Shown: positions 1-64,000 of the stretch, one piece after another
Layout: the number at the start of each line of letters is the position of its first letter
Position numbering within the stretch: the stretch's first letter is position 1
Source of the DNA: a virus
DNA length: 64,000 bases
Virus record (IMG/VR): IMGVR_UViG_3300043485_000037
Coordinates: 12,489 to 76,488 of that record
Direction: 5' to 3' (one strand)
Notes under the pieces: generated by a model
Databases searched by the model: none
What the model saw: only the letters and a program-made list of their open reading frames with translations
What the model was told of the DNA's origin: nothing
Position numbers and translations under genes: made by a program

Positions 1-69
1 GCCCGGCTGGAGGGAGAGCTGGACGAGCTCAAGACGGCGTACGAGGAGGAATTTCCAAGTGAAGCATAA
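1..69 (+). CDS. 3' end of a coiled-coil protein (partial)
   Basis: Open frame from the window edge, ARLEGELDELKTAYEEEFPSEA*, with heptad character. Confidence 0.5.
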   Translation, partial: ARLEGELDELKTAYEEEFPSEA

Positions 70-307
70 AGACACAATCACGGAGAACCGCAGGCAGGCA
101 GTGATCGCCGCGGTCCCCGGAGGCAAATGGATCATCTACCGTTACGGGTTGGTGTTCCGGGTCTTCATGGATTGTCCGGAGGGTCTCGTCGAGTTCGACC
201 AGACGTGGATCGCCCGGCACCGGTCTCAGCTCCACCAAATCTGTCTGGCTGCCAGTGCCCAGATTCACAACCACGGGCTGGACGTTGACGAGTATGCTGG
301 ACGTTGA
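59..307 (+). CDS. hypothetical protein
   Basis: 82-aa ORF (GTG start) packed between neighbours, with phage-like codon use. Confidence 0.55.
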   Translation: MKHKDTITENRRQAVIAAVPGGKWIIYRYGLVFRVFMDCPEGLVEFDQTWIARHRSQLHQICLAASAQIHNHGLDVDEYAGR

Positions 308-875
308 CGAATGGATGGCCCTGGAAGCCAAAGCTGTCTCCGGACTGGAGCGGCGCATCGAGCACGCCAAACAATCCGTGGTCGAGGAGCAGGAGGAGCT
401 GGCGGCCGCGGAGCTGGACCACGCCCACAGCCTGGAGGCCCAGAAGGTCATCTCGACCGTGGCCCAGACCGTCCAGGCCCAAGCCCACAAGAGAATCTCC
501 TCGGTGGTGACCACGTGCCTCGCGGCCATCTTCGACGACCCATATGAGTTCCGGATCGCGTTCGAGCAGAAGCGGGGGAGGACGGAGGCCAAGCTGCGGT
601 TCGTGCGCAACGGCCACGAGGTGGAGCCCGTCGAGGCGTCCGGAGGAGGAGTGGTGGACGTGGCCGCCTTTGCCCTGAGGTCCGCCTGCATCGTCCTCCA
701 CCGGCCCCGGCTCCAGAAGGTGGTCTTCATGGACGAGCCGTTCAAGTTCGTCTCGCGGGAGTTCCGCCCGGCCGTGAGATCCATGCTCGAGCAGGTGAGC
801 CGGGACCTCGGGATGCAGATCATCCTGGTGACCCACGACGGAGAACTCCAAGCGGGCAAGGTGATCGACTTATGA
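294..875 (+). CDS. SbcC/Rad50/gp46-like recombination nuclease ATPase subunit, C-terminal half
   Basis: Coiled coil, then ABC signature ASGGG, Walker B VFMDEP and H-loop IILVTH; no Walker A. Confidence 0.8.
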   Translation: MLDVDEWMALEAKAVSGLERRIEHAKQSVVEEQEELAAAELDHAHSLEAQKVISTVAQTVQAQAHKRISSVVTTCLAAIFDDPYEFRIAFEQKRGRTEAKLRFVRNGHEVEPVEASGGGVVDVAAFALRSACIVLHRPRLQKVVFMDEPFKFVSREFRPAVRSMLEQVSRDLGMQIILVTHDGELQAGKVIDL

Positions 876-1042
876 GCGCCAAAAATAAGAAGCTGAAGGA
901 ATTGGTAGAGCAAGCCAAGGAAGCCATCAATGAGGTCCACGGATTCACGGACGTGTCGCAGGAGAGCACCTTGGAGGCCCTCGAAGAATTGGCTTCGGAG
1001 CTGGAGACCAAGATCATGTGCCTACGGGAGGAGCTGAAGTGA
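872..1042 (+). CDS. small helical hypothetical protein
   Basis: MSAKNKKLKELVEQ...LREELK*, ATGA overlap with upstream gene; read manually. Confidence 0.6.
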   Translation: MSAKNKKLKELVEQAKEAINEVHGFTDVSQESTLEALEELASELETKIMCLREELK

Positions 1043-1383
1043 AAGCCACCGGGAGAATTCCGTGGCGCATAGAGACCGGGGGCAAGCGGAAGATGTCCGC
1101 CGTGCTGGATGCCGACGGAGGATTGGTCTGCGGGTCTCTCATCTGCGAGCAGCCCCCGGAAATGATCCAGATCCACAAGCAAATGGTGGAGGCCGTGAAC
1201 AATCAACCCTCGGGCCTCGCCTATGATGCGTTGAGCTGGGAAATCCGGCAAGCCCCCAAGAGCTGGCTGCCCGCCTTGGTTCTGGTGGTGCTGGAAGCAG
1301 CATCCAAGCAGCATGTATTTGCCTCTCGGGAGGCCACAAACAGAGTGATCGAACGTCAGCTTGACAAATACTGGAAGGATTGA
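1039..1383 (+). CDS. hypothetical protein
   Basis: GTGA overlap start, 114 aa. Confidence 0.55.
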   Translation: MKATGRIPWRIETGGKRKMSAVLDADGGLVCGSLICEQPPEMIQIHKQMVEAVNNQPSGLAYDALSWEIRQAPKSWLPALVLVVLEAASKQHVFASREATNRVIERQLDKYWKD

Positions 1384-1384
1384 T

Positions 1385-1633
1385 ATGAAAGGAATTGTGG
1401 GAATGGTGATGTGCGACGAGCAGGGCTGCTCGACCGGATTCATGGACGACTCGGGCATCCGGACCGGCCATGCGGACGCCGTCCAAGCCGGCAACGACGC
1501 GGAGAGAAAGGCGGTGGCCGAGGGATGGAGCGCGGACACCCGCGGCAAGACGCGCCACTACTGCCCGAACCACACGCAGGAGAGGAGACTGGAGGAGGAG
1601 CGGAGGAAGGCAGCCTTCGAGAAGAAGGCATGA
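1385..1633 (+). CDS. small Cys/His zinc-binding phage protein
   Basis: CDEQGC...EGW...HYCPNH pattern. Confidence 0.6.
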   Translation: MKGIVGMVMCDEQGCSTGFMDDSGIRTGHADAVQAGNDAERKAVAEGWSADTRGKTRHYCPNHTQERRLEEERRKAAFEKKA

Positions 1634-1773
1634 AGCAGCCGCCCAACCCTCTGAACCACCCGTGGCGCCGGTCCCGGCTCTCCCGCAAGCCGGGGGAGCC
1701 CAAGTCCACCTCCAACGGGCACAACTTGATCCACATCTGGCGCAAGGAGAGGGAGCGCAAATGGAAAAGATAG
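1630..1773 (+). CDS. small basic hypothetical protein
   Basis: MKQPPNPLNHPWRR..., ATGA overlap. Confidence 0.4.
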   Translation: MKQPPNPLNHPWRRSRLSRKPGEPKSTSNGHNLIHIWRKERERKWKR

Positions 1774-1973
1774 AATGCCCATACTGCGGAACCCCGTGCG
1801 AAGCGGAATACGTGGACATAGGGGTGGGCATGCAGCAGGTGACGGCCCACGCCTGCCCCAATTGCCACGCGGTGGAGATGGGACCCCACGACGAACCGGT
1901 GGAACTCACGGAGCAAGAAAAGCGCACGGGCTGGTATGAACCGGACCCGGCCTGGGCCGTGCCTCCCAAATGA
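1761..1973 (+). CDS. zinc-ribbon protein
   Basis: CPYC...CPNC. Confidence 0.6.
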   Translation: MEKIECPYCGTPCEAEYVDIGVGMQQVTAHACPNCHAVEMGPHDEPVELTEQEKRTGWYEPDPAWAVPPK

Positions 1974-2053
1974 AGACCGTCAAGATAGACGTGCACCCGG
2001 CCCTCATCGGCCTGCTCCTCCTCTGGATCTTCCACTGGACAGGCTGCTATTGA
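1970..2053 (+). CDS. small membrane peptide
   Basis: MKTVKIDVHPALIGLLLLWIFHWTGCY*, ATGA overlap. Confidence 0.4.
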   Translation: MKTVKIDVHPALIGLLLLWIFHWTGCY

Positions 2054-2067
2054 CGGGGCTAAGTTGA

Positions 2068-2892
2068 ATGGCCATGCAAGAGATAAGCAAAATTAGCAGG
2101 GAGTTCAGGAAGAAAAACGGGACCTTCAACGTGGACCTGGCCTTTGTGATCCAGTTTTACGACGCCTACCTGAGAGAGAAGAATCTGGCCGTCGTGGCCT
2201 CCACCTTCGGAGTCACCCCTTGGAACCTCCAGAAGATCATAGAGCGGCACACCGAGCTCCAGCTGGCAATGACCATGGCGGACGAGAACCGAAGGAAAGG
2301 CATCCTTGCTAACTACATCTTGTCGAATCTTTCCCATACCGCCAGGGCCACGTGGGAGAAGATCACCAAGCTGAGCACCTACGAAGAGATAGAAGCCGTG
2401 TTCAAGAAGCACCCCGTGAAGCTGCGCCAGCAACTCTTCTGCACGGCCATTCTCTACACCGGCCACGACAACTCCAAGGCCCTGCGCATGGTGGGCATAG
2501 ACTACAATCACCTCACCAAGTGGAAGCAGGACGCCGAATTCCTGCAGATGCTGGAGGAGGTCCAGTGGCACAAGAAGCAATTCTTCCAGAAGGCCCTCAT
2601 CGGCTTGGTCGCCGAGGGACACCCCGGAGCCGTGGTGTTCGTGAACCGGACCGTCAACGCGGACATGGGCTACAGCGAGCGGCTGGATCTGAACGTCCAG
2701 GGCCAGGCCGGCAATGACGTGCGCTACGAGCTGGAGCAACTGGACCTCCCCGTGGAGGTGCTGAAGACCGTCCTGGAAGCCATCGAGCGGAAGAACAAGG
2801 AGGATGGGATCACGGACGCGGAGGAGGTCCCGGAGTTCCCGACCAGCGGCCGTCCCATGAAGCGCATTGCGCGCACTCCGACCAAGGGCTAG
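2068..2892 (+). CDS. probable terminase small subunit
   Basis: Helical/HTH-like N-terminus; FFQKALIGLV...AVVFVNRT...GYSER motif typical of TerS; upstream of TerL. Confidence 0.55.
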   Translation: MAMQEISKISREFRKKNGTFNVDLAFVIQFYDAYLREKNLAVVASTFGVTPWNLQKIIERHTELQLAMTMADENRRKGILANYILSNLSHTARATWEKITKLSTYEEIEAVFKKHPVKLRQQLFCTAILYTGHDNSKALRMVGIDYNHLTKWKQDAEFLQMLEEVQWHKKQFFQKALIGLVAEGHPGAVVFVNRTVNADMGYSERLDLNVQGQAGNDVRYELEQLDLPVEVLKTVLEAIERKNKEDGITDAEEVPEFPTSGRPMKRIARTPTKG

Positions 2893-2919
2893 CGAGCTCC
2901 CGACTATAGCCTCGGCCCG

Positions 2920-4146
2920 TTGACGGTGGGCCGGATTATGAAAGATGACGAGCGCGACAGGCTGCTCCACATCACCCTTGATTGGGAGAAGGAGTGGAAG
3001 GCAGCCGGGATGCCGGAGTATAGCCAGGAGAACATCAACCCTTGGCAGTCTCTGGTGGTCCATTTCAAGAACCAGCACGACCGGGAGGACTTCTTTGCCA
3101 AGCTGGGCTTCCCTCCCCGGACGAACACCAACCTCACCATGAAGTGGACGTGGTATCCTCCGCAGGACTACCAGAAGTGGACGGACAAGAGCCATCCACC
3201 GACCAAGGTGGGCCCCAACAAGTATCCGGTCTATGTGATCAGCAAGGGCCGGGCCGACACCATGCTCACGATCCGGCAACTCAGGCACCTGGGCATCCCT
3301 CACTTCCTGGTGGTGGAGCCCCAGGAGCGGGAGAGGTATGCGATGGCCCTCCTCGCGCACGCGAAGGTGGTGGGGCTGGAAAACTCCAAGACCACGACCT
3401 TGCTGGTCCTGCCCGAGGCCAACTACGGCAAGGGCTGCTCGATCCCGGCTCGGAACTGGGTGTGGGCACATTCCATGAAGCTGAGGATTCCCGTCACCAA
3501 GCCCTGCGAGAGGTGCGGCGGCAGCGGGTTCTCCGGACGCGGGACCGGCTACGACGACGTGTGCAACCAGTGCGGAGGAATGAAGGAGGAGCTGGTGCGG
3601 TGGAAGGTTGGAGCCGACAAGCACTGGATCCTGGACGACAACATCCAGGGCTTCTTCGAGTTCAACCGCAACGAGAAGCCAAAGATCAGGGACTACAACC
3701 CGTTCGAGATTGTGGAGCGCTTTGTGGATCGGCACAACAACGTGGGCCTGGCCGGGATGAATTACGAGTTCTTCGTCCAGAGGAGGAACGACACCCCACC
3801 CTACTATCTGAACACGCGGGTCTATTCCTGCATCCTGATCCGCAACGACCTTCCGTTCAGATGGAGGGGCACATACAACGAGGACACGGACCTCAGCCTG
3901 CGGGTCCTCAAGTCCGGGATGTCCACGGTGCTCTTCAACTACGTGCTGGCCAAGAAGGTGACCACCATGATAATGAAGGGAGGCAACGAGGCGATCTACA
4001 AGCTGAAGGGGGAGGACGGGCGGCTCAAGATGGCCCAGGCCCTGATGAAGCAACATCCGGACCTGGTCAAGATCACGCACAAGTGGGGCAGGTGGCAGCA
4101 CCAAGTCAATTATGCCCCTTTCTCTCAGAACCGATTGGACCGATAA
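2920..4146 (+). CDS. TET-associated (TAGT)/GREB1-like glycosyltransferase 1, with N-terminal GMPE domain and inserted Zn ribbon
   Basis: YPVYVISKGR, HWILDDNI, RVYSCILI, WRGTYNEDTDLSLRVLKSG motifs. Confidence 0.8.
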   Translation: MTVGRIMKDDERDRLLHITLDWEKEWKAAGMPEYSQENINPWQSLVVHFKNQHDREDFFAKLGFPPRTNTNLTMKWTWYPPQDYQKWTDKSHPPTKVGPNKYPVYVISKGRADTMLTIRQLRHLGIPHFLVVEPQERERYAMALLAHAKVVGLENSKTTTLLVLPEANYGKGCSIPARNWVWAHSMKLRIPVTKPCERCGGSGFSGRGTGYDDVCNQCGGMKEELVRWKVGADKHWILDDNIQGFFEFNRNEKPKIRDYNPFEIVERFVDRHNNVGLAGMNYEFFVQRRNDTPPYYLNTRVYSCILIRNDLPFRWRGTYNEDTDLSLRVLKSGMSTVLFNYVLAKKVTTMIMKGGNEAIYKLKGEDGRLKMAQALMKQHPDLVKITHKWGRWQHQVNYAPFSQNRLDR

Positions 4147-4161
4147 TACGGGGAACAAACT

Positions 4162-5310
4162 ATGCTCGAAGAACAAGACAAGCTTTTGCCGGACCTGAAG
4201 CCGGACATCCTTCAGGAGTGGATAGGGATGCCCGACTTCAACATGGAGAACCTCATGTCGTGGCAGTCCACCGTGGTCCACTTCAAGTGCCAGAAGGACC
4301 GGGACGAGTTTGCCGCGCTCATCGGGCAGAAGCTGACCCCCAAGACCCGCAGCATCTGGTATCCCAAGGCGGAGATAGGCCACTTCGCGGGCAAGAGCTG
4401 GGAGAGTTCCCTGCCCCACCACCAGAAGGTCCCCCGGTATCCCATCTACATCATCAGCAAGGGGCGCTGGGAGAGCCGCAAGACCTCCAAGGCGTTGGAG
4501 AAGCTTGGCATTCCCTATTACATCGTGGTGGAGCCCCAGGAATACGACAACTATGCCTACTACATAGATGCGGCCAAGATACTGCGGCTGCCCAAGGAGA
4601 ACTACGGAGGAGGCTGCTCCATCCCGGCCCGGAACTTCTGCTGGGCCCACTCCCGGAGGCTCGGGGTGGCCCGCCACTGGGTGCTGGACGACAACATCGA
4701 GGGATTCTTCCGGCTCACCGACAATCTGAAGGTGCCCGTGGGAGACGGCATGATCTTCCGGGCTGCGGAGGAGTTCACGGACCGTTACGAGAACGTGGGC
4801 ATGAGTGGGTTCAACTACTTCATGTTCGCCCCGCGGAAGTCCCCGGACATCAAACCGTTCACGCTCAACACCCGCATCTATTCGTGCATCCTGCTGAGCA
4901 ACTCGATAGAGGACCCGGAGACGGAGAAGCCCTTTGCGTGGCGGGGCCGCTACAACGAGGACACGGACCTGTCCCTTCGGATCTTGAAGTCCGGGCTCTG
5001 CACGGTCCTCTTCAACGCATTCCTGGCCTTCAAGAACACCACGATGACCATGAAGGGAGGCAACACAGAGAGCCTCTATCAGAAGCAGGCCGGGTTCGAC
5101 GGGCGCCTGGAGATGGCCAAGAGCCTCAAGGCCCAGCATCCGCAGCACGTGAAGATCACGGAGAAGTGGCACAGGTGGCAGCACCACGTCGACTACTCCG
5201 GATTCACCCAGAAGCTGCGCAGGAAGCCGAACATCAAGGTGGAGAAGATCAAGAACAACTACGAGATGCACCTGAAGATCCAGCAGGGCAAGAGTGACCC
5301 GAAGATATAG
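4162..5310 (+). CDS. TET-associated (TAGT)/GREB1-like glycosyltransferase 2
   Basis: YPIYIISKGR, HWVLDDNI, RIYSCILL, WRGRYNEDTDLSLRILKSG; paralog of upstream gene. Confidence 0.8.
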   Translation: MLEEQDKLLPDLKPDILQEWIGMPDFNMENLMSWQSTVVHFKCQKDRDEFAALIGQKLTPKTRSIWYPKAEIGHFAGKSWESSLPHHQKVPRYPIYIISKGRWESRKTSKALEKLGIPYYIVVEPQEYDNYAYYIDAAKILRLPKENYGGGCSIPARNFCWAHSRRLGVARHWVLDDNIEGFFRLTDNLKVPVGDGMIFRAAEEFTDRYENVGMSGFNYFMFAPRKSPDIKPFTLNTRIYSCILLSNSIEDPETEKPFAWRGRYNEDTDLSLRILKSGLCTVLFNAFLAFKNTTMTMKGGNTESLYQKQAGFDGRLEMAKSLKAQHPQHVKITEKWHRWQHHVDYSGFTQKLRRKPNIKVEKIKNNYEMHLKIQQGKSDPKI

Positions 5311-5312
5311 GC

Positions 5313-5546
5313 ATGAGCAAGCCCAACATCCCGGAGGCCGAGCCCGAATACGACTACGGTGTGGCTGCTCCTCCCTTCTTCATCAGGAAGCGGAAGGACA
5401 AGACGGCCCCGGAGGTCCTGGTCCAGCGGGGAGCCAACGCGCCCAAGACCAACCAGGGCGACGCCATCATCAACGCGATGGCTCAGAGGATCCAAATCCT
5501 GCGAGCCGTCCAAACTCCGTCCCCAATCCCCAACCCATCAAAGTGA
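5313..5546 (+). CDS. hypothetical protein
   Basis: 77-aa ORF in the gene run. Confidence 0.55.
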   Translation: MSKPNIPEAEPEYDYGVAAPPFFIRKRKDKTAPEVLVQRGANAPKTNQGDAIINAMAQRIQILRAVQTPSPIPNPSK

Positions 5547-6016
5547 TGTTATACGAAGCGATAAGGACCCGTGAGGGTGAGAAGATCCGAGCCTGGGCCC
5601 GTCCCTCCGTCTACAATCCCGGCATAGAGGTCGGCTTGATGAAGGAGGTCCCGGCCCACGTGGTCCCCATCGAAGGGAAGCCGGGCGAGGTCCAGAACGT
5701 CCAGACCACCTACTACGACGCCAAGCTAGAGTGGGTGAAGGTGGAGCTGGGCACTGTCCAGCTGAACAACCCGCAGGGGATGGCCAACCTCCCGTATGAA
5801 TTGGCCCAGCAGCTCATGGACGTGCTTTGGGATGCGGGAGTCCGCCCGGCCGCGGCCAAGGCTTCCGTCGGCCAGCTCCAGGCCACCGAGAACCATCTGA
5901 AGGACCTCCAGACGATCAACGGGAAGCTGCTCGACAAGGTGCTCGAGAACCCGGCCTGGATCGCGATCGAGAAGATGACCGACTTCCGAACGAGCAAGGA
6001 CCCTCTCTCGCCGTGA
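5546..6016 (+). CDS. hypothetical protein
   Basis: MLYEAIRTREG..., overlaps upstream stop. Confidence 0.6.
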   Translation: MLYEAIRTREGEKIRAWARPSVYNPGIEVGLMKEVPAHVVPIEGKPGEVQNVQTTYYDAKLEWVKVELGTVQLNNPQGMANLPYELAQQLMDVLWDAGVRPAAAKASVGQLQATENHLKDLQTINGKLLDKVLENPAWIAIEKMTDFRTSKDPLSP

Positions 6017-6255
6017 CCGACCTGGATCGCATCCACAAGCTCAGGGTTGCCCTTCGCATGGCCGCGAACACATTCAAGCGTTACGAGCAGATCCACCTGA
6101 ACAAGGGGACCCCGGATGGGAAAACGAAGGCGCGAGAGAACAGCGAGCAAGCCGCCTATTTGGAGAAGGTCCTCAAGGAGACGGAAACCTTGCCCGCCGG
6201 GGGAGGAGCCACGGGCGGTGTTGTCCACCTGCCTCTCAGAAGGGTGGGAGAATGA
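6013..6255 (+). CDS. hypothetical protein
   Basis: GTGA overlap; YEQIHLNKGTPDG motif. Confidence 0.55.
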   Translation: MTDLDRIHKLRVALRMAANTFKRYEQIHLNKGTPDGKTKARENSEQAAYLEKVLKETETLPAGGGATGGVVHLPLRRVGE

Positions 6256-6296
6256 GCGAGAAGGAACTCATTAAGGTGGCCAAGTGATCCTCCGAG

Positions 6297-6503
6297 ATGA
6301 AAATAGCGATGGCCAAGCAGGGCCTTGCGATGCAGACAACCGGAAACACGGAGCAGGATGACGCTCATATCCACGATGCCGCAAGATCCACGTGCATGAT
6401 CGCTGCTGGGTTCTGCCCTAACGGGTGCGGAGAACTCCACGAGGTCGGCCAGCATCAGGTTTGCATCAAGTGCGGGTTTTCCTATCACCAAACAAGCATA
6501 TGA
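6297..6503 (+). CDS. small zinc-ribbon protein
   Basis: CPNGC...CIKCG. Confidence 0.5.
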   Translation: MKIAMAKQGLAMQTTGNTEQDDAHIHDAARSTCMIAAGFCPNGCGELHEVGQHQVCIKCGFSYHQTSI

Positions 6504-6676
6504 GCAGAACCTCCGGAGGACAATTCAAGTGCCCGGTCTGCGGGGAGACCGTGGGCACATACGGACGCTACCAGCACTACAACCGCCACGTGAAGGAAGG
6601 GAAGATGACCAAGGAGGCCAAGGCGGCTCGCTACGAGTTTTACATCAGCGGTCCCAACTACAGGAAGGCAGAATGA
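6500..6676 (+). CDS. C2H2-type zinc finger protein
   Basis: FKCPVCGETVGTYGRYQHYNRH. Confidence 0.6.
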   Translation: MSRTSGGQFKCPVCGETVGTYGRYQHYNRHVKEGKMTKEAKAARYEFYISGPNYRKAE

Positions 6677-6903
6677 AGGGCACACTCATCACCATAGACG
6701 ATCCGTGGAACCCCGGCAATCCTCTCCGGAGGGATCACCCCGGCCACGCGCTGGCCAACCAACTGTTCCACAACCCGTGGGACGACATTGATTTTATGGG
6801 TGCCGGACTAGGGATGGGAGTCACGATCGACGTGAAGCCTCGGGACATGGGCAGCCTGCTGGCTTGGCTGAAAGGTGTGGACGTGCCGCCGAAGATAGAC
6901 TAA
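6673..6903 (+). CDS. hypothetical protein
   Basis: MKGTLITIDDPWNP..., ATGA overlap. Confidence 0.5.
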   Translation: MKGTLITIDDPWNPGNPLRRDHPGHALANQLFHNPWDDIDFMGAGLGMGVTIDVKPRDMGSLLAWLKGVDVPPKID

Positions 6904-6908
6904 ACAGT

Positions 6909-7057
6909 ATGCTGATGACCAACACGGAAGCTGAGGAGTTGTGGAAGCGGTGGCCTGACCGAGACACGGAGGAGGGCCGGGAACGCTTCTTCAAAGAGAC
7001 CTCCTGGATGCCAACAAAGAATGGTTACCTGATACTGGTATTGAAAGGACCCGATGA
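6909..7057 (+). CDS. small hypothetical protein (needs one extra C at 7050-7052 to stop at the ATGA overlap)
   Basis: MLMTNTEAEELWKRWPDRD...; as given it reads 214 nt into the next gene. Confidence 0.35.
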
Positions 7058-7362
7058 GCAGAGAGATAAGATCCACCAACAACGGAGCGAAGAGCGCAGG
7101 CAAGAAACGTCCGGCCCCGGCCAGGATCGTCAAGGAAGTGCCCCAGGAACTGCCCCCGGAGACGGCCATCGTCCAGAAGGTCGACATGCCCATGGCCCTG
7201 AGGATCAAACTCGGATCCCTGGTGGTCCACTGCGAGGAACTCCTCTCGCCGTCCGCCCACGAGTTTGACAAGCACGCGATCAACACCCTTCTCCAGGACC
7301 CGGACGTGCGGGCCTTCATGGAGGAGACCTCCAAGATGGGCATCCTGCCCGTGAAGCGGTGA
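7054..7362 (+). CDS. hypothetical protein
   Basis: 102 aa, GC3-rich codons. Confidence 0.6.
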   Translation: MSREIRSTNNGAKSAGKKRPAPARIVKEVPQELPPETAIVQKVDMPMALRIKLGSLVVHCEELLSPSAHEFDKHAINTLLQDPDVRAFMEETSKMGILPVKR

Positions 7363-7436
7363 TGTGGATCGCGGTCTTTAGCCTTGCCTTGGTGGGCCTC
7401 ACGCTCATCAAGGCCGTCCGGGAGCGGGAGAAGTAA
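7362..7436 (+). CDS. small membrane peptide
   Basis: MWIAVFSLALVGLTLIKAVREREK*, one TM helix, abuts terL. Confidence 0.4.
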   Translation: MWIAVFSLALVGLTLIKAVREREK

Positions 7437-8944
7437 TGTTCAGCATCAGCGCGCGGGGAGCCAGGGCCGCGGTGGCCCGGTCCTCCTTCTACGAATTCCT
7501 CAAGCTCGTCTGGCCGATCATCGTGGCCGACAACCTGGTCAAGAATTGGCACATCGTATACCTCTGCGACCAGCTCCAGAAGATGGCCGAGCTGGTCTTC
7601 GCGGGCAAGCCGAAGGAATACGACATCGTGGTCAACATCTCTCCCGGCTCCTCCAAGAGCACAATTTGCTCCCAAGCCTTCCAGGCGTGGTGCTGGACCC
7701 GCATGCCTTCCTTCCGGTCCGTGAACGCATCCTACGCCTACGACGTGGCCCTCAAGGATTCGCTGGCCTGCCGCGACATCGTCCAGTCGGAGTTCTACCA
7801 GGACCACTTCCCCAACATCCAGCTGCGCGAGGACCAGAACGCCAAGGGCCTCTTCGTGAACACCAAGCGGGGAGCCCGGCTCAGCGCCTCCGTCGGATCC
7901 CGTCTCATGGGCTATCACGGGCACATGCTGTTCGTGGACGACCCGATCGACCCGGAGAAGGCCGTCAGCGAGGCCGAGCTCAAAAAGACCAACCGCTGGA
8001 TGACCACCACCCTTCCCTCCCGCGGCATCTTCCGGGCCGACACGCCCCTCTTCCTGATCCAGCAGCGACTCGCGCAGAATGATCCGTCCGGCGAGAGGAT
8101 AGAACGGGGCGGCCGCGTGAAGCACATCTGCATCCCGGCCGAACTCCTCTTCGACAAGGAGGGCAAGCTGACGGTCCTCGTTCAGCCACCCGGCCTCGCG
8201 AAGTATTACAAGCCGGACCGGAACGGCCACAGGTTGATGGATCCAGTGCGGCTCAACAAGCAGAATCTCACGGAGTTCGAAAAGACCTTGGGCGCCTACG
8301 GATACGCCGGCCAATACCTTCAGGACCCCGTGCCCCTGGGAGGAGCCCTGTTCGACATCACCAAGCTGCAGCTGATGGAGGTCTGCCCGCCCATGGTGCG
8401 TTTGGTCCGGGCCTGGGACAAGGCGGCCACCAAGGATGCGGGCGCCTACTCGGCCGGGGTCCTCCTCGGCATCGACAAGTTCGGGGACTACTGGATCATC
8501 GATGTGGTGCGCGGGCAGTGGACTCCCTCGGACCGGGAAAGGATGATCAAGCAGACGGCCCAGCTGGACGCGAAGGGTGCCCACACATACATTGGGGGAC
8601 AGAGGCCGGACCGGGTCAGCGTGGAGATTCTGGTGGAAACCGAAGGCGGCTCCGGAGGCAAGGAGAGCACCGAGAACACCGTCCGCAACCTCTCCGGATT
8701 CCGCATCATGGGCAAGCGGGTGACCGGGGAGAAGGAGGAGCGCGCCTACGCCTTTGCCTCCCAGGTGGGCGTCCAGGACCACGTGAAGGTGCTGAACCGG
8801 CCGTGGACCAAGGAATACATCTCGGAACTCCGCTACTTTCCCCACAGTCGGTATAAAGACCAGGTGGACGCAAGTTCACTTGCGTTCAACAGGATAGCGA
8901 AACCGAAAAGAATCATCGGTGCGGGGGCTCTCGAACGAAGATAG
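7436..8944 (+). CDS. terL: terminase large subunit
   Basis: Walker A variant NISPGSSKS, Walker B LFVDDPID, nuclease RAWDKAAT and KDQVDA. Confidence 0.92.
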   Translation: MFSISARGARAAVARSSFYEFLKLVWPIIVADNLVKNWHIVYLCDQLQKMAELVFAGKPKEYDIVVNISPGSSKSTICSQAFQAWCWTRMPSFRSVNASYAYDVALKDSLACRDIVQSEFYQDHFPNIQLREDQNAKGLFVNTKRGARLSASVGSRLMGYHGHMLFVDDPIDPEKAVSEAELKKTNRWMTTTLPSRGIFRADTPLFLIQQRLAQNDPSGERIERGGRVKHICIPAELLFDKEGKLTVLVQPPGLAKYYKPDRNGHRLMDPVRLNKQNLTEFEKTLGAYGYAGQYLQDPVPLGGALFDITKLQLMEVCPPMVRLVRAWDKAATKDAGAYSAGVLLGIDKFGDYWIIDVVRGQWTPSDRERMIKQTAQLDAKGAHTYIGGQRPDRVSVEILVETEGGSGGKESTENTVRNLSGFRIMGKRVTGEKEERAYAFASQVGVQDHVKVLNRPWTKEYISELRYFPHSRYKDQVDASSLAFNRIAKPKRIIGAGALERR

Positions 8945-8947
8945 TCT

Positions 8948-9409
8948 ATGAGTTCCGTCCGCAAGATCCGCCGCCAGACCGTTCCGAGGGAGACGGTTGT
9001 TTATTGTGGGGTGGAGTTCTACCGATACCCGGAGTCGCCCAGAAAGCACAAACGGAATTACTTTTGGGCCAGTAGGTGGACGGGCAAGCGAAGGTCTGAA
9101 TCTCTTCACCGAGCCATCTGGGAAACCGAGAAGGGACCCATCCCGGACGGATATGAGGTCCATCATAAGGACGATAATTCCCTCAACAATGACTTAAGCA
9201 ATCTGGTCTGCATCTCCAAGAAGGATCATCGGAGGGACCATGCCGACAAGGGTGCTTGGAATACCGATAGGCACCTGGCTCATTTGGCTAGAGCACGCAG
9301 AGGCGCTGCTCGCTGGCATAAAAGCAGCAAGGGTAGGAAGTGGCATAGGGAGCATATGGCGCGAATGTGGAACTCTGGCAAGTTCAAGAGGGCGAAAGTA
9401 AGGATATGA
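8948..9409 (+). CDS. free-standing HNH endonuclease
   Basis: LHRAIWE...IPDGYEVHHKDDNSLNNDLSNL; lower GC than flanks. Confidence 0.88.
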   Translation: MSSVRKIRRQTVPRETVVYCGVEFYRYPESPRKHKRNYFWASRWTGKRRSESLHRAIWETEKGPIPDGYEVHHKDDNSLNNDLSNLVCISKKDHRRDHADKGAWNTDRHLAHLARARRGAARWHKSSKGRKWHREHMARMWNSGKFKRAKVRI

Positions 9410-9660
9410 TGGGGTTCGATCCGGAAATTGAGAAGCTGAAAATGCGGACTCAGCTGAAGTATATGGAGAACTTCTCTAGGATGTTCGGCCCGGACTTTGA
9501 CAAGAAGGTCCAAATGGCTCGAGTGGCCCTCCGAGAGATGCAGAAGATAGACCCGAATGTGATGACCGTTGCGATGACCATGACGGGGTGCGAGGGTTTT
9601 ATGGAGCTGGTGGACAAGCAGGAAGAGATAATGATCGAGATCGCCAAGAATTTGAAATGA
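9406..9660 (+). CDS. hypothetical protein
   Basis: ATGA overlap, helical. Confidence 0.55.
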   Translation: MMGFDPEIEKLKMRTQLKYMENFSRMFGPDFDKKVQMARVALREMQKIDPNVMTVAMTMTGCEGFMELVDKQEEIMIEIAKNLK

Positions 9661-10184
9661 AGGAAATCACAGAGAAGGATTTGAACCCCCACCTGGGCAA
9701 GTTCACCAAGGCCAAGCTGCTCCGGATGATCTGCCACATAGCGAACATGGCCAACTCCTACACGCCTGCGGGGACCGGAGCCATCGGGGACCGGGCCTTG
9801 ATGAAGCTGAACCTCACGCGGTCCCAGTTCGAGGTTCGCTTCAAGGAAGATCCAGCGGCCGGCGACGACACGGAGCGGGTCAGGCTGGAGGGTGTGCGCA
9901 TCGAGCCTCCCCCGTATGAGTCCGTGCTCGTTCATGACCCGGTGTGGGAACCGCAGGTTGGGCGGCCGGCCAAAATCGTGGAGGGATCCACTTACTGGGC
10001 CTCGGGCAAGATCGGCATCGTCCAGGGCAAGATGGACGGAGGATGGGAAGTCAAGGTGCACTTTGCGGACGGCTTCAACGGCGAGACCAACCCTCGGGAC
10101 CACGTGATAGTGGCCTACAGACTGGAGGAGCCCAAGCCGGAGCCTCCCCCGAAACCTCCGGCCATCATCCCCAACCCTTCCTGA
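9657..10184 (+). CDS. hypothetical protein (possible SH3-like C-terminal barrel)
   Basis: MKEITEKDLN..., GKIGIVQG...EVKVHF. Confidence 0.6.
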   Translation: MKEITEKDLNPHLGKFTKAKLLRMICHIANMANSYTPAGTGAIGDRALMKLNLTRSQFEVRFKEDPAAGDDTERVRLEGVRIEPPPYESVLVHDPVWEPQVGRPAKIVEGSTYWASGKIGIVQGKMDGGWEVKVHFADGFNGETNPRDHVIVAYRLEEPKPEPPPKPPAIIPNPS

Positions 10185-10190
10185 TTTTTT

Positions 10191-10433
10191 ATGAGCATCA
10201 TGCGCCTTGGAGGTCTCCAGAACAAAAACAAGCGAATCATCGGGCAGAAGTATCATCTTCAGCGGTTCTCCGTGGGCGACACCTTCCTGTGGTGCGGAAT
10301 GAAGGCCCGCATACTGAAGCGGGACATGGAGAAGAAGGAAGTTTGGGTGTGGCTCGTGGAAGCAGCCCGCACGGAGCCCGTCAAGATGGACGACCTTCTG
10401 TATGAGTTCGTGGAGGAAGCCAAGCCCCGATAA
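10191..10433 (+). CDS. hypothetical protein
   Basis: 80 aa, TTTTTATG start context. Confidence 0.55.
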   Translation: MSIMRLGGLQNKNKRIIGQKYHLQRFSVGDTFLWCGMKARILKRDMEKKEVWVWLVEAARTEPVKMDDLLYEFVEEAKPR

Positions 10434-10442
10434 TCTCCTCAT

Positions 10443-11372
10443 ATGCGAAACGTCCCAATCGAATTCTTTCTCGTGGCCCAGACGCGGGTCAACCCGGAGG
10501 CCGTCAAGAGGTGGCTGGAGTTCCTCGGGGTCTCCGAAAAATACAACGACGACCTCTACGACTTGATGGATCCATTCCCGGACTCTGGATCCACCACGGA
10601 GGAAAACATCACGGACCCAGCTCTGCTCATAGCCCTGGCGGCCAAGCGCTGCTACAAATCATTTGAGCCCTCTCTGAATCCCAATCTCTCCAAGGTCAGA
10701 TCCGACTGGACGGAGTATCTGGACAACGTGCTCAAGTCCCGGCACGGCTCCGTCTGCGAGCACGCCAGCTACTCCTTCGCCATCGAGAACGTGAGCCGGG
10801 TCTTCACGGGGGAGATGAACCGGCACCGGGCCGGGGTGGCCGTCTCGGAAGGTTCGATGCGCTTCATCCGCTACGACGACATTCCCTCCTGGCTGCCCAC
10901 CTCCATCCAAGTGACTCCGGAGGAGGTCAGCCTGTATAACCAGGTCATGATGTATGACCCGTCCCACGACACCTATGACCGGGCCCACTTCGAGCTGGTC
11001 CGCAAGAAGATCCAATCGCAGGATGTCTTCAAGGAGGTCTACGAGTTTGTGGAGAGCCGCTACAAGAAGCTGACGGGCATCTGGAAGGATGAGCTGTCCC
11101 CGGAATCCAAGTTCAAGGCCAAGAAGCACGTGACCTCCATGATGCGGAGGATTGTCCCCATGGGCGTCGCGACCGGAGGAGTCTGGACCCTGAACATCAG
11201 AGCCTTGCGCCACATCATGGCCATGCGCGCCTCCGACGCGGCCGAGGAGGAAATCTTTCACGTGTGGTCCCGGATCGGCAAGGAGATGGTGACCCAGGAG
11301 CCTATGCTGATCGGAGCCGACTTCACCCAGACCGCGGAAGGCTTCTGGGTGCCCAAATACGACAAGATATGA
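10443..11372 (+). CDS. thyX: flavin-dependent thymidylate synthase
   Basis: HGSVCEH, VSRVFTGEMNRHR...SEGSMRF (RHR-X7-S-XR signature), NIRALRH. Confidence 0.93.
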   Translation: MRNVPIEFFLVAQTRVNPEAVKRWLEFLGVSEKYNDDLYDLMDPFPDSGSTTEENITDPALLIALAAKRCYKSFEPSLNPNLSKVRSDWTEYLDNVLKSRHGSVCEHASYSFAIENVSRVFTGEMNRHRAGVAVSEGSMRFIRYDDIPSWLPTSIQVTPEEVSLYNQVMMYDPSHDTYDRAHFELVRKKIQSQDVFKEVYEFVESRYKKLTGIWKDELSPESKFKAKKHVTSMMRRIVPMGVATGGVWTLNIRALRHIMAMRASDAAEEEIFHVWSRIGKEMVTQEPMLIGADFTQTAEGFWVPKYDKI

Positions 11373-11448
11373 TTTTTATGGCTGCTATGACTCGGCGGGT
11401 GCCCGCGCAAGCGGGGTCCAGTGAGATCGGGCTAGCGGCCACCAATTT

Positions 11449-11716
11449 ATGCCAAGACTAGTGCGCAACACAACACCGGACGGGTCCTGCAAATACGGGC
11501 TCGTGAGAATGGACAAGATTCGCCAGATGGATCCCACGCAGCGAAACGCGGTCCTCACCATGCTTCAGAAGCTGGATGACGGAACTCCAGGTCACCGTGG
11601 ACAAGCTCAAGCAGGCCATTGACAACGAGCGAGGGGTCCCGGAGAAGGCTGCCGATCTGGCCAACTTTGCAATGAAGGCATCACAATTATGGACAAAATC
11701 ACAGACTACCAGCTAG
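11449..11716 (+). pseudogene. frameshifted small gene (GKY-type N-terminus, AADLANFAM-type C-terminus)
   Basis: Two frames join if one G is removed at 11581-11582. Confidence 0.35.
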
Positions 11717-11865
11717 TGAGCGGCAAGGACCCCTCGAAGTTGACCGAGGAGGTCAAGAAGGAAATGGAAGCGGGCTGGGAGCCGTTGGGTGCTCCCGTGG
11801 TGATGGACCGAGGGCATCCCTGCATAGTCCAAGCGATGGTCATCTACAAGCGGGGAGGTCCTTGA
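11689..11865 (+). CDS. DUF1737-like small protein
   Basis: YQLVSG...V...GWEPLGAP...VQAMV pattern; read manually. Confidence 0.65.
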   Translation: MDKITDYQLVSGKDPSKLTEEVKKEMEAGWEPLGAPVVMDRGHPCIVQAMVIYKRGGP

Positions 11866-12122
11866 TGCAGAGCCGGAAGATGTCCGTGGCCGAGACGGCT
11901 GTGAACTACCTTGTGGGATACTTCCTCGCGTGGTTCATCATGACTTACCTCCTCCGCTGGCTTGGCTTTCCGGTGACCAAGGGCCAGTCCGGAGGAGTGG
12001 TCGCAATCTTCACGGCCGTTTCCGTGATCCGGTCCTATGCCATTCGAAGGCTCTTCAACTGGATCCACGTGAGGGCGAATATGAATAGAACAATGATTCA
12101 TCCGTTAGACAAGAGACCATGA
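11865..12122 (+). CDS. small two-TM membrane protein (common phage family)
   Basis: MQSRKMSVAETAVNYLVG...FTAVSVIRSYAIRRLF. Confidence 0.7.
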   Translation: MQSRKMSVAETAVNYLVGYFLAWFIMTYLLRWLGFPVTKGQSGGVVAIFTAVSVIRSYAIRRLFNWIHVRANMNRTMIHPLDKRP

Positions 12123-12838
12123 AAGCGCAGTTTTTGTTTTTTGTAGTAGGAGCCACAAGTGTGGGCAAGTCGACCTTCCTCCAGACGATCAAGGATGTTG
12201 GGGGCCTCCAGGTTCACCTGGTAGAAGTGGGCAAGCAGATGCGGGCCAAGTATCCTCCGGAGCACTTCAAGGGGCAATGCAACCCGGCTCACACCGCCGC
12301 GGAAGCGTTGCAGATGTGCTTGGAAGGGATCGAAGAAGCTGGCGAGAAGGCCGGGGCCAAGATCATCTTGGTGGACGGGCAGCCGCGGGACGTGGGCCAG
12401 GCGGAGGAGATTCTCGGCTGGAGGTTCCAGGACCACCGCACCAAGGCCGTGATCCATCTGATGTGCCACCGGGACGAACGGGAGCGGCGGGCCAGAGTCC
12501 GGGAAAAGAACAACCCCGGAGCCCTCCAGCTGGCTCTGGATCGTCTCGACCGGGACGTGCTTCAGCTCCACGAGGTCCTGATCACGTTTGACCGCTACGA
12601 CCGCTACAACTTCAACACCGGCCATCCCAACTACACCCCGCTGGCGGCCTTTCAGGAGGTGCTGAGGAAGTATGGCGCGTGCCTCTTGGGCACCAACGCC
12701 GTGCCCCCGGTCCCGGAGATGTCCGCCGCATCCCACGTCAACAAGACGGCGCGAGAACTCTTGGCCGCGGAGGAGGAGACCCGCATGCGGGAGCGACGCA
12801 TCTGCCAACCCGGCGAAGCCGAGAACGAAGGCCAGTGA
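12119..12838 (+). CDS. adenylate-kinase-like nucleoside monophosphate kinase
   Basis: P-loop GATSVGKST, VGKQMR, ILVDGQPRDVGQA. Confidence 0.75.
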   Translation: MKAQFLFFVVGATSVGKSTFLQTIKDVGGLQVHLVEVGKQMRAKYPPEHFKGQCNPAHTAAEALQMCLEGIEEAGEKAGAKIILVDGQPRDVGQAEEILGWRFQDHRTKAVIHLMCHRDERERRARVREKNNPGALQLALDRLDRDVLQLHEVLITFDRYDRYNFNTGHPNYTPLAAFQEVLRKYGACLLGTNAVPPVPEMSAASHVNKTARELLAAEEETRMRERRICQPGEAENEGQ

Positions 12839-12841
12839 TTT

Positions 12842-13009
12842 ATGAGCGATCAACTCAAGAAAGACCTCAAGGCCATCGCGGACGGCAGAGGCGGAAGAAG
12901 CACTGACGCGGCGGATCCAAAGGCCGTGGCCAAGCGGGCTCTCGATCGCATCGAGCAGCTGGAGAAGAAACCCGAGGTCAAGAAAGACACTCTCGTCACC
13001 AACGAGTGA
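12842..13009 (+). CDS. small hypothetical protein
   Basis: MSDQLKKDLKAIA...TNE*; read manually. Confidence 0.5.
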   Translation: MSDQLKKDLKAIADGRGGRSTDAADPKAVAKRALDRIEQLEKKPEVKKDTLVTNE

Positions 13010-13038
13010 CCGGACTGACGACCGGCTGCCGGTTTGGT

Positions 13039-13064
13039 TTTACATCCAGGCTGGCAGCCGTTAC
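13039..13064 (+). promoter_or_regulatory. possible + strand copy of the phage promoter motif
   Basis: TTTACA-N12-GCCGTTAC resembles the minus-strand TTTACT-N13..15-GCCGTTAA copies. Confidence 0.3.
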
Positions 13065-13165
13065 CTTTCCGAATCATGACGGGGCAACCGACTGCGACGA
13101 CCCGGCTTGCCGGAGAGCGGACGTGTAAGACCCGGCCCGTGAGGGCTTGGCGCCCTACACCCTTT

Positions 13166-13735
13166 ATGAAAATGTTGATCCTGGTGGTCCTGGCCCTTGT
13201 GGCCGTCGTTGCGGCAGCCGATGAGACGGACGAGGAGCCCAAGCCGGTCTCCAAGGAAGTGGGCCTCGCCCTGGCCCATTGCCACCCCGGAGACACCGCC
13301 CTCATCCACGTCATACCCATTCCGGAGAACGAAGTCCGCCGCCAAGGCTGGTTCAGCACCACGAACGACCTGATGACGATGGGGGACTTCTCGATGCTTC
13401 CCTCCGGCCTCAACCGGCTTGAGATTCGCCCGGTCTGCCGGGGCCTGACCGGGGAGGTCAGCACGGTGGTGATCGACCTCAAGCGCCCACCGCCCCCAAT
13501 CAAGGTGGGCTCCCGGAGGGTGAGGCCACCCGTCAGCACCAACTCCATTGTGCCAACCCGGTTCAACGCCAGCTCAACACCGGACCCAATCCCCTTGCCT
13601 CCCATGCCTCCGGGCATGGCTTCCAGTCTCCCGCTTCCGGACGAACAGCACGGAGCGAGCACCAACAAAATGTCTTATCGGGATATGCAGATCATGAAAA
13701 ATTACTACGCCAAGCAGGGGAGGAGGAGCCAGTGA
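13166..13735 (+). CDS. secreted/periplasmic protein with signal peptide and Pro-rich linker
   Basis: MKMLILVVLALVAVVAAA|DETDEE. Confidence 0.65.
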   Translation: MKMLILVVLALVAVVAAADETDEEPKPVSKEVGLALAHCHPGDTALIHVIPIPENEVRRQGWFSTTNDLMTMGDFSMLPSGLNRLEIRPVCRGLTGEVSTVVIDLKRPPPPIKVGSRRVRPPVSTNSIVPTRFNASSTPDPIPLPPMPPGMASSLPLPDEQHGASTNKMSYRDMQIMKNYYAKQGRRSQ

Positions 13736-15465
13736 AAGAAGCCAAGGCGCCCAAGGAGTCCTTCCTGAACAACGTCAGGGTGATGGCCAATGCGCTCAGC
13801 ACCATTCGATCGTGGCGGGGTCTCCGGGACCTCTTCAACGTCGGGGGCCAGAAGCGGGACATCGAAGCCGAGTGCGGGCACCCGGTCTACATCAACCCGG
13901 AGGACTACTGGAAGAAGTTCGACCGGGGCGACGTGGCTTATCGGGCCATCAGCATCTATCCGGAGGAATGCTTCAAGGACCGTCCCCTGATCTACGAGAC
14001 GGAGGACCCGGAGCAGACCACGGAGTTCGAGGCCGAGCTGGACGCGATGGAGGACGAGGTGCACCTCCTCTCCATCATCCAGCGGGCCGACATCCTCTCC
14101 GGGGTGGGCCGGTTTGGTGTGATCCTGCTCGGGCTCAGCGACGGGATTGGGTTTGACCAGCCGGTGGCCGGGTTCGACAAGGGGATGCCGGAGTGGCCGT
14201 CGGATGAGGGAGATGGTGAAGGTGCTGACGACGCCGAGCCCAAGGTGGACCCGGCCCGGAACGGCCCCGTGAACAATGCCCCGACGCCCGGCCCCCTCCG
14301 GTTGCTGTATCTCCGCACCTTCGACGAATCGATGGTGGTCATCAAGGACCTGGAGCGGGATCCGAGGAACCCCCGCTTTGGGCAGCCGAAGATATATACG
14401 ATCACCTTCATGGACGAGATGGAGAATCCCACGGCGGGCCAAGTCAAGATCATCACCCCGCCTCCTCCCCCGTCCGGCATCAACACGCAGCCCGGCCAGA
14501 TGACCTCCACCAAGACCACCCTCGACGTGCATTGGTCGCGGGTCATTCACCTGGTCGACAACCGGCTCCGGGACGAAATCTTTGGGACTCCCCGGCTGAA
14601 GAAGGTCTTCGACCGCATCCTTGACCTGCACAAGATCGCGGGTTCGGCCGCGGAGATGTTCTGGAAGAATGCAAAGGGAGGTCTGGCCCTCGAGCAGCTG
14701 CCCACCACGATGGGCGAGCCGGTCACGATCGACAAGGAGGGCACGAAGAACGAGATGGAGGAATTCTACGAGGGCCTCAAGCCATACCTGGTCCTGGAGG
14801 GGATGCAAGCCAAGCAGCTCGCCCCGGCCGTGGCCGATCCGGGACCCAACGGGGAATTCCAGATCAGGCTCATCGCGATGGCCCTCTCCTGCCCGATGCG
14901 CATCTTCATGGGATCCGAGCAGAGCCAGCTCGCCTCCGGCCAGGACATCAAGCAATGGAACGAACGGCTGCAGAAGCGCCGCGAGGAATACCTCACCCCG
15001 TTTGTGCTCCGTCCCACCATCGACCGGCTCATCCTGATGAAGGTCCTCCCCTTCCCGAAGGGCGAAGGCGACAAGGCGCCCAAGCCGCGGCCGGGCCGTC
15101 CCCAGCGCCCGGTCTACACCATCTTCTGGAGCGACCTGAACACTCCGACGGACACGGAGCGGGCCGACTTCGCCACCAAGATGACCGACGCGCTGTCCAA
15201 ATACGTGGCCGGCGGGCTCGACCAGATCATCCAACCCGCCCACTATCTGGAGCTGATCGCCCGGTTCTCCAACGACGAGGTGGAGAGCATCCTGGCCGAG
15301 GTTGGGGACAAGTTGGTGGAGACCGATCCGGAGGCAGAAGCCGAGCAGGCAGCCGCAGATGCGGAGGCGGCCCACCAGCGAGACCTGGAGAAGATCCAGG
15401 CGGCCGGTGCGGTCAAGGGGGCCGTCGGCGGAGGCAACGGCAACGGATTCCCGGCACGCAAGTGA
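13732..15465 (+). CDS. portal protein (DUF1073-type)
   Basis: RADILSGVGRFGVI, DPRNPRFGQP, VHWSRVIH, FGTPRLKKVFDRILDL; position before MuF. Confidence 0.88.
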   Translation: MKEAKAPKESFLNNVRVMANALSTIRSWRGLRDLFNVGGQKRDIEAECGHPVYINPEDYWKKFDRGDVAYRAISIYPEECFKDRPLIYETEDPEQTTEFEAELDAMEDEVHLLSIIQRADILSGVGRFGVILLGLSDGIGFDQPVAGFDKGMPEWPSDEGDGEGADDAEPKVDPARNGPVNNAPTPGPLRLLYLRTFDESMVVIKDLERDPRNPRFGQPKIYTITFMDEMENPTAGQVKIITPPPPPSGINTQPGQMTSTKTTLDVHWSRVIHLVDNRLRDEIFGTPRLKKVFDRILDLHKIAGSAAEMFWKNAKGGLALEQLPTTMGEPVTIDKEGTKNEMEEFYEGLKPYLVLEGMQAKQLAPAVADPGPNGEFQIRLIAMALSCPMRIFMGSEQSQLASGQDIKQWNERLQKRREEYLTPFVLRPTIDRLILMKVLPFPKGEGDKAPKPRPGRPQRPVYTIFWSDLNTPTDTERADFATKMTDALSKYVAGGLDQIIQPAHYLELIARFSNDEVESILAEVGDKLVETDPEAEAEQAAADAEAAHQRDLEKIQAAGAVKGAVGGGNGNGFPARK

Positions 15466-16502
15466 GCATCACCGGCAAGCACGCGCACGGCAAGCGCTGC
15501 GTTCACGTCCACGTGAGCAACGCGAGGGACCGCAGGAAGCCCAGGGGCTCCCGGCTCCTTCGCGCTGATCCCACGCGCACGGCTTTGATCCGCCGCCGAT
15601 TCCAGGCGGAGATGAAGCGACGCTTCAACCTGCTGAAGAAGGATGTTTGGGACTTCATCCACACGAAGGATGCGCTGGGCCTCCGGGACCGGTTTGCATC
15701 CGGGCCGGGGTCCTTGGGACGGTTGTCAGGGCTCTTGGGGATGCCAATCGCCCGCAACGAGGGCCACGACGATCCAATAACGACCCTGGCGGCTCCTCAG
15801 CCGCGAGAGTTTCAGTTTTCCACGGACGCAAACAAGGTCAAGGCTTTCCGGGACTGGCTGAAGGAGCAGGTCAGGCTTCGGATCCTCTCCCCGTCCAAGG
15901 ATGCGGAGCCGGGCAAACCCTGGACCGGCAAATACATCGAGTCGGCCTACAAGAAAGGCCGGGTGAATGCGTTCGCCAAGACCCGCGAGCAGGGGGACCT
16001 CTTCAGATCGGATGAGCTCAAGCAGGCTGCCTCCGGGGACTTCATCCGGACGGCCTTCGGCCAGCCGGAGACGACCAAGAAGATCGAGCTGCTGGCCACC
16101 CGGTCCTTCGAGGAGCTGGCTGGCATCACGGAGGCCATGGGCCAGAAGCTGAACCGGGTCCTGGCCAACGGAATGATCGAAGGCCAGGGGGCGCGGGACA
16201 TGGCTCGGGAGATGATGAGCGAGATTGACGGCATCACCGAGCGACGGGCCTTGACCCTGGCCCGCACGGAAACCATCCATGCCCACGCGGAGGGCCAGCT
16301 GGATTCCTTCACCGAGTTGGGAGTGGAGGAGGTTGGGGTGGAGGCGGAGTGGAGCACGGCCGGCGACGACAGGGTATGTCCGGAATGCGAAGCGATGGAG
16401 GGAAAGACGTTCAGCATGGACGAGGCGCACGGAATGATTCCGTTGCACCCAAACTGCCGATGCACATGGATACCAAAGATTCCAGAGCACCTGCTCAGAT
16501 AA
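15462..16502 (+). CDS. head morphogenesis protein (SPP1 gp7/MuF)
   Basis: RALTLARTET...DDRVCPEC...PLHPNCRC. Confidence 0.9.
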   Translation: MSITGKHAHGKRCVHVHVSNARDRRKPRGSRLLRADPTRTALIRRRFQAEMKRRFNLLKKDVWDFIHTKDALGLRDRFASGPGSLGRLSGLLGMPIARNEGHDDPITTLAAPQPREFQFSTDANKVKAFRDWLKEQVRLRILSPSKDAEPGKPWTGKYIESAYKKGRVNAFAKTREQGDLFRSDELKQAASGDFIRTAFGQPETTKKIELLATRSFEELAGITEAMGQKLNRVLANGMIEGQGARDMAREMMSEIDGITERRALTLARTETIHAHAEGQLDSFTELGVEEVGVEAEWSTAGDDRVCPECEAMEGKTFSMDEAHGMIPLHPNCRCTWIPKIPEHLLR

Positions 16503-16696
16503 TCCCCGAGAGCGAAGCCAACGTCCTTTTCGACGATGACTATCGGAAGCACATTCAGCAATTGAACACCAAGTTGACGCGGGAGCGGCATGACGTGGTC
16601 GTCCTCCGGGAGAAGATCCGCCGGCTGGAGGACGAGAGGCTCGACCTGCTGTCCTGCATCAACATGCTGCGGAGCGAGGAGAAGAAAAGGAAATGA
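16499..16696 (+). CDS. small coiled-coil protein (start uncertain)
   Basis: ...DYRKHIQQLNTKLTRERHDVVVLREKIRRLEDE... Confidence 0.4.
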   Translation: MIPESEANVLFDDDYRKHIQQLNTKLTRERHDVVVLREKIRRLEDERLDLLSCINMLRSEEKKRK

Positions 16697-17118
16697 GCGA
16701 GCAGAAGAAGCAACCACCCGTCACCGACACGTCGTATCTGGTCCGCCTGAAGAGGAAGGGCAAGTCGGAGGAGTTCATTGCGGCCAAGATGGGCATGACG
16801 GTCCCGGAGGTCCGGGACGTGTGGGAGAAGTTGTGCCAGGAGGCCACGGTGGAGAGGGACAACGGATTGATGGAGCTGAAGCAGGTGGTGCTCATCCTCT
16901 CGAACCAATTCCAGCTGCTGGGCCAGAGCCTTGGGTTGCTCTCCGGGGTCCTCGACGACACCGTGCCCCCGGAGGACCTCCGCAAGGTGATCAAGTCTTG
17001 CCCCGCCGGCACCGACCTCGCGGTGCACCTGACCGCCAAGCTGATCATCCTCAAGCCTTTCCAGCTCCCGTCCCCGCAGGCGCTCGCGTCCCAGTTAGAA
17101 TCCCCGTCGAAAAAATAG
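16693..17118 (+). CDS. hypothetical protein with N-terminal HTH
   Basis: RLKRKGKSEEFIAAKMGMTVPEVRDVW. Confidence 0.6.
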   Translation: MSEQKKQPPVTDTSYLVRLKRKGKSEEFIAAKMGMTVPEVRDVWEKLCQEATVERDNGLMELKQVVLILSNQFQLLGQSLGLLSGVLDDTVPPEDLRKVIKSCPAGTDLAVHLTAKLIILKPFQLPSPQALASQLESPSKK

Positions 17119-17204
17119 GGGTGGCCAGACTCGATGGTTCACCTTACGTTTCCACGGGGAGGACCCTTGATGAATGAATCCACGGTCAACCAGCAGGAAT
17201 AGAG

Positions 17205-17507
17205 ATGGCAGACCTGAGACCCATAGAGTTCCCCGACGAACTGAAAAGGCACAACCTATCCGAGCAAGAGCTGGCCCCGCTGAACGATCAGCAGAAAGCG
17301 CTTGCGAAGGATTGGAATGTGATGAAGCGGCAAGTCGAGTGGGTAGTGAACCGCACAGTGGATCTTCACAACTTGGCAGTAGATCATGACAAGAAACTGG
17401 AGGATTTATGGTTTTGGTTCAAGCTGATGACTACGTTGACCGGAGGCGGAGGGGCATTGGCTGGCGCCATATACTGGCTGGCCAAATCTTCGGGGGCCGT
17501 CCACTGA
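17205..17507 (+). CDS. coiled coil plus C-terminal TM protein (XhlA/holin-like)
   Basis: Heptad region, then FWFKLMTTLTGGGGALAGAIYWL. Confidence 0.65.
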   Translation: MADLRPIEFPDELKRHNLSEQELAPLNDQQKALAKDWNVMKRQVEWVVNRTVDLHNLAVDHDKKLEDLWFWFKLMTTLTGGGGALAGAIYWLAKSSGAVH

Positions 17508-17509
17508 GT

Positions 17510-18028
17510 ATGAGTGCTAACACGGCAGTCATGAGAAAGATGAATCCGCCGGGGCCTTGCGCCTCCGCGGTCGATCATTTTGGAGAATGGATGCGGATCA
17601 CGTCCCAGCCCAAGCCCGCCCTGCTGATTGAAGACAACAAGGAGGAGGCCGAACTCATCGTGCGCCAGTCGGAAGGGTTCAACGTCCGGTGGGAGGTTTG
17701 CTACAGTGGGGACATGGCCCTGGACAAGCTGTGCTACAAACGCTACCAGCTGGTCGTGCTGGATCTAAAGCTGGCCACTCCCCCGGACGGGGTGGAACTC
17801 TATCGCCGCATCAAGCAGGCATGCCCCCTCTGCCCGGTCCTGATCCTCTCCGGCCACATCTCCAACGAAGTGATCGTGGAGGTCACCCGCGTGGGCTTCG
17901 CCATGTTTGCGCAGAAGCCCGCCGTGTTCAACTCAGACTTTTTCGAGCAACTTTTCCTGGCCCTGAACATTCCCAAGCGGGCAACGGAGAACGAAGTGCC
18001 CCCATCGACACCGGGGGAAAACATATGA
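17510..18028 (+). CDS. stand-alone response regulator receiver (CheY-like) protein
   Basis: LLIEDN acidic pocket, VVLDLKL phospho-Asp, DGVEL, ILSG, AQKP. Confidence 0.88.
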   Translation: MSANTAVMRKMNPPGPCASAVDHFGEWMRITSQPKPALLIEDNKEEAELIVRQSEGFNVRWEVCYSGDMALDKLCYKRYQLVVLDLKLATPPDGVELYRRIKQACPLCPVLILSGHISNEVIVEVTRVGFAMFAQKPAVFNSDFFEQLFLALNIPKRATENEVPPSTPGENI

Positions 18029-18522
18029 AAAGACTGAAGACAATGATCGGGCTGGCGTGCATTGCGCTGGCGTTATCCACGGCGGTCGTCACCCAAACCG
18101 GCTGCGCCGGGGGAGGAGTCAGCCGCACATCCATCTATCAGGGCGACAACTTCCTGTTCCAGACGGAGAAGCTGTCCGTGCAAGCCCACGACCTGTTCCT
18201 GGAGTTCTACCGCTGGGAGAAGGAATGGCGGGACTCGCTCCCGGTCTCCGTCTCCCGAGCCGCGGACTTCGCCCGGCTGAACGAGAAGAAGTGGGCCGAC
18301 AGCCTCAACGCGGCTCACGACGCCTACGTGGCCACGCCCACGGCCGAGAACAAGGACAAGGTCCAGCTCGCGCTGAACCTGCTCAAGACGGCGCTGAACC
18401 AGGCCGCCTACTACATGGTGGCCCACAAATCCATCGCACCGAACACCGGCCTGGACAAGGCCAACGGGGAGACCCTCAAGCCGCTCGGGCTCAAGCCGGT
18501 CCCTCCGCCCCCGGTTCCGTGA
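18025..18522 (+). CDS. lipoprotein
   Basis: MKRLKTMIGLACIALALSTAVVTQTG-C lipobox-like; helical body. Confidence 0.7.
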   Translation: MKRLKTMIGLACIALALSTAVVTQTGCAGGGVSRTSIYQGDNFLFQTEKLSVQAHDLFLEFYRWEKEWRDSLPVSVSRAADFARLNEKKWADSLNAAHDAYVATPTAENKDKVQLALNLLKTALNQAAYYMVAHKSIAPNTGLDKANGETLKPLGLKPVPPPPVP

Positions 18523-18557
18523 ACCAACTTTAACCAACCAAGAAAGGAACAAACAAA

Positions 18558-18755
18558 ATGGATCCAGCAACATTGGCTTTGATTGCCGGGGTGGTAGCCC
18601 TGGCCGAAAAGACCATCCCGATCATTCGGGACGCGTTCAAGAATGGCGACATTCCGGACGCAGAGGCCGCCGAGTGGCGGGCGAAATACAACACCCTTCG
18701 GGCCCTGGGCGGCGACGCCTACTCCGGCCCGGACTACGACCTGAGTGGTCGTTGA
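18558..18755 (+). CDS. small membrane-associated protein ending YDLSGR
   Basis: Hydrophobic N-terminus MDPATLALIAGVVALA. Confidence 0.65.
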   Translation: MDPATLALIAGVVALAEKTIPIIRDAFKNGDIPDAEAAEWRAKYNTLRALGGDAYSGPDYDLSGR

Positions 18756-18781
18756 TCAAGAAAGTGAGGTCAACTTCCTTT

Positions 18782-19240
18782 ATGAACTCGAGATTCAATC
18801 GAACGGTTTGGTTCCTGCTGACTGTGGTGCTGCTGGCCGCCTCCGGATTATTCCAGGAGGCGCTGGCGCAGGCAACGAACGGCACTCTGACGAATCTGCC
18901 TCCCACGGTCCCGGCGAATCCACTTCCCACGGGGAAAGATGCGGCCTGGTTCGCCCTGATTCCGTTGGTCACCTTTGGGCTCGCGTGGATCTTTGGCAAG
19001 ATCCGAACCTTGCCCAAGCAGTTGATTCCATTGATCGTGCCGATCCTCGGCTGGTTGGTGGGATTCGCCATCGAGAAGGCGACGGCCGCCAACTTTCCGT
19101 GGTGGTCCACCACGGGAGCCGGGGCATTGGCCACGTGGCTGTATGAAGCCGTCAAGGGTCTGTCGAACGCGGGACCGGAGTCGGCCTTGACCCCCACACC
19201 CGGTCCGAACGATTCCAGTCCAGTTATTAACAGGACCTGA
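18782..19240 (+). CDS. holin-like membrane protein with N-terminal signal/TM segment
   Basis: LIPLIVPILG...GALATWLYEAVK resembles phage holins; 3-4 hydrophobic segments. Confidence 0.65.
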   Translation: MNSRFNRTVWFLLTVVLLAASGLFQEALAQATNGTLTNLPPTVPANPLPTGKDAAWFALIPLVTFGLAWIFGKIRTLPKQLIPLIVPILGWLVGFAIEKATAANFPWWSTTGAGALATWLYEAVKGLSNAGPESALTPTPGPNDSSPVINRT

Positions 19241-19828
19241 ATGATGTGCCCCCTGCGCTGTTTTAGCCATAATCCCCTCTCGGGGACCTCCCGGCGCAGG
19301 TGGGCGCTTTTCTCCCTCCTCCTACTTATCCCCAACTTATTGACGGCCCAGCAGCCTCCTCTGTTGCTCGGCACCGTCACCCGCCAGAACTGGCTCGGCT
19401 GGGACTACCCGTGGGCCCAGGAGACCAACGTGGTCGCTTTCCGCATCTATCTGGCGGAGACCAACGTGGTGCCCTACAAGTTCCTGCCGCTGGGAGACCT
19501 CTCGGACCAAAGATGGCCCGGCACCAACTCCGTCTCCGGGTTGAACGGGACCTACGTGATGGGAGTCTCGGCCCTGGCCCGGCTCACCTACACCAACTGG
19601 GTCTCCTTCACAAACTTCGTATCCACCAATCTGGTCACGACCAACTTCACGGTGGTCACCAACTGGATCGAGTCGGATCTTACCACGGGCCTTGTCACCT
19701 TCAAGGATGGAATCCCCGTGCCTCCCGGTCCCGTCCAGCTCTATTCGTTCCTTCAGCTGGCCGCCACCAATGCGCTGCCCCTGCCTCCCTTCACCGGTCT
19801 GGCGGAATATGACCTTTCGGGCAGGTGA
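19241..19828 (+). CDS. secreted FN3-like protein, Thr/Asn-rich, ending YDLSGR
   Basis: Signal-like segment; LGWD...NVVAFRIY...YVMGVSA...ESD...PPGP FN3-like spacing. Confidence 0.6.
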   Translation: MMCPLRCFSHNPLSGTSRRRWALFSLLLLIPNLLTAQQPPLLLGTVTRQNWLGWDYPWAQETNVVAFRIYLAETNVVPYKFLPLGDLSDQRWPGTNSVSGLNGTYVMGVSALARLTYTNWVSFTNFVSTNLVTTNFTVVTNWIESDLTTGLVTFKDGIPVPPGPVQLYSFLQLAATNALPLPPFTGLAEYDLSGR

Positions 19829-19892
19829 GGAATGATTGATTTAATGTCTAGTCAGGTTAACCACAATGAGATAGGTTGAAAAATAACGTATC

Positions 19893-21548
19893 ATGAATGT
19901 CGCAACCATTCGTAAGCGGGCACGGTCATTCCCATTTTTGGGGCCGCGGCCCGCGAATCCATTTAGCGTCCGAACGTCATCCGTTTTGATAACGAATGAG
20001 GCGAAGGTCACTCGGAATCAATTCCAGTCGATCACAATCAATGTCACTCCGGGGGCCAAGACCCGGATCGAAACCCTGGAGGGCCGGGAGCACGTGGTCG
20101 TCCCGTGCGTGATGATGGTCGAGGGGGTCCACAATGGATCCTCCGGCCCCATCCTGTATCCGTGGGAGGAATTGTCCAAGACTCCGGAGATTTGGAACCA
20201 GAAGCCGGTGGTGGTCTATCACCCGAAGGGATCCGCTTGCGACCCGGATGTGGTGAACAACCGGAAGATCGGGGTGATCATGAACTCCAAGGCCGACTCG
20301 AAGGGCAAGCGCCTGCCGGCCGAGGCTTGGCTGGAACGGAGCCGGGCCGACGCGGTGGACAAGCGGATCTTCACGGCCATCGACAACAACGAGATGATGG
20401 AACTCTCCACGGGGGTCTTCGTGGATGCTGAGCTCACCCCCGGAGAATGGAACGGGGAGGACTACGTGGCCGTCGCCCGCAACATGCGTTCGGACCATCT
20501 GGCCCTGCTCCCGGACAAGATCGGGGCTTGCTCCATCAAGGACGGGGCCGGGCTCCTCCGCAACGAACTGAAGGACGGGAAGATGCCCAAGGAGAAGATG
20601 CTTCAGCGTCTCATGTCCTGGCTCCACATCGACAACGAGATGTCCCACGAGAACATCCGCCAGGCCATCCAGGCAGCCCTCCGCACCAAGCTCAACGTGG
20701 GCGAGCAAGGCCCGTGGGTTTGGGTGGAGGCAGTATACGAGAACTTCTTCGTTTATGACGACGGGAAGTCCAAACTATTTCGGCTCGGTTATTCGTCCTC
20801 GGACGCGGGAGTATCATTGAGTGATGAAACTCCCGTCGAGGTGATAAGGGTGACGGAGTTCCGAACGGTCGATGGAGCCAAGTTCGTTGGCAACCAGGAC
20901 CAGACCACAACAAACAGTGATATGAATAGACAAACAATGATCGCTGCTATCCTCGCCGCCAACATCGGCTGGTCCGAATCGAAGGCGCTCGAGGGTCTCA
21001 ACGATAAGCAGATCGAAACGATTCACAATGGAATCGCTCCCAAAAAGGAAACTCCGGCCCCCGGAGCCACCACCAACCAAACTCCTGCTCCGGCCCCAGC
21101 AACGCCGGCAGCTCCGGCCACGCCGGCAACCGTCACGTCCAACGCGACGGCCACGCCAGTGACCCTGCAGGAATGGGAAAAGACGGCTCCACCGGAAGTG
21201 GTGGCAGTGTTCCGTGGCCTCAAGCTGCAGAACGAGAACGAGGAAGCCACGCTGATCGGCAAGATCGTGGCCAACAAGGAGCTGGGCTGGACGGAAGCAG
21301 AGCTGAAGGGCCTGCCGATCGCCAACCTGCGCAAGATGGCCAAACAAGCGGAGGCTCCGGCCGTGCAGAACTACAACGGGTTCACCCCGGCCTTCCAGGC
21401 CCCGACCCCGGACTATTCTGGGATGGCTCCGGCCGCCTCGGTCACCAACGCGAGCGGGCAACCTGCGGAAATCAAACCGCTGGGCCGTCCCGTCATGAAT
21501 TTCCGCAAGGAAGAGAAGGGAAAGGGCGCAGCCGCGGCTGCCGTCTGA
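19893..21548 (+). CDS. prohead protease (DUF2213-like) fused to scaffold
   Basis: PVVVYHP, ELSTG, DHLALLPDKIGACS; Ala/Pro/Thr linker and coiled C-terminus. Confidence 0.8.
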   Translation: MNVATIRKRARSFPFLGPRPANPFSVRTSSVLITNEAKVTRNQFQSITINVTPGAKTRIETLEGREHVVVPCVMMVEGVHNGSSGPILYPWEELSKTPEIWNQKPVVVYHPKGSACDPDVVNNRKIGVIMNSKADSKGKRLPAEAWLERSRADAVDKRIFTAIDNNEMMELSTGVFVDAELTPGEWNGEDYVAVARNMRSDHLALLPDKIGACSIKDGAGLLRNELKDGKMPKEKMLQRLMSWLHIDNEMSHENIRQAIQAALRTKLNVGEQGPWVWVEAVYENFFVYDDGKSKLFRLGYSSSDAGVSLSDETPVEVIRVTEFRTVDGAKFVGNQDQTTTNSDMNRQTMIAAILAANIGWSESKALEGLNDKQIETIHNGIAPKKETPAPGATTNQTPAPAPATPAAPATPATVTSNATATPVTLQEWEKTAPPEVVAVFRGLKLQNENEEATLIGKIVANKELGWTEAELKGLPIANLRKMAKQAEAPAVQNYNGFTPAFQAPTPDYSGMAPAASVTNASGQPAEIKPLGRPVMNFRKEEKGKGAAAAAV

Positions 21549-21581
21549 TCCGTCACTGACCAACATCATCGAAAGTAACAT

Positions 21582-22028
21582 ATGATCAATGACAGACCGC
21601 GTCGGATCTATCTGAAAAAGACATCCGACCCGCAGTATGATGAAGGGCGCGCAGGGGCGGTAATCACCCCCGGCATGCTCATCAAGCTCAACAACGCTGG
21701 CGTCTATGTGCCCCACAACGTCTCCGGACAAGTGGCGGCCCGCCAGTTTGCGCTCGAAGATGCCCTCCAAGGCAAAACGATCGACGACAACTACGCGTCC
21801 GGCGACCTCGTCCGGTTCACGCACCACCTGCCCGGCGACCACGTGCTCGCCATCCTCGCGGCGGGCCAGAACGTCCAGGACGGCACGCGCCTGGTGAGCG
21901 ACGGGGCCGGGAGCCTCATCGCAGGGGACACGGACTCCGACGCCATTTGCGTGGCTCTCGAAGACCGCAACGCGGCGGCCACTGACCAGTCTCTCGAAGC
22001 GCGACGCATCCGCGTTGAAATCCTCTAA
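21582..22028 (+). CDS. capsid decoration/cement protein
   Basis: ITPGMLI...ALED...IDDNYASGDLV...LVSDGAGSL; lies between scaffold and capsid genes. Confidence 0.75.
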   Translation: MINDRPRRIYLKKTSDPQYDEGRAGAVITPGMLIKLNNAGVYVPHNVSGQVAARQFALEDALQGKTIDDNYASGDLVRFTHHLPGDHVLAILAAGQNVQDGTRLVSDGAGSLIAGDTDSDAICVALEDRNAAATDQSLEARRIRVEIL

Positions 22029-22055
22029 CCGGCTCAATTCAACAAAAGAATCAAT

Positions 22056-23144
22056 ATGATCGAATTACTGAATCAACAAGCTGGCCGGGGTGGCCTGGTG
22101 GCCACTGGACAAGTGGGCGCTTCTCTCCTCGCCGCCAACATGGACGTCGGTGTCCTCCGTCCCTACATTGCGGAGGATCGCCGGCACTACGTCGACCAAG
22201 CCGTCTACAACAACAAGGGCGAAGTGGTCATAGTTGCGGTGCCTCTGCAGAACGCAGTCGCCACCCTCCGCCGTGAAGAATGGATGGCCATCGATGACGT
22301 CGTTGTGCGCGCCGCGCGCAACCGCCTTCGCTTGGTGTCCGACATTCGCGGAGCGGGCCTGGAGTTCCGGGTCAACGGCATGTCGAAGATCACCTTGGAA
22401 ACCAGCACGATGACCCGCGTTGGCAAGGCGATCCTCTCCATGGATCCAGCACGGATGAGCGAATCGGACCGGCCTGAGTTCGACACCACGCTCTTGCCGC
22501 TGCCCATCTGCCATTACGACTTCCACTTCAACCTGCGCGAGATCGCGGTCTCCCGCAACGGGGGCCAGCCTCTCGACACGGTGATGGTGGAGGAAGCCGG
22601 CATTGCGGTTGCGGAGGAGCTGGAGCAGCTCACGCTCGGCACGTTGGACACCTACACCTACGGAGGCGGCACCATTTATGGTTTGCTGAACTTCCCCGGC
22701 CGTGGGATCGTCACCCTCACGGACCCGGCCACCTCCGGGTGGACCGGCAAGGTGCTCATCCAGGAAGTCCTGGAGATGCGCAAAGCCTCGACGGATCGCC
22801 GGCGCTTCGGCCCGTGGATCCTGTATGTGTCTCCCGACTGGGACCTCTACCTCGATTCTGATTACTCGGATGACAAGGGCGAGAACACCCTGCGCCAGCG
22901 CATCCTAGACATCGAGGGCATCACCGAAATCCGCCAGCTCGACTACCTTGACGGCCTCCAGATCGTCATGGTGGAAATGCAGGCGCGCAACCTCCGCATG
23001 GTGGTCGGTCTCGACCTCACCACCTTGCAGTGGGATTCGATTGGCGGAATGCGGCAGAACTTCAAGGTCATGGCCTTGCAGGTGCCGCAGATTCGCATGG
23101 ACGGCGACGGGAACAGTGGCATCATCCACGGTTCTGTGCCGTAA
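22056..23144 (+). CDS. major capsid protein (HK97 fold, encapsulin/Linocin-M18-like)
   Basis: LRREEWMAIDDVV...PLPICHYDF...REIAVSR...PLD...AVAEELE; synteny. Confidence 0.85.
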   Translation: MIELLNQQAGRGGLVATGQVGASLLAANMDVGVLRPYIAEDRRHYVDQAVYNNKGEVVIVAVPLQNAVATLRREEWMAIDDVVVRAARNRLRLVSDIRGAGLEFRVNGMSKITLETSTMTRVGKAILSMDPARMSESDRPEFDTTLLPLPICHYDFHFNLREIAVSRNGGQPLDTVMVEEAGIAVAEELEQLTLGTLDTYTYGGGTIYGLLNFPGRGIVTLTDPATSGWTGKVLIQEVLEMRKASTDRRRFGPWILYVSPDWDLYLDSDYSDDKGENTLRQRILDIEGITEIRQLDYLDGLQIVMVEMQARNLRMVVGLDLTTLQWDSIGGMRQNFKVMALQVPQIRMDGDGNSGIIHGSVP

Positions 23145-23169
23145 ACCGACAAGAACCTAGAAAAGATAT

Positions 23170-23661
23170 ATGGCCACATTCAGATTGTTACCGGGAGGGC
23201 CTGCCAAGATTGATGGCAGGGTGATCCGTCCCGGCGGACTCGTCAAGCACGACGCCGACCTCACGAAGCTGTTCAAGAACCGCTTCGAGCTGGTCTCCGG
23301 CACTCCCGGAGTTCCTGCGGAGGAAGGCGGCGATGACCCAGTCCCCGTCGAAACCGGGTTCTCGAACCCGGACGTGAAAACCACCCGCCGGTCGGCTCCG
23401 GGTGCCACGTTCCAACCCAAGGAGCCCGCTCCGCCGACCGCCGAGGAGGCAGCCCCCGTGACCCGTCCAGCCAATGCACCGCGAGGTGGCACGAGCGACG
23501 AGGGCGGTGGGGAAGTCGAAGACGAAGCCCCCGTGGATGACGGTGAAGAGTCCCCGGACCGTGAGGAAGCGCCCACACGCGCTGCCCGCACGACCCGCGC
23601 GGCCTCCAAGCCGGCGGCCCGGACGGCTTCCCGCGCGACCACAACCCGCAAGCGGGGATAA
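23170..23661 (+). CDS. hypothetical protein: small N-terminal domain, acidic then basic disordered tail
   Basis: Follows MCP; low-complexity E/P/A/R composition. Confidence 0.65.
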   Translation: MATFRLLPGGPAKIDGRVIRPGGLVKHDADLTKLFKNRFELVSGTPGVPAEEGGDDPVPVETGFSNPDVKTTRRSAPGATFQPKEPAPPTAEEAAPVTRPANAPRGGTSDEGGGEVEDEAPVDDGEESPDREEAPTRAARTTRAASKPAARTASRATTTRKRG

Positions 23662-23664
23662 GCC

Positions 23665-24111
23665 ATGGGAGTCAGAACGTCAGCAGCACTGGTCGCAGCG
23701 ATCTGCGAGGTCGACGAGGAAATTCCTCTCAACCCGTTCATTGATTTCGCTTCCACCTTGACCGACCGGGTCGAGAGGGCCGCGGAGGAAGATGAGCTGC
23801 TGACGGATGACCCCGAGACAGACGGCAAGACTCGCGCACAAAAGCTGCAGCAGATTGAAACCCTGCTTGCAGCTCACTTTTATTCGGCCCTGAGAGACAT
23901 GAGGGCCGTGAACGAGAAGGCCGGATCGGTGGGCGCCCAATACCAGAGCGCCGTCACCTATCGCCTGATGCTCACCCACTACGGGCAGATGGCGATGACG
24001 CTGGACGAGACGGGTGTCTTGGAAGCGGTCAACCTGGGCAAGGGCAAGGCCCGGACCATCGGCGTGACCTGGGTCGGCAAGACCCCAACGGAGGCTGCGG
24101 AGGAGGGATGA
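23665..24111 (+). CDS. head-tail adaptor
   Basis: IETLLAAHFY...VGAQY...THYGQMAMTLD. Confidence 0.75.
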   Translation: MGVRTSAALVAAICEVDEEIPLNPFIDFASTLTDRVERAAEEDELLTDDPETDGKTRAQKLQQIETLLAAHFYSALRDMRAVNEKAGSVGAQYQSAVTYRLMLTHYGQMAMTLDETGVLEAVNLGKGKARTIGVTWVGKTPTEAAEEG

Positions 24112-24737
24112 TTGAGTTCGTCAAATCTGAATGGAAAGGGGGCGATGCTTACATTATCGGTGGCGGCTCGTCCCTCCGCACCTTCAACTGGGAGTTCCTG
24201 ATCGGCAGGCACACGTTGGGAGCCAACGAAGCCTTCCGGAAGGGTCCGGAGATTTGCAGCCGGGTCCTCTTCGCCGATTGGAAGTGGTGGAAAACCCGCA
24301 AGTTCGATCTGGAGGTCTATGCCCAAGCCGGGGGTGTGGTTTACTCCGTCTGCCCGGACACGGAGAGGTTCCACATCCCGTGGCTCCACCAGCTCCGTCG
24401 CGCATCCACTCCGTTGCTCTCCACCCGGAACGACATGCTCGGGTGGAACAACAACACCGGGGCCGCGGCCATCAACCTTGCCTGCCACCTGGGGGCCAAG
24501 CGGATATTCCTCCTGGGATTCGACATGACGGCCAATCCGGAGGGCCAGACCCATTGGCATAACTGGCGCGGAGGTCCCACCCCGGCAACCTCTTACAAGT
24601 GGTTCGTAAACTCCATGCGCAGCCTGGCCGCTGGATTGGCGAGCCGTGCGGAGGTCTTCAACGTGACCGATGGATCCACCAAGCTGCCGTGGTTCCCGAA
24701 GATCGGCTTCAAAGAGATGCAAGGGATGTCCCGATGA
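24108..24737 (+). CDS. MptE/DUF115 (Maf-like) fold protein, putative glycosyltransferase
   Basis: YIIGGGSSL...GANEA...TGAAAINLACHLGAKRIFLLGFDM. Confidence 0.7.
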   Translation: MIEFVKSEWKGGDAYIIGGGSSLRTFNWEFLIGRHTLGANEAFRKGPEICSRVLFADWKWWKTRKFDLEVYAQAGGVVYSVCPDTERFHIPWLHQLRRASTPLLSTRNDMLGWNNNTGAAAINLACHLGAKRIFLLGFDMTANPEGQTHWHNWRGGPTPATSYKWFVNSMRSLAAGLASRAEVFNVTDGSTKLPWFPKIGFKEMQGMSR

Positions 24738-25075
24738 GCGTCATCAAGAAGATGCGCAGGCAACGGGCCGTCTATTGGGCCAAGACCGGCACCGACGAGT
24801 TCGGGACCATCTCCTTTGCCGAGCCCGTGGAAATCAAGTGCCGGTGGGAGGAAAAGACCGGCCAGATCATGGGCAAGCAGGGCGAGATTCTCACCGGGAT
24901 GGACACGGTCTATGTGGACCGGCCCATGGAGATCGGCGACAAGCTGAAGCTGGGCACGCTGGCCACGGACGATCCTCCGGACCCGAAGGAGGACCGGGAG
25001 GCGTTTGAGATCCAGGGATTCGAGGCCCTGCCCAACTTCAAGGCCAAGGAATTCCTTTACACTGCCTATTTGTGA
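24734..25075 (+). CDS. head closure protein
   Basis: DEFGTISFAEPVEIKCRWE; synteny. Confidence 0.7.
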   Translation: MSVIKKMRRQRAVYWAKTGTDEFGTISFAEPVEIKCRWEEKTGQIMGKQGEILTGMDTVYVDRPMEIGDKLKLGTLATDDPPDPKEDREAFEIQGFEALPNFKAKEFLYTAYL

Positions 25076-25078
25076 CCT

Positions 25079-25606
25079 ATGCCGAGCATACCATCCAACA
25101 ACGCGCCCCCCGGAGTCTATGGGATGAAGGATGTGTCGGCCAACCTGAAGAAGGTCCCGACCAAGATCGGTCCCAAGATCCGACTCGGGTTGGTCACGGC
25201 CGGGCTGCATCTCCAGAGGACCTCCCAGCTGATGGTCCCCGTCGACTTCGGCATCCTCAAGGCGTCCGCCTACACCCGCGCCCAGGGGCAGGGAGCCAAG
25301 ACGCTGGTCCACGTTGGATACACCGCATTCTATGCCATGTTCGTCCACGAACTGGTGGAGATGAAGCTGAAGGGACTCCCTCGCGGACCCATTCGGTTCA
25401 AGGACGACATCGACATGATCGAGAACCTGGAAAAGCAGTATGCCAACCGCGGCAACTACTGGGACCCCGCCGGCCGCGGCCAGGCCAAGTTCCTGGAGGC
25501 TCCGGCGCGCGACCAGAAGGTGCGGACGGAGATGTTCAACATCGTGAAGAATGTGACCGGGTTCAAGACCCAGCCCGGAGAAGGTGGGATTGGAGGCATG
25601 ACGTGA
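25079..25606 (+). CDS. neck/tail-completion protein (HK97 gp10-like)
   Basis: VPVDFGILKAS...VGYTAFYAMFVHE...QAKFLE. Confidence 0.75.
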   Translation: MPSIPSNNAPPGVYGMKDVSANLKKVPTKIGPKIRLGLVTAGLHLQRTSQLMVPVDFGILKASAYTRAQGQGAKTLVHVGYTAFYAMFVHELVEMKLKGLPRGPIRFKDDIDMIENLEKQYANRGNYWDPAGRGQAKFLEAPARDQKVRTEMFNIVKNVTGFKTQPGEGGIGGMT

Positions 25607-26043
25607 GCTCACCCGCCCAAGTGATCCGCCGATTGCTGATCCAGCTCACCCTGGCCCCGGACTCGCAGACCGCGACCTGGGCTCCCTTCGTGGCTTTCCT
25701 GCCGGACGTGCCGGACACCTCCATGGCCGTCTACGACACGGCCGCGGTCAAGCAGGGACGGATCATGCGCACGGGGGAGGTCATCGAGAAGAAGGGCATC
25801 CAGATCCGCTTCCGGTCCTCGAACTACCCGGCCGCGTGGACCAAGGCCGAAGCCATCAGGGACGCCATCGACGCGCTCCCCGTGGGGACACTGGTCACCA
25901 TGGTTCCCACGGCCGAGTCGTGGAGGATCCAAAACATTTCCCGGACCTCTGGCATACTGAACGTCGGCATGGAAGAGGAAGGGGACCGGAAACGGTTCAA
26001 CATGACGATCAACGCACTATTAACAATGAGGAAGGAATCCTAA
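25603..26043 (+). CDS. tail terminator protein
   Basis: AVYDT...G...IQIRFRSSNY; precedes tail tube gene. Confidence 0.7.
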   Translation: MSSPAQVIRRLLIQLTLAPDSQTATWAPFVAFLPDVPDTSMAVYDTAAVKQGRIMRTGEVIEKKGIQIRFRSSNYPAAWTKAEAIRDAIDALPVGTLVTMVPTAESWRIQNISRTSGILNVGMEEEGDRKRFNMTINALLTMRKES

Positions 26044-26046
26044 TTT

Positions 26047-26502
26047 ATGTCACCGCATCACATACGAATGGATGATGGGTTTTCCATCACCATCGAACTC
26101 GAGAACGCTCCTACGGTCAAGCTGTATGAGAAGTCGGTCACGCCGCCGCAGATCACGGCTGGAGGTCCCATCTCCACCACGACGATGCGGAACCTGGCGT
26201 GGAGAACCCAGAGCCCGAAGAAGCTGAAGCAGATGGGTCCCGTCAACGCGAACTGCGCGTATGCCACGGACGCACTGGAGTTGCTCTTCGCCCTCATCGG
26301 GATCAACCAACGCATCACCATCTCCTGGCCGGACGGCGCCTCGCTGGTCGTCTGGGGATGGCTGGAGGAGTTCACCCCCGGAGAATTCACGGAAGGCGAG
26401 CAGCCGACCGCGGCCGTGGTGTTCCAGCTCTCGATGCACGACAACAACGGCATCGAAGTTGCTCCGGACTATGCTCCGCCGAGCGGCGCGAGCACCCCGT
26501 AA
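26047..26502 (+). CDS. major tail (tube) protein
   Basis: ISTTTM...WRTQSPKKL...ITISWPDG...WGWLEEFTP. Confidence 0.75.
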   Translation: MSPHHIRMDDGFSITIELENAPTVKLYEKSVTPPQITAGGPISTTTMRNLAWRTQSPKKLKQMGPVNANCAYATDALELLFALIGINQRITISWPDGASLVVWGWLEEFTPGEFTEGEQPTAAVVFQLSMHDNNGIEVAPDYAPPSGASTP

Positions 26503-26535
26503 CCATTTAACCGTTAGAAAGACGAAAGACACACA

Positions 26536-27051
26536 ATGAAAGACCTGAAGTTCAAGCTGAAGACCAACGTCTGGCCCGTCACCCTGGAGAATGGGGAGGG
26601 CCAGGAAGTTAATTATGAAATCCGGGAGTTGAAGGCCGCGGCCCGAGACTCCTACGTGGACAAGCTGCAAGGCCGCCTCAACGTGGACAAGAAGGGCAAC
26701 GTGGTGGGCCTCAAGCAGTATTCCGGAATGCAGGGGGACCTCCTCACCATCTGCATGTATGGGGAGGACGGCAAGCTGGTGGACCGAAAGGAGCTGGCCC
26801 AGTGGCCCGGCACCATGGTCACGAAGCTGTTCCAAGCCGCCCAGACCGTTAACGGGTTCCGGGAAGTCGAGGACCGCCACAAGGTGTATGCTGAGGAGCT
26901 GATGAAGTTCCTGCAGGAAAAAGTGCCGGACGTAGCCGACACCATCGCCGCAACCGACATCGAGGAGGTATTGGATGAGACTGAGAAGCATCTCTTCGGC
27001 GAGGCTGAAGATAGCGAAGAAGCCGAAGAAGCCGACGCGGTTAACGCTTGA
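26536..27051 (+). CDS. tail assembly chaperone (gpG-like)
   Basis: Position between tube and TMP genes; YEIRELKAAARD. Confidence 0.7.
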   Translation: MKDLKFKLKTNVWPVTLENGEGQEVNYEIRELKAAARDSYVDKLQGRLNVDKKGNVVGLKQYSGMQGDLLTICMYGEDGKLVDRKELAQWPGTMVTKLFQAAQTVNGFREVEDRHKVYAEELMKFLQEKVPDVADTIAATDIEEVLDETEKHLFGEAEDSEEAEEADAVNA

Positions 27052-27439
27052 CGGCACGGATCAGGCGTGGTTTGAGCTGGCCCACCGGCTCCACATGACC
27101 GTCGCGCAGCTGAAGGAACAGATCACGATCACGGAGTTCCTTCAGTGGCAGGAATTCTTTCGGCTCCTCCGGGACCGCCACGAGAAGTTGCACTTTTACC
27201 TTGCGCAGATTGCGTGCGAGGTGAGAAGGTCCTACATCAAGCACCCCCGGCAGGCGAAGCTGGGGGACTTTCTGCTCAAGTTCGCCAACCCGGACGACGC
27301 CCGGCCCAAGACGGAAGCGGAGATTGCGCACATGTGCGCAGTGTCCCGCGCTTCTTGGCTGGCCTATGCCGGTGTGAAACCCAAGGGCTTGAAGGAGCCG
27401 GAACCGGCCAAGATTGGCCCGTTGAAAATGGCAGCTTGA
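27041..27439 (+). CDS. tail assembly chaperone extension (gpT-like; start unresolved)
   Basis: AWFELAHRLHMTVAQL...EFLQW motif, in +1 frame relative to gpG. Confidence 0.65.
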   Translation, partial: LTLDGTDQAWFELAHRLHMTVAQLKEQITITEFLQWQEFFRLLRDRHEKLHFYLAQIACEVRRSYIKHPRQAKLGDFLLKFANPDDARPKTEAEIAHMCAVSRASWLAYAGVKPKGLKEPEPAKIGPLKMAA

Positions 27440-27440
27440 T

Positions 27441-29618
27441 ATGGCAGACGCAGGAAGCAGCGCCGGAGGTCTCCTGGGGACCCTCTACATCCGATTCACC
27501 GCGCAGACGGACGACCTGAACAAGAAGGTCGAGGATTCGGAGAAGAAGGTCACCAAGTCGACCAAGGCCATGGAGAAGTCCGCGGTGAACTTGAGCGGGG
27601 TGCTCAAGGCGCTGGGTCTTGCGTGGGGAGTCCACGAGGTGGCGGCCTTCGTGAAGGAAACCATCCAGGGAGCCGACGAGCTGAAGAAGTTCTCGGAGGA
27701 GATAGGCATTGCCATTGACCAATTGGCCGGTCTCAAGTTTGCCGCGGACAAAGCCAACATCGGCGCCACCTTCGAGCAGGGGATGCGCAAATTCTCGGAC
27801 TCCCTCCGCGAGGCCCGCGTGCAGGGATCCGAGATGCAGCATCTGTTCGCAGAGCTCAAGATCAACCCGGACGCGCTCCCGGCCGAAGCCTTCAAGGAAA
27901 CGGCCAAGGCCGTCAGCCAAATCACGGACGAGACCAACCGGCTTGGTGTGGTCCAGGAAATCTTCAGCACAAGGAACACCCGGTTCGTCAACCTGCTGGC
28001 CGGGGGAGCCGACCAACTCAACAAGGACACCCAGGAGCTGGCCCGCATCACCGGGATGTCCTACGAGGACATTGCCAAGAAGGCTTCGGAATATACGGAC
28101 GCCGTCACCACGGTCAAGTATGCCCTGCAGGGTTTGGTCATGACCGTTGCGAGCGAAGCCCTGCCCACAATCACGGAGTGGGTGAACGCCATCGCGGACA
28201 ATCTGCCCCAGCTCCAGCGCTGGGCCAAGGAGATTGGGACCGGGTTGGTGTATGCGATCGGCACGGCCGCGATGGCCTTCAAGGGATTCATGGGAGCCCT
28301 GAAGGTGGGAGCCATCGGCATCCTGGGGATCGTCGAGGCCATCATGAAGCTGAGCCGGTGGCTTGCGGACAAGTTGGTGATCGCCTTTGAGTTCTGGGCC
28401 AATGCGGCCATCAAATCCATCAACTTCGTGATCGAAGGATTCAACAAGCTCACGGACCGGCTCCCGGACTGGATCAAGAAACGGTTGGGCATCAATGGAT
28501 CCGCCGCCGTGGAGCCCATTGAACTCTTCTCGCTCGGGAAGCCGGTGGGGTTGGATGACTGGATCGACGTGGTGCACGAAGCCCGCCAGGACCTCTCGAA
28601 CCAACTGGCGGAGGACTTCCACGAAACGGCCAAGGTGGTCCGGGAAGGCAACAAGGAGGTGGCCGACGCGATCAAGGGCAAGGGAGAGGGAGCCACGCCC
28701 GGCTTCAATCCCAAGGAGCTGAAGGACTTTCAGCAACGGCTGGGCAAGGAGATCGGTTCAGACGCGCCCGGAGGCCAGACGGAGTTCCAGAAGATGCGGG
28801 GAGGTCTTCGCACCTCGATCGGGGACATCTCCGGCATCCAGGGCGACTCTTTCGGATCCTTCAAGAACCAAGCGGAGCTGGAAGAGGTGGATCAGCACTT
28901 GAAGGACATCCAGAAGCTGCGCGACTCGCACTTCGCCCGGACCAAGGAGCAGAACGAGCAGCTGACCGAGATGGAGCGGCTCTATCGCGACAAGCGGCTG
29001 GCCATCCAACTGGCCGAAGTCAAGCTGCGGCTCTCCGTGGCCTCCGACATGTTTGGGGACCTGGCCACCATCACCAAAGCCTGGGCCGGGGAGCAGTCCG
29101 GCATCTACAAGGCCATGTTCGCCGTCTCCAAGGCGTTCGCGATTGCGGAGGCGACCGTCAAGATCGCCCAGGGCATAGCGGCCGCCGCGGCCAACCCGTG
29201 GCCCCTGAACCTCTTCGCAATGGCGTCGGTCATCGCTGCCACAGCCTCCATAGTCTCGAGCATCCAGTCGGTCCAGCTGGAGTTCGGGGGCGAGCGCGCG
29301 CTGGGTGGCAACGTGGACACGGGCAAGGCTTTCTTGGTCGGGGAAAAGGGACCGGAGATGTTTGTGCCCAACCGGAACGGAACCATCGTCCCGAACAACC
29401 GGCTGGGAGGAGGCATGAGCCCGAAGGTGATCGTGAACAACTACTCCGACGCCCGCCATGAGGTCGAGACCCGCAACGAAGGAGGCCAGCCCGTCATTGA
29501 AATCCTGGCTCGCAAGGTGGAGGATCGCTTGGGATCCAACGTGCGCTCCGGGACCGGGAACCTGAACCGGGCCATGCAGGACAGCTTCAATCTGCGCAGG
29601 GGGCAGGGCAACCAATGA
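27441..29618 (+). CDS. tape measure protein
   Basis: Ala/Gly-rich helical; C-terminal RALGG...FLVGEKGPEMFVP. Confidence 0.9.
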   Translation: MADAGSSAGGLLGTLYIRFTAQTDDLNKKVEDSEKKVTKSTKAMEKSAVNLSGVLKALGLAWGVHEVAAFVKETIQGADELKKFSEEIGIAIDQLAGLKFAADKANIGATFEQGMRKFSDSLREARVQGSEMQHLFAELKINPDALPAEAFKETAKAVSQITDETNRLGVVQEIFSTRNTRFVNLLAGGADQLNKDTQELARITGMSYEDIAKKASEYTDAVTTVKYALQGLVMTVASEALPTITEWVNAIADNLPQLQRWAKEIGTGLVYAIGTAAMAFKGFMGALKVGAIGILGIVEAIMKLSRWLADKLVIAFEFWANAAIKSINFVIEGFNKLTDRLPDWIKKRLGINGSAAVEPIELFSLGKPVGLDDWIDVVHEARQDLSNQLAEDFHETAKVVREGNKEVADAIKGKGEGATPGFNPKELKDFQQRLGKEIGSDAPGGQTEFQKMRGGLRTSIGDISGIQGDSFGSFKNQAELEEVDQHLKDIQKLRDSHFARTKEQNEQLTEMERLYRDKRLAIQLAEVKLRLSVASDMFGDLATITKAWAGEQSGIYKAMFAVSKAFAIAEATVKIAQGIAAAAANPWPLNLFAMASVIAATASIVSSIQSVQLEFGGERALGGNVDTGKAFLVGEKGPEMFVPNRNGTIVPNNRLGGGMSPKVIVNNYSDARHEVETRNEGGQPVIEILARKVEDRLGSNVRSGTGNLNRAMQDSFNLRRGQGNQ

Positions 29619-30124
29619 CCACACTGGGCATCATCACCAAATGGCCGGAGTCCGTGATCGCCGACACGGACGTGACCCCGCTCCCGTTGCCCTACTTCGA
29701 ATTTGCGGGCCAGCCGCGGGACGGCAAGCTGGAGGACAAGGCCACCGTCCAAAAGATTCTCCGCCGGAATCGGTTCACCAAAGCCTATCCGATGCTGAGC
29801 CTCAAGTGGGTGTTCACGCAGGTCGAGTATTATGCCTTCAAGGAGTTCTACGCAACCGACCTCGGGTTGGGCACGGCCTCCTTCCGGATCAACCTGAGGT
29901 GGCCGTTCAACAATTCGCTCACGGAGTGGGTGATGCGGTTCATGGGAGAGGGATTTAACGCCCGGCAGATGGATGGAGCCTGGGAAGTGACCGCGGACGC
30001 GGAGCTGCTCCAGCCGTTCATCATGGACGACCCGGCCGCCCTGGAGGATTGGCAAGCCTACATCTCCTCCGATGATTTTGAATATCACTCCTCGGAGGAT
30101 TACATTTACCAAGCACCAGTATGA
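29615..30124 (+). CDS. distal tail protein (lambda gpM-like)
   Basis: RRNRF...LKWVFT...AFKEFY...LGLGTASF. Confidence 0.7.
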   Translation: MTTLGIITKWPESVIADTDVTPLPLPYFEFAGQPRDGKLEDKATVQKILRRNRFTKAYPMLSLKWVFTQVEYYAFKEFYATDLGLGTASFRINLRWPFNNSLTEWVMRFMGEGFNARQMDGAWEVTADAELLQPFIMDDPAALEDWQAYISSDDFEYHSSEDYIYQAPV

Positions 30125-31581
30125 GCGCACCATATCAAGGACCATATCCGGCCACTAGAATGGACGACGCCTTCCAGCGGATCCTGGGAGACGAAGACCT
30201 CACGGCCCCAGTCAGATTTTTTGCAGGGACGCGGACGGCTCCAGGCATCACCTTTGCGGGCGAAACCACGTCCGGACTTTACCGAGCGGCGGCGGGGGAC
30301 CTACGTCTTTCGGTCCTTGATCAGGACATTGCTTTCTTCGGCAAGCTGTCCGGGTCTGCCGCCCTCGGTATCGGTGTCGCACCCACGGGAGGCAACCTGC
30401 ACATCAAGCGGGACTTCGCGGGCGCGGCGGCTCCGGTCTATCTGGAGAACAACAACACCACGGACGGGAACACCCAGACGATCGACTTCAGGGGCACAAC
30501 CAGTGGGGCGGGAGCAGCCGCGGCGCAGCAGTTCGGGGCCATCACGGTGGAGCAGACCACCCACGACCATGCGACCAAGGCGAGCAAGCTGAGCCTCAGC
30601 TGGATGCTGACCGCCACCGCCCGGTTCATCGACATCTCCGGGGACGGCATCGTGGCCCGGAGGTCCGGACCGATCGAGCTCAAGTCCGCGGCCGGCAATG
30701 GCGACGTGATCCTCACTCCCAACGGGACCGGTCGCGTGAAGGTCACGGGAGACGGAGCCATCGCCACTCCGGCCCTGGCCTTTGCCTCTCAGCCCAACAT
30801 GGGCATGTATCGGGCAGCCTCCAACGATTGGAGGTTCGCGATCAACTCCGTGGACTTCTTTATCCTCAACTTTGTGACCGTGACGGGAGCCACCAACGTG
30901 CCGTCTCTTGGGATTGGAGCGGTTCCGTTGAGGCCCGGCCTCCACATCTCCATGGCCCACAGCTCCGCGACGGCCACGTTCATCCAACTAGAGAACACCG
31001 ACACCACGGACGGCTGCTCCACGGGATTCTCGGCCCGGTGCACCACGACGGGAGTGGGCGCGGCGGCCATGACGGAGATTGCGAAGTTCAACGTGCGCAT
31101 CGACACGCATAACCACGCGACGCGCGAGAGCCACCTGGACTTCAACTTCACCATTGCGGGGACCTCCTCGTTCATCCAGTTCATCAACCTGGCCGGAGTC
31201 CGGGGGATCCGATCGGACTCCGGAGCCTTGACCGTCCAGGCAATCTCCGGGACGTTGCTGCTGAACACCGGCTCCGGCAACAACGACGTCATGATATCCC
31301 CGAACGGGACCGGCAACATCGTGCTGGACCTCGCTAAACGACTGCGCATAGCGATTGGCACAGGGCAACGAGCGGGAGACGCTACTCTGGTCGCCGGGAC
31401 CGTGACCGTGGCCAACACGACGGTCACCGCCAACACCAAGATTCTCGTCTCCCGGAAGGTGGCCGGAGGCACCTTGGGTTTCCTGGCCTACTCGGTCACG
31501 GCGGCGACTTCCTTCACGATCACTTCGTCCAGCGCAAGTGATACTTCCACCGTGACCTATTTTCTGATAGAAGTGAGCTGA
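30121..31581 (+). CDS. tail fibre/receptor-binding protein
   Basis: Repeated P.(I/L).F....G.YRAA motif; G/S/T-rich beta region; C-terminal GDATLVAGTVTV domain. Confidence 0.75.
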   Translation: MSAPYQGPYPATRMDDAFQRILGDEDLTAPVRFFAGTRTAPGITFAGETTSGLYRAAAGDLRLSVLDQDIAFFGKLSGSAALGIGVAPTGGNLHIKRDFAGAAAPVYLENNNTTDGNTQTIDFRGTTSGAGAAAAQQFGAITVEQTTHDHATKASKLSLSWMLTATARFIDISGDGIVARRSGPIELKSAAGNGDVILTPNGTGRVKVTGDGAIATPALAFASQPNMGMYRAASNDWRFAINSVDFFILNFVTVTGATNVPSLGIGAVPLRPGLHISMAHSSATATFIQLENTDTTDGCSTGFSARCTTTGVGAAAMTEIAKFNVRIDTHNHATRESHLDFNFTIAGTSSFIQFINLAGVRGIRSDSGALTVQAISGTLLLNTGSGNNDVMISPNGTGNIVLDLAKRLRIAIGTGQRAGDATLVAGTVTVANTTVTANTKILVSRKVAGGTLGFLAYSVTAATSFTITSSSASDTSTVTYFLIEVS

Positions 31582-31591
31582 GGACAAATTT

Positions 31592-31990
31592 ATGACAGAT
31601 CCACAATTCGCAGCGGCCATCGACTTCACGGGACTGACCAAGTCACAGCTCCTGACCATGGCCGGTTACTTGGCCGACCGGGTCGAGGGCTATCCGGTCT
31701 CGGTCCAGAAGGCCGTGCTGTCCGGAGTTCTGACCCCCCGTCAGGCCAACGTGCTCGACGCCGTCCGGGCCGTCCGCGGAGACGCCTGGGCAGAACAAGC
31801 CGCCCTCACCGTGAACATTTCCCCGGCCGCCGTGGATCTTGCGAACCAGGTGAAGGATTGGGTGGCCCTGAACAAGGGAGCCACCGAGACGGAGATTCGC
31901 CAGCAGTTCCCGGCCATCCCGGACGACCAGTGGACGGACATCAAACGGTTCCTGGTGAACTCGAAGCTGATCCAGCAGGCATTCAGATGA
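31592..31990 (+). CDS. hypothetical tail-module protein
   Basis: 132 aa, TTTATG start. Confidence 0.6.
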   Translation: MTDPQFAAAIDFTGLTKSQLLTMAGYLADRVEGYPVSVQKAVLSGVLTPRQANVLDAVRAVRGDAWAEQAALTVNISPAAVDLANQVKDWVALNKGATETEIRQQFPAIPDDQWTDIKRFLVNSKLIQQAFR

Positions 31991-31993
31991 TTT

Positions 31994-32248
31994 ATGAAAG
32001 ACAAAATCGAAGCGAGGATGAAGAAGCTGGGCGACGACATGGGCCAGGCCGTCCAGAAGTTGGCGGTGCTGCGGGCCGAGGTCCAGGACACCGAGCAACT
32101 GATCAGTCGGATGCAGGGCGCCCAGATGCTTTGCAAGGAGCTGCTCCAACCTGAACCCATCGACAATCCCGGCCCGGCCGAACCTCCTCCGGAAGTCCGC
32201 AACGGAGAGAGACCCACCTTGGAAGAAGCGCAAGAGAACGGACGATGA
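31994..32248 (+). CDS. small coiled-coil protein (possible fibre chaperone)
   Basis: Heptad repeat; follows fibre gene. Confidence 0.6.
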   Translation: MKDKIEARMKKLGDDMGQAVQKLAVLRAEVQDTEQLISRMQGAQMLCKELLQPEPIDNPGPAEPPPEVRNGERPTLEEAQENGR

Positions 32249-34740
32249 CCGAAGGCATCCCAGATTATCCGTTTGATCTGCCGGTCCCCTTGCTGGACCA
32301 TGATCGCCAGTTGACGGCCCGTCCCTCCCAGCGGGAGATGGAGAGCGGGCGGATTCGCCGGCGACGGATGCAGGCCGAGCTGCAGGAGTTCCTGAAGGTC
32401 AACTGGAACTTCACCGAGGACGAGTTCGCGGCCTTCAAGTCGTTCTACGAAGACACCCTGGACAACGGCACGATCCAATTCTTGCTGAAGACCTTGGAGG
32501 AGGACCCCGGAGGCACCGGAGAGACGGTGGAGATTTGGTGGGAGGTCGCCTTCGTGAACAAACCCCAGCACGTGCGCGGCGACAACCTCTTTTCCGTCTC
32601 CGCCACGTTGGAGGTCCTGGACGTGCTCATCTTGGATCCGTTGCCGCCCATCGTCTTCGGCTACTTCCACGACGAGAACCACGACGATCTGGATCTGGAC
32701 GTGGAAAGCAACCCGAGCGATTGCCGGGAGAACGTCTCGGTGCTGCTGGACGATCTGGAAGAAGGTGTGATGTATGCGTTGGAAATCTCCCAGACCGGGG
32801 AGACCGACAGCTGGGACACGTTCATATACTTTGCTCTGCTGACCACGGAGGAGAGAGCCACGAAGCACAAGCGGGTCTCGATGTCGAATTGGTTCCTGTT
32901 GGACGGGGAAAGCGTCCGGCCGTGGTTCCGGATCACCTTGCTGGGTGAGCCTCTCACGCAACCGGGCCAGCCGTTGGGGCCGGAACTGGACGCCCCGGAC
33001 CTCACCGTGGCCAACGTGAGCGAGATCACCACATACGCCCAGCTGGCTTCCCAGAACAGCAACACCTCGGGGGAAGGAATCCAACCTTTGGATGCCTACA
33101 AGACCTCCAACGGCTTCGTCATTCCCTACTCCTATCTGGAGGACCCGATGACCTTCAGCTCCCGAATGTATCGCCCGTTCATCCGGAAGTATGCTTTGAG
33201 GCAGCACAGCTGGGGCCACTGGGGAGATTTGCTGGCCGAGGGGAACCAGAACAACCCGGCCACCATCACGGGACCTCCCGGAGCCACACTCAAGTGGACC
33301 AGGGACGGCACCGTGCCGACCGTCAACACGGTCATCGAGACCTACGCCGGGGTGGCCGGCAACGTCTATGCGATCCGGGACTCGTTCGCCGGGGTGCTCA
33401 TGGCCCGTTGCTTCCTTGGATCTTGCCCGAGCCCCTTGGTGCTGGTCTGCATCGACAAGGTGATGTATGAGCGGCCCAACTTGTCCATTCACGGACCGTC
33501 GGACGGCATCTCCGGTTATTGCGATCTGCCCCAGACCGACATCGTCACCGGTCTTCCGTCCGAGTCCGGGAATTCCTGCAACTATCTGTATGGAGGTCTT
33601 TGCAACCACGAAGAGTTGATCACCGGGCTCGGTTGGGACGGAGGCCCGACGGCCATCAGTCGGAACTCTCCGTTCACGAACCATGGTCCAATGCTCCGCA
33701 AGTTGATCAAGCGGGTCACCGAGAGCGTCTACATCGGGTGGCCGATCCACAACACCGCGGCCGAATCTTTCATATTCGAGTCGTCGGTCTGGAACAACGG
33801 AGCCGGGACCGTGGCCAGCTCCGGGTATTTCAACCATTGGCAGGAAGCCCCCCGGACCCACAACTGGGCCATCCTCTGCAAGAACATAGATCCACTCGAC
33901 CAGGAGTTGATCGGCACCTACTCCTTCCTGGACATCATCGAGGTTCCCACCGAGATGTCCCTTTGCGGAGCCGTGGGGACCCAGGCGGACTCGGACCGCG
34001 CGGCTTGGGATCCGATCCGGGACGAGGCCATCTTGGCCATAATGGAACTGATAGACCCTCCCGACGTCGTGTGCACCCAACCGGCCACCCAGTGGATCTT
34101 TGCGGACCGCTTCGACATCATCCGCAGCCCGCTCCCTTACGACGAGCCGCGGGACCTTCATTGGCTGGGACCCGTGGACCTGGACGAGGAAATCACGGAA
34201 ATCCCGTTTGAGCCGGACCCGGAGAGCGAACCGGCCAACCCATACGACAAGTTTGAAACCTACGGCGACGGGGATGTGACCGGGGACACCACGTTGGACT
34301 TCAAGACGGGCACCCATTGGGACGCGGCTTGGTCCATGAAGAATGGATCCAACGTCACATACGGATGGGACCTGTTCGAGGACTACGCAGATGGAGCCGT
34401 CCCGGAACACACAGACACCCCTGACGTGACTTACATTCCATATCGCAAGGGGGAGAACTGGTATGTGGACACGAGCGGACCGGCCGCGGACGAATGGGTG
34501 TTCCGCGTGGGCGATCTGGCCCAGGTCTACAAGGATGACTTCTCGTCCTACTCCGACGGCCCGGCTCCGATTGCGATGACCGGAGGCACCGGCTGGACCA
34601 CAACCGACGCGAACGGGTGGAGGATGGACAACGACTTGATTGGAGGATCCGAAACGTGGGACACCTATGCCGACGGAGTCGCCGCCGGTTCCAACACCGG
34701 GTCGAACTTCTTGATATCTGAAAACTGGAGACTGACTTAA
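32245..34740 (+). CDS. second distal-tail-like protein with long C-terminal extension
   Basis: N-terminus aligns with 29615 gene (RRRR...VNWNFT...AFKSFY...LDNGT.QF); four acidic F/W-x2-Y-x-DG repeats at the C-terminus. Confidence 0.7.
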   Translation: MTEGIPDYPFDLPVPLLDHDRQLTARPSQREMESGRIRRRRMQAELQEFLKVNWNFTEDEFAAFKSFYEDTLDNGTIQFLLKTLEEDPGGTGETVEIWWEVAFVNKPQHVRGDNLFSVSATLEVLDVLILDPLPPIVFGYFHDENHDDLDLDVESNPSDCRENVSVLLDDLEEGVMYALEISQTGETDSWDTFIYFALLTTEERATKHKRVSMSNWFLLDGESVRPWFRITLLGEPLTQPGQPLGPELDAPDLTVANVSEITTYAQLASQNSNTSGEGIQPLDAYKTSNGFVIPYSYLEDPMTFSSRMYRPFIRKYALRQHSWGHWGDLLAEGNQNNPATITGPPGATLKWTRDGTVPTVNTVIETYAGVAGNVYAIRDSFAGVLMARCFLGSCPSPLVLVCIDKVMYERPNLSIHGPSDGISGYCDLPQTDIVTGLPSESGNSCNYLYGGLCNHEELITGLGWDGGPTAISRNSPFTNHGPMLRKLIKRVTESVYIGWPIHNTAAESFIFESSVWNNGAGTVASSGYFNHWQEAPRTHNWAILCKNIDPLDQELIGTYSFLDIIEVPTEMSLCGAVGTQADSDRAAWDPIRDEAILAIMELIDPPDVVCTQPATQWIFADRFDIIRSPLPYDEPRDLHWLGPVDLDEEITEIPFEPDPESEPANPYDKFETYGDGDVTGDTTLDFKTGTHWDAAWSMKNGSNVTYGWDLFEDYADGAVPEHTDTPDVTYIPYRKGENWYVDTSGPAADEWVFRVGDLAQVYKDDFSSYSDGPAPIAMTGGTGWTTTDANGWRMDNDLIGGSETWDTYADGVAAGSNTGSNFLISENWRLT

Positions 34741-34749
34741 GTTGATTCT

Positions 34750-35445
34750 ATGAGCGCAACAATTGTAACGGTTTCGAGTTCCAAGAGATTGGACCTCTCG
34801 AACGGGCAGGCCCTCCGCCGTCCCATCTATTTGAGCAACTGGACCACCATGAGGATTGGGCTGCGCCTCTGCTTCCCGACCGCCGTCAGCATTGTGGGCA
34901 CTCCCGGACTATACGTTGGGATGGGTTCTGGGCTCACGGCCGGCATCGGCGATGCCACCACCACAAACTGGATTGGGGTCAAGACGATTACCGGCACTTG
35001 GACTCGCTCTCTCTCCGGTTCTCAATCCTACGGAAACATTGGGTCGATCAGGGTTCACAAGCGAGTGGGAGCCACGCTCACTTCCCACGCGAGCGACATG
35101 ACGGCCACGATGCATCAGTCCTTTGATGCTTTATTCCAATCCGTGATCCTGGTGGAAATCACCAAGGGGTCCCCGAACTACACGGTGAACATTGGGGTGC
35201 CGACTTCGAACTCCGGAGTCATTGCGGTCAACATCACGGACGCAAACATGGACGCTTACATGTCCTTGCCGATAGGGATGGCTGGCATCGGATCCGTCTC
35301 CAACCTGAACATTGTGGCCGTGGCCGTCAACAACACGTTGGCCATGAGCGAAGCAGCCGGGGTCCTCGACTGCCTTCAGATTTATTGGGACAAGACCGCG
35401 GTCAACTGCGAGATCGAATCCGTCTGGCACAGGAAGTTGGCATGA
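34750..35445 (+). CDS. beta-rich minor tail protein
   Basis: S/T/G-rich, 231 aa, in tail-tip module. Confidence 0.6.
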   Translation: MSATIVTVSSSKRLDLSNGQALRRPIYLSNWTTMRIGLRLCFPTAVSIVGTPGLYVGMGSGLTAGIGDATTTNWIGVKTITGTWTRSLSGSQSYGNIGSIRVHKRVGATLTSHASDMTATMHQSFDALFQSVILVEITKGSPNYTVNIGVPTSNSGVIAVNITDANMDAYMSLPIGMAGIGSVSNLNIVAVAVNNTLAMSEAAGVLDCLQIYWDKTAVNCEIESVWHRKLA

Positions 35446-35939
35446 GCAGCTACTCGGAAGCCCTCAAGGAAGCATACGCCATCGCCCCGGCGAGCAAGGC
35501 GGTTCTCCATACGATTGAGATCCGCCAGACGGGCGTCCAGCAACCGGTCTACATCGTCAAGTCCCGGAGGACGTGGGAAGCCAGAGACGAGGACGGCAAC
35601 CTGCTCCAATTCCTCCCGGTCAACTTCGACTTCACTCTGCCCGCGGCCACCGAGGAAGGATTCCAGAGCCTCAACCTAACCGTGGACAACATTGGCCGGC
35701 GAGCCTCCGACTTCGCGGAGATTGCCAAGACGGAGGAGGTGCCCGTCACGGTCATCTATCGTCCCTACTTGAGCGACGACAACACAGGACCTCAAATGAT
35801 TCCTCCTCTCACTTTGTTCCTGGAGGACATTCAGATCACGGAGCTGACCGTCACGGGCCGGGCCACTTTCATGGACATCGTGAACAAGAAGTTCCCGAGC
35901 GAAATCTATTCACGGGAGAGGTTCCCGTCGCTGGGATGA
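35442..35939 (+). CDS. DUF1833/gpL-like tail tip protein
   Basis: LHTIEIRQ...LNLTVDNI...YRPYLSDD...RERFPSL. Confidence 0.8.
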   Translation: MSSYSEALKEAYAIAPASKAVLHTIEIRQTGVQQPVYIVKSRRTWEARDEDGNLLQFLPVNFDFTLPAATEEGFQSLNLTVDNIGRRASDFAEIAKTEEVPVTVIYRPYLSDDNTGPQMIPPLTLFLEDIQITELTVTGRATFMDIVNKKFPSEIYSRERFPSLG

Positions 35940-36337
35940 TGAACAAGCACTGGGCAGCCAAATACGTGGGGAGGTCTCCGGAGTCCGTGGGATTCTGCTG
36001 GGGCCTCCTCCGGCTCATCTATGCCGACCTTGGTGTGGAAGTCCCGGCCGTGTTGGGATTGTCCATGGAGAACGCCGAACGGGTGGCCGCCGGGGTCCGG
36101 GACAAACTCAAGGAGGACTGGGACGAGATTCCCTTTCCGGTGGAGGGCTGCGCGGTCGGGATGAATCTGCGGGACAACGGCGAGATCCATCACGTCGGGG
36201 TGTTCACTCATTCCGACGGAGGCTACGTGATCCACGCGTGGGGAGCCCACAACGTGGTGGCCGACCGGCCTCGTTCGCTGGGCCTCAAGGGATTCAAGGT
36301 GGTCAAGTATTACATGCACAAGCAATGGCGCACATAA
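35936..36337 (+). CDS. NlpC/P60 (gpK-like) tail assembly peptidase
   Basis: FCWGLLRLIY (Cys), HHVGVF (His), VIHA. Confidence 0.8.
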   Translation: MMNKHWAAKYVGRSPESVGFCWGLLRLIYADLGVEVPAVLGLSMENAERVAAGVRDKLKEDWDEIPFPVEGCAVGMNLRDNGEIHHVGVFTHSDGGYVIHAWGAHNVVADRPRSLGLKGFKVVKYYMHKQWRT

Positions 36338-39300
36338 TCGAAACCCCCAACGCGTTCCAACCGCTGACGGCCCTGAAGCAACACCAGGTCAGTGGAGGCA
36401 TCACGGTCAACGAATGGCTCCGGTCCGTGCGCCCCGGCAACAACGCGGACGGGTGGAGGGAGTTCGACACGGCGGCCACGATCGTCTTCAACGGAACAGA
36501 CTACCAGCTTCGGCATTACGATCCGGAGACCGGGCGCTCGCCCGGCTGGGACCGGGTCATCGAGGAGGAAGACTTCGTCAACTTGGTGCTCGTGCCGGAA
36601 GGGCCGTTCATCATCATCGCCCTCATCATCGTGGTGGTGGCCGTGGCCGTCACGTTGGCCTTCTCCGCGATGGCCCCGAAGGCTCCGGGGGAACTCCCGG
36701 CCAGCGACCCGGTCTTTTCCACCCGCGGCCAATACAACCAGATCCGCCTGGGAGAGCCCATCGAGGTGTGCTACGGGCGCAACCGGATGTATCCATCATT
36801 GGCCGGCCGCCCATATTTCCAATACATCGACAACGACCAGTTCCAGTATGTGCTGTTCTGCATCGGGCAAGGCTACTACGACATCGAGCAGATACTGATC
36901 GGCGATTCCGACATTTCGACTTACCAGGAGGTGACCTATGAAATAGTTGAACCTGGGGGCGAGGTCACCATCTTCCCGACGAACGTCCTAACGTCGGTGG
37001 AAGTTGGTGGCCAAACCCTCTTTGGGATCAACGAGCCGGAGTATGGAGCCGACGGCTGGATCGGTCCCTTCAACTCAAACGGTCCCGGCACCCTGGCCTA
37101 TCAGTTGCAGATCGACGTGGTGTTCCCGAAGGGTATCTATTCCGTGAACAAGAAGGGGAACCTGCAGAACATCGCCATCGGTTACCAGTGGCAAGCCCGG
37201 CCCATCGACGACCTGGGGAATCCTCTCGGACCCTACGTGGATTTGTTCTCGCCGTCTCCCCACGTGATCAACGGAGCCACCACCACCCCGCAGCGACGCA
37301 GCTACACGGCTACGGTGACTCCGGGCCGCTACCAGGTCCGGCTCCGCCGCACCACTTCCTTTGATCCGTCCTACAAGACGGGCAACGAAGTCCTCTGGGA
37401 AGGGATGCGATCATTGATCGAGACGGAGCAGGACTGGGGCAACGTCACGCTGATGGCGGTCAAGATCCGCGCAACCAACAACCTGAACGCCCAGACTCAG
37501 CAGCGGTTCAACGTGATTGCCGTGCGCAAGCTGCCCATCCGGAACGAGTTGGGCATCTGGTCGGCTCCCACGGCCACTCGCTCCATCGTCTGGGCCTTCG
37601 TGGATGTCTACAAGGCCACCTACGGAGGAAGGATCAGCAATGACGCTTATCTGGACTGGGCCACTCTGCTGGCTCTCGACGAACTTTATGAGGACCGGGA
37701 TGAGCACTTCGATTGGGTGTTCCGGGATCCGATCACGGTCTGGGAAGGCAGCCAGTCGATCGCAACCGTGGGCCGGGCCGTCCCCCTCCTCTCTGGATCT
37801 TTGGTGACCGCCAAGCGGCAAGGGCCTCTGACGGTGCCCGTCGCCATGTTCACTCCGGACAACATTCACAAGGGGACGTTCAAGTGGGAGCTGAAGCTGT
37901 GGAAGCAGGACGAGAACGATTGCCTGCGCATTGAATACACGGAGCCGGACACGGGCTACAAGCAAGAAACCGTCATATGCGTGCTGCCTGGAGGCACGAC
38001 CAACAACCCGAAGGACATTCGCCTGATCGGGGTCCAGGACCGGACCCACGCCTATCACCAAGGCATGTTCATCCTGGCTTGCAACAAATACCTCCGCGAG
38101 CAGATCAGCTTTGAAACCGGACTGGAGGGGCATATTCCCCAGTATGGAGAATTGGTCGCGGTCGTCCATGACGTGCCGCGGTGGGGCCAGTCCGGTTACA
38201 TTGTCCACATGGAGGAGGGAGCCGGCGACAACAAGCTTCTGTGGGTTTCGGAGCCGCTCGTATGGGATTCCACGTCCGACAACAACTACGTGGTGATGCT
38301 CCGCAACAAGAACGGAGGATTGCTGGGACCGTTCGCGGCCACCAAGACCGACGACGCGAAGCAGGTCTTCATCAATGCCCCCGGAGTGGAGGACTGGCAA
38401 CTGGACGGCCGCTCGGATCCGATGCTGTTCTACTTTGGCCCGGCCGTGGAAACAACCAAATACCTCCGGCTGGCCAAACTGGAGCCCTCTGGGGATGAAG
38501 CCGTCAACGTCACGGCCGTGACCGACGACTCCAGGATCCACTCCTTCGACGAGCTGGAGCCCCCGGCCTTGGCCACGGTCCCGGTTCCCCCGGTCCCTCC
38601 GGACGCTCCGACCGTTGCGCAGGTTTACATCACGCAGATCGCCGACGTGAACTCCGTCGTCCAGATTGCGTGGTCGGCCGCATTCGGGGCCCAGTATTAC
38701 GTGGTCCAGACCTCCGAGGACAACGTCAACTGGCAGGATCAAGGCAACACGGTCCAGACCTCCCTCCAGATCCAGGTGCGACCGGGTCCGCTTTACGTGC
38801 GGGTGGCCGGAGTCAACAACGGGCAGGGTCCGTGGGCCTTGGCCAACACCTCCATCGGAGTGGTCACCGGGCTCGACGACGACATCCCGTGGGAGTTTCT
38901 GGAATGGCAGGTCAGTTGGTTCTCCGTCCTCAACGCAATCGGCTACACGGTGCGGGTCTACGATTACACGGATCCAATGGCGCCGGTGCTCAAGAGGACG
39001 GCTTCGCGGGCCATCGACCAACTGTCCTATCTCTACGACTACTCTCTGGCCGTCCCGGACGGCAACCTGGTCCGCAACATGCTGGTGACGGTCGACGCAG
39101 AGTTCGACGACGGCCCGGCCAACCTCCCGACGGAGCTGATTCTGTTCAACTCCATCCCGTTGCCTCCGGAGAACCCGGCCCACACCGCCGGGGGAATAGA
39201 CACCACTTTCCACAAGCAATACAACGTGACCTGGGACGTGCCGGAGGAGGACGACTTGATCACCGTGAAGGTCTGGCTCTCGGACGATCCGTTGTTTGAT

Positions 39301-39504
39301 CCGGACTTGGTGGCCCCGGTCTACACCTTCACCGCGGGCTCTCCCGGATTTGCCGGCATCCCTACCGACGCGGACATCGAGTGGTTGCTGGACACCGATC
39401 TGGCCCACCCGACTCTGTATTGGCGAGTCGCCCTTTTCGACGTGTGGGGGAACGAGATAGAAACCAACATCACGGCCAACCAGATCATTGCGGCATTCCC
39501 GTAG
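36325..39504 (+). CDS. central tail fibre/host specificity protein (gpJ-like) with C-terminal FN3
   Basis: NQIRLGEPIEVCYGR, GRYQVRLRR, IAWSAAFGAQYYVVQTS; 1059 aa. Confidence 0.9.
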   Translation: MAHIIETPNAFQPLTALKQHQVSGGITVNEWLRSVRPGNNADGWREFDTAATIVFNGTDYQLRHYDPETGRSPGWDRVIEEEDFVNLVLVPEGPFIIIALIIVVVAVAVTLAFSAMAPKAPGELPASDPVFSTRGQYNQIRLGEPIEVCYGRNRMYPSLAGRPYFQYIDNDQFQYVLFCIGQGYYDIEQILIGDSDISTYQEVTYEIVEPGGEVTIFPTNVLTSVEVGGQTLFGINEPEYGADGWIGPFNSNGPGTLAYQLQIDVVFPKGIYSVNKKGNLQNIAIGYQWQARPIDDLGNPLGPYVDLFSPSPHVINGATTTPQRRSYTATVTPGRYQVRLRRTTSFDPSYKTGNEVLWEGMRSLIETEQDWGNVTLMAVKIRATNNLNAQTQQRFNVIAVRKLPIRNELGIWSAPTATRSIVWAFVDVYKATYGGRISNDAYLDWATLLALDELYEDRDEHFDWVFRDPITVWEGSQSIATVGRAVPLLSGSLVTAKRQGPLTVPVAMFTPDNIHKGTFKWELKLWKQDENDCLRIEYTEPDTGYKQETVICVLPGGTTNNPKDIRLIGVQDRTHAYHQGMFILACNKYLREQISFETGLEGHIPQYGELVAVVHDVPRWGQSGYIVHMEEGAGDNKLLWVSEPLVWDSTSDNNYVVMLRNKNGGLLGPFAATKTDDAKQVFINAPGVEDWQLDGRSDPMLFYFGPAVETTKYLRLAKLEPSGDEAVNVTAVTDDSRIHSFDELEPPALATVPVPPVPPDAPTVAQVYITQIADVNSVVQIAWSAAFGAQYYVVQTSEDNVNWQDQGNTVQTSLQIQVRPGPLYVRVAGVNNGQGPWALANTSIGVVTGLDDDIPWEFLEWQVSWFSVLNAIGYTVRVYDYTDPMAPVLKRTASRAIDQLSYLYDYSLAVPDGNLVRNMLVTVDAEFDDGPANLPTELILFNSIPLPPENPAHTAGGIDTTFHKQYNVTWDVPEEDDLITVKVWLSDDPLFDPDLVAPVYTFTAGSPGFAGIPTDADIEWLLDTDLAHPTLYWRVALFDVWGNEIETNITANQIIAAFP

Positions 39505-39528
39505 TCAAGAATGAGGCTAGACGAGTGA

Positions 39529-39768
39529 GTGACCTTTTGCTATCTATGCCTCATGACTGCAAACAACCATCTGATCTGGAAGGCACCCCGAAGCGCCACA
39601 CTAATCAACCGACGGCCGCGGCCGGAACTCATCCCGGTGTGCTGCGGCGCCTGCTGCGGAGCCGGACGCCTGATCGACGAATCCCTGGTGATCTGCCCAA
39701 GCTGCAAAGGCCGAAGCTGGGTCCTCATACCCGCGCCGCCAATGCCGCTCTACGACGCGGGCCTATGA
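39529..39768 (+). CDS. small DnaJ-type zinc ribbon protein
   Basis: CGACCGAG...CPSCKG. Confidence 0.5.
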   Translation: MTFCYLCLMTANNHLIWKAPRSATLINRRPRPELIPVCCGACCGAGRLIDESLVICPSCKGRSWVLIPAPPMPLYDAGL

Positions 39769-40487
39769 GCAAGGCTCCGATCAGCATCTCCATTCCAACT
39801 CATTGCAGGCCGGAGATGTTGGCGGAGAGTTTTGCTGCGGTGCTGAACGACGAGCGCGTCCGGGAGATTTGCATCTCGGATGACTGCTCGCCGGAGGATT
39901 CATACGCAAAGCTGGTGGACCGCTGGGGAGACCACCCGAAGGTCCGGCTCTTTCGGAACAAGCACAATCTCGACTGCTACCGGAACAAGCGGCAGGCTGT
40001 CGAATGCGCCACAAGTGACTTCACAATTCTGCTCGATGACGACAACATCCTCGGGCCCGATTATCTGGACCGGCTCTGGGATTATCCGGACTGGAATCCG
40101 AACACCATCTATTGCCCGGACCTGGCCCACCCGCATTTCAATTACAGGAGATTCTCCGGCCATCTCATCTCCCGGCACAACGTGGCCCACTTCATGACCC
40201 TGCCTTACCGGAAGGGTGAGACGGAGTTCCGGACGGCTCTGAACACCTGCAACTACTTCTTCCATCGGGAGACGTATCTGTCGAGATGGGTGGGAGACGT
40301 GGACCCGGTCACCGCGGACACGATGTTCACCGCATATAATTGGCTGGCCGCCGGGGGCTTCCTCACTTTTGTCCGCAACATGCAATACATCCATCGGATC
40401 CATGCCGGGTCCCATTACAAGAACAATCACAAGAGGACCGGCAACTTTGCCCTCCTGATCGAAACCAAAATAAGACAACTCAGATGA
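39765..40487 (+). CDS. GT2-family glycosyltransferase
   Basis: ISIPTHCR...ISDDCS...ILLDDDN (DxD). Confidence 0.85.
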   Translation: MSKAPISISIPTHCRPEMLAESFAAVLNDERVREICISDDCSPEDSYAKLVDRWGDHPKVRLFRNKHNLDCYRNKRQAVECATSDFTILLDDDNILGPDYLDRLWDYPDWNPNTIYCPDLAHPHFNYRRFSGHLISRHNVAHFMTLPYRKGETEFRTALNTCNYFFHRETYLSRWVGDVDPVTADTMFTAYNWLAAGGFLTFVRNMQYIHRIHAGSHYKNNHKRTGNFALLIETKIRQLR

Positions 40488-41287
40488 CTTCCACCGTCAC
40501 GTTCGACCCCGTCGGCCGGTTGGGCAACTTCCTCTTTGAGGCGGCCTCCTGCATGGCATACGCTTGGGACCACGAGATCAACTTCGCGCTCCCGAACCGG
40601 ACCAACGATGCCTACTGGAACCCGGTGTATTTGCGCCATCTCTCCGGCCAGCTGGATCCCAACCAACCCAAGGTGGTGGTCCAGGAGAGGCAATTCAACT
40701 ATCACGCACGGGAGTTCCGGACCACGTGGAGGCAGGGCTATGCCATTTATTTGAACGGCTACTGGCAGACGGAGAAGTATTTCAAGAAGTATCGCGAGCG
40801 GATCTTGGAGCAGTTTCGCTACCCGTGGATCAAGGCCGGCAAGCTCGTCTCCGTCCACGTCCGCCGGGGAGACTACCTGAAGATCCAGAAGAAGGTCGGG
40901 GCCAGGATCATTTTCAAGCACCCTCCCGTGACCAAGGAATGGTATCTGCGGCAGATGGCCAAGTTTCCCAAGCACGTCTTCGCCTTCTACTCGGACGACC
41001 TCGCGTGGTGCAAGGAGAACTTTGGGCACCTGGGCGACCGGGTCATGTTTGCGCCCCACTGGACGGGGCCGTGCGGGGACCTCGAAGCCACCCCGGAGGA
41101 GCAGGACCTTGTCTGCATGTCTTGCTGCGAACACCACATCTGCTCGGCCTCCACATTTTCATGGTGGGGGGCGTGGCTGAACCGGAGCCCGAAGAAGCGG
41201 GTCATCATGCCGCAGCACTGGATCACCCCCGGCTGGTCGGATCTTGATTTTTCCGACGTGGTGCCGGAGGGCTGGGAGCGCGCATGA
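40484..41287 (+). CDS. GT11 alpha-1,2-fucosyltransferase-like
   Basis: GRLGNFLF, GYWQTEKYF, VHVRRGDY, FYSDDLAWC, STFSWWGAWL. Confidence 0.9.
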   Translation: MTSTVTFDPVGRLGNFLFEAASCMAYAWDHEINFALPNRTNDAYWNPVYLRHLSGQLDPNQPKVVVQERQFNYHAREFRTTWRQGYAIYLNGYWQTEKYFKKYRERILEQFRYPWIKAGKLVSVHVRRGDYLKIQKKVGARIIFKHPPVTKEWYLRQMAKFPKHVFAFYSDDLAWCKENFGHLGDRVMFAPHWTGPCGDLEATPEEQDLVCMSCCEHHICSASTFSWWGAWLNRSPKKRVIMPQHWITPGWSDLDFSDVVPEGWERA

Positions 41288-41575
41288 ATGAATCCCGTGG
41301 CCAAGTATGCGACCAGCCCGGACAATCCCAACGGATGGTTGGTGCATTACTGTCCGGGGTGCGAACAGCGCCACGTGGTCCCGATCAAGGAGCCGAATCA
41401 TCTTGGCCACGTGTGGAAGTTCAACGGCAACATGGAAAAGCCGACTCTGGTTCCGTCCGTGAACTACGTCGGCAGTTGCCACTACATTCTCTCGGACGGG
41501 GTGATTCACTTTTGCGGAGATTGCACCCACGATCTGGCCAACAAAATAATTCCCTTGGAACCCATACCTGAATGA
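41288..41575 (+). CDS. DUF6527-like Cys/His protein
   Basis: CPGC...H...WKFNG..EKPT..PSV....CH....DG.I.FC.DCTH. Confidence 0.65.
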   Translation: MNPVAKYATSPDNPNGWLVHYCPGCEQRHVVPIKEPNHLGHVWKFNGNMEKPTLVPSVNYVGSCHYILSDGVIHFCGDCTHDLANKIIPLEPIPE

Positions 41576-42387
41576 GCTTGCTGAAAGATACCCACGCCGA
41601 ATACGTCAACCTCGATGCCCGGCCCGAGCGGAGGGAGAGAATGGAGCACGAGCTGAAGCGCGTCAAGATCCAGGCCGAGAGGCGCAGAGGTCTCCTGCCT
41701 TCGGAGGTGAAGATTAACCCGGCCCGGATCAAGGGAATGTGGGAACGGAAGCAGAAGGGCGCCATCGGTTGCCACTTCTCCCAGGTGGCCGTGATGAAGG
41801 AAGCCATGCGGAGAAAGAAGCACGCGCTGGTGATGGAGGACGACCTGGTGTTCTGCATGGATCTTCAGGAAAGGCTCCAAGAGATTGAGCTGTTCATGGA
41901 CAAGAATCCGTGGGACGTGTTCTGGCTGGGCGGCACCTTTCACATGGGCAAACCTTGGTGGCACAAGAAGCCCAACCCGGAGAGGGGTTGCGTGCCTCTG
42001 GGCAAGGACGCCGAGAGGGTCCCTGGCTGGCCCCGCTTCTTCCGGACGTATGGATGCTTCTGCACCTACGCCTACATCGTGAACGCAAAGTCGATCGGTA
42101 AGATTCTGGCCATGTTTGAGGAGCGGCTCCCGGAGTCCATCGGGATCGACCACATGTTCATCATGCTCCAACCGAAGCTGAACACCTTCGCCTTCGTGCC
42201 CGGCTCCGTCAAGCAATACGACCACGTGTCGGACATCGGGGTGGACCGCCACGGCCGTCCGGACACGACGACCTTCAGCAACTTCGCCAAGCTCAACGGC
42301 ACTTACGAGAATTCAACATATTGGTTTGCGGACTGGATCAACCAGTTCGATCCGGATACTTTCAACTGGAATGAAGCTGCACGATAA
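41572..42387 (+). CDS. GT25-family glycosyltransferase
   Basis: YVNLDARPERR, GAIGCHFSQ, LVMEDD, CTYAYIVN. Confidence 0.85.
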   Translation: MSLLKDTHAEYVNLDARPERRERMEHELKRVKIQAERRRGLLPSEVKINPARIKGMWERKQKGAIGCHFSQVAVMKEAMRRKKHALVMEDDLVFCMDLQERLQEIELFMDKNPWDVFWLGGTFHMGKPWWHKKPNPERGCVPLGKDAERVPGWPRFFRTYGCFCTYAYIVNAKSIGKILAMFEERLPESIGIDHMFIMLQPKLNTFAFVPGSVKQYDHVSDIGVDRHGRPDTTTFSNFAKLNGTYENSTYWFADWINQFDPDTFNWNEAAR

Positions 42388-43069
42388 ACTGGAGGACACC
42401 CTCGGAGGCAAATGGAGCGGGCTCCACGGCGAGGTCGTGACCCAGGACTGCTACCGGGTCCGGGAGCTGAAGTGGCATCCCGACCTGGTCTTCGACCTCG
42501 GCGCGAACGTCGGGACCTTCACCCGGCACGCCCTGGATCTTTGGCCTCGCTGCCAGGTGGTGGCCGTCGAGCCAGACCCGGAGAACGCGGCCCACTTCCG
42601 GAAGTTCACGGACATGAGCCGGGTCGAGTTGATCGAGGCCGCCATCGGGAAGGGCCAAATCTGGAAGGCATCCGGAGCGGCCAACGGTTCCGGGGAGGTC
42701 TACATGTCTTGCGGGGTGGGCTATCCCAAGTTGAAGATGCCGAAGGCTTCCAACATGTCCCGGTCGGAAGTTAAGGCCATCAACCTCCAGGGATTGTGCA
42801 AGGGGCGACTGAACCGGAACTTGAAGACGGTGCTCAAGTTGGACATCGAGGGAGCCGAGCACGCGATCTTCTCGGATCCCCGCTCGATGAAGTATCTCTG
42901 GCAGATGGACTATCTTGCAATGGAGCTGCACCGATACGCCATCGACGGTTCGGAGCAGGAGGCAGCCAATGAATTGGTGGAGCTGGCCGTGACCCTCCTG
43001 AAGGATTCCCACTTCGTCCAGGTGGCCGGGGTGCACTTGTGGGCTTGGAAAAAGAACATCAGCTTATGA
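42371..43069 (+). CDS. FkbM-family methyltransferase
   Basis: VFDLGANVG, AVEPDPEN, LKLDIEGAE. Confidence 0.85.
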   Translation: MKLHDKLEDTLGGKWSGLHGEVVTQDCYRVRELKWHPDLVFDLGANVGTFTRHALDLWPRCQVVAVEPDPENAAHFRKFTDMSRVELIEAAIGKGQIWKASGAANGSGEVYMSCGVGYPKLKMPKASNMSRSEVKAINLQGLCKGRLNRNLKTVLKLDIEGAEHAIFSDPRSMKYLWQMDYLAMELHRYAIDGSEQEAANELVELAVTLLKDSHFVQVAGVHLWAWKKNISL

Positions 43070-43620
43070 AGTCGATCAAATACAGACGGGACCTCTGGCA
43101 GCTCTTCGCACGGCCGGGGGCAGCCGCGGAGATAGGAGTGGCCGAAGGCAACAACAGCCGGGACATGCTCGAGTGGAAGTTGGAGGACGGCAGACCGGCC
43201 GTGACCACTCTCTACATGGTGGACCGGTGGAAGGAGAACCCGGAGCAGTTCGGCGACGCCGCCATGCCTCAGGACTGGCACGACAAGAACTTCCGGCAGG
43301 TCCAGCACAAGATCAAGCCCCACGGCACCCGCGCGATCATCCTCCGGGGCGACTCGGTTGAGATGGCCGACCAGGTGCCGGACCGGTCGCTTGTGCTGGT
43401 TTACATCGACGCCGACCATACCGAGCCCGGTTGCTTCCGAGACCTCCGGGCCTGGGTCCCCAAGGTCAAGAAGGGGGGCATCGTTGGGCTCCACGACTTC
43501 CTGAACGAAGCCTATGGCGTGAGGAAGGCCGTCGAGGCGTTCTGCGCCAACAATTTCAAGATCCACATCATCGAGGAGGATAAACCCGAAGATGCCGGCG
43601 CTTGGTTTCGAGTATGTTAA
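43066..43620 (+). CDS. class I SAM methyltransferase (Methyltransf_24-like)
   Basis: AEIGVAEG, MVDRW, YIDADH, GGIVGLHDF. Confidence 0.85.
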   Translation: MKSIKYRRDLWQLFARPGAAAEIGVAEGNNSRDMLEWKLEDGRPAVTTLYMVDRWKENPEQFGDAAMPQDWHDKNFRQVQHKIKPHGTRAIILRGDSVEMADQVPDRSLVLVYIDADHTEPGCFRDLRAWVPKVKKGGIVGLHDFLNEAYGVRKAVEAFCANNFKIHIIEEDKPEDAGAWFRVC

Positions 43621-44249
43621 TTCCATTTGATCAACTGTTCACCCGCCACGGGGTCCAGCCCGTTGGCGTCCTTCACGTCGGCGCCCACGAAGGGCAGGAA
43701 GCCGAAGCCTACAACCAACTGAGGGTCCCCCGCGTCATCTGGGTGGAAGCCAACCCGGAGACCCACCGGAAGTTGGTGGCTCATGTTGGCCGCATGCCCG
43801 GCCACAGCACGATCCTGGCTTGCGTGGCCGACGAGGACGGCAAGCCGGTGGACTTCCACATTGCGTCCAACGCGGGCCAGTCCTCCTCCATATTGGAGTG
43901 GGGAACCCACACGCTGGTGCACCCGGAGGTCCGGTGGACGCGCCATCTCAAGATGAAGACCTCCCGGCTGGACACCTTGATCCATGACCGGGGAGTCCGC
44001 CTGAAGCCGGGCTGGTTCCTGAACCTGGACCTCCAGGGAGCCGAACTGAGGGCCTTGAAGGGACTGGGGAGCCTGATCGACTTCTTCAACTGGGCATACA
44101 TTGAGGTCAATGAGCAGCAGCTCTACAAGGGTTGCCCGTTGGTAGGAGAGATGGATGCATTCATGTCCGCGGCCGGGTTCCGTCGGGCTGAGACCCAGAT
44201 GTCGGGGAACCACGGCTGGGGAGACGCTTTGTATACTCGGATCGTATAA
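43614..44249 (+). CDS. FkbM-family methyltransferase
   Basis: VLHVGAHEG, WVEANP, LNLDLQGAELRALKG. Confidence 0.88.
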   Translation: MLIPFDQLFTRHGVQPVGVLHVGAHEGQEAEAYNQLRVPRVIWVEANPETHRKLVAHVGRMPGHSTILACVADEDGKPVDFHIASNAGQSSSILEWGTHTLVHPEVRWTRHLKMKTSRLDTLIHDRGVRLKPGWFLNLDLQGAELRALKGLGSLIDFFNWAYIEVNEQQLYKGCPLVGEMDAFMSAAGFRRAETQMSGNHGWGDALYTRIV

Positions 44250-45052
44250 TGCTCACAACCATCACGCCATACTGGGGTCGTCCGGAGATGCTGAAAGGTT
44301 GGGTCGACGCACTTCAACTTGCCTCCGTCCCGGAGGTCCGCCACATCATCTTTTTCATTGGAGAAGATCCGCCGGAGTGGTTCAACGCATGCAAGGCTCC
44401 CGTCCTGGCTGTCCAGTGCGCGGAGCAACCCGGCAAGTCGATAGGCCATTATCACAACGAGGGAGCCGAGTTGGCCAAGACGGAATGGATCATGAAGCTG
44501 GACATCGACACGGTCCCGAACGTCCGCTACTTTCGGCACTTGCTTCCGATCCTGCAGAACGCGAAGGAGCGCGAATGGTTCAACGGCGGCATGATCTATC
44601 TTTCCCGGTCGGCTTCCAACCGGCTCATGATTCCGGTCACAGAGTCGACCTATTCGAGCATCATGGCCGTCCCTCGCGCCTACACCGCCTCGAACGGCCA
44701 CGAGCCAGCTGGATCCAACTTCATCTGCCGGCGATCCGAATACCTGAAGCTGGGCGGATGCCTGGAGACCTTCCGGGGCTACGGGTGGGAAGATTATCAG
44801 CAGCTGTATATGCTGGAGCGCCACCAGCTGGGCCGGGACCCGCTGGTTGGCCACGTGACCATCGACAATGTGACCTCCCGGTGCCGGGACGAGATCAGCC
44901 GCCCGAAAGCCAAGGAGCTGCACGGCCGGGACCGTTGGCTGGTTCTCCTCCACAGATTCCATCAGCCGGCGGGCAACAAAACCCAGGATCAGATGGCGCG
45001 CAACCGGGCCGTTCTCTTCGACTATGTCGAGACGCAACGAATGGGAAGTTGA
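44249..45052 (+). CDS. GT2/GT7C-type glycosyltransferase
   Basis: IMKLDID (DxD), LGGCLETFRGYGWED. Confidence 0.82.
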   Translation: MLTTITPYWGRPEMLKGWVDALQLASVPEVRHIIFFIGEDPPEWFNACKAPVLAVQCAEQPGKSIGHYHNEGAELAKTEWIMKLDIDTVPNVRYFRHLLPILQNAKEREWFNGGMIYLSRSASNRLMIPVTESTYSSIMAVPRAYTASNGHEPAGSNFICRRSEYLKLGGCLETFRGYGWEDYQQLYMLERHQLGRDPLVGHVTIDNVTSRCRDEISRPKAKELHGRDRWLVLLHRFHQPAGNKTQDQMARNRAVLFDYVETQRMGS

Positions 45053-45308
45053 GAACGTCAGGCTGCTGACGGCCAGCTTGAACCACCGGCTGAAGGTTCT
45101 CCGCAAGATCCGAAAACCCCTCCGGCGCTTCGACCGGACCGTGCGGGCCATCCAGCTGACCAAGGTTGCGTGGAATTGTCCGGACGACGCGTTCCTCATG
45201 ATGAACTTCGACATGAACCCGCTTGGGGAAATCAACTGCTCGGACGAATACGCCCGGACGACCAAGAGACGGGACCGGCTCTGGGAATTCCTCCTGGGCG
45301 CAAAGTAG
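45024..45308 (+). CDS. hypothetical protein (last + strand gene)
   Basis: 94-aa basic ORF. Confidence 0.5.
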   Translation: MSRRNEWEVENVRLLTASLNHRLKVLRKIRKPLRRFDRTVRAIQLTKVAWNCPDDAFLMMNFDMNPLGEINCSDEYARTTKRRDRLWEFLLGAK

Positions 45309-45398
45309 GGGTCAGACCCTGGGACAGGATAATCGGTTGTTCCTCGTTGGCAGGTCCATGTAGCGATTTGGCATCCGTTTCCCGTAGTTTATCCTGAA

Positions 45399-45631
45399 TC
45401 AATCCCAAATACCGTCAGGATGCTCCTCTTTCAGGGCTTCCATGTTTGCCTGGATGTAGCGGGCTACCTTGCCCTGGGCGGACCGGGCCTTGAGCTCATT
45501 CTTCAGGCCGTTCGTCCACAGCCAGTGGAGATAGGATGCGGGCACGTCCTGCATTTTTTAGTCCGCGCGGTGTAATACTTCCCGAACGGCATCACATCCA
45601 GGTCGGTCAGGGTAGGAAGCTCGTCTGCCAT
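45399..45631 (-). pseudogene. DUF3820-like protein split at an A6 run
   Basis: MPFGKY...K|MQDVPASYLHWLW joins if A6 (T 45554-45559) is A7. Confidence 0.6.
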
Positions 45632-46002
45632 AAATGATTCCAGTCTTTGTGAAGTTGCTTGGCCATGCCGCGGAGGAAAGCGAAGACTGCCTGCTTCAAG
45701 CTCAGCTTGCGGGCGTGGGCTTGGTTCATCACGGAGTAAAGGTGCCAGCAGATGTCGCAGAGAGGTCCCCGGACCGTCCGCACGTGCATCGCCCAAGCCT
45801 TCTTGATCTTGTCGGCTTCGGAGGAGGACCAAGTGTGCCCGCAGCACTGGCAGACCAGAATCTCGCGCTGCTCCGGGATGGAAAACTTGGGAGGCTCCGG
45901 AGCCAGATTCAGCAGAGTCTGGATCGCGCCGGTCACGGCTAATCCCATCCGTGCTTGGTTCTTCTGCTTTCGCTCCTCTATCTTCTTCTTGAAGTCAATC
46001 AT
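45607..46002 (-). CDS. zinc-binding hypothetical protein
   Basis: CQCCGHTW...CDICW. Confidence 0.6.
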   Translation of the reverse strand: MIDFKKKIEERKQKNQARMGLAVTGAIQTLLNLAPEPPKFSIPEQREILVCQCCGHTWSSSEADKIKKAWAMHVRTVRGPLCDICWHLYSVMNQAHARKLSLKQAVFAFLRGMAKQLHKDWNHLWQTSFLP

Positions 46003-46432
46003 AGATGAACGCCTTCAGTTTCTTCTTGGCCTCGCTCTCGTTCGCCGGGTTGTTCCACCAGCGGTTGATGCCGGAGGGGTGGGGCAGAAGGAAGAATGAT
46101 TTGACTCCGTGGCGGACTGTGTCCAAGGGTTCTCCGTTCGCGTCGAAGCAAAGGGCCACCAGTTTGCCGAGGAGCACGTATTTGGTCCAGCTGCCCCGAA
46201 GGAGCACCTTGGCGGCCGTCTTGCCTTCCGAGCGGTCGAACACATCACCCTTGCCGCCGGAACCCTTCCCGATCCATTCGGAGTTGAGGTTGATCCGGGC
46301 GAACGATTGCGCGAAGTCCGTGACCTCTAAGAGGTCTCCAAGCTTTTCCCCGATCCGGCCCTCCAACGGGAGATACGGGTCGCCGTTCTCGGACGGCCCT
46401 TGGCCCACAAATATGATGCTGCTGATTCTCAT
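45995..46432 (-). CDS. uracil-DNA glycosylase superfamily protein
   Basis: IIFVGQGPS, INL, VLLGKLVA, LPHPSGINRWWN. Confidence 0.7.
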   Translation of the reverse strand: MRISSIIFVGQGPSENGDPYLPLEGRIGEKLGDLLEVTDFAQSFARINLNSEWIGKGSGGKGDVFDRSEGKTAAKVLLRGSWTKYVLLGKLVALCFDANGEPLDTVRHGVKSFFLLPHPSGINRWWNNPANESEAKKKLKAFIYD

Positions 46433-47000
46433 TCGGATTCCCGCCAGTGCTTCTCTGCTGACAGAAGTTGGGGTGCCCAACTCCAGATAGGCTCCCTTCA
46501 GATACGCGTCGCACAAAAACGTCTTATATTCGCCCGGCACGTAGGCGTCGACGTTGAAGCAATCTTTCATCGGGACCCAGTGCTGCTTCCACTTGTTCTT
46601 GTATTCCCATTCGCCCCAGCGCCCGTAACCGTTGCCCCAGCCTGTGGGGAACTCCCAGCCCTCGCGCTTGCCGCGGGACCACCGAACCAGCACGGCCGTG
46701 CGGTCTTTCTTGACGGAGGCCACCTCGTAGATGCCCTCATGCTTCCGCTCCTTCTCCCGGTGGCCGGGCCGTTCCCACTGGTCGTAGTATTCTTCCCGCC
46801 AGTGGGCATAGACGTAGGTGCCTTTGGTGATGGAGGTGTTCTTGCCGTCCCGATATGCCTCCCAGCTTGGGGGATTGGCGGACGGCAGCCCGGTCTCCTC
46901 GTCGTGGATCAGTTTGATGGAGGGTGCGGCGAGAAAGTCTCGGACCGATCTAGGATGCCCTGGATGAGAAACAAGATCCGAAGCGGCCTCTGGGCCTTCA
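46433..47000 (-). pseudogene. start-less coding remnant reading through into the UDG-like gene
   Basis: GC3-rich open frame SIKLIHDEE...PPSWEAYR...FNVDAYVPG with no ATG/GTG/TTG until 46723. Confidence 0.45.
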
Positions 47001-47282
47001 GCAGCCCAGGCGCTTCCTCGCCCGGTCCCAGGCTTCGTCCGTCGGCGCGTCGATCACCCCCAGCCGGTGCATCACCTGAATCTGGAGGTCTCTCGCGCCG
47101 CGGCACAGGACCGGCTTCTTGCCCGTCCGGCCGCCCACCGCGTTCGTCCCGGTCTGGTGGCATTCCCGGCTGGCCTCCGTCAGGGCCGACGCGCTCAGCG
47201 CGGGCACGAGATGGGCGTATGGGCTTCCCGGTCGGAACGGGCAGGTTGGGCACATTGTCTTGCATACAGGGGCCGTGTTCAT
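46998..47282 (-). CDS. small Cys-rich protein
   Basis: CKTMCPTCPFR...CHQ...CRGA. Confidence 0.6.
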   Translation of the reverse strand: MNTAPVCKTMCPTCPFRPGSPYAHLVPALSASALTEASRECHQTGTNAVGGRTGKKPVLCRGARDLQIQVMHRLGVIDAPTDEAWDRARKRLGC

Positions 47283-47914
47283 TTTCGGACTGCTACGAAT
47301 GCTCGGTTTCGTTTGGAGATGATCTTGAAGCCCTCCTGGGTCAAAAACTTGTAGGCCCAGTCGACTTGATTCTCTCGGTCGGGGTGCGGGTGGAACTCTA
47401 TGAAGATGGAGTTGACCTGCCGGAGGTCCCCCGGCTTCAGGATGTCCAGGATGGGATATTCGCCACCCTCGATGTCCATTTTTAGGACCGTCGGCTTGAT
47501 CCGGGCCAGTTCTCCCCGGAAGTTCACGGCCGGAACGGTGACGGCCTTCTTGCGGTTCGGAGACGGGATGACGGAGTTCGCCCCGGAGAACCCGGACATT
47601 GTGAGCTGGACCTCCAACTCGTGGCCGGCCACGACCGCGTATTCGCAGATGCTGACCCGCGCTCCGTATCGTTCCATGTTCTCCCGGAGCAGCGCGGCGT
47701 TCTTGGGGGCAGCTTCGTAGCAGACGGCCCACTTGGCTCCCTGCTCCAGGGCCGCGGCTGTGAAGGTTCCGATGTAGGCACCGACGTCCATGATCGTGTC
47801 GCCCTTCCGGAGCGGGAGGAGGGCGAACGGGTTTGAGTTCCCGAGGTCTTTCTTCAGCCAAAAGGCCGAGGTCGGGATGTTGAAGCCCTTCGGGATCACT
47901 TCACCGTATTTCAT
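47279..47914 (-). CDS. FkbM-family methyltransferase (early arm)
   Basis: IMDVGAYIG, CYEAAPKN, LKMDIEGGE. Confidence 0.85.
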   Translation of the reverse strand: MKYGEVIPKGFNIPTSAFWLKKDLGNSNPFALLPLRKGDTIMDVGAYIGTFTAAALEQGAKWAVCYEAAPKNAALLRENMERYGARVSICEYAVVAGHELEVQLTMSGFSGANSVIPSPNRKKAVTVPAVNFRGELARIKPTVLKMDIEGGEYPILDILKPGDLRQVNSIFIEFHPHPDRENQVDWAYKFLTQEGFKIISKRNRAFVAVRK

Positions 47915-48242
47915 ATGCGTTCGGGACCGGGTTCTTGAACTTGCCGCAGATCGGCTGGATCATCGCCTGGCAATACAGCGGCTTCTTCTTGCTCGCCCTG
48001 TAGGTCACGGTCTTGTGGCCGTTCTGCAGGGTGACCGTTTCCGTTATCGTCACCATCTTCAGGCCGGGGGATCCGATGGGCCGGTCCGGGAGACCGGGGA
48101 GCCGGCGGGTGCCGAGCATCTTCCAGCCGAAACTGGACTCGCCCGGCACCGTTTGCATCACCAGCTCCTCCACGAAGGCCAGGATGTGTGTGTCGTAGTC
48201 CTCCGGGTTGAAGAACTCGTTCGAGTCGGTGATCGCGTTCAT
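47901..48242 (-). CDS. hypothetical protein
   Basis: MNAITDSNEFFNPEDY... Confidence 0.5.
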   Translation of the reverse strand: MNAITDSNEFFNPEDYDTHILAFVEELVMQTVPGESSFGWKMLGTRRLPGLPDRPIGSPGLKMVTITETVTLQNGHKTVTYRASKKKPLYCQAMIQPICGKFKNPVPNAYEIR

Positions 48243-48243
48243 A

Positions 48244-48381
48244 TCAGTTTCCGGGGATGAAGACTTTGACCGCATATTGGTTTGTCCCGACGACGTAACC
48301 CGTCCAGCCGCCGTTTACTTTTGTGAGCTCGTCGAGCTTGACCGTCCGACCCGACTTCGTTTTCATCGTTCTTTTCATCAT
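48244..48381 (-). CDS. small protein directly after promoter copy A
   Basis: MMKRTMKTKSGRTVKLDEL...FIPGN*; read manually. Confidence 0.5.
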   Translation of the reverse strand: MMKRTMKTKSGRTVKLDELTKVNGGWTGYVVGTNQYAVKVFIPGN

Positions 48382-48440
48382 GCCTTACTTAACGGCATCC
48401 GATGGGAAAAGTAAAGGGAAAATGTAAACAATTTTTACTC
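48382..48440 (-). promoter_or_regulatory. phage promoter motif copy A
   Basis: TTGTTTACATTTT...TTTACT-N13-GCCGTTAA-N7-ATGATG. Confidence 0.7.
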
Positions 48441-48466
48441 TTTTCAAGTCCCTCTGAATGGGGCAT

Positions 48467-48686
48467 TTAGCGTGACCCAGTCTTCCGGTAGAGCGGGGCA
48501 CACCGGGGGCAATAGTGGAACGTCTCGGCCCGGCTCCCGGAGGGCTTAGTTGGGTTGAGCATCTTTCCAGCCGTGGTCGAGACCCTCAATGAGAGGCTGG
48601 AGGGTGTTGGTGATCAAGAGCCGGGCTGGGCACTTCTCGCCTCGGATCTTGCCGTCGCAGTATAGGATTGTCGTTTGGATGAGCAT
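48467..48686 (-). pseudogene. small CDG...GW...HYCPRC protein split by one extra A
   Basis: Frames join if AAA (T 48564-48566) is AA. Confidence 0.45.
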
Positions 48687-48746
48687 CGGCGGCTGCCCTC
48701 CCCCGGCTGATGATGAAAGATGCCGGGAAGGGCAGGGAGCCGAACC

Positions 48747-49862
48747 TCAGTTCAGCCCAAGGTCTTTTGGGGAGAGGAGCATGACTTCGCCGCCCCACTT
48801 CTCGAACTCCACGGCCCGGTCGTAGGAGGTCAGGTCCTGGGCCGTCCGGGTCACGGCGTTCAGGATGCCGTATTGGGTCATGTCGCCGCCTTTGATGAGG
48901 TGGTTCAGCACGGAGTCCTTCTCGCCTTCCGTCCAACCGAAGCGGGTGTTCAGCACCTCGACGGTCTCCAGGGGCTTGTCAAGATCCACGGCCGTGGTCC
49001 GGTTCAGGCCCTTCACGATCGCGTCGAACTTCTCGCGGGTGAACATGGCCTTCATTAGGTCCTGCACCTTGAGCCAGAATGCCTTGTCGTCGGCCTTCCG
49101 GGTCTCGTCGCTGAACAGCTCCGTGGCTTCGCTCTCGTCGAAGAGGTCCCCGAAGCCGCCCGTGCCCTTGCGGCCGATGTGGTTCTGCTTGACGATGTTC
49201 TCTGCCACCATCCCGTTGGTGCAGCGGAGCGTGTAGATGAGGTGCCGGACCTGGAGGGAACCGGCCCCGACTTCCGAGTTGGAGATGATGAGGCCCGCCT
49301 GGACTTGGTCGCCGACCTTCGGGACCTCGGCGAGCATCTTCGGGGAGACGGCCTGGATGTAGAGGCGCTGCTCCGTCACGGCCGCGGACTTGACCTCGAG
49401 GCCCATGTCGTGGAGCCGGGGAAGAATCTTCTCGGCGATGTCCGCATTGTCCAGGGGACGGTAGCGGTCGCTGAGGAAGGCGCGCGCGATGTTGGATCCA
49501 TTTTGGAGGGTGCGCAGCATGTGCTTCTCCGGGTTGGCGTTGAACCAGTGGTTCACGTTGGTCGCGAGGAGGTCCGGAGCCTGCTCGATCATCCGGTCCG
49601 CATACTTCGAGGGAATCTGGACCCGGCCCCCGATCTGCTGGAGGCAGTTGCGGGTGGGTTCGAATTCGACTTCCTTCTTGTCCAGGTTGAACCGGAGGAC
49701 CGGCTGGAGGCGCATCAACTTCTTGCCCTCCACGATCCGCCCGGTGTCCCGCTGGGTGACTCCGACCCGGATGTTCCGGGTGTCCGCCAGATAGTCTTTC
49801 TTGTGGTCGCGGTCGCTGAGGATTTGCCGTGCGACCTCGCTGAGTTCCATTCCTTTGATCAT
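48747..49862 (-). CDS. DUF932-family protein
   Basis: ARAFLSDRYRPLDN, GLIISNSEVG, CTNGM. Confidence 0.85.
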   Translation of the reverse strand: MIKGMELSEVARQILSDRDHKKDYLADTRNIRVGVTQRDTGRIVEGKKLMRLQPVLRFNLDKKEVEFEPTRNCLQQIGGRVQIPSKYADRMIEQAPDLLATNVNHWFNANPEKHMLRTLQNGSNIARAFLSDRYRPLDNADIAEKILPRLHDMGLEVKSAAVTEQRLYIQAVSPKMLAEVPKVGDQVQAGLIISNSEVGAGSLQVRHLIYTLRCTNGMVAENIVKQNHIGRKGTGGFGDLFDESEATELFSDETRKADDKAFWLKVQDLMKAMFTREKFDAIVKGLNRTTAVDLDKPLETVEVLNTRFGWTEGEKDSVLNHLIKGGDMTQYGILNAVTRTAQDLTSYDRAVEFEKWGGEVMLLSPKDLGLN

Positions 49863-49981
49863 ATGTTTCTGTCTCGGTTCGATCCTCCGCTTAATGGCCT
49901 CGCCGTGCGTCGTGCCCGGTTTATCCGGCGGCTGAATCGTTCCGTCTCTGACCTTATTCTCGCAGGGCAGGGACGGGGCGA

Positions 49982-50176
49982 TTACTTGCCCATGGGTCTG
50001 TGGAGAAACTGCATCGCGTCCAGCTCCTTCTGGAAGGCGGCTTTGTGGACCGCGCAGATGCCGTGGCTGATCTTCCGGCCGCTCAATTCCGGGAAGGCCG
50101 CGATGATCTGCGCGCCGGGATAGCACCAACCGCAGCAGCTCACCACGTTGTCTTCCATTAACGGCTTCTCGGTCAT
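49982..50176 (-). CDS. small Cys/His protein
   Basis: MTEKPLMED...CCGWC...SHGICAVH; start follows promoter copy D. Confidence 0.55.
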   Translation of the reverse strand: MTEKPLMEDNVVSCCGWCYPGAQIIAAFPELSGRKISHGICAVHKAAFQKELDAMQFLHRPMGK

Positions 50177-50210
50177 ACCTATCCTAACGGCATTCGATGG
50201 GAAAACTTTA
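50177..50210 (-). promoter_or_regulatory. phage promoter motif copy D
   Basis: TAAAGTTT-N11-GCCGTTAG-N7-ATG; shares TTTTCCCATCG(G/A)ATGCCGTTA with copy A. Confidence 0.6.
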
Positions 50211-50369
50211 GCGCTCATTTGGCCAGCTCGAAAAATGACCAGCCCGACGAGGAACAGCAAGGCCCAGAGGAGGAGGACCGGGAGCGACATGTTGGCCCGG
50301 AACCGGCTGGCCCACCGGACGAAGATCAAGGCCGCCACGAATTCGAAACTCTTTCGGAACAGGTTCATG

Positions 50370-50546
50370 TTAGCCTTCCATCGTGGCCGCCACGTCGGCG
50401 ATGGCCCGGTAAAGGTTCAGGAGTTTGGCGCGCAGGATCGGATCCTTATCGTCGCGGGAGATGTTGCCGGCGATGCGTTCGGCGCCCTCTTGGATTGCCT
50501 CGGTCAATTCCGCATTCGTGTGGCTCTTCATCAGTTCATTCATCAT
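50370..50546 (-). CDS. small helical protein
   Basis: MMNELMKSHTNAEL...; starts 7 nt after promoter copy C. Confidence 0.55.
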   Translation of the reverse strand: MMNELMKSHTNAELTEAIQEGAERIAGNISRDDKDPILRAKLLNLYRAIADVAATMEG

Positions 50547-50606
50547 GGGTGTATTAACGGCTAAAAAGAGCACACAAGTAAAGCGAAAAAGTGAACAATT
50601 TTACTA
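50547..50606 (-). promoter_or_regulatory. phage promoter motif copy C
   Basis: TTGTTCACTTTTT...TTTACT-N15-GCCGTTAA-N7-ATGATG. Confidence 0.65.
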
Positions 50607-50630
50607 CTTGTGGATGGGGCACTTAGGGCG

Positions 50631-50668
50631 AAAAAGAAAAGTCCCTCCGGGCGAGCGACCGCGGAGGG
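50631..50668 (-). terminator. rho-independent terminator
   Basis: CCCTCCG/CGGAGGG stem followed by ACTTTTCTTTTT on the minus strand. Confidence 0.65.
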
Positions 50669-50697
50669 GTGACGAGCTGGGGCCGGGGCGGCCGGAC

Positions 50698-51087
50698 TTA
50701 CAGCTCGTTGATCTTGTCGACGGCTTCGTCGAGGCCGTCCTTGATTTCGGTCAGCTTCTCGCCGAGTTCGTCCAGGGAGAGGTCCCCGATGTTGTCGTCC
50801 TGGAGGTCCGTGGCGGCCGTCTCCAGCTTCTCCACGACTTCGTCGAGGGCTTCCTTGGCCGTGTTGAGTTCGTCGGCCTTGTCCCCTTCCTTCTGCTTCT
50901 CGGACATATTGTCTAACTTCTCCGAGATTTCGTCCCGTATGCCTTCGACGGCGGTCTTGACGTCGTCGATCTGGCCGGCGAGGGTCTTCAGGGTCTCCTT
51001 CGGATCCGCCAGCTTGCCCAGCTGCTCCATGGCCGCGTTGAGTTCTTCGGTTTGCTTTGTGAGTGTTTTCTTTTGCGATGCGTTCAT
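50698..51087 (-). CDS. acidic helical-bundle protein
   Basis: D/E-rich heptads. Confidence 0.7.
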   Translation of the reverse strand: MNASQKKTLTKQTEELNAAMEQLGKLADPKETLKTLAGQIDDVKTAVEGIRDEISEKLDNMSEKQKEGDKADELNTAKEALDEVVEKLETAATDLQDDNIGDLSLDELGEKLTEIKDGLDEAVDKINEL

Positions 51088-51104
51088 AATTGTTCCTATA
51101 TTCG

Positions 51105-51983
51105 TTAATCCATCCGCGCGAGCTTTCGGAGCATCCTGACCTCCTTCGGGCTTGCGCTTCCGGGGTCTTCGGCGTCAAGTTCTACCACGTGGGTCTCGCC
51201 GGGGAAAGGGGCAAGTTCGGCCGCGAGTTCCCCGGCCAGCCGCTGGGCGTTCCGGGATGAGTCGAAGCAGATGTAGCGATAGGGAATCTTTGAGAGGAGC
51301 CGGACCTGGGCGGGCGAGTAGCCGGTCCCCAGGGTTCCTACCGTTCCCGGCCCAACGTTCCAGACATCGGACGGCCCCTCCACGACGATGGCCGAGTGCA
51401 GGACAAAGTCCAATCCATACAGGACCTCCTTGTGGTTCATGGACTCCTCCTCCGGGGAGGCCGAGACGTAGCGCTGGGACTCCGGCACGTCGCCCACGGC
51501 CCTCGTCGTCCAACTGACTCTGTGGTCCCGGTGGACGATCGGGATGTAGAGCCGCCAGGCCAACCGGCCCCCGAGACGGCCGATGCCCTCCAGCTCCCAC
51601 GTCCGGGCCAGTGCCTCTGGATCTTCGTAGCCCCGGCCGCGGAGATATTCGAGGTGGTGCGGCAGGAGGTCTCCCCGTCCGGCGGGCTCCACCAACTTGA
51701 GCCGCTCTTGGGCCAGTTCCCGTGGGAGGAGTTCCCGGCCCTTGAAGAATGAGGAGGCAACCGCATACGGGACCCCGAGTTGGAGCAGGGTTCGGATGAC
51801 TCCGTGTCCCCGGCACTTCCAGCAGTTGAAGTATCCGCGGGAAAGGTTGTAGCCGAGGTGGTAGTTGTCCGAGGTGCAGAACGGGCATCGTCGGATGGCG
51901 ATCCATCCGGGCCGCGCATGATGGTTCTCCCCTGCCTGGGCGAATTCAACGCCCCGGTCCCGGAGGACTTCCTGGATGGTCAT
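51105..51983 (-). CDS. DNA primase (Zn finger plus TOPRIM)
   Basis: CPFC...FNCWKC, IVVEGPSD, ICFDSS. Confidence 0.85.
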   Translation of the reverse strand: MTIQEVLRDRGVEFAQAGENHHARPGWIAIRRCPFCTSDNYHLGYNLSRGYFNCWKCRGHGVIRTLLQLGVPYAVASSFFKGRELLPRELAQERLKLVEPAGRGDLLPHHLEYLRGRGYEDPEALARTWELEGIGRLGGRLAWRLYIPIVHRDHRVSWTTRAVGDVPESQRYVSASPEEESMNHKEVLYGLDFVLHSAIVVEGPSDVWNVGPGTVGTLGTGYSPAQVRLLSKIPYRYICFDSSRNAQRLAGELAAELAPFPGETHVVELDAEDPGSASPKEVRMLRKLARMD

Positions 51984-52363
51984 AGCCGTCCCGGCCAGGA
52001 TCGGTCTTTTTCTTCTTCGCTTTGCCAGAGTTGATAGACCCCGGCTGCGTTCATTCCTTCTTCCCGTGTGATGGTTTGGCATCCTTCTTCCGAATACTTC
52101 AGGAAGTGCCTCACCCGGTCTTGCTTTTCGAGCACTCTCATTGGATCCGAATTGAACGAAGACAGGTTCCCTTCGGCCACGTTAAGATCCAGGACGGCTC
52201 GGAGGTCCACCAGCTCTCCCTCAAGCAACTGACGGTTCGTCCCGTCCTCCGGCTTCCACCGTTCATCCAGCCCGAAGCGGACGGCCTTGCAGGTCCGGTG
52301 GATTATCTCCGCGCATTCCTCAATGATCAACAGTAAGAAGTAAACCTTGCGTGATACTTTCAT
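51980..52363 (-). CDS. MazG-like nucleotide pyrophosphohydrolase
   Basis: IEECAEII...KAVRFG...LEGELVDL. Confidence 0.7.
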   Translation of the reverse strand: MKVSRKVYFLLLIIEECAEIIHRTCKAVRFGLDERWKPEDGTNRQLLEGELVDLRAVLDLNVAEGNLSSFNSDPMRVLEKQDRVRHFLKYSEEGCQTITREEGMNAAGVYQLWQSEEEKDRSWPGRL

Positions 52364-52497
52364 TTTTTGTCGTGGTTTTCTCCGGGACGGAATTTGATTA
52401 TGGTGGTGGGGTGGGTGGGCTGGCCGTCTCCGATGTCCGGGTCCTCCGGGATGGTGGAGCACCCGGTCAGCAAGAGGAGCAGCAGCAGGAATCTCAT
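52360..52497 (-). CDS. small lipoprotein
   Basis: MRFLLLLLLLTG-C lipobox; read manually. Confidence 0.6.
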   Translation of the reverse strand: MRFLLLLLLLTGCSTIPEDPDIGDGQPTHPTTIIKFRPGENHDKK

Positions 52498-52763
52498 GCC
52501 TTATTCTCGTCGCACTTGTCGGCCTCCTCCGGCTTCATCTTGTCAATGCTGATCCAGTCCTCGCCGGTGTTCACGGCCGTGGAGAACCGACGCATGAGAA
52601 TGATCTGGGCGTCCCGCATGGTCACTCCGTGGTTGGCGCAGGCAGTCTTGAAGGTCCGGTGGGTGGATTCCGGGATGTCCTTGAGGTGCATGGCTTTGTG
52701 ATGCATCTTCTCCTCTTCGTTCTTCCGGACCGGGGCCACGAAGCTGTTCTTTGGTCTGCTCAT
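52494..52763 (-). CDS. ribbon-helix-helix DNA-binding protein
   Basis: MHLKDIPESTHRTFKTACANHGVTMRD. Confidence 0.65.
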   Translation of the reverse strand: MSRPKNSFVAPVRKNEEEKMHHKAMHLKDIPESTHRTFKTACANHGVTMRDAQIILMRRFSTAVNTGEDWISIDKMKPEEADKCDENKA

Positions 52764-54148
52764 ATTCCTTCTTTCTTGGCAATCTTGTCGATCAGCTTGC
52801 CGAATAAATCGTACTGGACATCCTGGATGCTTTTCTTGCCGTCGAGGACGGCCTTCAGGTCCAGGGTTCTCTCCCGGAGGATCATCATCCATTCGTATTC
52901 CACCGTGTTCATGGCGTAGAGATACCAGATCATCACGGACTTCGTCTGCCCGATCCGGTGCACCCGGTCCTGGCCCTGGAGGAGGTCCCCCGGAGTCCAC
53001 GGGGGATCCAAGGAAACCATGTTGGAGGCCCGCTGGAGGTTGAGGCCCACGCCCGCGGCCCTCCAGTTGCCCCACAAGTTGAGTATCTTTGCGATGTTGG
53101 TGAAGGACCGGACGGCCTCGGTGCGCAACTTCCCGGTCACGCGGCCGTCCACCACGACGGAGGTCCGGGGGAAAGCCTCCCGGAGCTTGTCGATCACGAA
53201 CGTGTGGCCGGTCATCCCCACCAACTTCTCGCCGGGTTGGGCCACGTGGAATTCCTTGACGAAGTTGATGGTCTGGGGCATCCGAAGGTGGGCGCAGAGC
53301 CGCAGCAGGTAGCCGATCTTGACCATGGATTCCGCCCGCTTGGCCCGAGCCGCCCTGGCCGGGGACTTCTCCCGGAGCCACATCAGGAATGAGTTCTTGG
53401 CCTTGTCGTATTCCTTGAAGGCCGCCGGCCCGAGGTGGACCGGGATCATCTTGTGGATCTTCTTCGGGAGTTCCGGGGCCACGTCCTCTTTCAGCCGGCG
53501 GATCATCACGTGCTTGACCAGGATGCTGTGGAGCTCGTCCTTGTTCTCGGCTCCGTCGTAGCGCCAGCCCCAGAAGGTGTGCCGTGGCTTGCAGTAGCGC
53601 CACGCAAACTGGTGGAAGTCCGGGAACAAGTCCGGACGGATGATGTTGAGGACGGCCCAGAGCTGGACCGGCTTGTTGGTCATCGGGGTCCCGGAGAGTC
53701 CCAGGACCGACTGGGCATGCTTGGCCAGGTGCTTCGACGCCTTCGTCCTCCGGGCTTGCGGGTTGGAGATGTATTGGCACTCGTCGAAGACAACCACCTT
53801 GGGTGGGCACTTCATCAAGGCCCGGAGCCAGAACCACAGGATGTCGTAGTTGATGATGAGAATCTTGTCCTGGTGGGTCCAGACTGAGTTCTGCTTGGGA
53901 CCCCGGCCTTCGAGGACCCGTGACTGGAGCCCAAACTTCTGCCGAGCCTCCATCTGCCAGTGATACTTGACGGAGGACGGGGTGACGATCACCACGGGAC
54001 GGTGGGCGTTGATGCGTGAGATCCACATCAGGGCTGATATTGTTTTCCCGGTTCCTTGGTCATCCGCCAGCAGAACCCTCCCGGCCATTCCGTAGATGCG
54101 TCGGACGCCATCTTCCTGGAACTTCCGGGGAGTGAAGTTAATAGCCAT
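52760..54148 (-). CDS. SNF2-family helicase
   Basis: LADDQGTGKT, FDECQ, LSGTP, GVGLNLQ, QDRVHRIGQ. Confidence 0.92.
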   Translation of the reverse strand: MAINFTPRKFQEDGVRRIYGMAGRVLLADDQGTGKTISALMWISRINAHRPVVIVTPSSVKYHWQMEARQKFGLQSRVLEGRGPKQNSVWTHQDKILIINYDILWFWLRALMKCPPKVVVFDECQYISNPQARRTKASKHLAKHAQSVLGLSGTPMTNKPVQLWAVLNIIRPDLFPDFHQFAWRYCKPRHTFWGWRYDGAENKDELHSILVKHVMIRRLKEDVAPELPKKIHKMIPVHLGPAAFKEYDKAKNSFLMWLREKSPARAARAKRAESMVKIGYLLRLCAHLRMPQTINFVKEFHVAQPGEKLVGMTGHTFVIDKLREAFPRTSVVVDGRVTGKLRTEAVRSFTNIAKILNLWGNWRAAGVGLNLQRASNMVSLDPPWTPGDLLQGQDRVHRIGQTKSVMIWYLYAMNTVEYEWMMILRERTLDLKAVLDGKKSIQDVQYDLFGKLIDKIAKKEGI

Positions 54149-54521
54149 GCAGCTCTTTCCTCCTCCGGAGCATTTCCTTCACGTGCAGTTTTATGTGCGC
54201 ACTTTGACCTGGGAGCACCTTGAGATTCTTCTTCGAGAAGTTCATCTTGTTGTCGTCTTTGTGGTGGACGATCTCGCCCTTTCTGAGCGGCCGTCCTAAC
54301 ATATCTTCGGCGATGGTCCGGTGGACGTGTCGGCCGTTCACCTTGGGATATGAATGACCCGGCTTGGCATTCGCCTTCATCTGATCGCCCCGGACCTTCC
54401 CGCCCTTCCGTCCCAGTCGGGTCTGTCGGCATTTGAAGCTGCAACAGACGACCACCTTCGCCCGGCTTGGGGTAACCGAGAACGGAGCCGAACAGACTGC
54501 GCAGATCAACTGAACAGGCAT
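54138..54521 (-). CDS. HNH endonuclease with N-terminal Zn finger
   Basis: CAVC...CSFKC; HVHRTIAE...IVHHKDDNKMN...NL. Confidence 0.85.
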   Translation of the reverse strand: MPVQLICAVCSAPFSVTPSRAKVVVCCSFKCRQTRLGRKGGKVRGDQMKANAKPGHSYPKVNGRHVHRTIAEDMLGRPLRKGEIVHHKDDNKMNFSKKNLKVLPGQSAHIKLHVKEMLRRRKELHGY

Positions 54522-55051
54522 GACTTGATTTCGTGGATCATGATTTGCTGGTGCGTGTGGTCGTAGCCTTGAAAGGCCATCTCCTCGCACGCGAACTGGA
54601 GGACCTCCCGCGGTTTGGTCTCCCCGTCCGGGAGAGGGTGGTCGATGATGAGCGAAAGCATCCGGCGGGCTTCGGGGGAGAGGTCCTCGCATTGTTCGAC
54701 GAGGGAGTTCCGGAAGGCCGCCGATGATTGCTCCTCCGTCTCGGCCGGGGGCAGCATCTCGTCCTTGATTTCCTCCACGAAGACCAGACGGCCCTTGAAC
54801 TTCTCCCGGATGTAGTGGAGCAAACAGTTGTTCACCTTCAGGTAACACCAGGAGGAGAACTTGCCCCCGGATGGATGGGAGCCGGTCCACTTCTCGCACG
54901 CCTGCATGAATCCAAGGCAGGCCTGGGAGTAGAACTCGTCGTACGCTTGCTGGTAGTCCATCCCTCCATACTTGCGGGCGAACGCATGCGCCCGGCTCCT
55001 CAGTATGTCAATGACTCGATTCAGTGCCCTCTCTCGTTCTCTTTTGCTCAT
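54506..55051 (-). CDS. sigma-70 region 2-like phage transcription factor
   Basis: EFYSQACLGFMQACEKW...GKFSSWCY.KV.N.L..YIR resembles region 2.2-2.4. Confidence 0.65.
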   Translation of the reverse strand: MSKRERERALNRVIDILRSRAHAFARKYGGMDYQQAYDEFYSQACLGFMQACEKWTGSHPSGGKFSSWCYLKVNNCLLHYIREKFKGRLVFVEEIKDEMLPPAETEEQSSAAFRNSLVEQCEDLSPEARRMLSLIIDHPLPDGETKPREVLQFACEEMAFQGYDHTHQQIMIHEIKSCLFS

Positions 55052-55104
55052 GTTGGTTAGATGATAATTTATGTAAGCAAGCTTATCTGTCCGTATTGAC
55101 ACGT

Positions 55105-55140
55105 AAAGAAAAAACCTCCGTCATTCTGCGACGGAGGTTT
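55105..55140 (-). terminator. rho-independent terminator
   Basis: AAACCTCCGTC/GACGGAGGTTT 11-bp stem plus TTTTTTCTTT. Confidence 0.8.
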
Positions 55141-55180
55141 GCGAGGTTCTGGCCGGGTATATATACCGGCCAGAATGAGG

Positions 55181-56026
55181 TTACTTGGCCGCCGGAGCCG
55201 GGGCCGTCTTGGCTTTGGCCGCTTTGGCCGCCTTCAGAGCCGCGATCTGCTCTGCCGGGGTCTTGCCCGCGGGCTTGGCTGCCGGAGCCGGAGCGGCCTT
55301 GGCCGTCGCGGTCTTCGGAGCTGGCTTCGCCGCGGCCGGTTTGGCTTCGATCTTCGGCTTCGCGGGAATCTGATCCTTCGTGAGCGGGGCCAGGACGAAG
55401 TCCTTGTGATACTTCGGGCGCACACCGCGATAGACGTTCAGCTTGATCGTCTGGTCGGAGCACTCCACGCCCTCCTTCTCGAACATCGCGCGAATCTCCG
55501 GAGTCGTCCAGGATCCACCCGATTCGCTGGCCAGCTTGCGCACGACCGCCGCGATCGAGAACCCGGTGTCCTTGAAGGTCCCGAGACTGCCGGCTCGGAT
55601 TCCGGGGGTGCCAGTGCCCTCTTTTTTGGCGCCCTTGGTGGAGGGCTTCTTCGTGGTGGATTTGGTTTTCATATCTTCGGCTGATTGTTGTTTACGGTTG
55701 TTGATGTGATCCGCGAGGCCCTGGCGACCAAGGCTCCGGGTGACTTGCACTAGTGAGTCCGGGCTGATGTTGATGCTGTCCTTGCCCGCCGCGAAGCGGA
55801 TGACCTTGTCGTCACCTTCCCGCGGGACAATGTTCGAATCTAACGGGGCTGCGCATGCGCGTGATTCGTTGAGGAACCACACCACGTATTCCACACCCTT
55901 CTCTCCCACATAGACGTCGCCGACGCGGAGCTTGTGCAGCCCTTCGTCATTGATCTTGCGGGAAATGGGGGCCGTGGTTTTCGCCGTCGCTGGGACGGTC
56001 GCCGCTGCTTTGTTGGATTCGTTCAT
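55181..56026 (-). CDS. DNA-binding protein with wHTH-like domain and histone-H1-like A/K/P tail
   Basis: WTTPEIRAMFEKEG...TIKLNV; tail KPAAAKPAPKTATAKAAPAP... Confidence 0.7.
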   Translation of the reverse strand: MNESNKAAATVPATAKTTAPISRKINDEGLHKLRVGDVYVGEKGVEYVVWFLNESRACAAPLDSNIVPREGDDKVIRFAAGKDSINISPDSLVQVTRSLGRQGLADHINNRKQQSAEDMKTKSTTKKPSTKGAKKEGTGTPGIRAGSLGTFKDTGFSIAAVVRKLASESGGSWTTPEIRAMFEKEGVECSDQTIKLNVYRGVRPKYHKDFVLAPLTKDQIPAKPKIEAKPAAAKPAPKTATAKAAPAPAAKPAGKTPAEQIAALKAAKAAKAKTAPAPAAK

Positions 56027-56081
56027 ATTCGTCTTTCTTTCTTAGTTCGTGGCCGGGGTTTCTTTTACCGGTCACTCATCA

Positions 56082-56144
56082 TGTGTATACTTAACGGCAC
56101 GGTGGCATTAAAAGTAAAGGAAAAATGTAAACAATTTTTTACTC
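56082..56144 (-). promoter_or_regulatory. phage promoter motif copy B
   Basis: TTGTTTACATTTT...TTTACT-N14-GCCGTTAA-N8-ATGATG. Confidence 0.7.
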
Positions 56145-56699
56145 TAGGATGGCCGCTAGGGAAGCGGGGTCCACAGTGCTCAGGAATTTGTCCAGCGTCA
56201 TCCCAACGAAATCATACGTCCCAAAACGATAGCGGAACACGGGCGGCTTGATCAACTCCGGCTGCCAGGAGTGCAGGGGCTGGTCCTTTAGGAGGCACCG
56301 GGCGGAGAAGAACGCCGTGGCCTTCCTCCGGTCCCGCTTGCAGATGAGCAGCCAGTCGTTCCCCACCTTGTCGGCGGCCGTCTTGGCTTGGTCCAGGGTG
56401 GCCAGGAAGGGATGGCAGGCGAGGGAGCCGGAGCAGTCGAGGAGGTCTCCGGGGTCTCCGTGGCTCCGGCCCCGCTTGAGCTCGACGGTGAACAACTTCA
56501 GAAGCGGCTGGCCGATGGGATCCAGTGCGCAGATGTCTCCGTCTCCCCCGGCCGTGCGGAGACCTTGCCGGAATCGCACCGTGGATCTGCCCCCGGACAT
56601 GGAGGACCTCCAGAAAATGTCATCGCGGCTGTCGTAGGTCCACCACTTCGACAACCGCTTGCAAATCTCCCGTTCAAAACTCGAACCCTTGCCGCTCAT
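56139..56699 (-). CDS. Holliday junction resolvase (Hjc-like PD-(D/E)XK)
   Basis: KGSSFEREI...GDI...VELKR. Confidence 0.85.
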   Translation of the reverse strand: MSGKGSSFEREICKRLSKWWTYDSRDDIFWRSSMSGGRSTVRFRQGLRTAGGDGDICALDPIGQPLLKLFTVELKRGRSHGDPGDLLDCSGSLACHPFLATLDQAKTAADKVGNDWLLICKRDRRKATAFFSARCLLKDQPLHSWQPELIKPPVFRYRFGTYDFVGMTLDKFLSTVDPASLAAILE

Positions 56700-57577
56700 C
56701 TTTCCTCTTTCAGCATCTTACGGTTGAACACAGGTGCGCGTCCAACCAAAGATTTGATGCCGAGACGGGAGCAGACGTCGTTCCATCCCTTCTGGCTGAT
56801 CTGCTCTGCGTCATCCCAGTCCGGAGTCGGGGTTGGCGGATCCGCCAGCGGCAGTTCAACCAAGCCCCGGTTCCGTTTCACGATCTCGGCGGAGCCTTCG
56901 GACATGATCGTCTTGTAGATGGCCGCGGTCTTGGGCAGTTGCTTCCTGATGAATTTCACGGCTGTGATCTCGCCGACTCCGGGGATGCCGGGGACCCCGT
57001 CGGTTTGGCAACCGGCCATCGCCTTGACCATGGCCCACTGCCAAGGTTGGATGCCGTAGGACTGCCGGAACCACTCCTCGGTGAGCAGCTTCCGTTTGTT
57101 CGGGCAATACATGAGGACGTTGGGAGCCAGCAGTTGATACATGTCCGCGTCGGAGGTCACGAGGATCACTTCGTCGTCCACCTCCGCGGTCTTGGCGATC
57201 TTGGCCATGATGTCGTCGCTCTCCCATCCCGGATAGTAGAAGATGTTGCGGAATCCAATCTGCCTCAGGTAGGAGCATCGCAGAGCGTCGATCTGGCGGC
57301 AGAGGTCTCCCCGCGCCTTGGTCTTCAGTGGATCCTCCTGCTCGTGGCGCCGCTTCTCCTTGTAGCCCCGGAAGAATATCTGGCGATATGATTGGGAGTC
57401 CTCGAAGCAGAACGCGATGCGGTCGGTCTGGAAGGTCTCCTTCAGGAACCCGATCTGCTTCAGGAATCCGTAGATGACCCCGGTCGCGATGCCGTGAAAG
57501 CTGAGGTCCTTCTGGGCGTGGAAGGCTCGGTGGCAAAGATAGTGGCAATCCAAAATTAACAGGGGCTTTGGCTTCAT
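56696..57577 (-). CDS. 5'-3' exonuclease (FEN/RNase H, PolI N-terminal type)
   Basis: ILDCHYLCHRAFH, ESDDIMA, TSDADMYQL, DGVPGIPGVGEITA. Confidence 0.9.
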   Translation of the reverse strand: MKPKPLLILDCHYLCHRAFHAQKDLSFHGIATGVIYGFLKQIGFLKETFQTDRIAFCFEDSQSYRQIFFRGYKEKRRHEQEDPLKTKARGDLCRQIDALRCSYLRQIGFRNIFYYPGWESDDIMAKIAKTAEVDDEVILVTSDADMYQLLAPNVLMYCPNKRKLLTEEWFRQSYGIQPWQWAMVKAMAGCQTDGVPGIPGVGEITAVKFIRKQLPKTAAIYKTIMSEGSAEIVKRNRGLVELPLADPPTPTPDWDDAEQISQKGWNDVCSRLGIKSLVGRAPVFNRKMLKEER

Positions 57578-58053
57578 ACTTTGCATTTTCTCCCGTGCTT
57601 CCAACCTGGGTGACGTTTTCCTCTCAACGATCTTCCCTTCTTGACCATGTCGTCCGAGTTGTCTTGATGGGTTCCTAAAAATAAATGCTTCTGGTTGCAG
57701 CAGAGAGTGTTGTCGCATTTGTGGCATACCAAGAGTCCCTTCGGGACTTCTCCGTTCACAAATTGCCAAGCTGCTTTCGCGGCTGCGTTTCCTTGGACGT
57801 TTCCTCGTTGGTTCCGGCCTGAATAACCAATCCAATTCCAGCATTCGTTTTTAGATCCGATCTGAACTCTGGCCCAGAATCTCCTCTCTGCGTCCACTGT
57901 TTTCCTCCAGATGCAATGACATCTTCTTGTGCAGGTTCGTCCTTTGGCCTGGCTTGGGAGGTAAAAGAAGATCCGCCGGCAAACTACACAGCGAGCTTTC
58001 TTCGATCGGTAGGAGGTTGGTTTGGCCCTCGACTGATAGTGTGGTTTGTTCAT
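57574..58053 (-). CDS. free-standing HNH endonuclease
   Basis: CWNW...VCHKCDNTLCCNQKHLFLGTHQDN; lower GC. Confidence 0.88.
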   Translation of the reverse strand: MNKPHYQSRAKPTSYRSKKARCVVCRRIFFYLPSQAKGRTCTRRCHCIWRKTVDAERRFWARVQIGSKNECWNWIGYSGRNQRGNVQGNAAAKAAWQFVNGEVPKGLLVCHKCDNTLCCNQKHLFLGTHQDNSDDMVKKGRSLRGKRHPGWKHGRKCKV

Positions 58054-58244
58054 GCTGGGAAGGATCGTTCGCCGTCTTGGTCATCGACGAGCATCAGGAG
58101 TTTGTTCAAGGTGTCCGGATGGACGAAAAGTCTGCGGGTCGCAAGGTCCGGCACGCAGAGGCCGGGCGGAATGGACTTCAGGGGAGTCAGCTTTAGGCCG
58201 AACGTGTGGTCGACCTCAAGGGTTCCTGTCATTGTTATCTTCAT
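58050..58244 (-). CDS. hypothetical protein
   Basis: 64 aa, ATGA overlap. Confidence 0.5.
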   Translation of the reverse strand: MKITMTGTLEVDHTFGLKLTPLKSIPPGLCVPDLATRRLFVHPDTLNKLLMLVDDQDGERSFPA

Positions 58245-58884
58245 TTTGCTTCCGTTCCAATCCCCACGAATAAGGTAGCACGCGATCGTTCCATTCTCCA
58301 GTCACTTCCATAAATTTGTACAGCATGTAGTAGGCGAGGGACCGGATGTGGGGCGGGTAGTCGACCACCTTCCCGGTGGTCTTTTCTAGCGCGTGAAGCA
58401 TGGGACCTCCTCCCCCGAATTCAATCTCCTCGGCCTTGGCGTCGTCGAAGGCTTGGTCGGTGATGATCGGAGTCTTGTTCACGTGGTAAAGATAGTGGTG
58501 GGCCAGGACCTGGTCGGAGACTGGAGCCAGGGACTTCATCTGGTTGAACGTGATGCGCCCATAGTAGTCCGGGCAGATTTCGTTCGGGGTCCGGGCCAGC
58601 ATCTTGGCGGTGTGGGCCGTGGGGACCCCGGCGTCGTGGTGCTTCTGGATGATCTGCAGCTCAAGTTGGGTCATCTTCATGCCGACCCTCGTCTTTCTTC
58701 TCCCGTAGGGGATGTATGGCTCGTCGGGATAAAACGTGGGCCGGAACTGGGCCTTGATGAAAGCCTCGTCCCGGCCCAGTTCTTCGGCTATCGCCCTGGA
58801 GGTCCAACCGTCCAGGACGAGATCCATGAATTGGTCCCGCTCCTTCCACGTCCACTTATGCCTCGCCCTGTCCATACGTGGCAA
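58216..58884 (-). CDS. HTH/Myb-like domains fused to a LigA domain-Ia-like (Nlig-Ia) module
   Basis: KWTWKE...AIAEELGR; QVLAHHYLYHVNKTPIITDQAFD. Confidence 0.6.
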   Translation of the reverse strand: MPRMDRARHKWTWKERDQFMDLVLDGWTSRAIAEELGRDEAFIKAQFRPTFYPDEPYIPYGRRKTRVGMKMTQLELQIIQKHHDAGVPTAHTAKMLARTPNEICPDYYGRITFNQMKSLAPVSDQVLAHHYLYHVNKTPIITDQAFDDAKAEEIEFGGGGPMLHALEKTTGKVVDYPPHIRSLAYYMLYKFMEVTGEWNDRVLPYSWGLERKQNEDNNDRNP

Positions 58885-59176
58885 TGTTCCAGTCGGTCGT
58901 GAGGAAGTGGGGAGGGAGGACGGCCAGGCAGGAGAGGAAGATGCACCCGCCTTTGACCAACACGGCCAGTTCTTCGTCCGTCGGCTTCCATGCGGTCACG
59001 ATGAAGTTGGCTCCGTCGAGGTTGCTGCCCGGAGGGACCTCGCCGGCGAAGACGAGCTGGGTGAATCCGGATGACACCGCATTCTTATAGGCATGGATGG
59101 AGAACACCTGGGTGTGGTCCAGGTCGGACGGAGGATGGAACACCGCGTTGGATAGTGGGGGTTTGACGGGAATCAT
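58856..59176 (-). CDS. hypothetical protein
   Basis: WKPTDEELAVL..GG.IFL...PP conserved phage motif. Confidence 0.65.
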   Translation of the reverse strand: MIPVKPPLSNAVFHPPSDLDHTQVFSIHAYKNAVSSGFTQLVFAGEVPPGSNLDGANFIVTAWKPTDEELAVLVKGGCIFLSCLAVLPPHFLTTDWNIATYGQGEA

Positions 59177-59409
59177 ATTTCGTAGTCAGCTTCGTTCCGG
59201 TCCCGGAGGAACAGAACCACTTCGCAGTTGAGCGCGTCCGCAATCCTTTGGACCATGTTCAGACCGGGCTCGTGGTCTCCGTTCAGCATCCGGGAGAGAG
59301 ACCCGCGGGGCAGTGGAGGTTTGGTGCGGTCCGCCACCTGCTTGATCATCAGCCTCTTCTTGCGAATGACCCGGACGACCTCCGACTTGAATTGATCCGA
59401 CGCGTTCAT
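59173..59409 (-). CDS. XRE/Cro-type HTH regulator
   Basis: IKQVADR...RGSLSRMLNG...PGL..VQRIADAL. Confidence 0.8.
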   Translation of the reverse strand: MNASDQFKSEVVRVIRKKRLMIKQVADRTKPPLPRGSLSRMLNGDHEPGLNMVQRIADALNCEVVLFLRDRNEADYEI

Positions 59410-60497
59410 TCATACCGCTTCCGTCTGTTGACCAACTCGCATTCGTGCTCGATCTCGGCCCAGACCTTCGCGGCCATGTCCTGGAAGAGTTCGTATGCGT
59501 TCTGCTCCTCGATCAAGGAGATGATTTGGCCACGGGTCCCGGAGAAGCCCTCGATGTCCGGGACCTTGTAGCATTTGCGCTTCTTCTCGTCGAGCCCGGA
59601 CTCCTTCAGGACGTTCTCCGCGATCAGGAAGTCCACCGTGGCTCCGATGTCGTCGATGCCATAGCTGTAGTAGATCGGGATGACCGCGGACCTCTCCTTG
59701 CCCACCTTGCCCGTGACCCGGTTCTTGCGGACCGTGACGATGCAGTTGGATCCCACCACGCGGGGCTTGCCCCGGACGATCTTCTTGATTGGGATGCCGA
59801 CGGTGGATTGCATCACGATGTTGGCATAGAAGTCGATGGACTTGCCGCCGCCCTTGGTTTTCTTGTCCCCGTAACCAAAGGCGTTGGGATTCTCCCGGCT
59901 CTGGCCGATCATCCACAAGATGGAGCCGGTGCGTCGGAGAGCCGCGAGGACCCACCGGATGTTCTCGGAGTGATACTTGGCTTTGTCCATCCCCATGGAG
60001 CCGGCGGCGTCCTGGCCTTCCTCCGCGGCCTTCTTCTGCTTGGCGAACTTCCGGAGAGCCGCAGACGCAATCAGGGCGTCCTGGGAGTCGCAGACGATGA
60101 GGCACTTTTTCTTGGCTTTCACCAGCAGGTCCCACAAGAGCCGGTAGAAGTCCTCGATCGTTTCCACGTTGTCGTGCCATTGCAACTTGGAGGCCACCTT
60201 CGGTCCGAAGAATTTGTGGATGTCCATCATGGCCCCACCCTCCGCATTTATGAAATGAATCTCATACTTGGAGAAGTGGGGTGCGATCTGGGCCTCGGCG
60301 AAGCACGTCATGGTCAAGAACGTCTTGCCGGACTGGGAGTCGCCCCACAGAAAGTAGAAGCCCCCGGCGATCAGCCCCCAGTATGGCGTGTCGCTGCAGG
60401 CCAGGTTGAGCATCGTGTTCCCCGTCGACAGGCCGGTCTTTTCATTCAGCTCGAAGCGGGGCCTTTTCTTCAGCAGTTCCTTCTTGGCGTCAATCAT
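59406..60497 (-). CDS. RecA/UvsX-like recombinase
   Basis: STGNTMLN, GDSQSGKT, IVCDS, GGKSIDFYA. Confidence 0.9.
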   Translation of the reverse strand: MIDAKKELLKKRPRFELNEKTGLSTGNTMLNLACSDTPYWGLIAGGFYFLWGDSQSGKTFLTMTCFAEAQIAPHFSKYEIHFINAEGGAMMDIHKFFGPKVASKLQWHDNVETIEDFYRLLWDLLVKAKKKCLIVCDSQDALIASAALRKFAKQKKAAEEGQDAAGSMGMDKAKYHSENIRWVLAALRRTGSILWMIGQSRENPNAFGYGDKKTKGGGKSIDFYANIVMQSTVGIPIKKIVRGKPRVVGSNCIVTVRKNRVTGKVGKERSAVIPIYYSYGIDDIGATVDFLIAENVLKESGLDEKKRKCYKVPDIEGFSGTRGQIISLIEEQNAYELFQDMAAKVWAEIEHECELVNRRKRYE

Positions 60498-60511
60498 AGG
60501 ACAAACAAAGG

Positions 60512-60543
60512 GAGGACCGGAGCCATAGCGAACCCCGGTCCTC
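60512..60543 (-). terminator. hairpin between SSB and recombinase genes (weak terminator or processing site)
   Basis: GAGGACCGG/CCGGTCCTC stem followed by CCTTTGTTTG. Confidence 0.4.
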
Positions 60544-60559
60544 GGTTGGGTGTCTCAGA

Positions 60560-61918
60560 TCACCGGCGGGGAGCAGGGCGCGCTGCTGGCCGTGCCGCCG
60601 GTTTGGGTGCGGGTCTCGCGGCTGGTCGGGCCGCGGGCCGGGCAGGTGCAGCTGCCGGACGCGCCGCGGGTTTGGCTGCCGGGCGCCGCGGAGGAGGTGC
60701 GGGTGCTTCCTCCTCGGGTTCGGGGTCCGGTGATTCTTCTTCGCCTTCGGCCGGGGCCTCGCCCTCACCGAACGCATTCCAATCGGTGGGTTGCTCCTCC
60801 GGTTCCGGCGGTGGGGCCGCGGGTCTCCGGGCTGCCGGCTTGGCTGCCGGTTTGGCGGCTGGCTTGGCCGGCGGCTTTCCACCCTTCGGCGGTGCTGCGC
60901 GGCGAGGTGGAGGCGGCGGGGCTTCTTCCTCGGCCGGTTGCTCTTCAAAGCCTTCCTGGCCTTCCTCAGCCGGGACTTCCTCGCCCTCCGCGGGTTGGTC
61001 CTCGAAGCCTTCGGCAGGCGCTTCCTCTCCGTCCGCGGGGACCTCCTCGCCTTCGGCCGGTTGCTCCTCGAATCCCTCGGTTCCCTCCTCTGCGGGCAAC
61101 TCTTCGGAACCCTCGGCTGCTTCCTCGTATTGGGCCTCCTCGCCCTCGGGCATCTCCTCTCCCTCTGCCGGGACCTCTTCACCCTCCTGAGGGGTGGGTG
61201 CTCCATGCATTTGGGTGATCTTGTCGTATGTATAGAAGATCAGGAGCGAATCCAACTTGTGGCCCTTGTCGATGACTTGCTCCGGCACGTTAGGCCGGGG
61301 AGTGAAGTCGACGCGGGTGGCCAGCAGGAAGGGCCGGGAGTTCCGACCCATGCTCTTCTCGCCGAACGAGACGTTCAGGATTTGGCCTCCGACCGGGTGC
61401 CAGAAGTTCCCCAGCTTCTGCTCCGGACCTCCAGCCGCGACGGCTTCGGCAATTTCGTTGCTGAATCGGTGGTAGGAGGTGATCAGGAACTGGATCTTGG
61501 GCGTCTTGTCGCTCCGGTCCCGGACCTGCATGAAGTCCCATTCTTTGGGCTTCAAGTCCTGGATGGCTTTATACGCTTCGTCGTCGGGGTTCATCCGCAT
61601 CTGGCGGTTGTAGTCCTCGCAGATCGGGCACGGCTTGTTCAGCATCTTGGCCGGACAGAGGATGGCGTCGCGGTTTGGTCCCACGTTTCGGTGGACCCAC
61701 AACGTGCGCTTCCACGTGAGGAAGCCCGGCTGCGCATCCGGGTTCCCTTTGCCGGCGACGTATGGAATGATGTCCAGCTTCGCCTTGCCCAACTTCATCT
61801 TGTAAACCTGAACACCGGGGGGCAACTTGAGGACGGTCTTCGTGAATCCCATGGACTCCCGATCCATCCAATTGTTCCCAGTGGCCAGCTGATACTTACC
61901 TTGCTTCAATATTGCCAT
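60560..61918 (-). CDS. T4 gp32-like single-stranded DNA-binding protein with long disordered tail
   Basis: LDIIPY...HRNVG...CP.....PCPICE; adjacent to RecA and UvsY-like genes. Confidence 0.75.
   Translation of the reverse strand: MAILKQGKYQLATGNNWMDRESMGFTKTVLKLPPGVQVYKMKLGKAKLDIIPYVAGKGNPDAQPGFLTWKRTLWVHRNVGPNRDAILCPAKMLNKPCPICEDYNRQMRMNPDDEAYKAIQDLKPKEWDFMQVRDRSDKTPKIQFLITSYHRFSNEIAEAVAAGGPEQKLGNFWHPVGGQILNVSFGEKSMGRNSRPFLLATRVDFTPRPNVPEQVIDKGHKLDSLLIFYTYDKITQMHGAPTPQEGEEVPAEGEEMPEGEEAQYEEAAEGSEELPAEEGTEGFEEQPAEGEEVPADGEEAPAEGFEDQPAEGEEVPAEEGQEGFEEQPAEEEAPPPPPRRAAPPKGGKPPAKPAAKPAAKPAARRPAAPPPEPEEQPTDWNAFGEGEAPAEGEEESPDPEPEEEAPAPPPRRPAAKPAARPAAAPARPAARPAARPAPKPAARPAARPAPRR
60570..61190 (-). 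repeat. imperfect coding repeats (EEVPAEGEE acidic; PAAKPAARP basic)
   Basis: Recurrent CCTCGCCCTC/GGCTGCCGG units. Confidence 0.75.
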
Positions 61919-61922
61919 ATGG

Positions 61923-62465
61923 TTATTCTTCTTTGTCGTCTTGTCGTTGTTTCCAGGGCATCGGTTTGGCTATGCGCTGCCGCGAAATCTGATCCAATGT
62001 TTGCTTCCCGGCTCCGGAGGGCCGGACCTGGGCGAACCATCCCGCCGCGTGAAGATCCACCAAGTTGCTCAGGGCCCGCTTCTTGTAGTCCATCGCGGTC
62101 ACGAGGACCTTCTCCATTGCGTGCTTGTATTCGAGGTCCCGTATCTTCTTTTCGAGGGCTCTGATCTTTGGATCCATGCAGGCTATCTCCTTGATGGATG
62201 CCTCGGAGAACTTGTCGAGCCCGAACTTGTCTGGAGGAGAGTTGCGGATGGCCAGGTTGACCTCCGCCTGCTTGACGTGCAGCTCGGCCCGGACTTCCTC
62301 GATGTCCCTGGCCGTCTCCCCGGCTTGCCAGGCGGCTTGGTGGAATTGGGCCGGGAGCCGGACGCATTCCTTGTCCAGCTCGTGCTCGTTGATGTGAATG
62401 ATGGACACCGAGGAATCCTTGGGGGAGGAGGACTTCGGCGCCGCAGGTCTCACGTCTTGTTTCAT
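61923..62465 (-). CDS. UvsY-like recombination mediator
   Basis: INEHELDKECVRLPAQF...coiled coil...KKRALSNLV.L...WF. Confidence 0.6.
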   Translation of the reverse strand: MKQDVRPAAPKSSSPKDSSVSIIHINEHELDKECVRLPAQFHQAAWQAGETARDIEEVRAELHVKQAEVNLAIRNSPPDKFGLDKFSEASIKEIACMDPKIRALEKKIRDLEYKHAMEKVLVTAMDYKKRALSNLVDLHAAGWFAQVRPSGAGKQTLDQISRQRIAKPMPWKQRQDDKEE

Positions 62466-62487
62466 TCGGTTTATAGTCGTCGCCCGC

Positions 62488-63153
62488 TCACAGCTTCTTG
62501 CGGGCCGTGATGTGCTGGTTAACGCTCTCGTCGTAGCCAATGGCCGGGACCGCTTTGTCCTTCCGGTCCTGCGCCTGCTGGTCGGAATATGACCCGGTGG
62601 AGAAACGGCCCGTGTCGGCGTCGGCCAGCTTCTTGTAGTTGGCTTCGAGGACCTCCTCCAGGGTCAGGTCGAAGTATTGGAGGATCGCGTTGAAGTGCCC
62701 CTCCATCTCGTCGAGGAGTTCCACGCAGACTGCGTCCAGGCTCTTGCCTTCATACTTTTTGTCCGGGTCGACTCGGCTCTTGCGATAGATGACGATCCGC
62801 TTCACCGGGTCCCAGTAGTGGCCCCCGAGCCGCATCAGTTGCACGCAGTTCGCTTGGGGATGGTTCAGGTTGCTTTTATTTCCGTGCCACTTCCGATTGA
62901 AGAAGTTGGAGCACTTGTGAAGATAGAAGGCGTAGTCGCCCAGCTCCTCGATCAGGTCCTGCCGTCCGGGATCCGATTCGGGCTCCAGGTATTCCCGGAT
63001 GGCGTCGAAGAGTTCCGAGGCCTCGCCCGGCAAGCAACCTCCCATATGGCTGAAGTCGCAGTCCCAAGGGGTCAGTGATTTGAGAATGGATTCACCCGGT
63101 TTTGCAAGGCGAAGGACCATCTCCCGATGTTTTTGAATGATTTCGTTGTTCAT
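62488..63153 (-). CDS. MazG-like nucleotide pyrophosphohydrolase
   Basis: GEASELFDAI, LIEELGD, NYKKL...RF..GSYSDQQAQDRKDK. Confidence 0.8.
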   Translation of the reverse strand: MNNEIIQKHREMVLRLAKPGESILKSLTPWDCDFSHMGGCLPGEASELFDAIREYLEPESDPGRQDLIEELGDYAFYLHKCSNFFNRKWHGNKSNLNHPQANCVQLMRLGGHYWDPVKRIVIYRKSRVDPDKKYEGKSLDAVCVELLDEMEGHFNAILQYFDLTLEEVLEANYKKLADADTGRFSTGSYSDQQAQDRKDKAVPAIGYDESVNQHITARKKL

Positions 63154-63638
63154 GTTATGCTTCTCGTGCTTTCCAATCTTCCTTGTTGTCGCCCAGCCGC
63201 TTGTCCATGTCCTTTTTCGCTCTCCGGCATCATATGCCCGAACGCGGCCATGCGGTGATAGAAACGGAGCCACCAAGCCCGAGTCTCCGGGACCGGGTGC
63301 TTGTAGCCCAGTATCTCGGCTGCCTGCGCCAAGTGGAAATGGAAGTGGAGGGGAATCTCGTCACCAGATTCGATGTAGAGGTCTCCTGCGTGGTCGATGT
63401 CCCGAACTCCTTCCGTCTTGCAGGGACCCATGAAGCTGCCTCCCCGTGGATCCATGGGATCGCCGAGGACGCACTTGTCGAAGGCCGAGACGAGATAGCA
63501 TCTCCGGAGCCACCGGCAGAGAGTCTTCACCGGGTGCATCTTCTTCAATCCGTCCGGAGCCCGCGTGGCCGTGAGGAGGACCGTCTGCTGCATCAAAGAC
63601 AGCTCCATCACCCAGTCTTGCAATACTGATCGTTTCAT
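63150..63638 (-). CDS. conserved phage hypothetical protein (C-terminus probably frameshifted at A5)
   Basis: SVLQDWV..L.LMQQ.VLL...R.PDG; alternative frame gives EKDMDKRLGD. Confidence 0.65.
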   Translation of the reverse strand: MKRSVLQDWVMELSLMQQTVLLTATRAPDGLKKMHPVKTLCRWLRRCYLVSAFDKCVLGDPMDPRGGSFMGPCKTEGVRDIDHAGDLYIESGDEIPLHFHFHLAQAAEILGYKHPVPETRAWWLRFYHRMAAFGHMMPESEKGHGQAAGRQQGRLESTRSIT

Positions 63639-63639
63639 A

Positions 63640-64000
63640 TTAAGATTTTGTGTGCATCACGTTGAAGCACGCGAACGCGAGCCCTGCGTGCTTGGAGTCG
63701 TAGAAGTGGGTTCCGAAAAAGTTGATCACCATCGCCGCCTTGGCCATGCTTCTGGGATTGAGGGGCTGACCCTTGGCCGTGGCCGCAACCGTGATTCCCT
63801 TCCTGATTTCCAACGTGCTCTTCCCGATCAAGCAGGACCGGGCGAAACTCAATACCATGTGGCGGATTCCTTCCGGGTCTTCATCCTTCAACTCTTGGAG
63901 AATGGCTGCCACGCGGGGCCACCCGTCGTTCCCGAACATCATTTCTGAGGCCAACCTGAAGGCTCCCTCCTCGTCGACCAGCGTGATCTGGATCGCTTGG
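63640..64000 (-). CDS. clamp-loader (DnaX/RFC-like) subunit, C-terminal part (partial)
   Basis: W..V..IL..L..EDPEGIR..VL...FYDS..AGL..AC; frame open to window edge. Confidence 0.55.
   Translation of the reverse strand, partial: QAIQITLVDEEGAFRLASEMMFGNDGWPRVAAILQELKDEDPEGIRHMVLSFARSCLIGKSTLEIRKGITVAATAKGQPLNPRSMAKAAMVINFFGTHFYDSKHAGLAFACFNVMHTKS

Follow-up and report, generated by a model that had tools for sequence, protein, structure and literature searches.

The locus and its two glycosyltransferase genes

The two genes considered here lie in a 64,000-nucleotide stretch of viral DNA (the window, to which all coordinates refer). Whole-genome searches were performed on the complete genome of about 75 kb (CheckV completeness 100%) of the uncultured source phage, which is represented solely by a soil metagenome; at the DNA level, a blastn search of window positions 2000-9000 against 50,697 phage records returned no close relative. 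The genes, designated TAGT-1 and TAGT-2, are part of a same-strand late operon that also contains the terminase, portal and head genes, with TerL located 2.1 kb downstream of the pair (Table 1). A scan of positions 1-9500 found no excess of promoters or terminators over shuffled sequence, for which reason the boundaries of this operon cannot be placed. The preceding gene had been regarded as a probable small terminase; a weak PHROG match agrees with this assignment, and nothing stronger was obtained. The open reading frame of TAGT-1 opens with a TTG codon at position 2920 (408 amino acids), while the translational start is likely to be the ATG at position 2938, which is preceded by a GGTGGG ribosome-binding site and would give 402 amino acids. 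A separate cassette of seven glycan genes is found further downstream, encoding GT2, GT11, GT25, an FkbM methyltransferase, Methyltransf_24, a second FkbM methyltransferase and a GT2-like protein.

Table 1. Features of the locus and of its surroundings (window coordinates).
Feature	Position	Strand	Basis
Upstream gene, 274 aa, candidate small terminase/HTH-like	2068-2892	+	phrog_4102 'terminase small subunit', E 9.5e-5; Pfam matches all sub-threshold
TAGT-1, paralog 1	2938-4146	+	PF20691, 115.9 bits; AF2 pLDDT 81.8, predicted GT-A fold; pI 9.4
N-dom of TAGT-1, residues ~16-101	2965-3222	+	alignment with stand-alone and ParB-fused N-dom proteins
CxxCxGxG...CxxCGG zinc-ribbon insert of TAGT-1, ~41 residues	3484-3606	+	pairwise-alignment gap
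DxD-type metal/nucleotide-sugar motif of TAGT-1, D239-D240 in HWILDDNI	3634-3639	+	invariant, 62 sequences
NEDTD acidic motif of TAGT-1, N320-D324	3877-3891	+	invariant
TAGT-2, paralog 2, 382 aa	4162-5310	+	PF20691, 136.3 bits; AF2 pLDDT 88.5, pTM 0.88
N-dom of TAGT-2, residues 12-92	4195-4437	+	pLDDT 85-96 in full-length model
DxD-type motif of TAGT-2, D176-D177	4687-4692	+	invariant
NEDTD motif of TAGT-2, N265-D269	4954-4968	+	invariant
Basic C-terminal tail of TAGT-2	5212-5307	+	pI 10.3; NNY(G/E)M motif
Large terminase subunit TerL, context gene	7436-8944	+	Terminase_6C, E 7e-6
ThyX, flavin-dependent thymidylate synthase homolog	10443-11372	+	PF02511, E 2.5e-32
P-loop kinase-like protein (AAA_17), downstream of ThyX	12119-12838	+	PF13207, E 8.6e-8
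Separate glycan cassette after tail-tip gene	39381-45052	+	Pfam matches

By family membership, predicted fold and catalytic motifs, both genes are shown to encode paralogous, putatively metal-dependent GT-A glycosyltransferases of the TAGT/GREB1 family. Both score above the Pfam cut-off for TAGT (PF20691, 27.5 bits), both match PHROG 842 (E 3e-36 and 5e-41), and their full-length alignment, which takes in the N-terminal ~90 residues, shows 43% identity (E 1e-97). This bears out the initial annotation, which had described two tandem TAGT/GREB1-like paralogs with a common fused N-terminal domain and the motifs SKGR, HWxLDDNI, YSCIL and WxGxYNEDTDL. In the catalytic part these are present in both proteins as ISKGR, HW(I/V)LDDNI, YSCIL and WRG(T/R)YNEDTDL, and the N-terminal part of either protein contains W-x-GMP(E/D)(Y/F)...VVHFK..DR(E/D)(D/E)F...WYP; in an alignment of 61 homologs, the quoted residues are invariant or nearly so. 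The pattern R...DD...ED, comprising R111, D239, D240, E321 and D322 in TAGT-1 and R102, D176, D177, E266 and D267 in TAGT-2, is invariant among 61-62 sequences. It matches the signature R...DDD...ED(Y/F) of the tested phage GT-A 5hmC-DNA glycosyltransferases and of JGT (10.1101/2023.12.21.572611), with the NEDTD motif of TAGT-1 as the counterpart of the 'ED' element.

The TAGT-2 model adopts a GT-A fold and matches GT2-type enzymes in the PDB with Z scores of 11-14; a profile search of the PDB sequences found no relative. The best structural matches in Swiss-Prot are the TAGT domains of GREB1 and GREB1L (E 4.5e-10 to 1e-8, residues ~64-338, 14-19% identity), and among the viral structures of BFVD, TAGT proteins come first, including a phage enzyme annotated as beta-glucosyl-HMC-alpha-glucosyltransferase. 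Both paralogs are basic (pI 9.3-9.4). They differ at two places. The zinc-ribbon insert, located in the loop preceding the DxD strand and matched by PHROG 9961 and 21790 (TAGT-1 residues 193-223), is confined to TAGT-1 and is poorly modelled (AF2 pLDDT 41-52); to judge from the lengths alone, the copy of the TAGT-1 clade in the related locus L003, with 338 against 408 amino acids, leaves little room for it. The ribbon protein encoded at 39529-39768 was considered as kin of the insert and was rejected as dissimilar (E 0.61). TAGT-2, for its part, has a C-terminal tail that is missing from TAGT-1 and that holds the family-conserved NNY(G/E)M motif (consensus ...KP........NNYGMxL, alignment A1).

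Tandem TAGT pairs arose repeatedly: independent duplications are found in at least four other lineages (L005/L010, L018, L011 and L028), and a natural protein of 979 amino acids combines two TAGT-domain stretches with several N-dom stretches. A predicted complex of TAGT-1 with TAGT-2 scored 0.56, compared with 0.00 for the best of 3 controls, with the runs agreeing on at least 69% of the contacts and a partner pLDDT of at least 76. Of 80 solved complexes, 58 attain the mark applied, as do 2 of 110 mismatched pairs, but passing scores of 0.60 or less belong to only 7 of the 80 and to both of the passing mismatches; the prediction lends weak support to a complex. Since the two chains are paralogs, the predicted interface may be only a contact of the homo-oligomer type. 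The duplications, the double-TAGT protein and the weak complex prediction fit the earlier proposal of two diverged copies acting jointly or one after the other.

A separable N-terminal module and its partners

The N-terminal module of the two paralogs, termed N-dom, spans ~75-85 residues (W-x-GMPEF...VHF...D..FA.L.GQ..T..T.S.WYP). Among 86 related loci, 52 have separate, coupled genes for N-dom and the catalytic domain, and about 23 have the two fused. The two genes overlap by 11 nucleotides at the junction in 34 of 54 cases, with the catalytic gene beginning MNPKYP. N-dom is a separable subunit of the enzyme, encoded in most relatives by a translationally coupled gene of its own. An N-dom profile (A3) collected 3375 cluster representatives at 50% identity, and close homologs of the TAGT subfamily number about 8000 at 90% clustering.

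The only recognised partners of N-dom are TAGT and ParB_N; an Atlas feature search for named non-TAGT relatives gave no usable match. ParB_N is joined to the N-dom ORF in 28 of the 86 loci, so that a third of those sampled have N-dom as the C-terminus of a ParB_N protein; in one locus, ParB_N, N-dom and TAGT make up a triple fusion. The ParB_N portion of locus L043 reaches 44.6 bits in Pfam, and an in-house profile, whose consensus contains NPRKH and DGHQR, ties all 28 together. Independently, viral ParB_N proteins matched N-dom at TM 0.60-0.69 in an Atlas structure search. Fused and ParB-linked forms are interleaved in a tree from a quick search with SH-aLRT supports only, in which a ParB-split form is the sister of the clade of TAGT-2. 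Of the indirect evidence, the link between N-dom and ParB_N argues most strongly for a DNA substrate. As the source genome does not contain ParB_N (no PF02195 match at E <= 1), this argument is transferred to it from the relatives. The ParB-linked relatives agree with the source phage in N-dom, in the TAGT subfamily, in a location ahead of the terminase and in having no acceptor pathway; the source phage differs in having N-dom fused to the enzyme, a tandem duplicate, the zinc-ribbon insert and no ParB_N. For one phage ParB homolog, activation of a DNA-modifying dioxygenase on double-stranded DNA is proven (PMC13229309). Such ParB-dependent thymine dioxygenases (5mYOX176 with ParB176) resemble the ParB-linked TAGT loci in the pairing of a DNA-modifying enzyme with a ParB homolog and are often located near glycosyltransferases and terminases (PMC13229309); the enzyme is, however, a dioxygenase and not a glycosyltransferase, and no dioxygenase was detected in the source phage.

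The TAGT cassette usually adjoins the terminase genes. In 36 related loci TerL lies downstream of TAGT, the median distance between gene midpoints being ~1.7 kb; in another 5 it lies upstream. In many phages the subfamily adjoins TerL or the portal gene. A coupling of base modification to packaging had been put forward as a possibility for the present locus; the conserved position beside the terminase stands, but position alone is suggestive and does not support the coupling as stated. The locus belongs, then, to a coherent and very large subfamily with its own adaptor subunit, a recurrent ParB partner, a fixed place at the terminase side and no acceptor pathway of the tested families, with the source phage representing its fused, tandem-duplicated form devoid of ParB.

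The search for an acceptor pathway

To our knowledge, every characterised DNA glycosyltransferase requires 5hmC, 5hmU or 5hoC. In a six-frame search of the complete genome, no match to Tet_JBP (PF12851), C5 DNMT (PF00145) or the ThyA family (PF00303) was obtained at E <= 1, and the genome likewise has no match to the alpha-GT and beta-GT families (PF11440 and PF09198); the same search recovers the TET of the Nonlabens phage and the ThyA-family genes of three cultured phages. The absence of TET, C5-methylase and hydroxymethylase, originally noted for the window, extends to the whole genome as far as these three families are concerned. The inventory of pyrimidine-C5 enzymes of the window had overlooked ThyX, however, which is the sole such enzyme in the genome. 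PHROGs assign a clamp, DnaB, primase, SSB and MazG, and the replication module is of a standard type. Two products were considered as a hidden dioxygenase or hydroxymethylase and rejected as not enzyme-like, namely, a 281-amino acid orphan encoded at 55181-56026, which is rich in Ala, Lys and Pro and histone-like, and the low-complexity product of 13034-13735.

The survey of the subfamily covered 25 related viral records, of which 10 have a completeness of 90% or more. ThyA and ThyX are absent from all 25, as is a TET above cut-off, and a C5 methylase is found in 3 of them. The association with TET/JBP dioxygenases or hydroxymethylases that had been invoked for the family holds for its classic branch, as represented by Nonlabens phage P12024L, which is devoid of N-dom; no such association is seen in the N-dom branch, either in the subfamily records or in Aeromonas phages Aeh1 and 65 (PMC2993671). 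A 5-hydroxymethylpyrimidine acceptor in DNA is, consequently, an assumption for this branch. 'Solitary' TAGT genes without a partner have been counted in 288 of 753 phage genomes (PMC13216743), and ~65% of the glycosyltransferase contigs are partnerless in the preprint of Pyle et al. (10.1101/2023.12.21.572611), with no explanation offered in either case.

Possible substrates of the enzyme pair

We give about an even chance to the reading that TAGT-1 and TAGT-2 are late-acting, paired DNA glycosyltransferases. The enzymes would be made late, together with the products of the packaging genes, and no promoter or terminator lies between the pair and the terminase genes; a nucleotide sugar would be bound at the DD motif, and the phage's own DNA would be glycosylated after replication, before or during packaging. 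On the acceptor side, the enzyme would include N-dom, which other phages might use to tether a ParB-type DNA loader or activator; the source phage would have dispensed with ParB. The paralogs probably act as a pair, adding a first and a second sugar in sequence, comparable to the alpha-GT and the TAGT enzyme in T2/T6; alternatively, they may serve two linkages or two sequence contexts, possibly as a hetero-oligomer. Because none of the tested maker families (Tet_JBP, ThyA, C5 methylase) is present in the genome, the acceptor would be a group of canonical DNA or a base whose maker has escaped recognition; a pyrimidine derived from ThyX is less likely. Those phage members of PF20691 that have been characterised, such as the T2/T6 enzyme, act on DNA (PMC13216743, PMC13390438). 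In the literature searched, no experiments on any member of the N-dom subfamily were found; with Vibrio phage 1.076.O and Aeromonas phages Aeh1 and 65 there are cultured carriers, which makes the acceptor question directly testable.

The founding characterised member of PF20691, the beta-glucosyl-HMC-alpha-glucosyltransferase of T2/T6, shares PHROG 842, the GT-A fold and the acidic motifs with the present pair. On phage DNA it acts second in a scheme of two glycosyltransferases (PMC13216743, PMC13390438), and this scheme serves as a model for the tandem pair. On the other hand, the proteins that bear its name, with ~280 amino acids, are too short for N-dom, the T-even phages were not reached by tblastn at E 1e-5, and the T2/T6 enzyme depends on alpha-GT and on the 5hmC that gene 42 provides, with neither a ThyA-family gene nor alpha-GT or beta-GT being present in the source genome. 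The GT-A enzymes associated with TET/5mYOX belong to the same family and possess the same active-site signature; they act after replication, and in some clusters di- or trisaccharides are built by successive glycosyltransferases (10.1101/2023.12.21.572611; PMC8256090). These systems include a C5 methylase and a dioxygenase beside the glycosyltransferase, in contrast to the source phage and the 25 relatives, where no Tet_JBP reaches the cut-off. The enzyme of the TET-TAGT-methylase cluster of Nonlabens phage P12024L, with 252 amino acids, is 29% identical over the catalytic part only.

Glycosylation of DNA is a main route by which phages escape restriction enzymes, CRISPR and glycosylase-based defences, and it is a source of tools for epigenetic sequencing. 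If the acceptor of the pair is DNA, new chemistry would be involved. A more far-reaching proposal, which we consider unlikely, is that DNA without any previously introduced hydroxymethyl or hydroxyl group is glycosylated at about the stage of packaging by the N-dom/TAGT enzymes, whether or not a ParB-type loader assists them, the target being a canonical base or an acceptor from an unrecognised enzyme class. Thousands of phage lineages would then share a novel type of DNA glycosylation; in the source phage, the adduct would be built up or varied by the two specialised paralogs, and its other glycosyl- and methyltransferases might extend it.

The foremost alternative, rather unlikely though somewhat ahead of that proposal, is that the TAGT enzymes have proteins as their targets, either in the virion or in the packaging machinery, with the first sugar possibly being extended and methylated by the 39.4-45 kb cassette. 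Several observations, most of which also count against a DNA acceptor, would be accommodated in this way, that is, the location of the genes in an operon for structure and packaging with seven further glycan genes, the terminase- or portal-side position of the subfamily and the lack of a hydroxylated-pyrimidine maker of the tested families from the genome and, apart from the three DNMT records, from the 25 relatives. The homolog of Vibrio phage 1.076.O even lies between the portal and head-morphogenesis (MuF) genes, and in the relative L005, GT2 and GT11 directly follow MuF. Glycosyltransferase and methyltransferase genes among structural genes are also known from the virion glycosylation operons of mycobacteriophages (Che8, Corndog and Myrna), which the 39.4-45 kb cassette resembles. 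We know of no TAGT-family enzyme in these mycobacteriophage systems, though, nor of a link to ParB or N-dom. A precedent is provided by GREB1, a cytoplasmic eukaryotic protein of 1,900 amino acids, whose TAGT domain, of the same Pfam family and, with that of GREB1L, the best reviewed structural match, O-GlcNAcylates the oestrogen receptor (PMC7968844). Against a protein target stands the coupling or fusion of N-dom to ParB_N in a third of the loci, which points to DNA, TAGT being the sole other recognised partner of N-dom. Moreover, the TAGT genes of henriette 12B8 and Paraglaciecola GD1 are situated among replication genes, and most relatives have no other glycosyltransferase near the TAGT cassette. 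Should the acceptor be a protein, the phage annotations of a family presumed to have DNA as its substrate would have to be revised.

It is improbable that a diverged ThyX makes a C5-hydroxymethyl or C5-hydroxy pyrimidine nucleotide, which, via the P-loop kinase and a MazG-like pyrophosphatase, would feed replication and give rise to the DNA glycosylated by the TAGT enzymes. ThyX is unusually placed in the late operon, 5 kb from the TAGT genes and with the kinase-like gene next to it; its position is kept in L003, beside a sugar epimerase/dehydratase, and a MazG-like pyrophosphatase is encoded in the genome. The protein is long (309 amino acids), its motif has one extra residue, and Phe replaces Tyr after S-x-R. 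Flavin-using ThyA homologs that hydroxylate dCMP are a precedent for such C5 flavin chemistry (PMC13326640). Nevertheless, alignment to the M. tuberculosis ThyX structures shows that the protein retains the RHR-x(7-9)-S-x-R signature together with the histidine and the arginines that bind uracil, as expected of a dTMP synthase, and it has the look of a normal thymidylate synthase. Phages commonly carry ThyX in exactly this capacity, and we know of no ThyX-type hydroxymethylase or hydroxylase. Being absent from the 25 other records with this TAGT subfamily, ThyX cannot explain the acceptor of the subfamily.

An equally slim prospect is that the TAGT enzymes act elsewhere in the cell, on a host envelope precursor, a small molecule or host DNA or protein (takeover or anti-defence): the closest solved folds do include TarP-like and rhamnosyltransferase-like enzymes, the GT-A neighbours in PDB and Swiss-Prot are mostly transferases of polysaccharide, teichoic acid and lipid-linked sugars, and no acceptor pathway of the tested families was found, yet neither the link to ParB_N nor the subfamily-wide proximity to the terminase would be explained in this way, the sequence family is TAGT and not GT2, and both proteins are basic with neither a signal peptide nor a membrane segment discernible by eye.

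Two TAGT-family enzymes with an adaptor module

The two glycosyltransferase genes, TAGT-1 and TAGT-2, lie in a same-strand pair of ORFs. The start of TAGT-1, whose ORF opens at 2920, is most likely ATG 2938, to judge from the GGTGGG ribosome-binding site ahead of it; that of TAGT-2 is ATG 4162, preceded by GGGGAA. Two paralogous ORFs of this family had been proposed in the initial annotation, and this is borne out: both proteins match the Pfam TAGT domain (PF20691; 115.9 and 136.3 bits, respectively, cut-off 27.5) and PHROG 842, which is named after the T-even beta-glucosyl-HMC-alpha-glucosyltransferase, and they share 43% identity over their full length (E 1e-97). Every motif quoted there is found, and these motifs are invariant or near-invariant across 61 homologs. 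Both paralogs are basic (pI 9.3-9.4).

The AlphaFold2 models (pLDDT 88.5 and pTM 0.88 for TAGT-2, from a 61-sequence alignment; pLDDT 81.8 for TAGT-1) predict a GT-A fold, with Z 11-14 against GT2-type enzymes and Foldseek E-values of about 1e-5 to 1e-6 for GnT-I, TarP, and others. The TAGT domains of GREB1 and GREB1L are the top structural matches among reviewed proteins (E 4.5e-10 to 1e-8), above generic GT-A enzymes, and TAGT proteins rank first among viral structure models. The invariant residues of TAGT-2, R102...D176-D177...E266-D267, match the R...DDD...ED(Y/F) signature of tested phage 5hmC-DNA GT-A enzymes, which is also found in the trypanosome base-J glucosyltransferase (10.1101/2023.12.21.572611). 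By sequence comparison and structure prediction, TAGT-1 and TAGT-2 are two intact GT-A enzymes of the TAGT family, of which a shared N-terminal adaptor module of ~85 residues (N-dom) is an integral part.

TAGT-1 carries a 41-residue zinc-ribbon insert (CxxCxGxG...CxxCGG) in the loop ahead of the DxD strand, which matches PHROGs 9961 and 21790 and is a low-confidence region of the model. The TAGT-1 ortholog of the related locus L003 has 338 amino acids versus 408 here; length alone thus suggests that it would lack the insert. TAGT-2 retains the basic C-terminal tail of the family and its NNY(G/E)M motif; TAGT-1 has no such tail.

A complex prediction for the two proteins scored 0.56 (best of 3 controls, 0.00), with at least 69% of contacts in agreement between runs and a partner pLDDT of at least 76. 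Among 80 solved complexes, 58 pass the mark applied, as do 2 of 110 mismatched pairs; scores of 0.60 or below among those passing are confined to 7 of the 80 solved complexes and both mismatches. The prediction faintly hints at binding of TAGT-1 to TAGT-2. The chains being paralogous, the predicted contact may mirror the homo-oligomer interface of the family, and may be that interface only.

The N-terminal adaptor and its link to ParB

A homolog search returned at least about 8000 proteins, with 92-100% query coverage, N-terminus included, among the matches listed. Six-frame scanning of 80 collected IMG/VR loci with the family profile placed N-dom and catalytic domain in different frames in 52 loci; the two are fused, as in this phage, in about 23 and occur in reversed order in four. 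The split catalytic genes open with ATG AAT CCT (MNPKYP, equivalent to NPRYP in fused forms); of 54 junctions with the N-dom stop, 34 overlap by 11 nt and seven by 4 nt. Both the separate ATG start and these overlaps show the split to be real.

The sequence ahead of N-dom is bimodal in length, with 120-180 extra residues in 28 ORFs. Pfam detects ParB_N in these extensions at 44.6 bits in one locus (L043) and at about 20 bits in three more, and all 28 are joined by one iterated in-house profile, whose consensus, ..NPRKH..SI.EFG...PIVV...I.DGHQR.., is typical of ParB/Srx. One locus (L015) encodes ParB_N, N-dom, and TAGT as a triple fusion. An independent ESM Atlas structure search matches N-dom to viral ParB_N-containing proteins (TM 0.60-0.69). 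An N-dom-only profile recovers 3375 representatives of 50% clusters, of which 2451 reach E <= 1e-10; among the best 150 of the 3375, N-dom mostly forms the C-terminal end of proteins of 80-250 residues. Ten longer N-dom proteins were scanned, yielding TAGT in six, sub-threshold ParB_N in one, sub-threshold LAGLIDADG in one, and nothing known in two. N-dom occurs in four cultured phages whose TAGT homologs are close; a genome search did not find it in Nonlabens phage P12024L, which has the classic TET-TAGT-methylase combination.

In Vibrio phage henriette 12B8, an N-dom ORF (124 aa, about 5696-5950) and a catalytic gene (6001-6837), both unannotated in GenBank, lie in the replication module between hypothetical genes and dUTPase. 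Aeromonas phage Aeh1 has a second, free-standing N-dom at 63283-63426, in a small gene (Aeh1p092 region) immediately 3' of its fused N-dom/TAGT. Tandem N-dom copies occur in some metagenomic proteins (P0191, P0127, P0213). The BFVD entry A0A6G6XN95 (890 aa) shares 40% identity with TAGT-2 and is longer by about 500 residues of unassigned nature.

The TAGT family itself is already known, and solitary TAGTs appear in the literature without explanation; no description of the N-dom adaptor or of the ParB link was found in the literature searched. What this locus adds is a variant that lacks ParB, is fused and duplicated, and carries a zinc-ribbon insert.

Gene neighbourhood and duplication

The source record, from a soil metagenome, comprises 78,033 bases, of which 12489-76488 make up the window, and is rated 100% complete by CheckV. 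Its bases 1-2398 repeat at 75635-78033 with 99.96% identity and one gap, so that the unique length is ~75.6 kb; despite these ends it is catalogued as a linear sequence that has no end repeats.

Features of the genome around and beyond the TAGT pair
Feature	Position	Strand	Remarks
Upstream gene	2068-2892		weakly terminase-small-subunit-like; PHROG E 9.5e-5
TAGT-1	2938-4146
TAGT-2	4162-5310
TerL	7436-8944	same as TAGTs
HNH endonuclease (HNH_3)	8948-9409		E 2e-17; directly 3' of TerL gene
ThyX homolog	10443-11372		PF02511, E 2.5e-32
DUF7220 gene	between ThyX and kinase-like gene
P-loop (AAA_17) kinase-like protein	12119-12838
Portal	13732-15465		followed by MuF-like protein
Seven-gene glycan cassette	39381-45052		3' of tail-tip (GpJ-like) gene; Pfam-confirmed; GT2, GT11, GT25, FkbM MTase, Methyltransf_24, FkbM MTase, GT2-like gene
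UDG-superfamily protein (weak)	45995-46723	-	among early genes
Eighth methyltransferase, FkbM type	47279-47914	-	among early genes
MazG-like pyrophosphatase	62488-63276	-	among early genes

For the gene ahead of the pair, named a probable small terminase in the initial annotation, a match exists but is weak. The small same-strand ORFs between TAGT-2 and TerL gave no matches; the HNH gene, too, is on the strand of the pair. Nucleotide-metabolism genes between TerL/HNH and portal, a stretch (10443-12838) that also holds two small ORFs, are unusually placed. Products of the opposite-strand module and of the remaining genome are PolA, clamp loader, clamp, DnaB, primase, SSB, RecA-like, SNF2, FEN, and SbcCD-like proteins, as well as a MazG-like protein, an FkbM methyltransferase, and a sigma-factor-like protein. 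A Pfam search with the ORF at 24108-24737 gave no match at E <= 0.001. On the early strand, the 281-aa product of 55181-56026 (-) is without Pfam or PHROG match; its long tail, rich in Ala, Lys, and Pro, resembles the one of histone H1, and the protein may therefore coat DNA.

Across the subfamily, clustering of ORFs within 6 kb of TAGT places a T4-type TerL downstream in 36 loci (median ~1.7 kb between gene midpoints) and a different TerL type upstream in five. Other neighbours are portal (11 loci), an HTH or gp3-like small protein (10), an NAD-dependent sugar epimerase/dehydratase (8), and methyltransferases (about 5 loci each); no further enzyme family is conserved beside the cassette within this distance. 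In two close relatives (77-kb and 74-kb contigs), a tandem TAGT pair lies ahead of a gene that takes the place of TerL and for which no Pfam match is recorded. One of them, L003, has ThyX at the site that ThyX occupies here, followed by an NAD epimerase/dehydratase, and the second relative has GT2 and GT11 after MuF.

A quick maximum-likelihood tree, built from 92 catalytic domains and an outgroup, clusters TAGT-2 with the second copies of L003 and the related locus L008 (support 99), with a ParB-split form as sister of that group, and TAGT-1 with their first copies (support 92) in a separate subclade. Since first and second copies group apart, this duplication predates the three phages. The tandem pairs of L005/L010, L018, L011, and L028 arose independently, each copy being its partner's nearest relative; the present locus adds evidence for such recurrent duplication. 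One metagenomic protein of 979 residues combines two TAGT-domain and several N-dom stretches in a single chain.

Acceptor and target of the pair

The main point of interest is the acceptor. Six-frame searches of this genome did not find Tet_JBP, ThyA-family, C5 methylase, alpha-GT, beta-GT, or ParB_N. In 25 larger IMG/VR records that carry the subfamily (completeness at least 90% in 10), there was no ThyA-family protein, no ThyX, and no Tet_JBP above cut-off; C5 methylase was found in three, all incomplete. As controls, TET was recovered in the Nonlabens phage and ThyA-family proteins in henriette, Aeh1, and Paraglaciecola GD1. The same search found neither TET nor ThyA in Vibrio phage 1.076.O, whose TAGT homolog is flanked by portal and head-morphogenesis genes. 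Aeromonas phages Aeh1 and 65, with full-length TAGT homologs of 37-44% identity, are not listed among the phages with gene 42 (dCMP hydroxymethylase), and gene 56 is stated to be missing from both (PMC2993671). From these searches, the N-dom branch, unlike the TET-associated one, is untied to any known synthesis of 5hmC, 5hmU, or 5hoC. As far as its sequences tell, the subfamily is terminase-adjacent, ParB-linked, repeatedly duplicated, and without the acceptor pathways of the tested families.

The favoured reading, given about an even chance, is that TAGT-1 and TAGT-2 would glycosylate phage DNA late in infection. The characterised phage members of the family all act on DNA. In a third of loci ParB_N is fused to N-dom, a subunit of the enzyme itself, and in the tree fused forms intermingle with ParB-linked ones. 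Moreover, for one phage ParB, activation of a different DNA-modifying enzyme on duplex DNA is proven (PMC13229309). The paralogs would act one after the other or differ in specificity, on the model of alpha-GT and TAGT in T2/T6 and of the two stereochemistries of T4, which are advantageous there (PMC13216743).

Glycosylation of virion or packaging proteins is the main rival, held at perhaps half that likelihood. It would fit the position of the pair in a structural operon, the wealth of glycan genes in this phage, the precedent of GREB1 (PMC7968844), and the missing DNA acceptor pathway; the ParB link and the family's record on DNA favour DNA glycosylation instead. That ThyX, overlooked in the initial annotation, makes the acceptor is improbable. 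In its alignment the RHR...S-x-R signature is intact, as are the histidine and the uracil-binding arginines; the motif has one additional residue, and Phe replaces Tyr after S-x-R. The protein reads as an ordinary thymidylate synthase, and could not explain the acceptor of a subfamily otherwise without ThyX. Other cellular targets of the pair are equally improbable.

In a further locus (L013), a C5 DNA methylase (record G001 13102-14964, 755-aa frame) is encoded some 3.6 kb 3' of a fused TAGT of 632 aa, the N-terminal extension of which is not ParB-like.

Follow-up and report, generated by a model that had tools for sequence, protein, structure and literature searches.

Five elements in the genome of an uncultured soil phage of about 75.6 kb, each built on the motif GCCGTTA and abutting a start codon, are very probably promoters, and their architecture points to a sigma-28-class alternative sigma factor as the likely reader. 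We find the phage's own small sigma protein to be the most likely candidate for this role, with a probability of roughly 45%. Four of the elements (A, B, C and D) lie in the window, the whole stretch of 64,000 nucleotides that was analysed, and the fifth, E, lies outside it.

Anatomy of the GCCGTTA elements

The original prediction had placed A to D on the minus strand, and inspection of the sequence bears out all four positions. The elements and the genes behind them are as follows.

48382..48440, minus strand: predicted promoter A, class I; dyad GTAAAAATTGTTTAC at 48438-48424, -35 region CTTTACTTT at 48416-48408
48396-48389, minus strand: -10 of A, GCCGTTAA, then 7 nt and ATG at 48381; 47.4 bits in the position weight matrix (PWM)
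48244..48381, minus strand: 45-aa ORFan gene (MMKRT...) opened by the ATGATG of A; the gene behind copy E is its paralogue
48747-49862, minus strand: DUF932 gene, following the 64-aa CxxC gene
49982..50176, minus strand: conserved 64-aa CxxC protein, beginning at the ATG of D
50177..50210, minus strand: predicted promoter D, class II; TAAAGTTT at 50210-50203, N11, GCCGTTAG at 50191-50184; PWM 39.4 bits
50176, minus strand: ATG of D, 7 nt after GCCGTTAG
50547..50604, minus strand: predicted promoter C, class I with longer spacer; GTAAAATTGTTCAC at 50604-50591, CTTTAC at 50583-50578
50561-50554, minus strand: -10 of C, GCCGTTAA, then 7 nt and ATG at 50546, opening a 58-aa ORF (50370-50546)
50631..50668, minus strand: terminator-like hairpin (CCCTCCG...CGGAGGG) with T-tract, immediately upstream of C
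55112..55140, minus strand: strong intrinsic terminator, 12-bp stem then T6, z -6.1, closing the B unit before the sigma gene
55181..56026, minus strand: 281-aa protein with an Ala/Lys/Pro-rich tail, earlier called histone-like; only long gene of the B unit
56065..56082, minus strand: mini-ORF MMSDR-stop, beginning at the ATGATG abutting B
56083..56142, minus strand: predicted promoter B, class I; dyad GTAAAAAATTGTTTAC at 56142-56127, CTTTAC at 56119-56114; footprint in six genomes
56098-56091, minus strand: -10 of B, GCCGTTAA, then 8 nt and ATG at 56082
10222-10280 of the genome, outside the window, minus strand: full copy E, in the divergent junction heading the minus-strand block

Whether the motif exceeds its background frequency had been left to be checked; it is enriched in the window, and relatives carry further copies. 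The window contains five copies of GCCGTTAR, every one of them minus-strand, where 1.23 would be expected (one shuffle in 100 has as many), and the 23-nt upstream box occurs three times where none is expected. True sites score 30-50 bits with the PWM, the best site among 20 shuffled genomes 12.8 bits. The fifth GCCGTTAA of the window (50158-50165) was rejected as a promoter: it falls within the 64-aa gene, lacks a -35 and is not kept in the relative L009, and is put down to chance.

Across six related genomes we count 26 sites, 5 in this phage and 21 in its five relatives. All are on the same (early) strand, and none of the 26 lies on the late strand of the sequence examined in the six genomes. 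Their consensus is CTWWAS-N14-(A)TGCCGTTA, followed 7-11 nt on by ATG (25 sites) or GTG (one). The 14-nt spacer from CTWWAS to GCCGTTA is kept in 23/26, as is a spacer of 11 nt between the two octamers; in the latter B and one site of relative L004 are longer by one nucleotide and C by two. From octamer to start codon the distance is 6-10 nt, with a mode of 7. GCCGTTA(A/T/G) itself, present at every site, matches the sigma-28 -10 octamer GCCGATAA at seven of eight positions.

The sites fall into two classes. The 17 class I sites combine CTTTACT with an A/T-rich dyad centred near -48/-50; their -35 region, TTTACTTT, matches the sigma-28 -35 at 5/8 positions and departs from it at positions 2, 3 and 5. 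The nine class II sites read TAAAGTTT-N11-GCCGTTAA, with a -35 that agrees with TAAAGTTT at 7-8 of 8 positions and without an upstream element. An upstream operator TGT-N2-ACA had been proposed. A conserved A/T-rich dyad does exist there, but its limits were drawn wrongly: it is GTAAA-N5/6-TTTAC in this phage and TGAAA-N4-TTTCA in relatives. Footprints at orthologous sites of the six genomes retain the dyad, CTTTAC, TGCCGTTA and the ATG, while the flanks diverge.

The genes behind the promoters form clusters of small ORFans on the early/replication strand. The MMSDR mini-ORF at B, part of the original prediction, is real: in three relatives the orthologous ORF has 5, 17 or 19 codons; L003 has it joined in frame to the main gene, and in L004 and L005 the mini-ORF stop and the main ATG overlap as ATGA. 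The ORF upstream of D runs through D in this genome; in L009 the called upstream gene stops at 14802, at the D box.

Might the elements not be promoters at all, but a signal at the level of translation or RNA, or a repeated recombination or mobile cassette that came to stand before start codons by chance? We regard this as very improbable. On the one hand, the start codon always abuts the element, and A and E are a duplicated cassette of element plus small gene. On the other hand, the promoters of A and E are identical save for one A in an A-run while their ORFs are about 67% identical over the first 30 residues, the elements are bipartite with fixed spacing and equal a known promoter class, their upstream region is A/T-rich, terminators stand directly upstream of two units, a search of Rfam with the elements gave no match, and conservation between genomes is limited to the -35, -10 and ATG blocks.

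Sigma-28 identity and predicted leaderless starts

The sigma-28 consensus is TAAAGTTT-n11-GCCGATAA (PMC2859248). Class II sites match it at 14-15 of 16 positions with exact spacing, which upholds the sigma-28-like reading first proposed for these elements. Scanning bacterial genomes turned up the exact class II sequence, the T-variant, at no fewer than 120 places; among 120 of these, 19 have flagellin, FlgM or FliT directly downstream, and the identical 27-nt pattern stands upstream of flagellin, flgM, fliT and flhB across many taxa. Given that it fronts these flagellar genes, the class II sequence is, by sequence comparison, a natural sigma-28 promoter variant. In five Melainabacteria genomes the A and T variants are about equally frequent, mostly as (A)TGCCGWTAA. 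An extracytoplasmic-function (ECF, group 4) pattern, a -35 with AAC, N16-17 and a -10 CGT, was tested as well: CGTT stands at the right distance, and the AAC -35 was found at none of the sites.

The phage promoters share with the class-3 flagellar promoters of bacterial sigma-28 factors (FliA/SigD/WhiG) the -35 octamer (in class II), the 11-nt spacer, the -10 octamer including its GCCGTTAA variant and the preceding (A)T (PMC2859248, PMC12784957), as well as the start, here predicted, 6-8 nt past the octamer. They differ in lying in a phage genome, outside any flagellar regulon, in carrying T at the flipped A-11 position in 26/26 sites where bacterial promoters use A or T, and in having the promoter directly against the start codon, where the bacterial examples show leaders of 20-100 nt. 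Class I can be likened to the aer promoter, an activator-assisted sigma-28 promoter with a weak -35 and an upstream site at a similar position, the CRP site centred at -49.5 (PMC2859248). In aer, mutations at -35 positions 3 and 5, and also 1, strongly lower activity (PMC2859248); positions 3 and 5 are among those at which class I departs from the consensus.

In E. coli aer, +1 lies 6 bp past the octamer (PMC2859248), and in P. aeruginosa fliC the octamer spans -15 to -8 (PMC12784957). By this geometry the phage +1 should coincide with the A of the ATG or precede it by 1-2 nt, so that the mRNAs would have no Shine-Dalgarno leader; indeed, the 6-10 nt from octamer to start leave no room for a Shine-Dalgarno sequence. 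The transcripts are thus likely to be leaderless or nearly so. Judged from sequence, the lineage makes little use of Shine-Dalgarno sequences and generally has leaderless starts, and predicted leaderless promoters of the sigma-A type occur in it too (L004 9669). Leaderless messages are familiar from lambda cI, transcribed from PRM, and from the middle and late transcripts of Thermus phage P23-45. The placement is the same, +1 (predicted for our phage) being the A of the AUG with no Shine-Dalgarno sequence, but those promoters use a primary-sigma -10 or extended -10, whereas the -10 here is of the sigma-28 type.

Host sigma-A itself could conceivably read the sites, with TTTACT as -35 and TTAAGT or TAAGTA as -10; in this reading GCCG, which is invariant, would work like an extended -10 or be recognised by a phage factor, and the dyad would be an UP element. 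We consider this improbable. It is true that the upstream half of class I (dyad plus TTTAC) is a module that, at orthologous or nearby positions, also comes with standard sigma-A -10 boxes (TAAGGT at L004 9669, TGaTACTTT at L005 9617, and the B-equivalents of L132 and L151), and TTTACR is the -35 of the sigma-operon promoter as well. Yet class I sites have no TAnnnT hexamer 16-19 nt from TTTACT, a sigma-70 scan of the region returned nothing above chance, class II lacks a sigma-A -35 and has a perfect sigma-28 -35 at the exact spacing, and with TAAGTA as -10 the +1 would land beyond the A of the conserved ATG.

The phage sigma factor and the reader of the promoters

The phage encodes a sigma protein of its own at the head of an operon that further contains an SNF2 helicase and a primase-like gene.

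54506..55051, minus strand: sigma-70-family protein, 181 aa, two helical domains, first gene of the operon
55080..55107, minus strand: predicted sigma-A-like promoter of the sigma operon; TTTACG at 55107-55102, N16, TAAGCT at 55085-55080

Upstream of the sigma gene, a terminator followed by TTTACR-N16-18-T(A/T)AnnT is conserved in the six genomes and in L132 and L151, with TTTAC invariant in the six. All six motif-bearing genomes have the sigma gene; the other sequences in which sigma and motif are both absent are fragments only. The protein matches Pfam Sigma70_r2 weakly (E about 8e-5, below the curated cut-off), but 49 of 60 members of its family hit this domain, and its profile matches in the PDB are region 2 of RpoD, SigA, RpoS and FliA, that is, sigma groups 1-3, with no ECF factor among the top 60. 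An AlphaFold2 model (pLDDT 90.7) shows two helical domains joined by a short linker of lower confidence, and every one of its fold matches is a sigma factor. We read the model as having no sigma-3 domain. Matches by hhalign to SigA and FliA extend from region 2 to region 4 (94% and 80%, respectively), so the protein is no closer to FliA than to SigA. Its invariant K72 aligns with FliA R80, which contacts -12G (PMC12784957), where sigma-70 has W434. FliA uses R97 to contact the GC of the extended -10, and its sigma-3 residues H100, R148 and R104 bind the template strand at -11/-12 (PMC12784957).

In the cascade that we favour, host sigma-A polymerase would first act at TTTACR-N16-18-TAnnnT promoters to express both the sigma and the replication operon; the phage sigma would then steer core polymerase to the GCCGTTA promoters, which would drive the small-ORFan clusters on the early/replication strand in this phage and its close relatives, and the class I dyad may be an UP element or an activator site. 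Several observations favour the phage sigma as reader: its gene is in all six motif-bearing genomes and has its own terminator and a predicted non-GCCGTTA promoter, every site carries T, K72 aligns with FliA R80, and only two promoter-like classes, sigma-A-like and GCCGTTA, were found in the genome. Also in its favour, a lineage whose sigma is about 35% identical has another start-abutting motif of the same geometry, CTAAGA-N14-GCTATAA-N9-ATG; on the other side, this motif contains TATAAG and could be a plain sigma-A promoter. It further counts against this reader that the phage protein, lacking a sigma-3 domain as we read it, would have to have acquired its near-perfect sigma-28 specificity by convergence.

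Similar cascades are those of phiEco32 gp36 (PMC12276001) and SPO1 gp28 (PMC13401047). Genomes are of a comparable size class (about 77 kb), host primary sigma reads the early genes, as proposed here, and core polymerase is redirected to a phage motif by a phage sigma that is small, highly diverged and built of sigma-2-like and sigma-4-like domains, which we likewise propose. The consensus of gp36 is AATGTA at -11.5 (PMC12276001); in our phage, unlike in those systems, the motif is bipartite and coincides with the consensus of a cellular alternative sigma, and the genes behind it are ORFan clusters on the replication strand, not virion genes. No partner of the gp79 type was identified in this phage.

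That the exact class II sequence is a flagellar promoter in many bacteria also counts against a phage-encoded reader, as host FliA could read it. The host flagellar sigma would use the same promoters in the same leaderless design, a possible though less probable arrangement in which expression of the ORFan clusters would depend on a motile, FlgM-free host and the phage sigma would act at different targets, such as late promoters not yet seen; no late-strand promoter class was found in the genome, and the phage sigma may have late targets of this kind. Class II sites cannot be told apart from bacterial sigma-28 promoters, be it by the -35, the N11 spacing or the additional (A)T ahead of GCCG. 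This likeness, the pattern shared with flagellin, flgM, fliT and flhB, the likeness of class I to aer, the absence of special kinship between phage sigma and FliA, and the small ORFans served, typical of the earliest class read by host polymerase, are all consistent with FliA as reader. The invariant T, against the A/T mix of bacterial regulons, argues otherwise. Moreover, a lytic-type phage would be binding five units to a minor sigma under anti-sigma control, genome scans revealed no other target motif for the phage sigma, and a literature search found no paper on sigma-28-dependent phage promoters. The low Shine-Dalgarno use and general leaderless starts may also mean that the hosts are not flagellated.

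Implications

Regulons driven by phage sigmas and leaderless phage messages are already known; what is new is the sigma-28 identity of start-abutting phage promoters. We found no published account of phage promoters that reproduce the flagellar sigma-28 consensus to the base, least of all of a family joined directly to start codons and occurring in two grades. The motif marks the start codons of 26 small genes that are otherwise unannotatable, and GCCGTTAA emerges as a widely used natural sigma-28 -10 variant. With one 181-aa sigma and five promoters the system is compact and directly testable, phage sigma versus FliA being an either/or question, and relatives offer natural variants that have, at one and the same site, a sigma-A box in place of the -10 box. 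A bolder and rather unlikely idea is that the flagellar sigma pathway carries part of the phage programme, either because host FliA fires the five leaderless units or because the phage sigma imitates sigma-28 while being blind to FlgM. In the first case infection would be coupled to host motility, as would suit a flagellum-adsorbing phage; in the second, the phage sigma would also fire the late flagellar promoters of its host.

GCCGTTA elements on the early strand

The four elements that the original prediction had placed on the minus strand of the window are all present where it put them. GCCGTTAR occurs five times in the window, always on the minus strand, against 1.2 expected, and a 23-nt upstream box occurs there in three copies with none expected. 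Counting over the whole genome adds a fifth full copy, E.

GCCGTTA elements of this phage (class I and class II are two predicted promoter grades)
48382-48440, minus strand: element A, class I
50177-50210, minus strand: element D, class II
50547-50604, minus strand: element C, class I
56083-56142, minus strand: element B, class I
genome 10222-10280, outside the window: element E, class I

E sits in a 73-nt junction of 42% GC that separates two divergent gene blocks, and the closest relative retains it at the same junction. Between the E and A promoters the sole difference is one A in an A-run; the 45-aa ORFs behind them are only about two thirds identical across the first 30 residues. An additional GCCGTTAA at 50158-50165 falls inside a coding region. 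It lacks a -35 and is unconserved, and we take it as a chance occurrence. No Rfam family matched window 47500-57000.

The source contig (78,033 nt, 60% GC; the window is its bases 12489-76488) is a single virus contig, the ends of which (genome 1-2398 and 75635-78033) overlap by 2,399 nt at 99.96% identity, giving a unit genome of about 75,634 bp; judged by its sequence, the genome is circular or terminally redundant. The plus strand carries a long block of particle-building genes, beginning with AAA_23 (a P-loop ATPase) and a metallophosphatase, and the minus-strand genes run from genome 10222 leftwards, through the contig ends, as far as about window 45400.

Gene content of the minus strand
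DNA polymerase A, clamp-loader-like ATPase, RecA
5'-3' exonuclease, PDDEXK nuclease
SNF2 helicase, primase-like protein, DUF932, FkbM methyltransferase
numerous small ORFans

Megablast of the phage DNA against phage records gave no match, and the public runs that match it are soil metagenome DNA only; for window 48200-56200 two soil DNA runs, which may be its source, and no RNA runs were found. A 13-bp GC-rich hairpin (60512-60543, minus strand) stands 15 nt upstream of the RecA start, and the related contig L004 has a hairpin at the same place. In the relative L006 the SNF2 helicase (4285-6585) carries an intein, with Pfam Intein_splicing between two SNF2 halves; the intein is absent from the window's helicase (52760-54148).

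Conservation in related phages

Through the DUF932 protein and the sigma-like protein encoded at 54506-55051 (the phage sigma), we traced five syntenic relatives in other soil and metagenome assemblies (L003, L004, L005, L006 and L009/L150), with sigma identities of 46-86% to that of the window. A GCCGTTA-anchored search of the six genomes yields 26 sites, every one on the early strand. CTWWAS and GCCGTTA stand 14 nt apart at 23 of the 26, and the gap from GCCGTTA to the start codon is 8 nt at 12 sites, 9 at seven, 7 at three, and 10 and 11 at two each; 25 of these starts are ATG and the other is GTG. A PWM was trained on the 23 regular sites; real sites reach 30-50 bits under it, against a best of 12.8 across 20 shuffled genomes. 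Applied to the genome, the PWM picks out nothing beyond the sites already known and nothing on the late strand, and it has no match in four more distant relatives. A repeated promoter motif was likewise not found on the late strand. The block (A)TGCCGTTA is invariant across sites. At the orthologous B site all six genomes retain the A/T-rich dyad, CTTTACTT, TGCCGTTA and ATG(A/G)TGAGTG, and the remainder drifts. That the GCCGTTA elements are not promoters at all appears very improbable to us.

Scanning IMG/VR with the class I pattern gave no matches; the class II-plus-ATG pattern gave a single one, which overlaps a TATAAT promoter and was judged a chance match. Four distant DUF932 relatives (L001, L002, L010, L011) lack the motif and, in their available parts, the sigma, weak evidence given that these contigs are fragmentary or of different GC. 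Several class I promoters of relatives are immediately preceded by a conserved short hairpin, AAGTGCCC-CATCCACAA-GGGCAtCT (window 50606-50625, minus strand; L003 8530-8560; L009 14090-14120; L005 8560-8590). Its 3' arm is degraded at window site C, and the hairpin may be an RNA 3' end or a protein site.

Two promoter classes and the flagellar consensus

The 17 class I sites combine CTTTACT with an upstream A/T-rich symmetric element (GTAAA-N5/6-TTTAC in the window, TGAAA-N4-TTTCA in L004-L006). The nine class II sites, D among them, have CT(A/T)AAGT(T/A)T and no symmetric element, and written as octamers they read TAAAGTTT-N11-GCCGTTAA. The published sigma-28 consensus is TAAAGTTT-n11-GCCGATAA (PMC2859248), and in the P. 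aeruginosa fliC complex the octamer lies as (-15)GCCGATAA(-8), the flipped base being A at -11 (PMC12784957). The objection that T at the flipped -11 rules out a true sigma-28 was dropped, since bacteria use GCCGTTAA before flagellar genes. A scan of one genome per prokaryote species finds at least 120 places with the class II octamer pair. By our own count of record titles, the 120 listed places are mostly in flagellated groups (Melainabacteria, Burkholderiales, Gammaproteobacteria), and the next gene is flagellin, FlgM or FliT at 19 of the 120, an unselected count; of ten downstream genes chosen partly by eye, Pfam confirmed two as FlgM, three as flagellin and one each as FliT and FlhB. In five Melainabacteria genomes (G003-G007), each of which has a FliA gene passing the NCBIfam cut-off, GCCGTTAA and GCCGATAA are about equally frequent, mostly as (A)TGCCGWTAA, and (A)T nearly always precedes the octamer of their sigma-28-type promoters. 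Given this bacterial use of GCCGTTAA, the class II phage promoters cannot be told from natural flagellar ones. The sigma-28-like character originally proposed for the motif is thereby upheld, class II being the flagellar pattern in boxes and spacing. Position sets the two apart: bacterial flagellar promoters mostly have their start codon 20-100 nt further on, whereas in the phage it abuts the promoter.

Which sigma factor reads the GCCGTTA promoters?

A possible though doubtful reader is the FliA of the host. Otherwise the match in both boxes, the spacing and the flanking (A)T would have to have come about by convergence, in a sigma unlike FliA which, on our reading of its model, would also lack sigma-3. 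Class I, moreover, is laid out like the activator-dependent sigma-28 promoter of aer, with a weak -35 and a site near -49.5 (PMC2859248).

Our preferred reader, held tentatively (probability about 0.45), is the phage sigma. Each of the six genomes has both its gene and the motif, its own promoter is insulated and of a different type, and the analysis turned up no further class of candidate targets. All 26 sites carry T at the position where bacteria mix A and T, and the more distant lineage L132/L151, with a sigma about 35% identical, has a different start-abutting motif of equal geometry. The protein (181 aa) scores weakly against Pfam Sigma70_r2, which 49 of 60 members of its small-protein family match. 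Its profile matches are to region 2 of RpoD, SigA and RpoS at E 6e-8 and to FliA at 5e-5, with no ECF sigma among the best 60; an ECF reading was rejected, the AAC -35 being absent and region 2 closer to groups 1-3. The AlphaFold2 model (pLDDT 90.7) has two helical domains, its fold matches are sigma factors without exception, and we read this two-domain model as probably without a sigma-3 domain. Against Melainabacteria proteins hhalign gives SigA 94% and FliA 80%, and thus by sequence the phage sigma is not a FliA derivative. Its invariant K72 aligns with FliA R80, which contacts -12G and has W434 as its sigma-70 equivalent (PMC12784957), an alignment that would suit a sigma-28-like -10 reading. 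No relatives of the protein were found in IMG/VR and GTDB genome contigs.

The phage sigma gene has a pair of strong hairpins upstream, of which the second consists of a 12-bp stem with T6 after it, and between them and the gene lies TTTACG-N16-TAAGCT. Six genomes keep its TTTAC without change, and L132 and L151 are sigma-A-like in the equivalent region too. Elsewhere, TTTACA-N17-TACCTT occurs in two exact copies against about 0.009 expected.

Copies of TTTACA-N17-TACCTT
window 13039-13067, plus strand: inside the plus-strand block, just upstream of an ATG
genome 8029-8057 (outside the window), minus strand: upstream of the HTH/replication operon

In the closest relative, L150, that operon has TTTACA-N16-TAAAGT; the two copies are likely host primary-sigma promoters. 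The survey thus yields two promoter-like classes: sigma-A-like ones, few in number, ahead of the large operons for replication and sigma, and five GCCGTTA elements ahead of ORFan clusters. That the primary sigma reads GCCGTTA as well, with a helper, seems unlikely.

Swapped -10 boxes

In L132/L151 the ORFan clusters carry a start-abutting CTAAGA-N14-GCTATAA-N9-ATG in four copies, with the geometry of the GCCGTTA sites; in L151, CTAAGAATGGCAC-N6-GTAGCTATAAGG lies 6-9 nt before the ATG of small ORFs at 10795-10840, 11325-11368, 11632-11676 and 13095-13140. Dyad-plus-TTTACA modules of this lineage bear sigma-A -10 boxes.

Dyad-plus-TTTAC modules with a sigma-A -10 replacing GCCGTTA
L004 9669-9722: TAAGGT
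L005 9617-9673: TGaTACTTT
L132 2600-2690: TGaTATGTT
L151 5555-5625: TGgTAGTCT

The promoter class was evidently swapped at fixed positions in evolution.

Predicted start sites and leaderless translation

An octamer occupying -15 to -8 puts +1 on the eighth base past it, which by analogy would be the A of the ATG in the commonest phage arrangement. The E. coli aer start is 6 bp past the octamer (PMC2859248), a geometry that would leave the phage sites with a 2-nt leader. A Shine-Dalgarno sequence has no space under either geometry. Shine-Dalgarno sequences are sparse at other genes of these phages as well: among 116 early-strand genes of L003-L009 a 4-mer core is present in 35%, compared with 18% of random positions, and many early-strand starts in these contigs follow A-rich stretches such as AAGAAAGAAAGACGAAT. 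Sigma-A-type promoters of the lineage likewise lie 6-9 nt upstream of the ATG (L004 9669, L005 9617, L151).

At B, the promoter-abutting ATG does open the predicted 5-codon ORF (MMSDR) in this genome. In relatives this mini-ORF has 5, 17 or 19 codons, its stop overlaps the main start (ATGA) in two, and in L003 it is fused in frame with the main gene, variants that fit ribosomes starting at the promoter-abutting ATG. The 281-aa product of the following gene (55181-56026, minus strand) has an Ala/Lys/Pro-rich tail resembling H1-type and other bacterial histone-like proteins, and has no match in Pfam or PHROG.

Relation to known systems

Among known systems, bacterial class-3 flagellar promoters, leaderless phage transcripts and phage sigma cascades such as that of phiEco32 gp36 come nearest; phiEco32 uses sigma-70 for early genes and gp36, with AATGTA at -11.5, for middle and late ones (PMC12276001). 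Our literature search found no report of sigma-28-type phage promoters, which is not proof of absence. What is new here is that the promoters have the flagellar consensus, that they come in two grades and that -10 boxes are swapped between orthologous sites.
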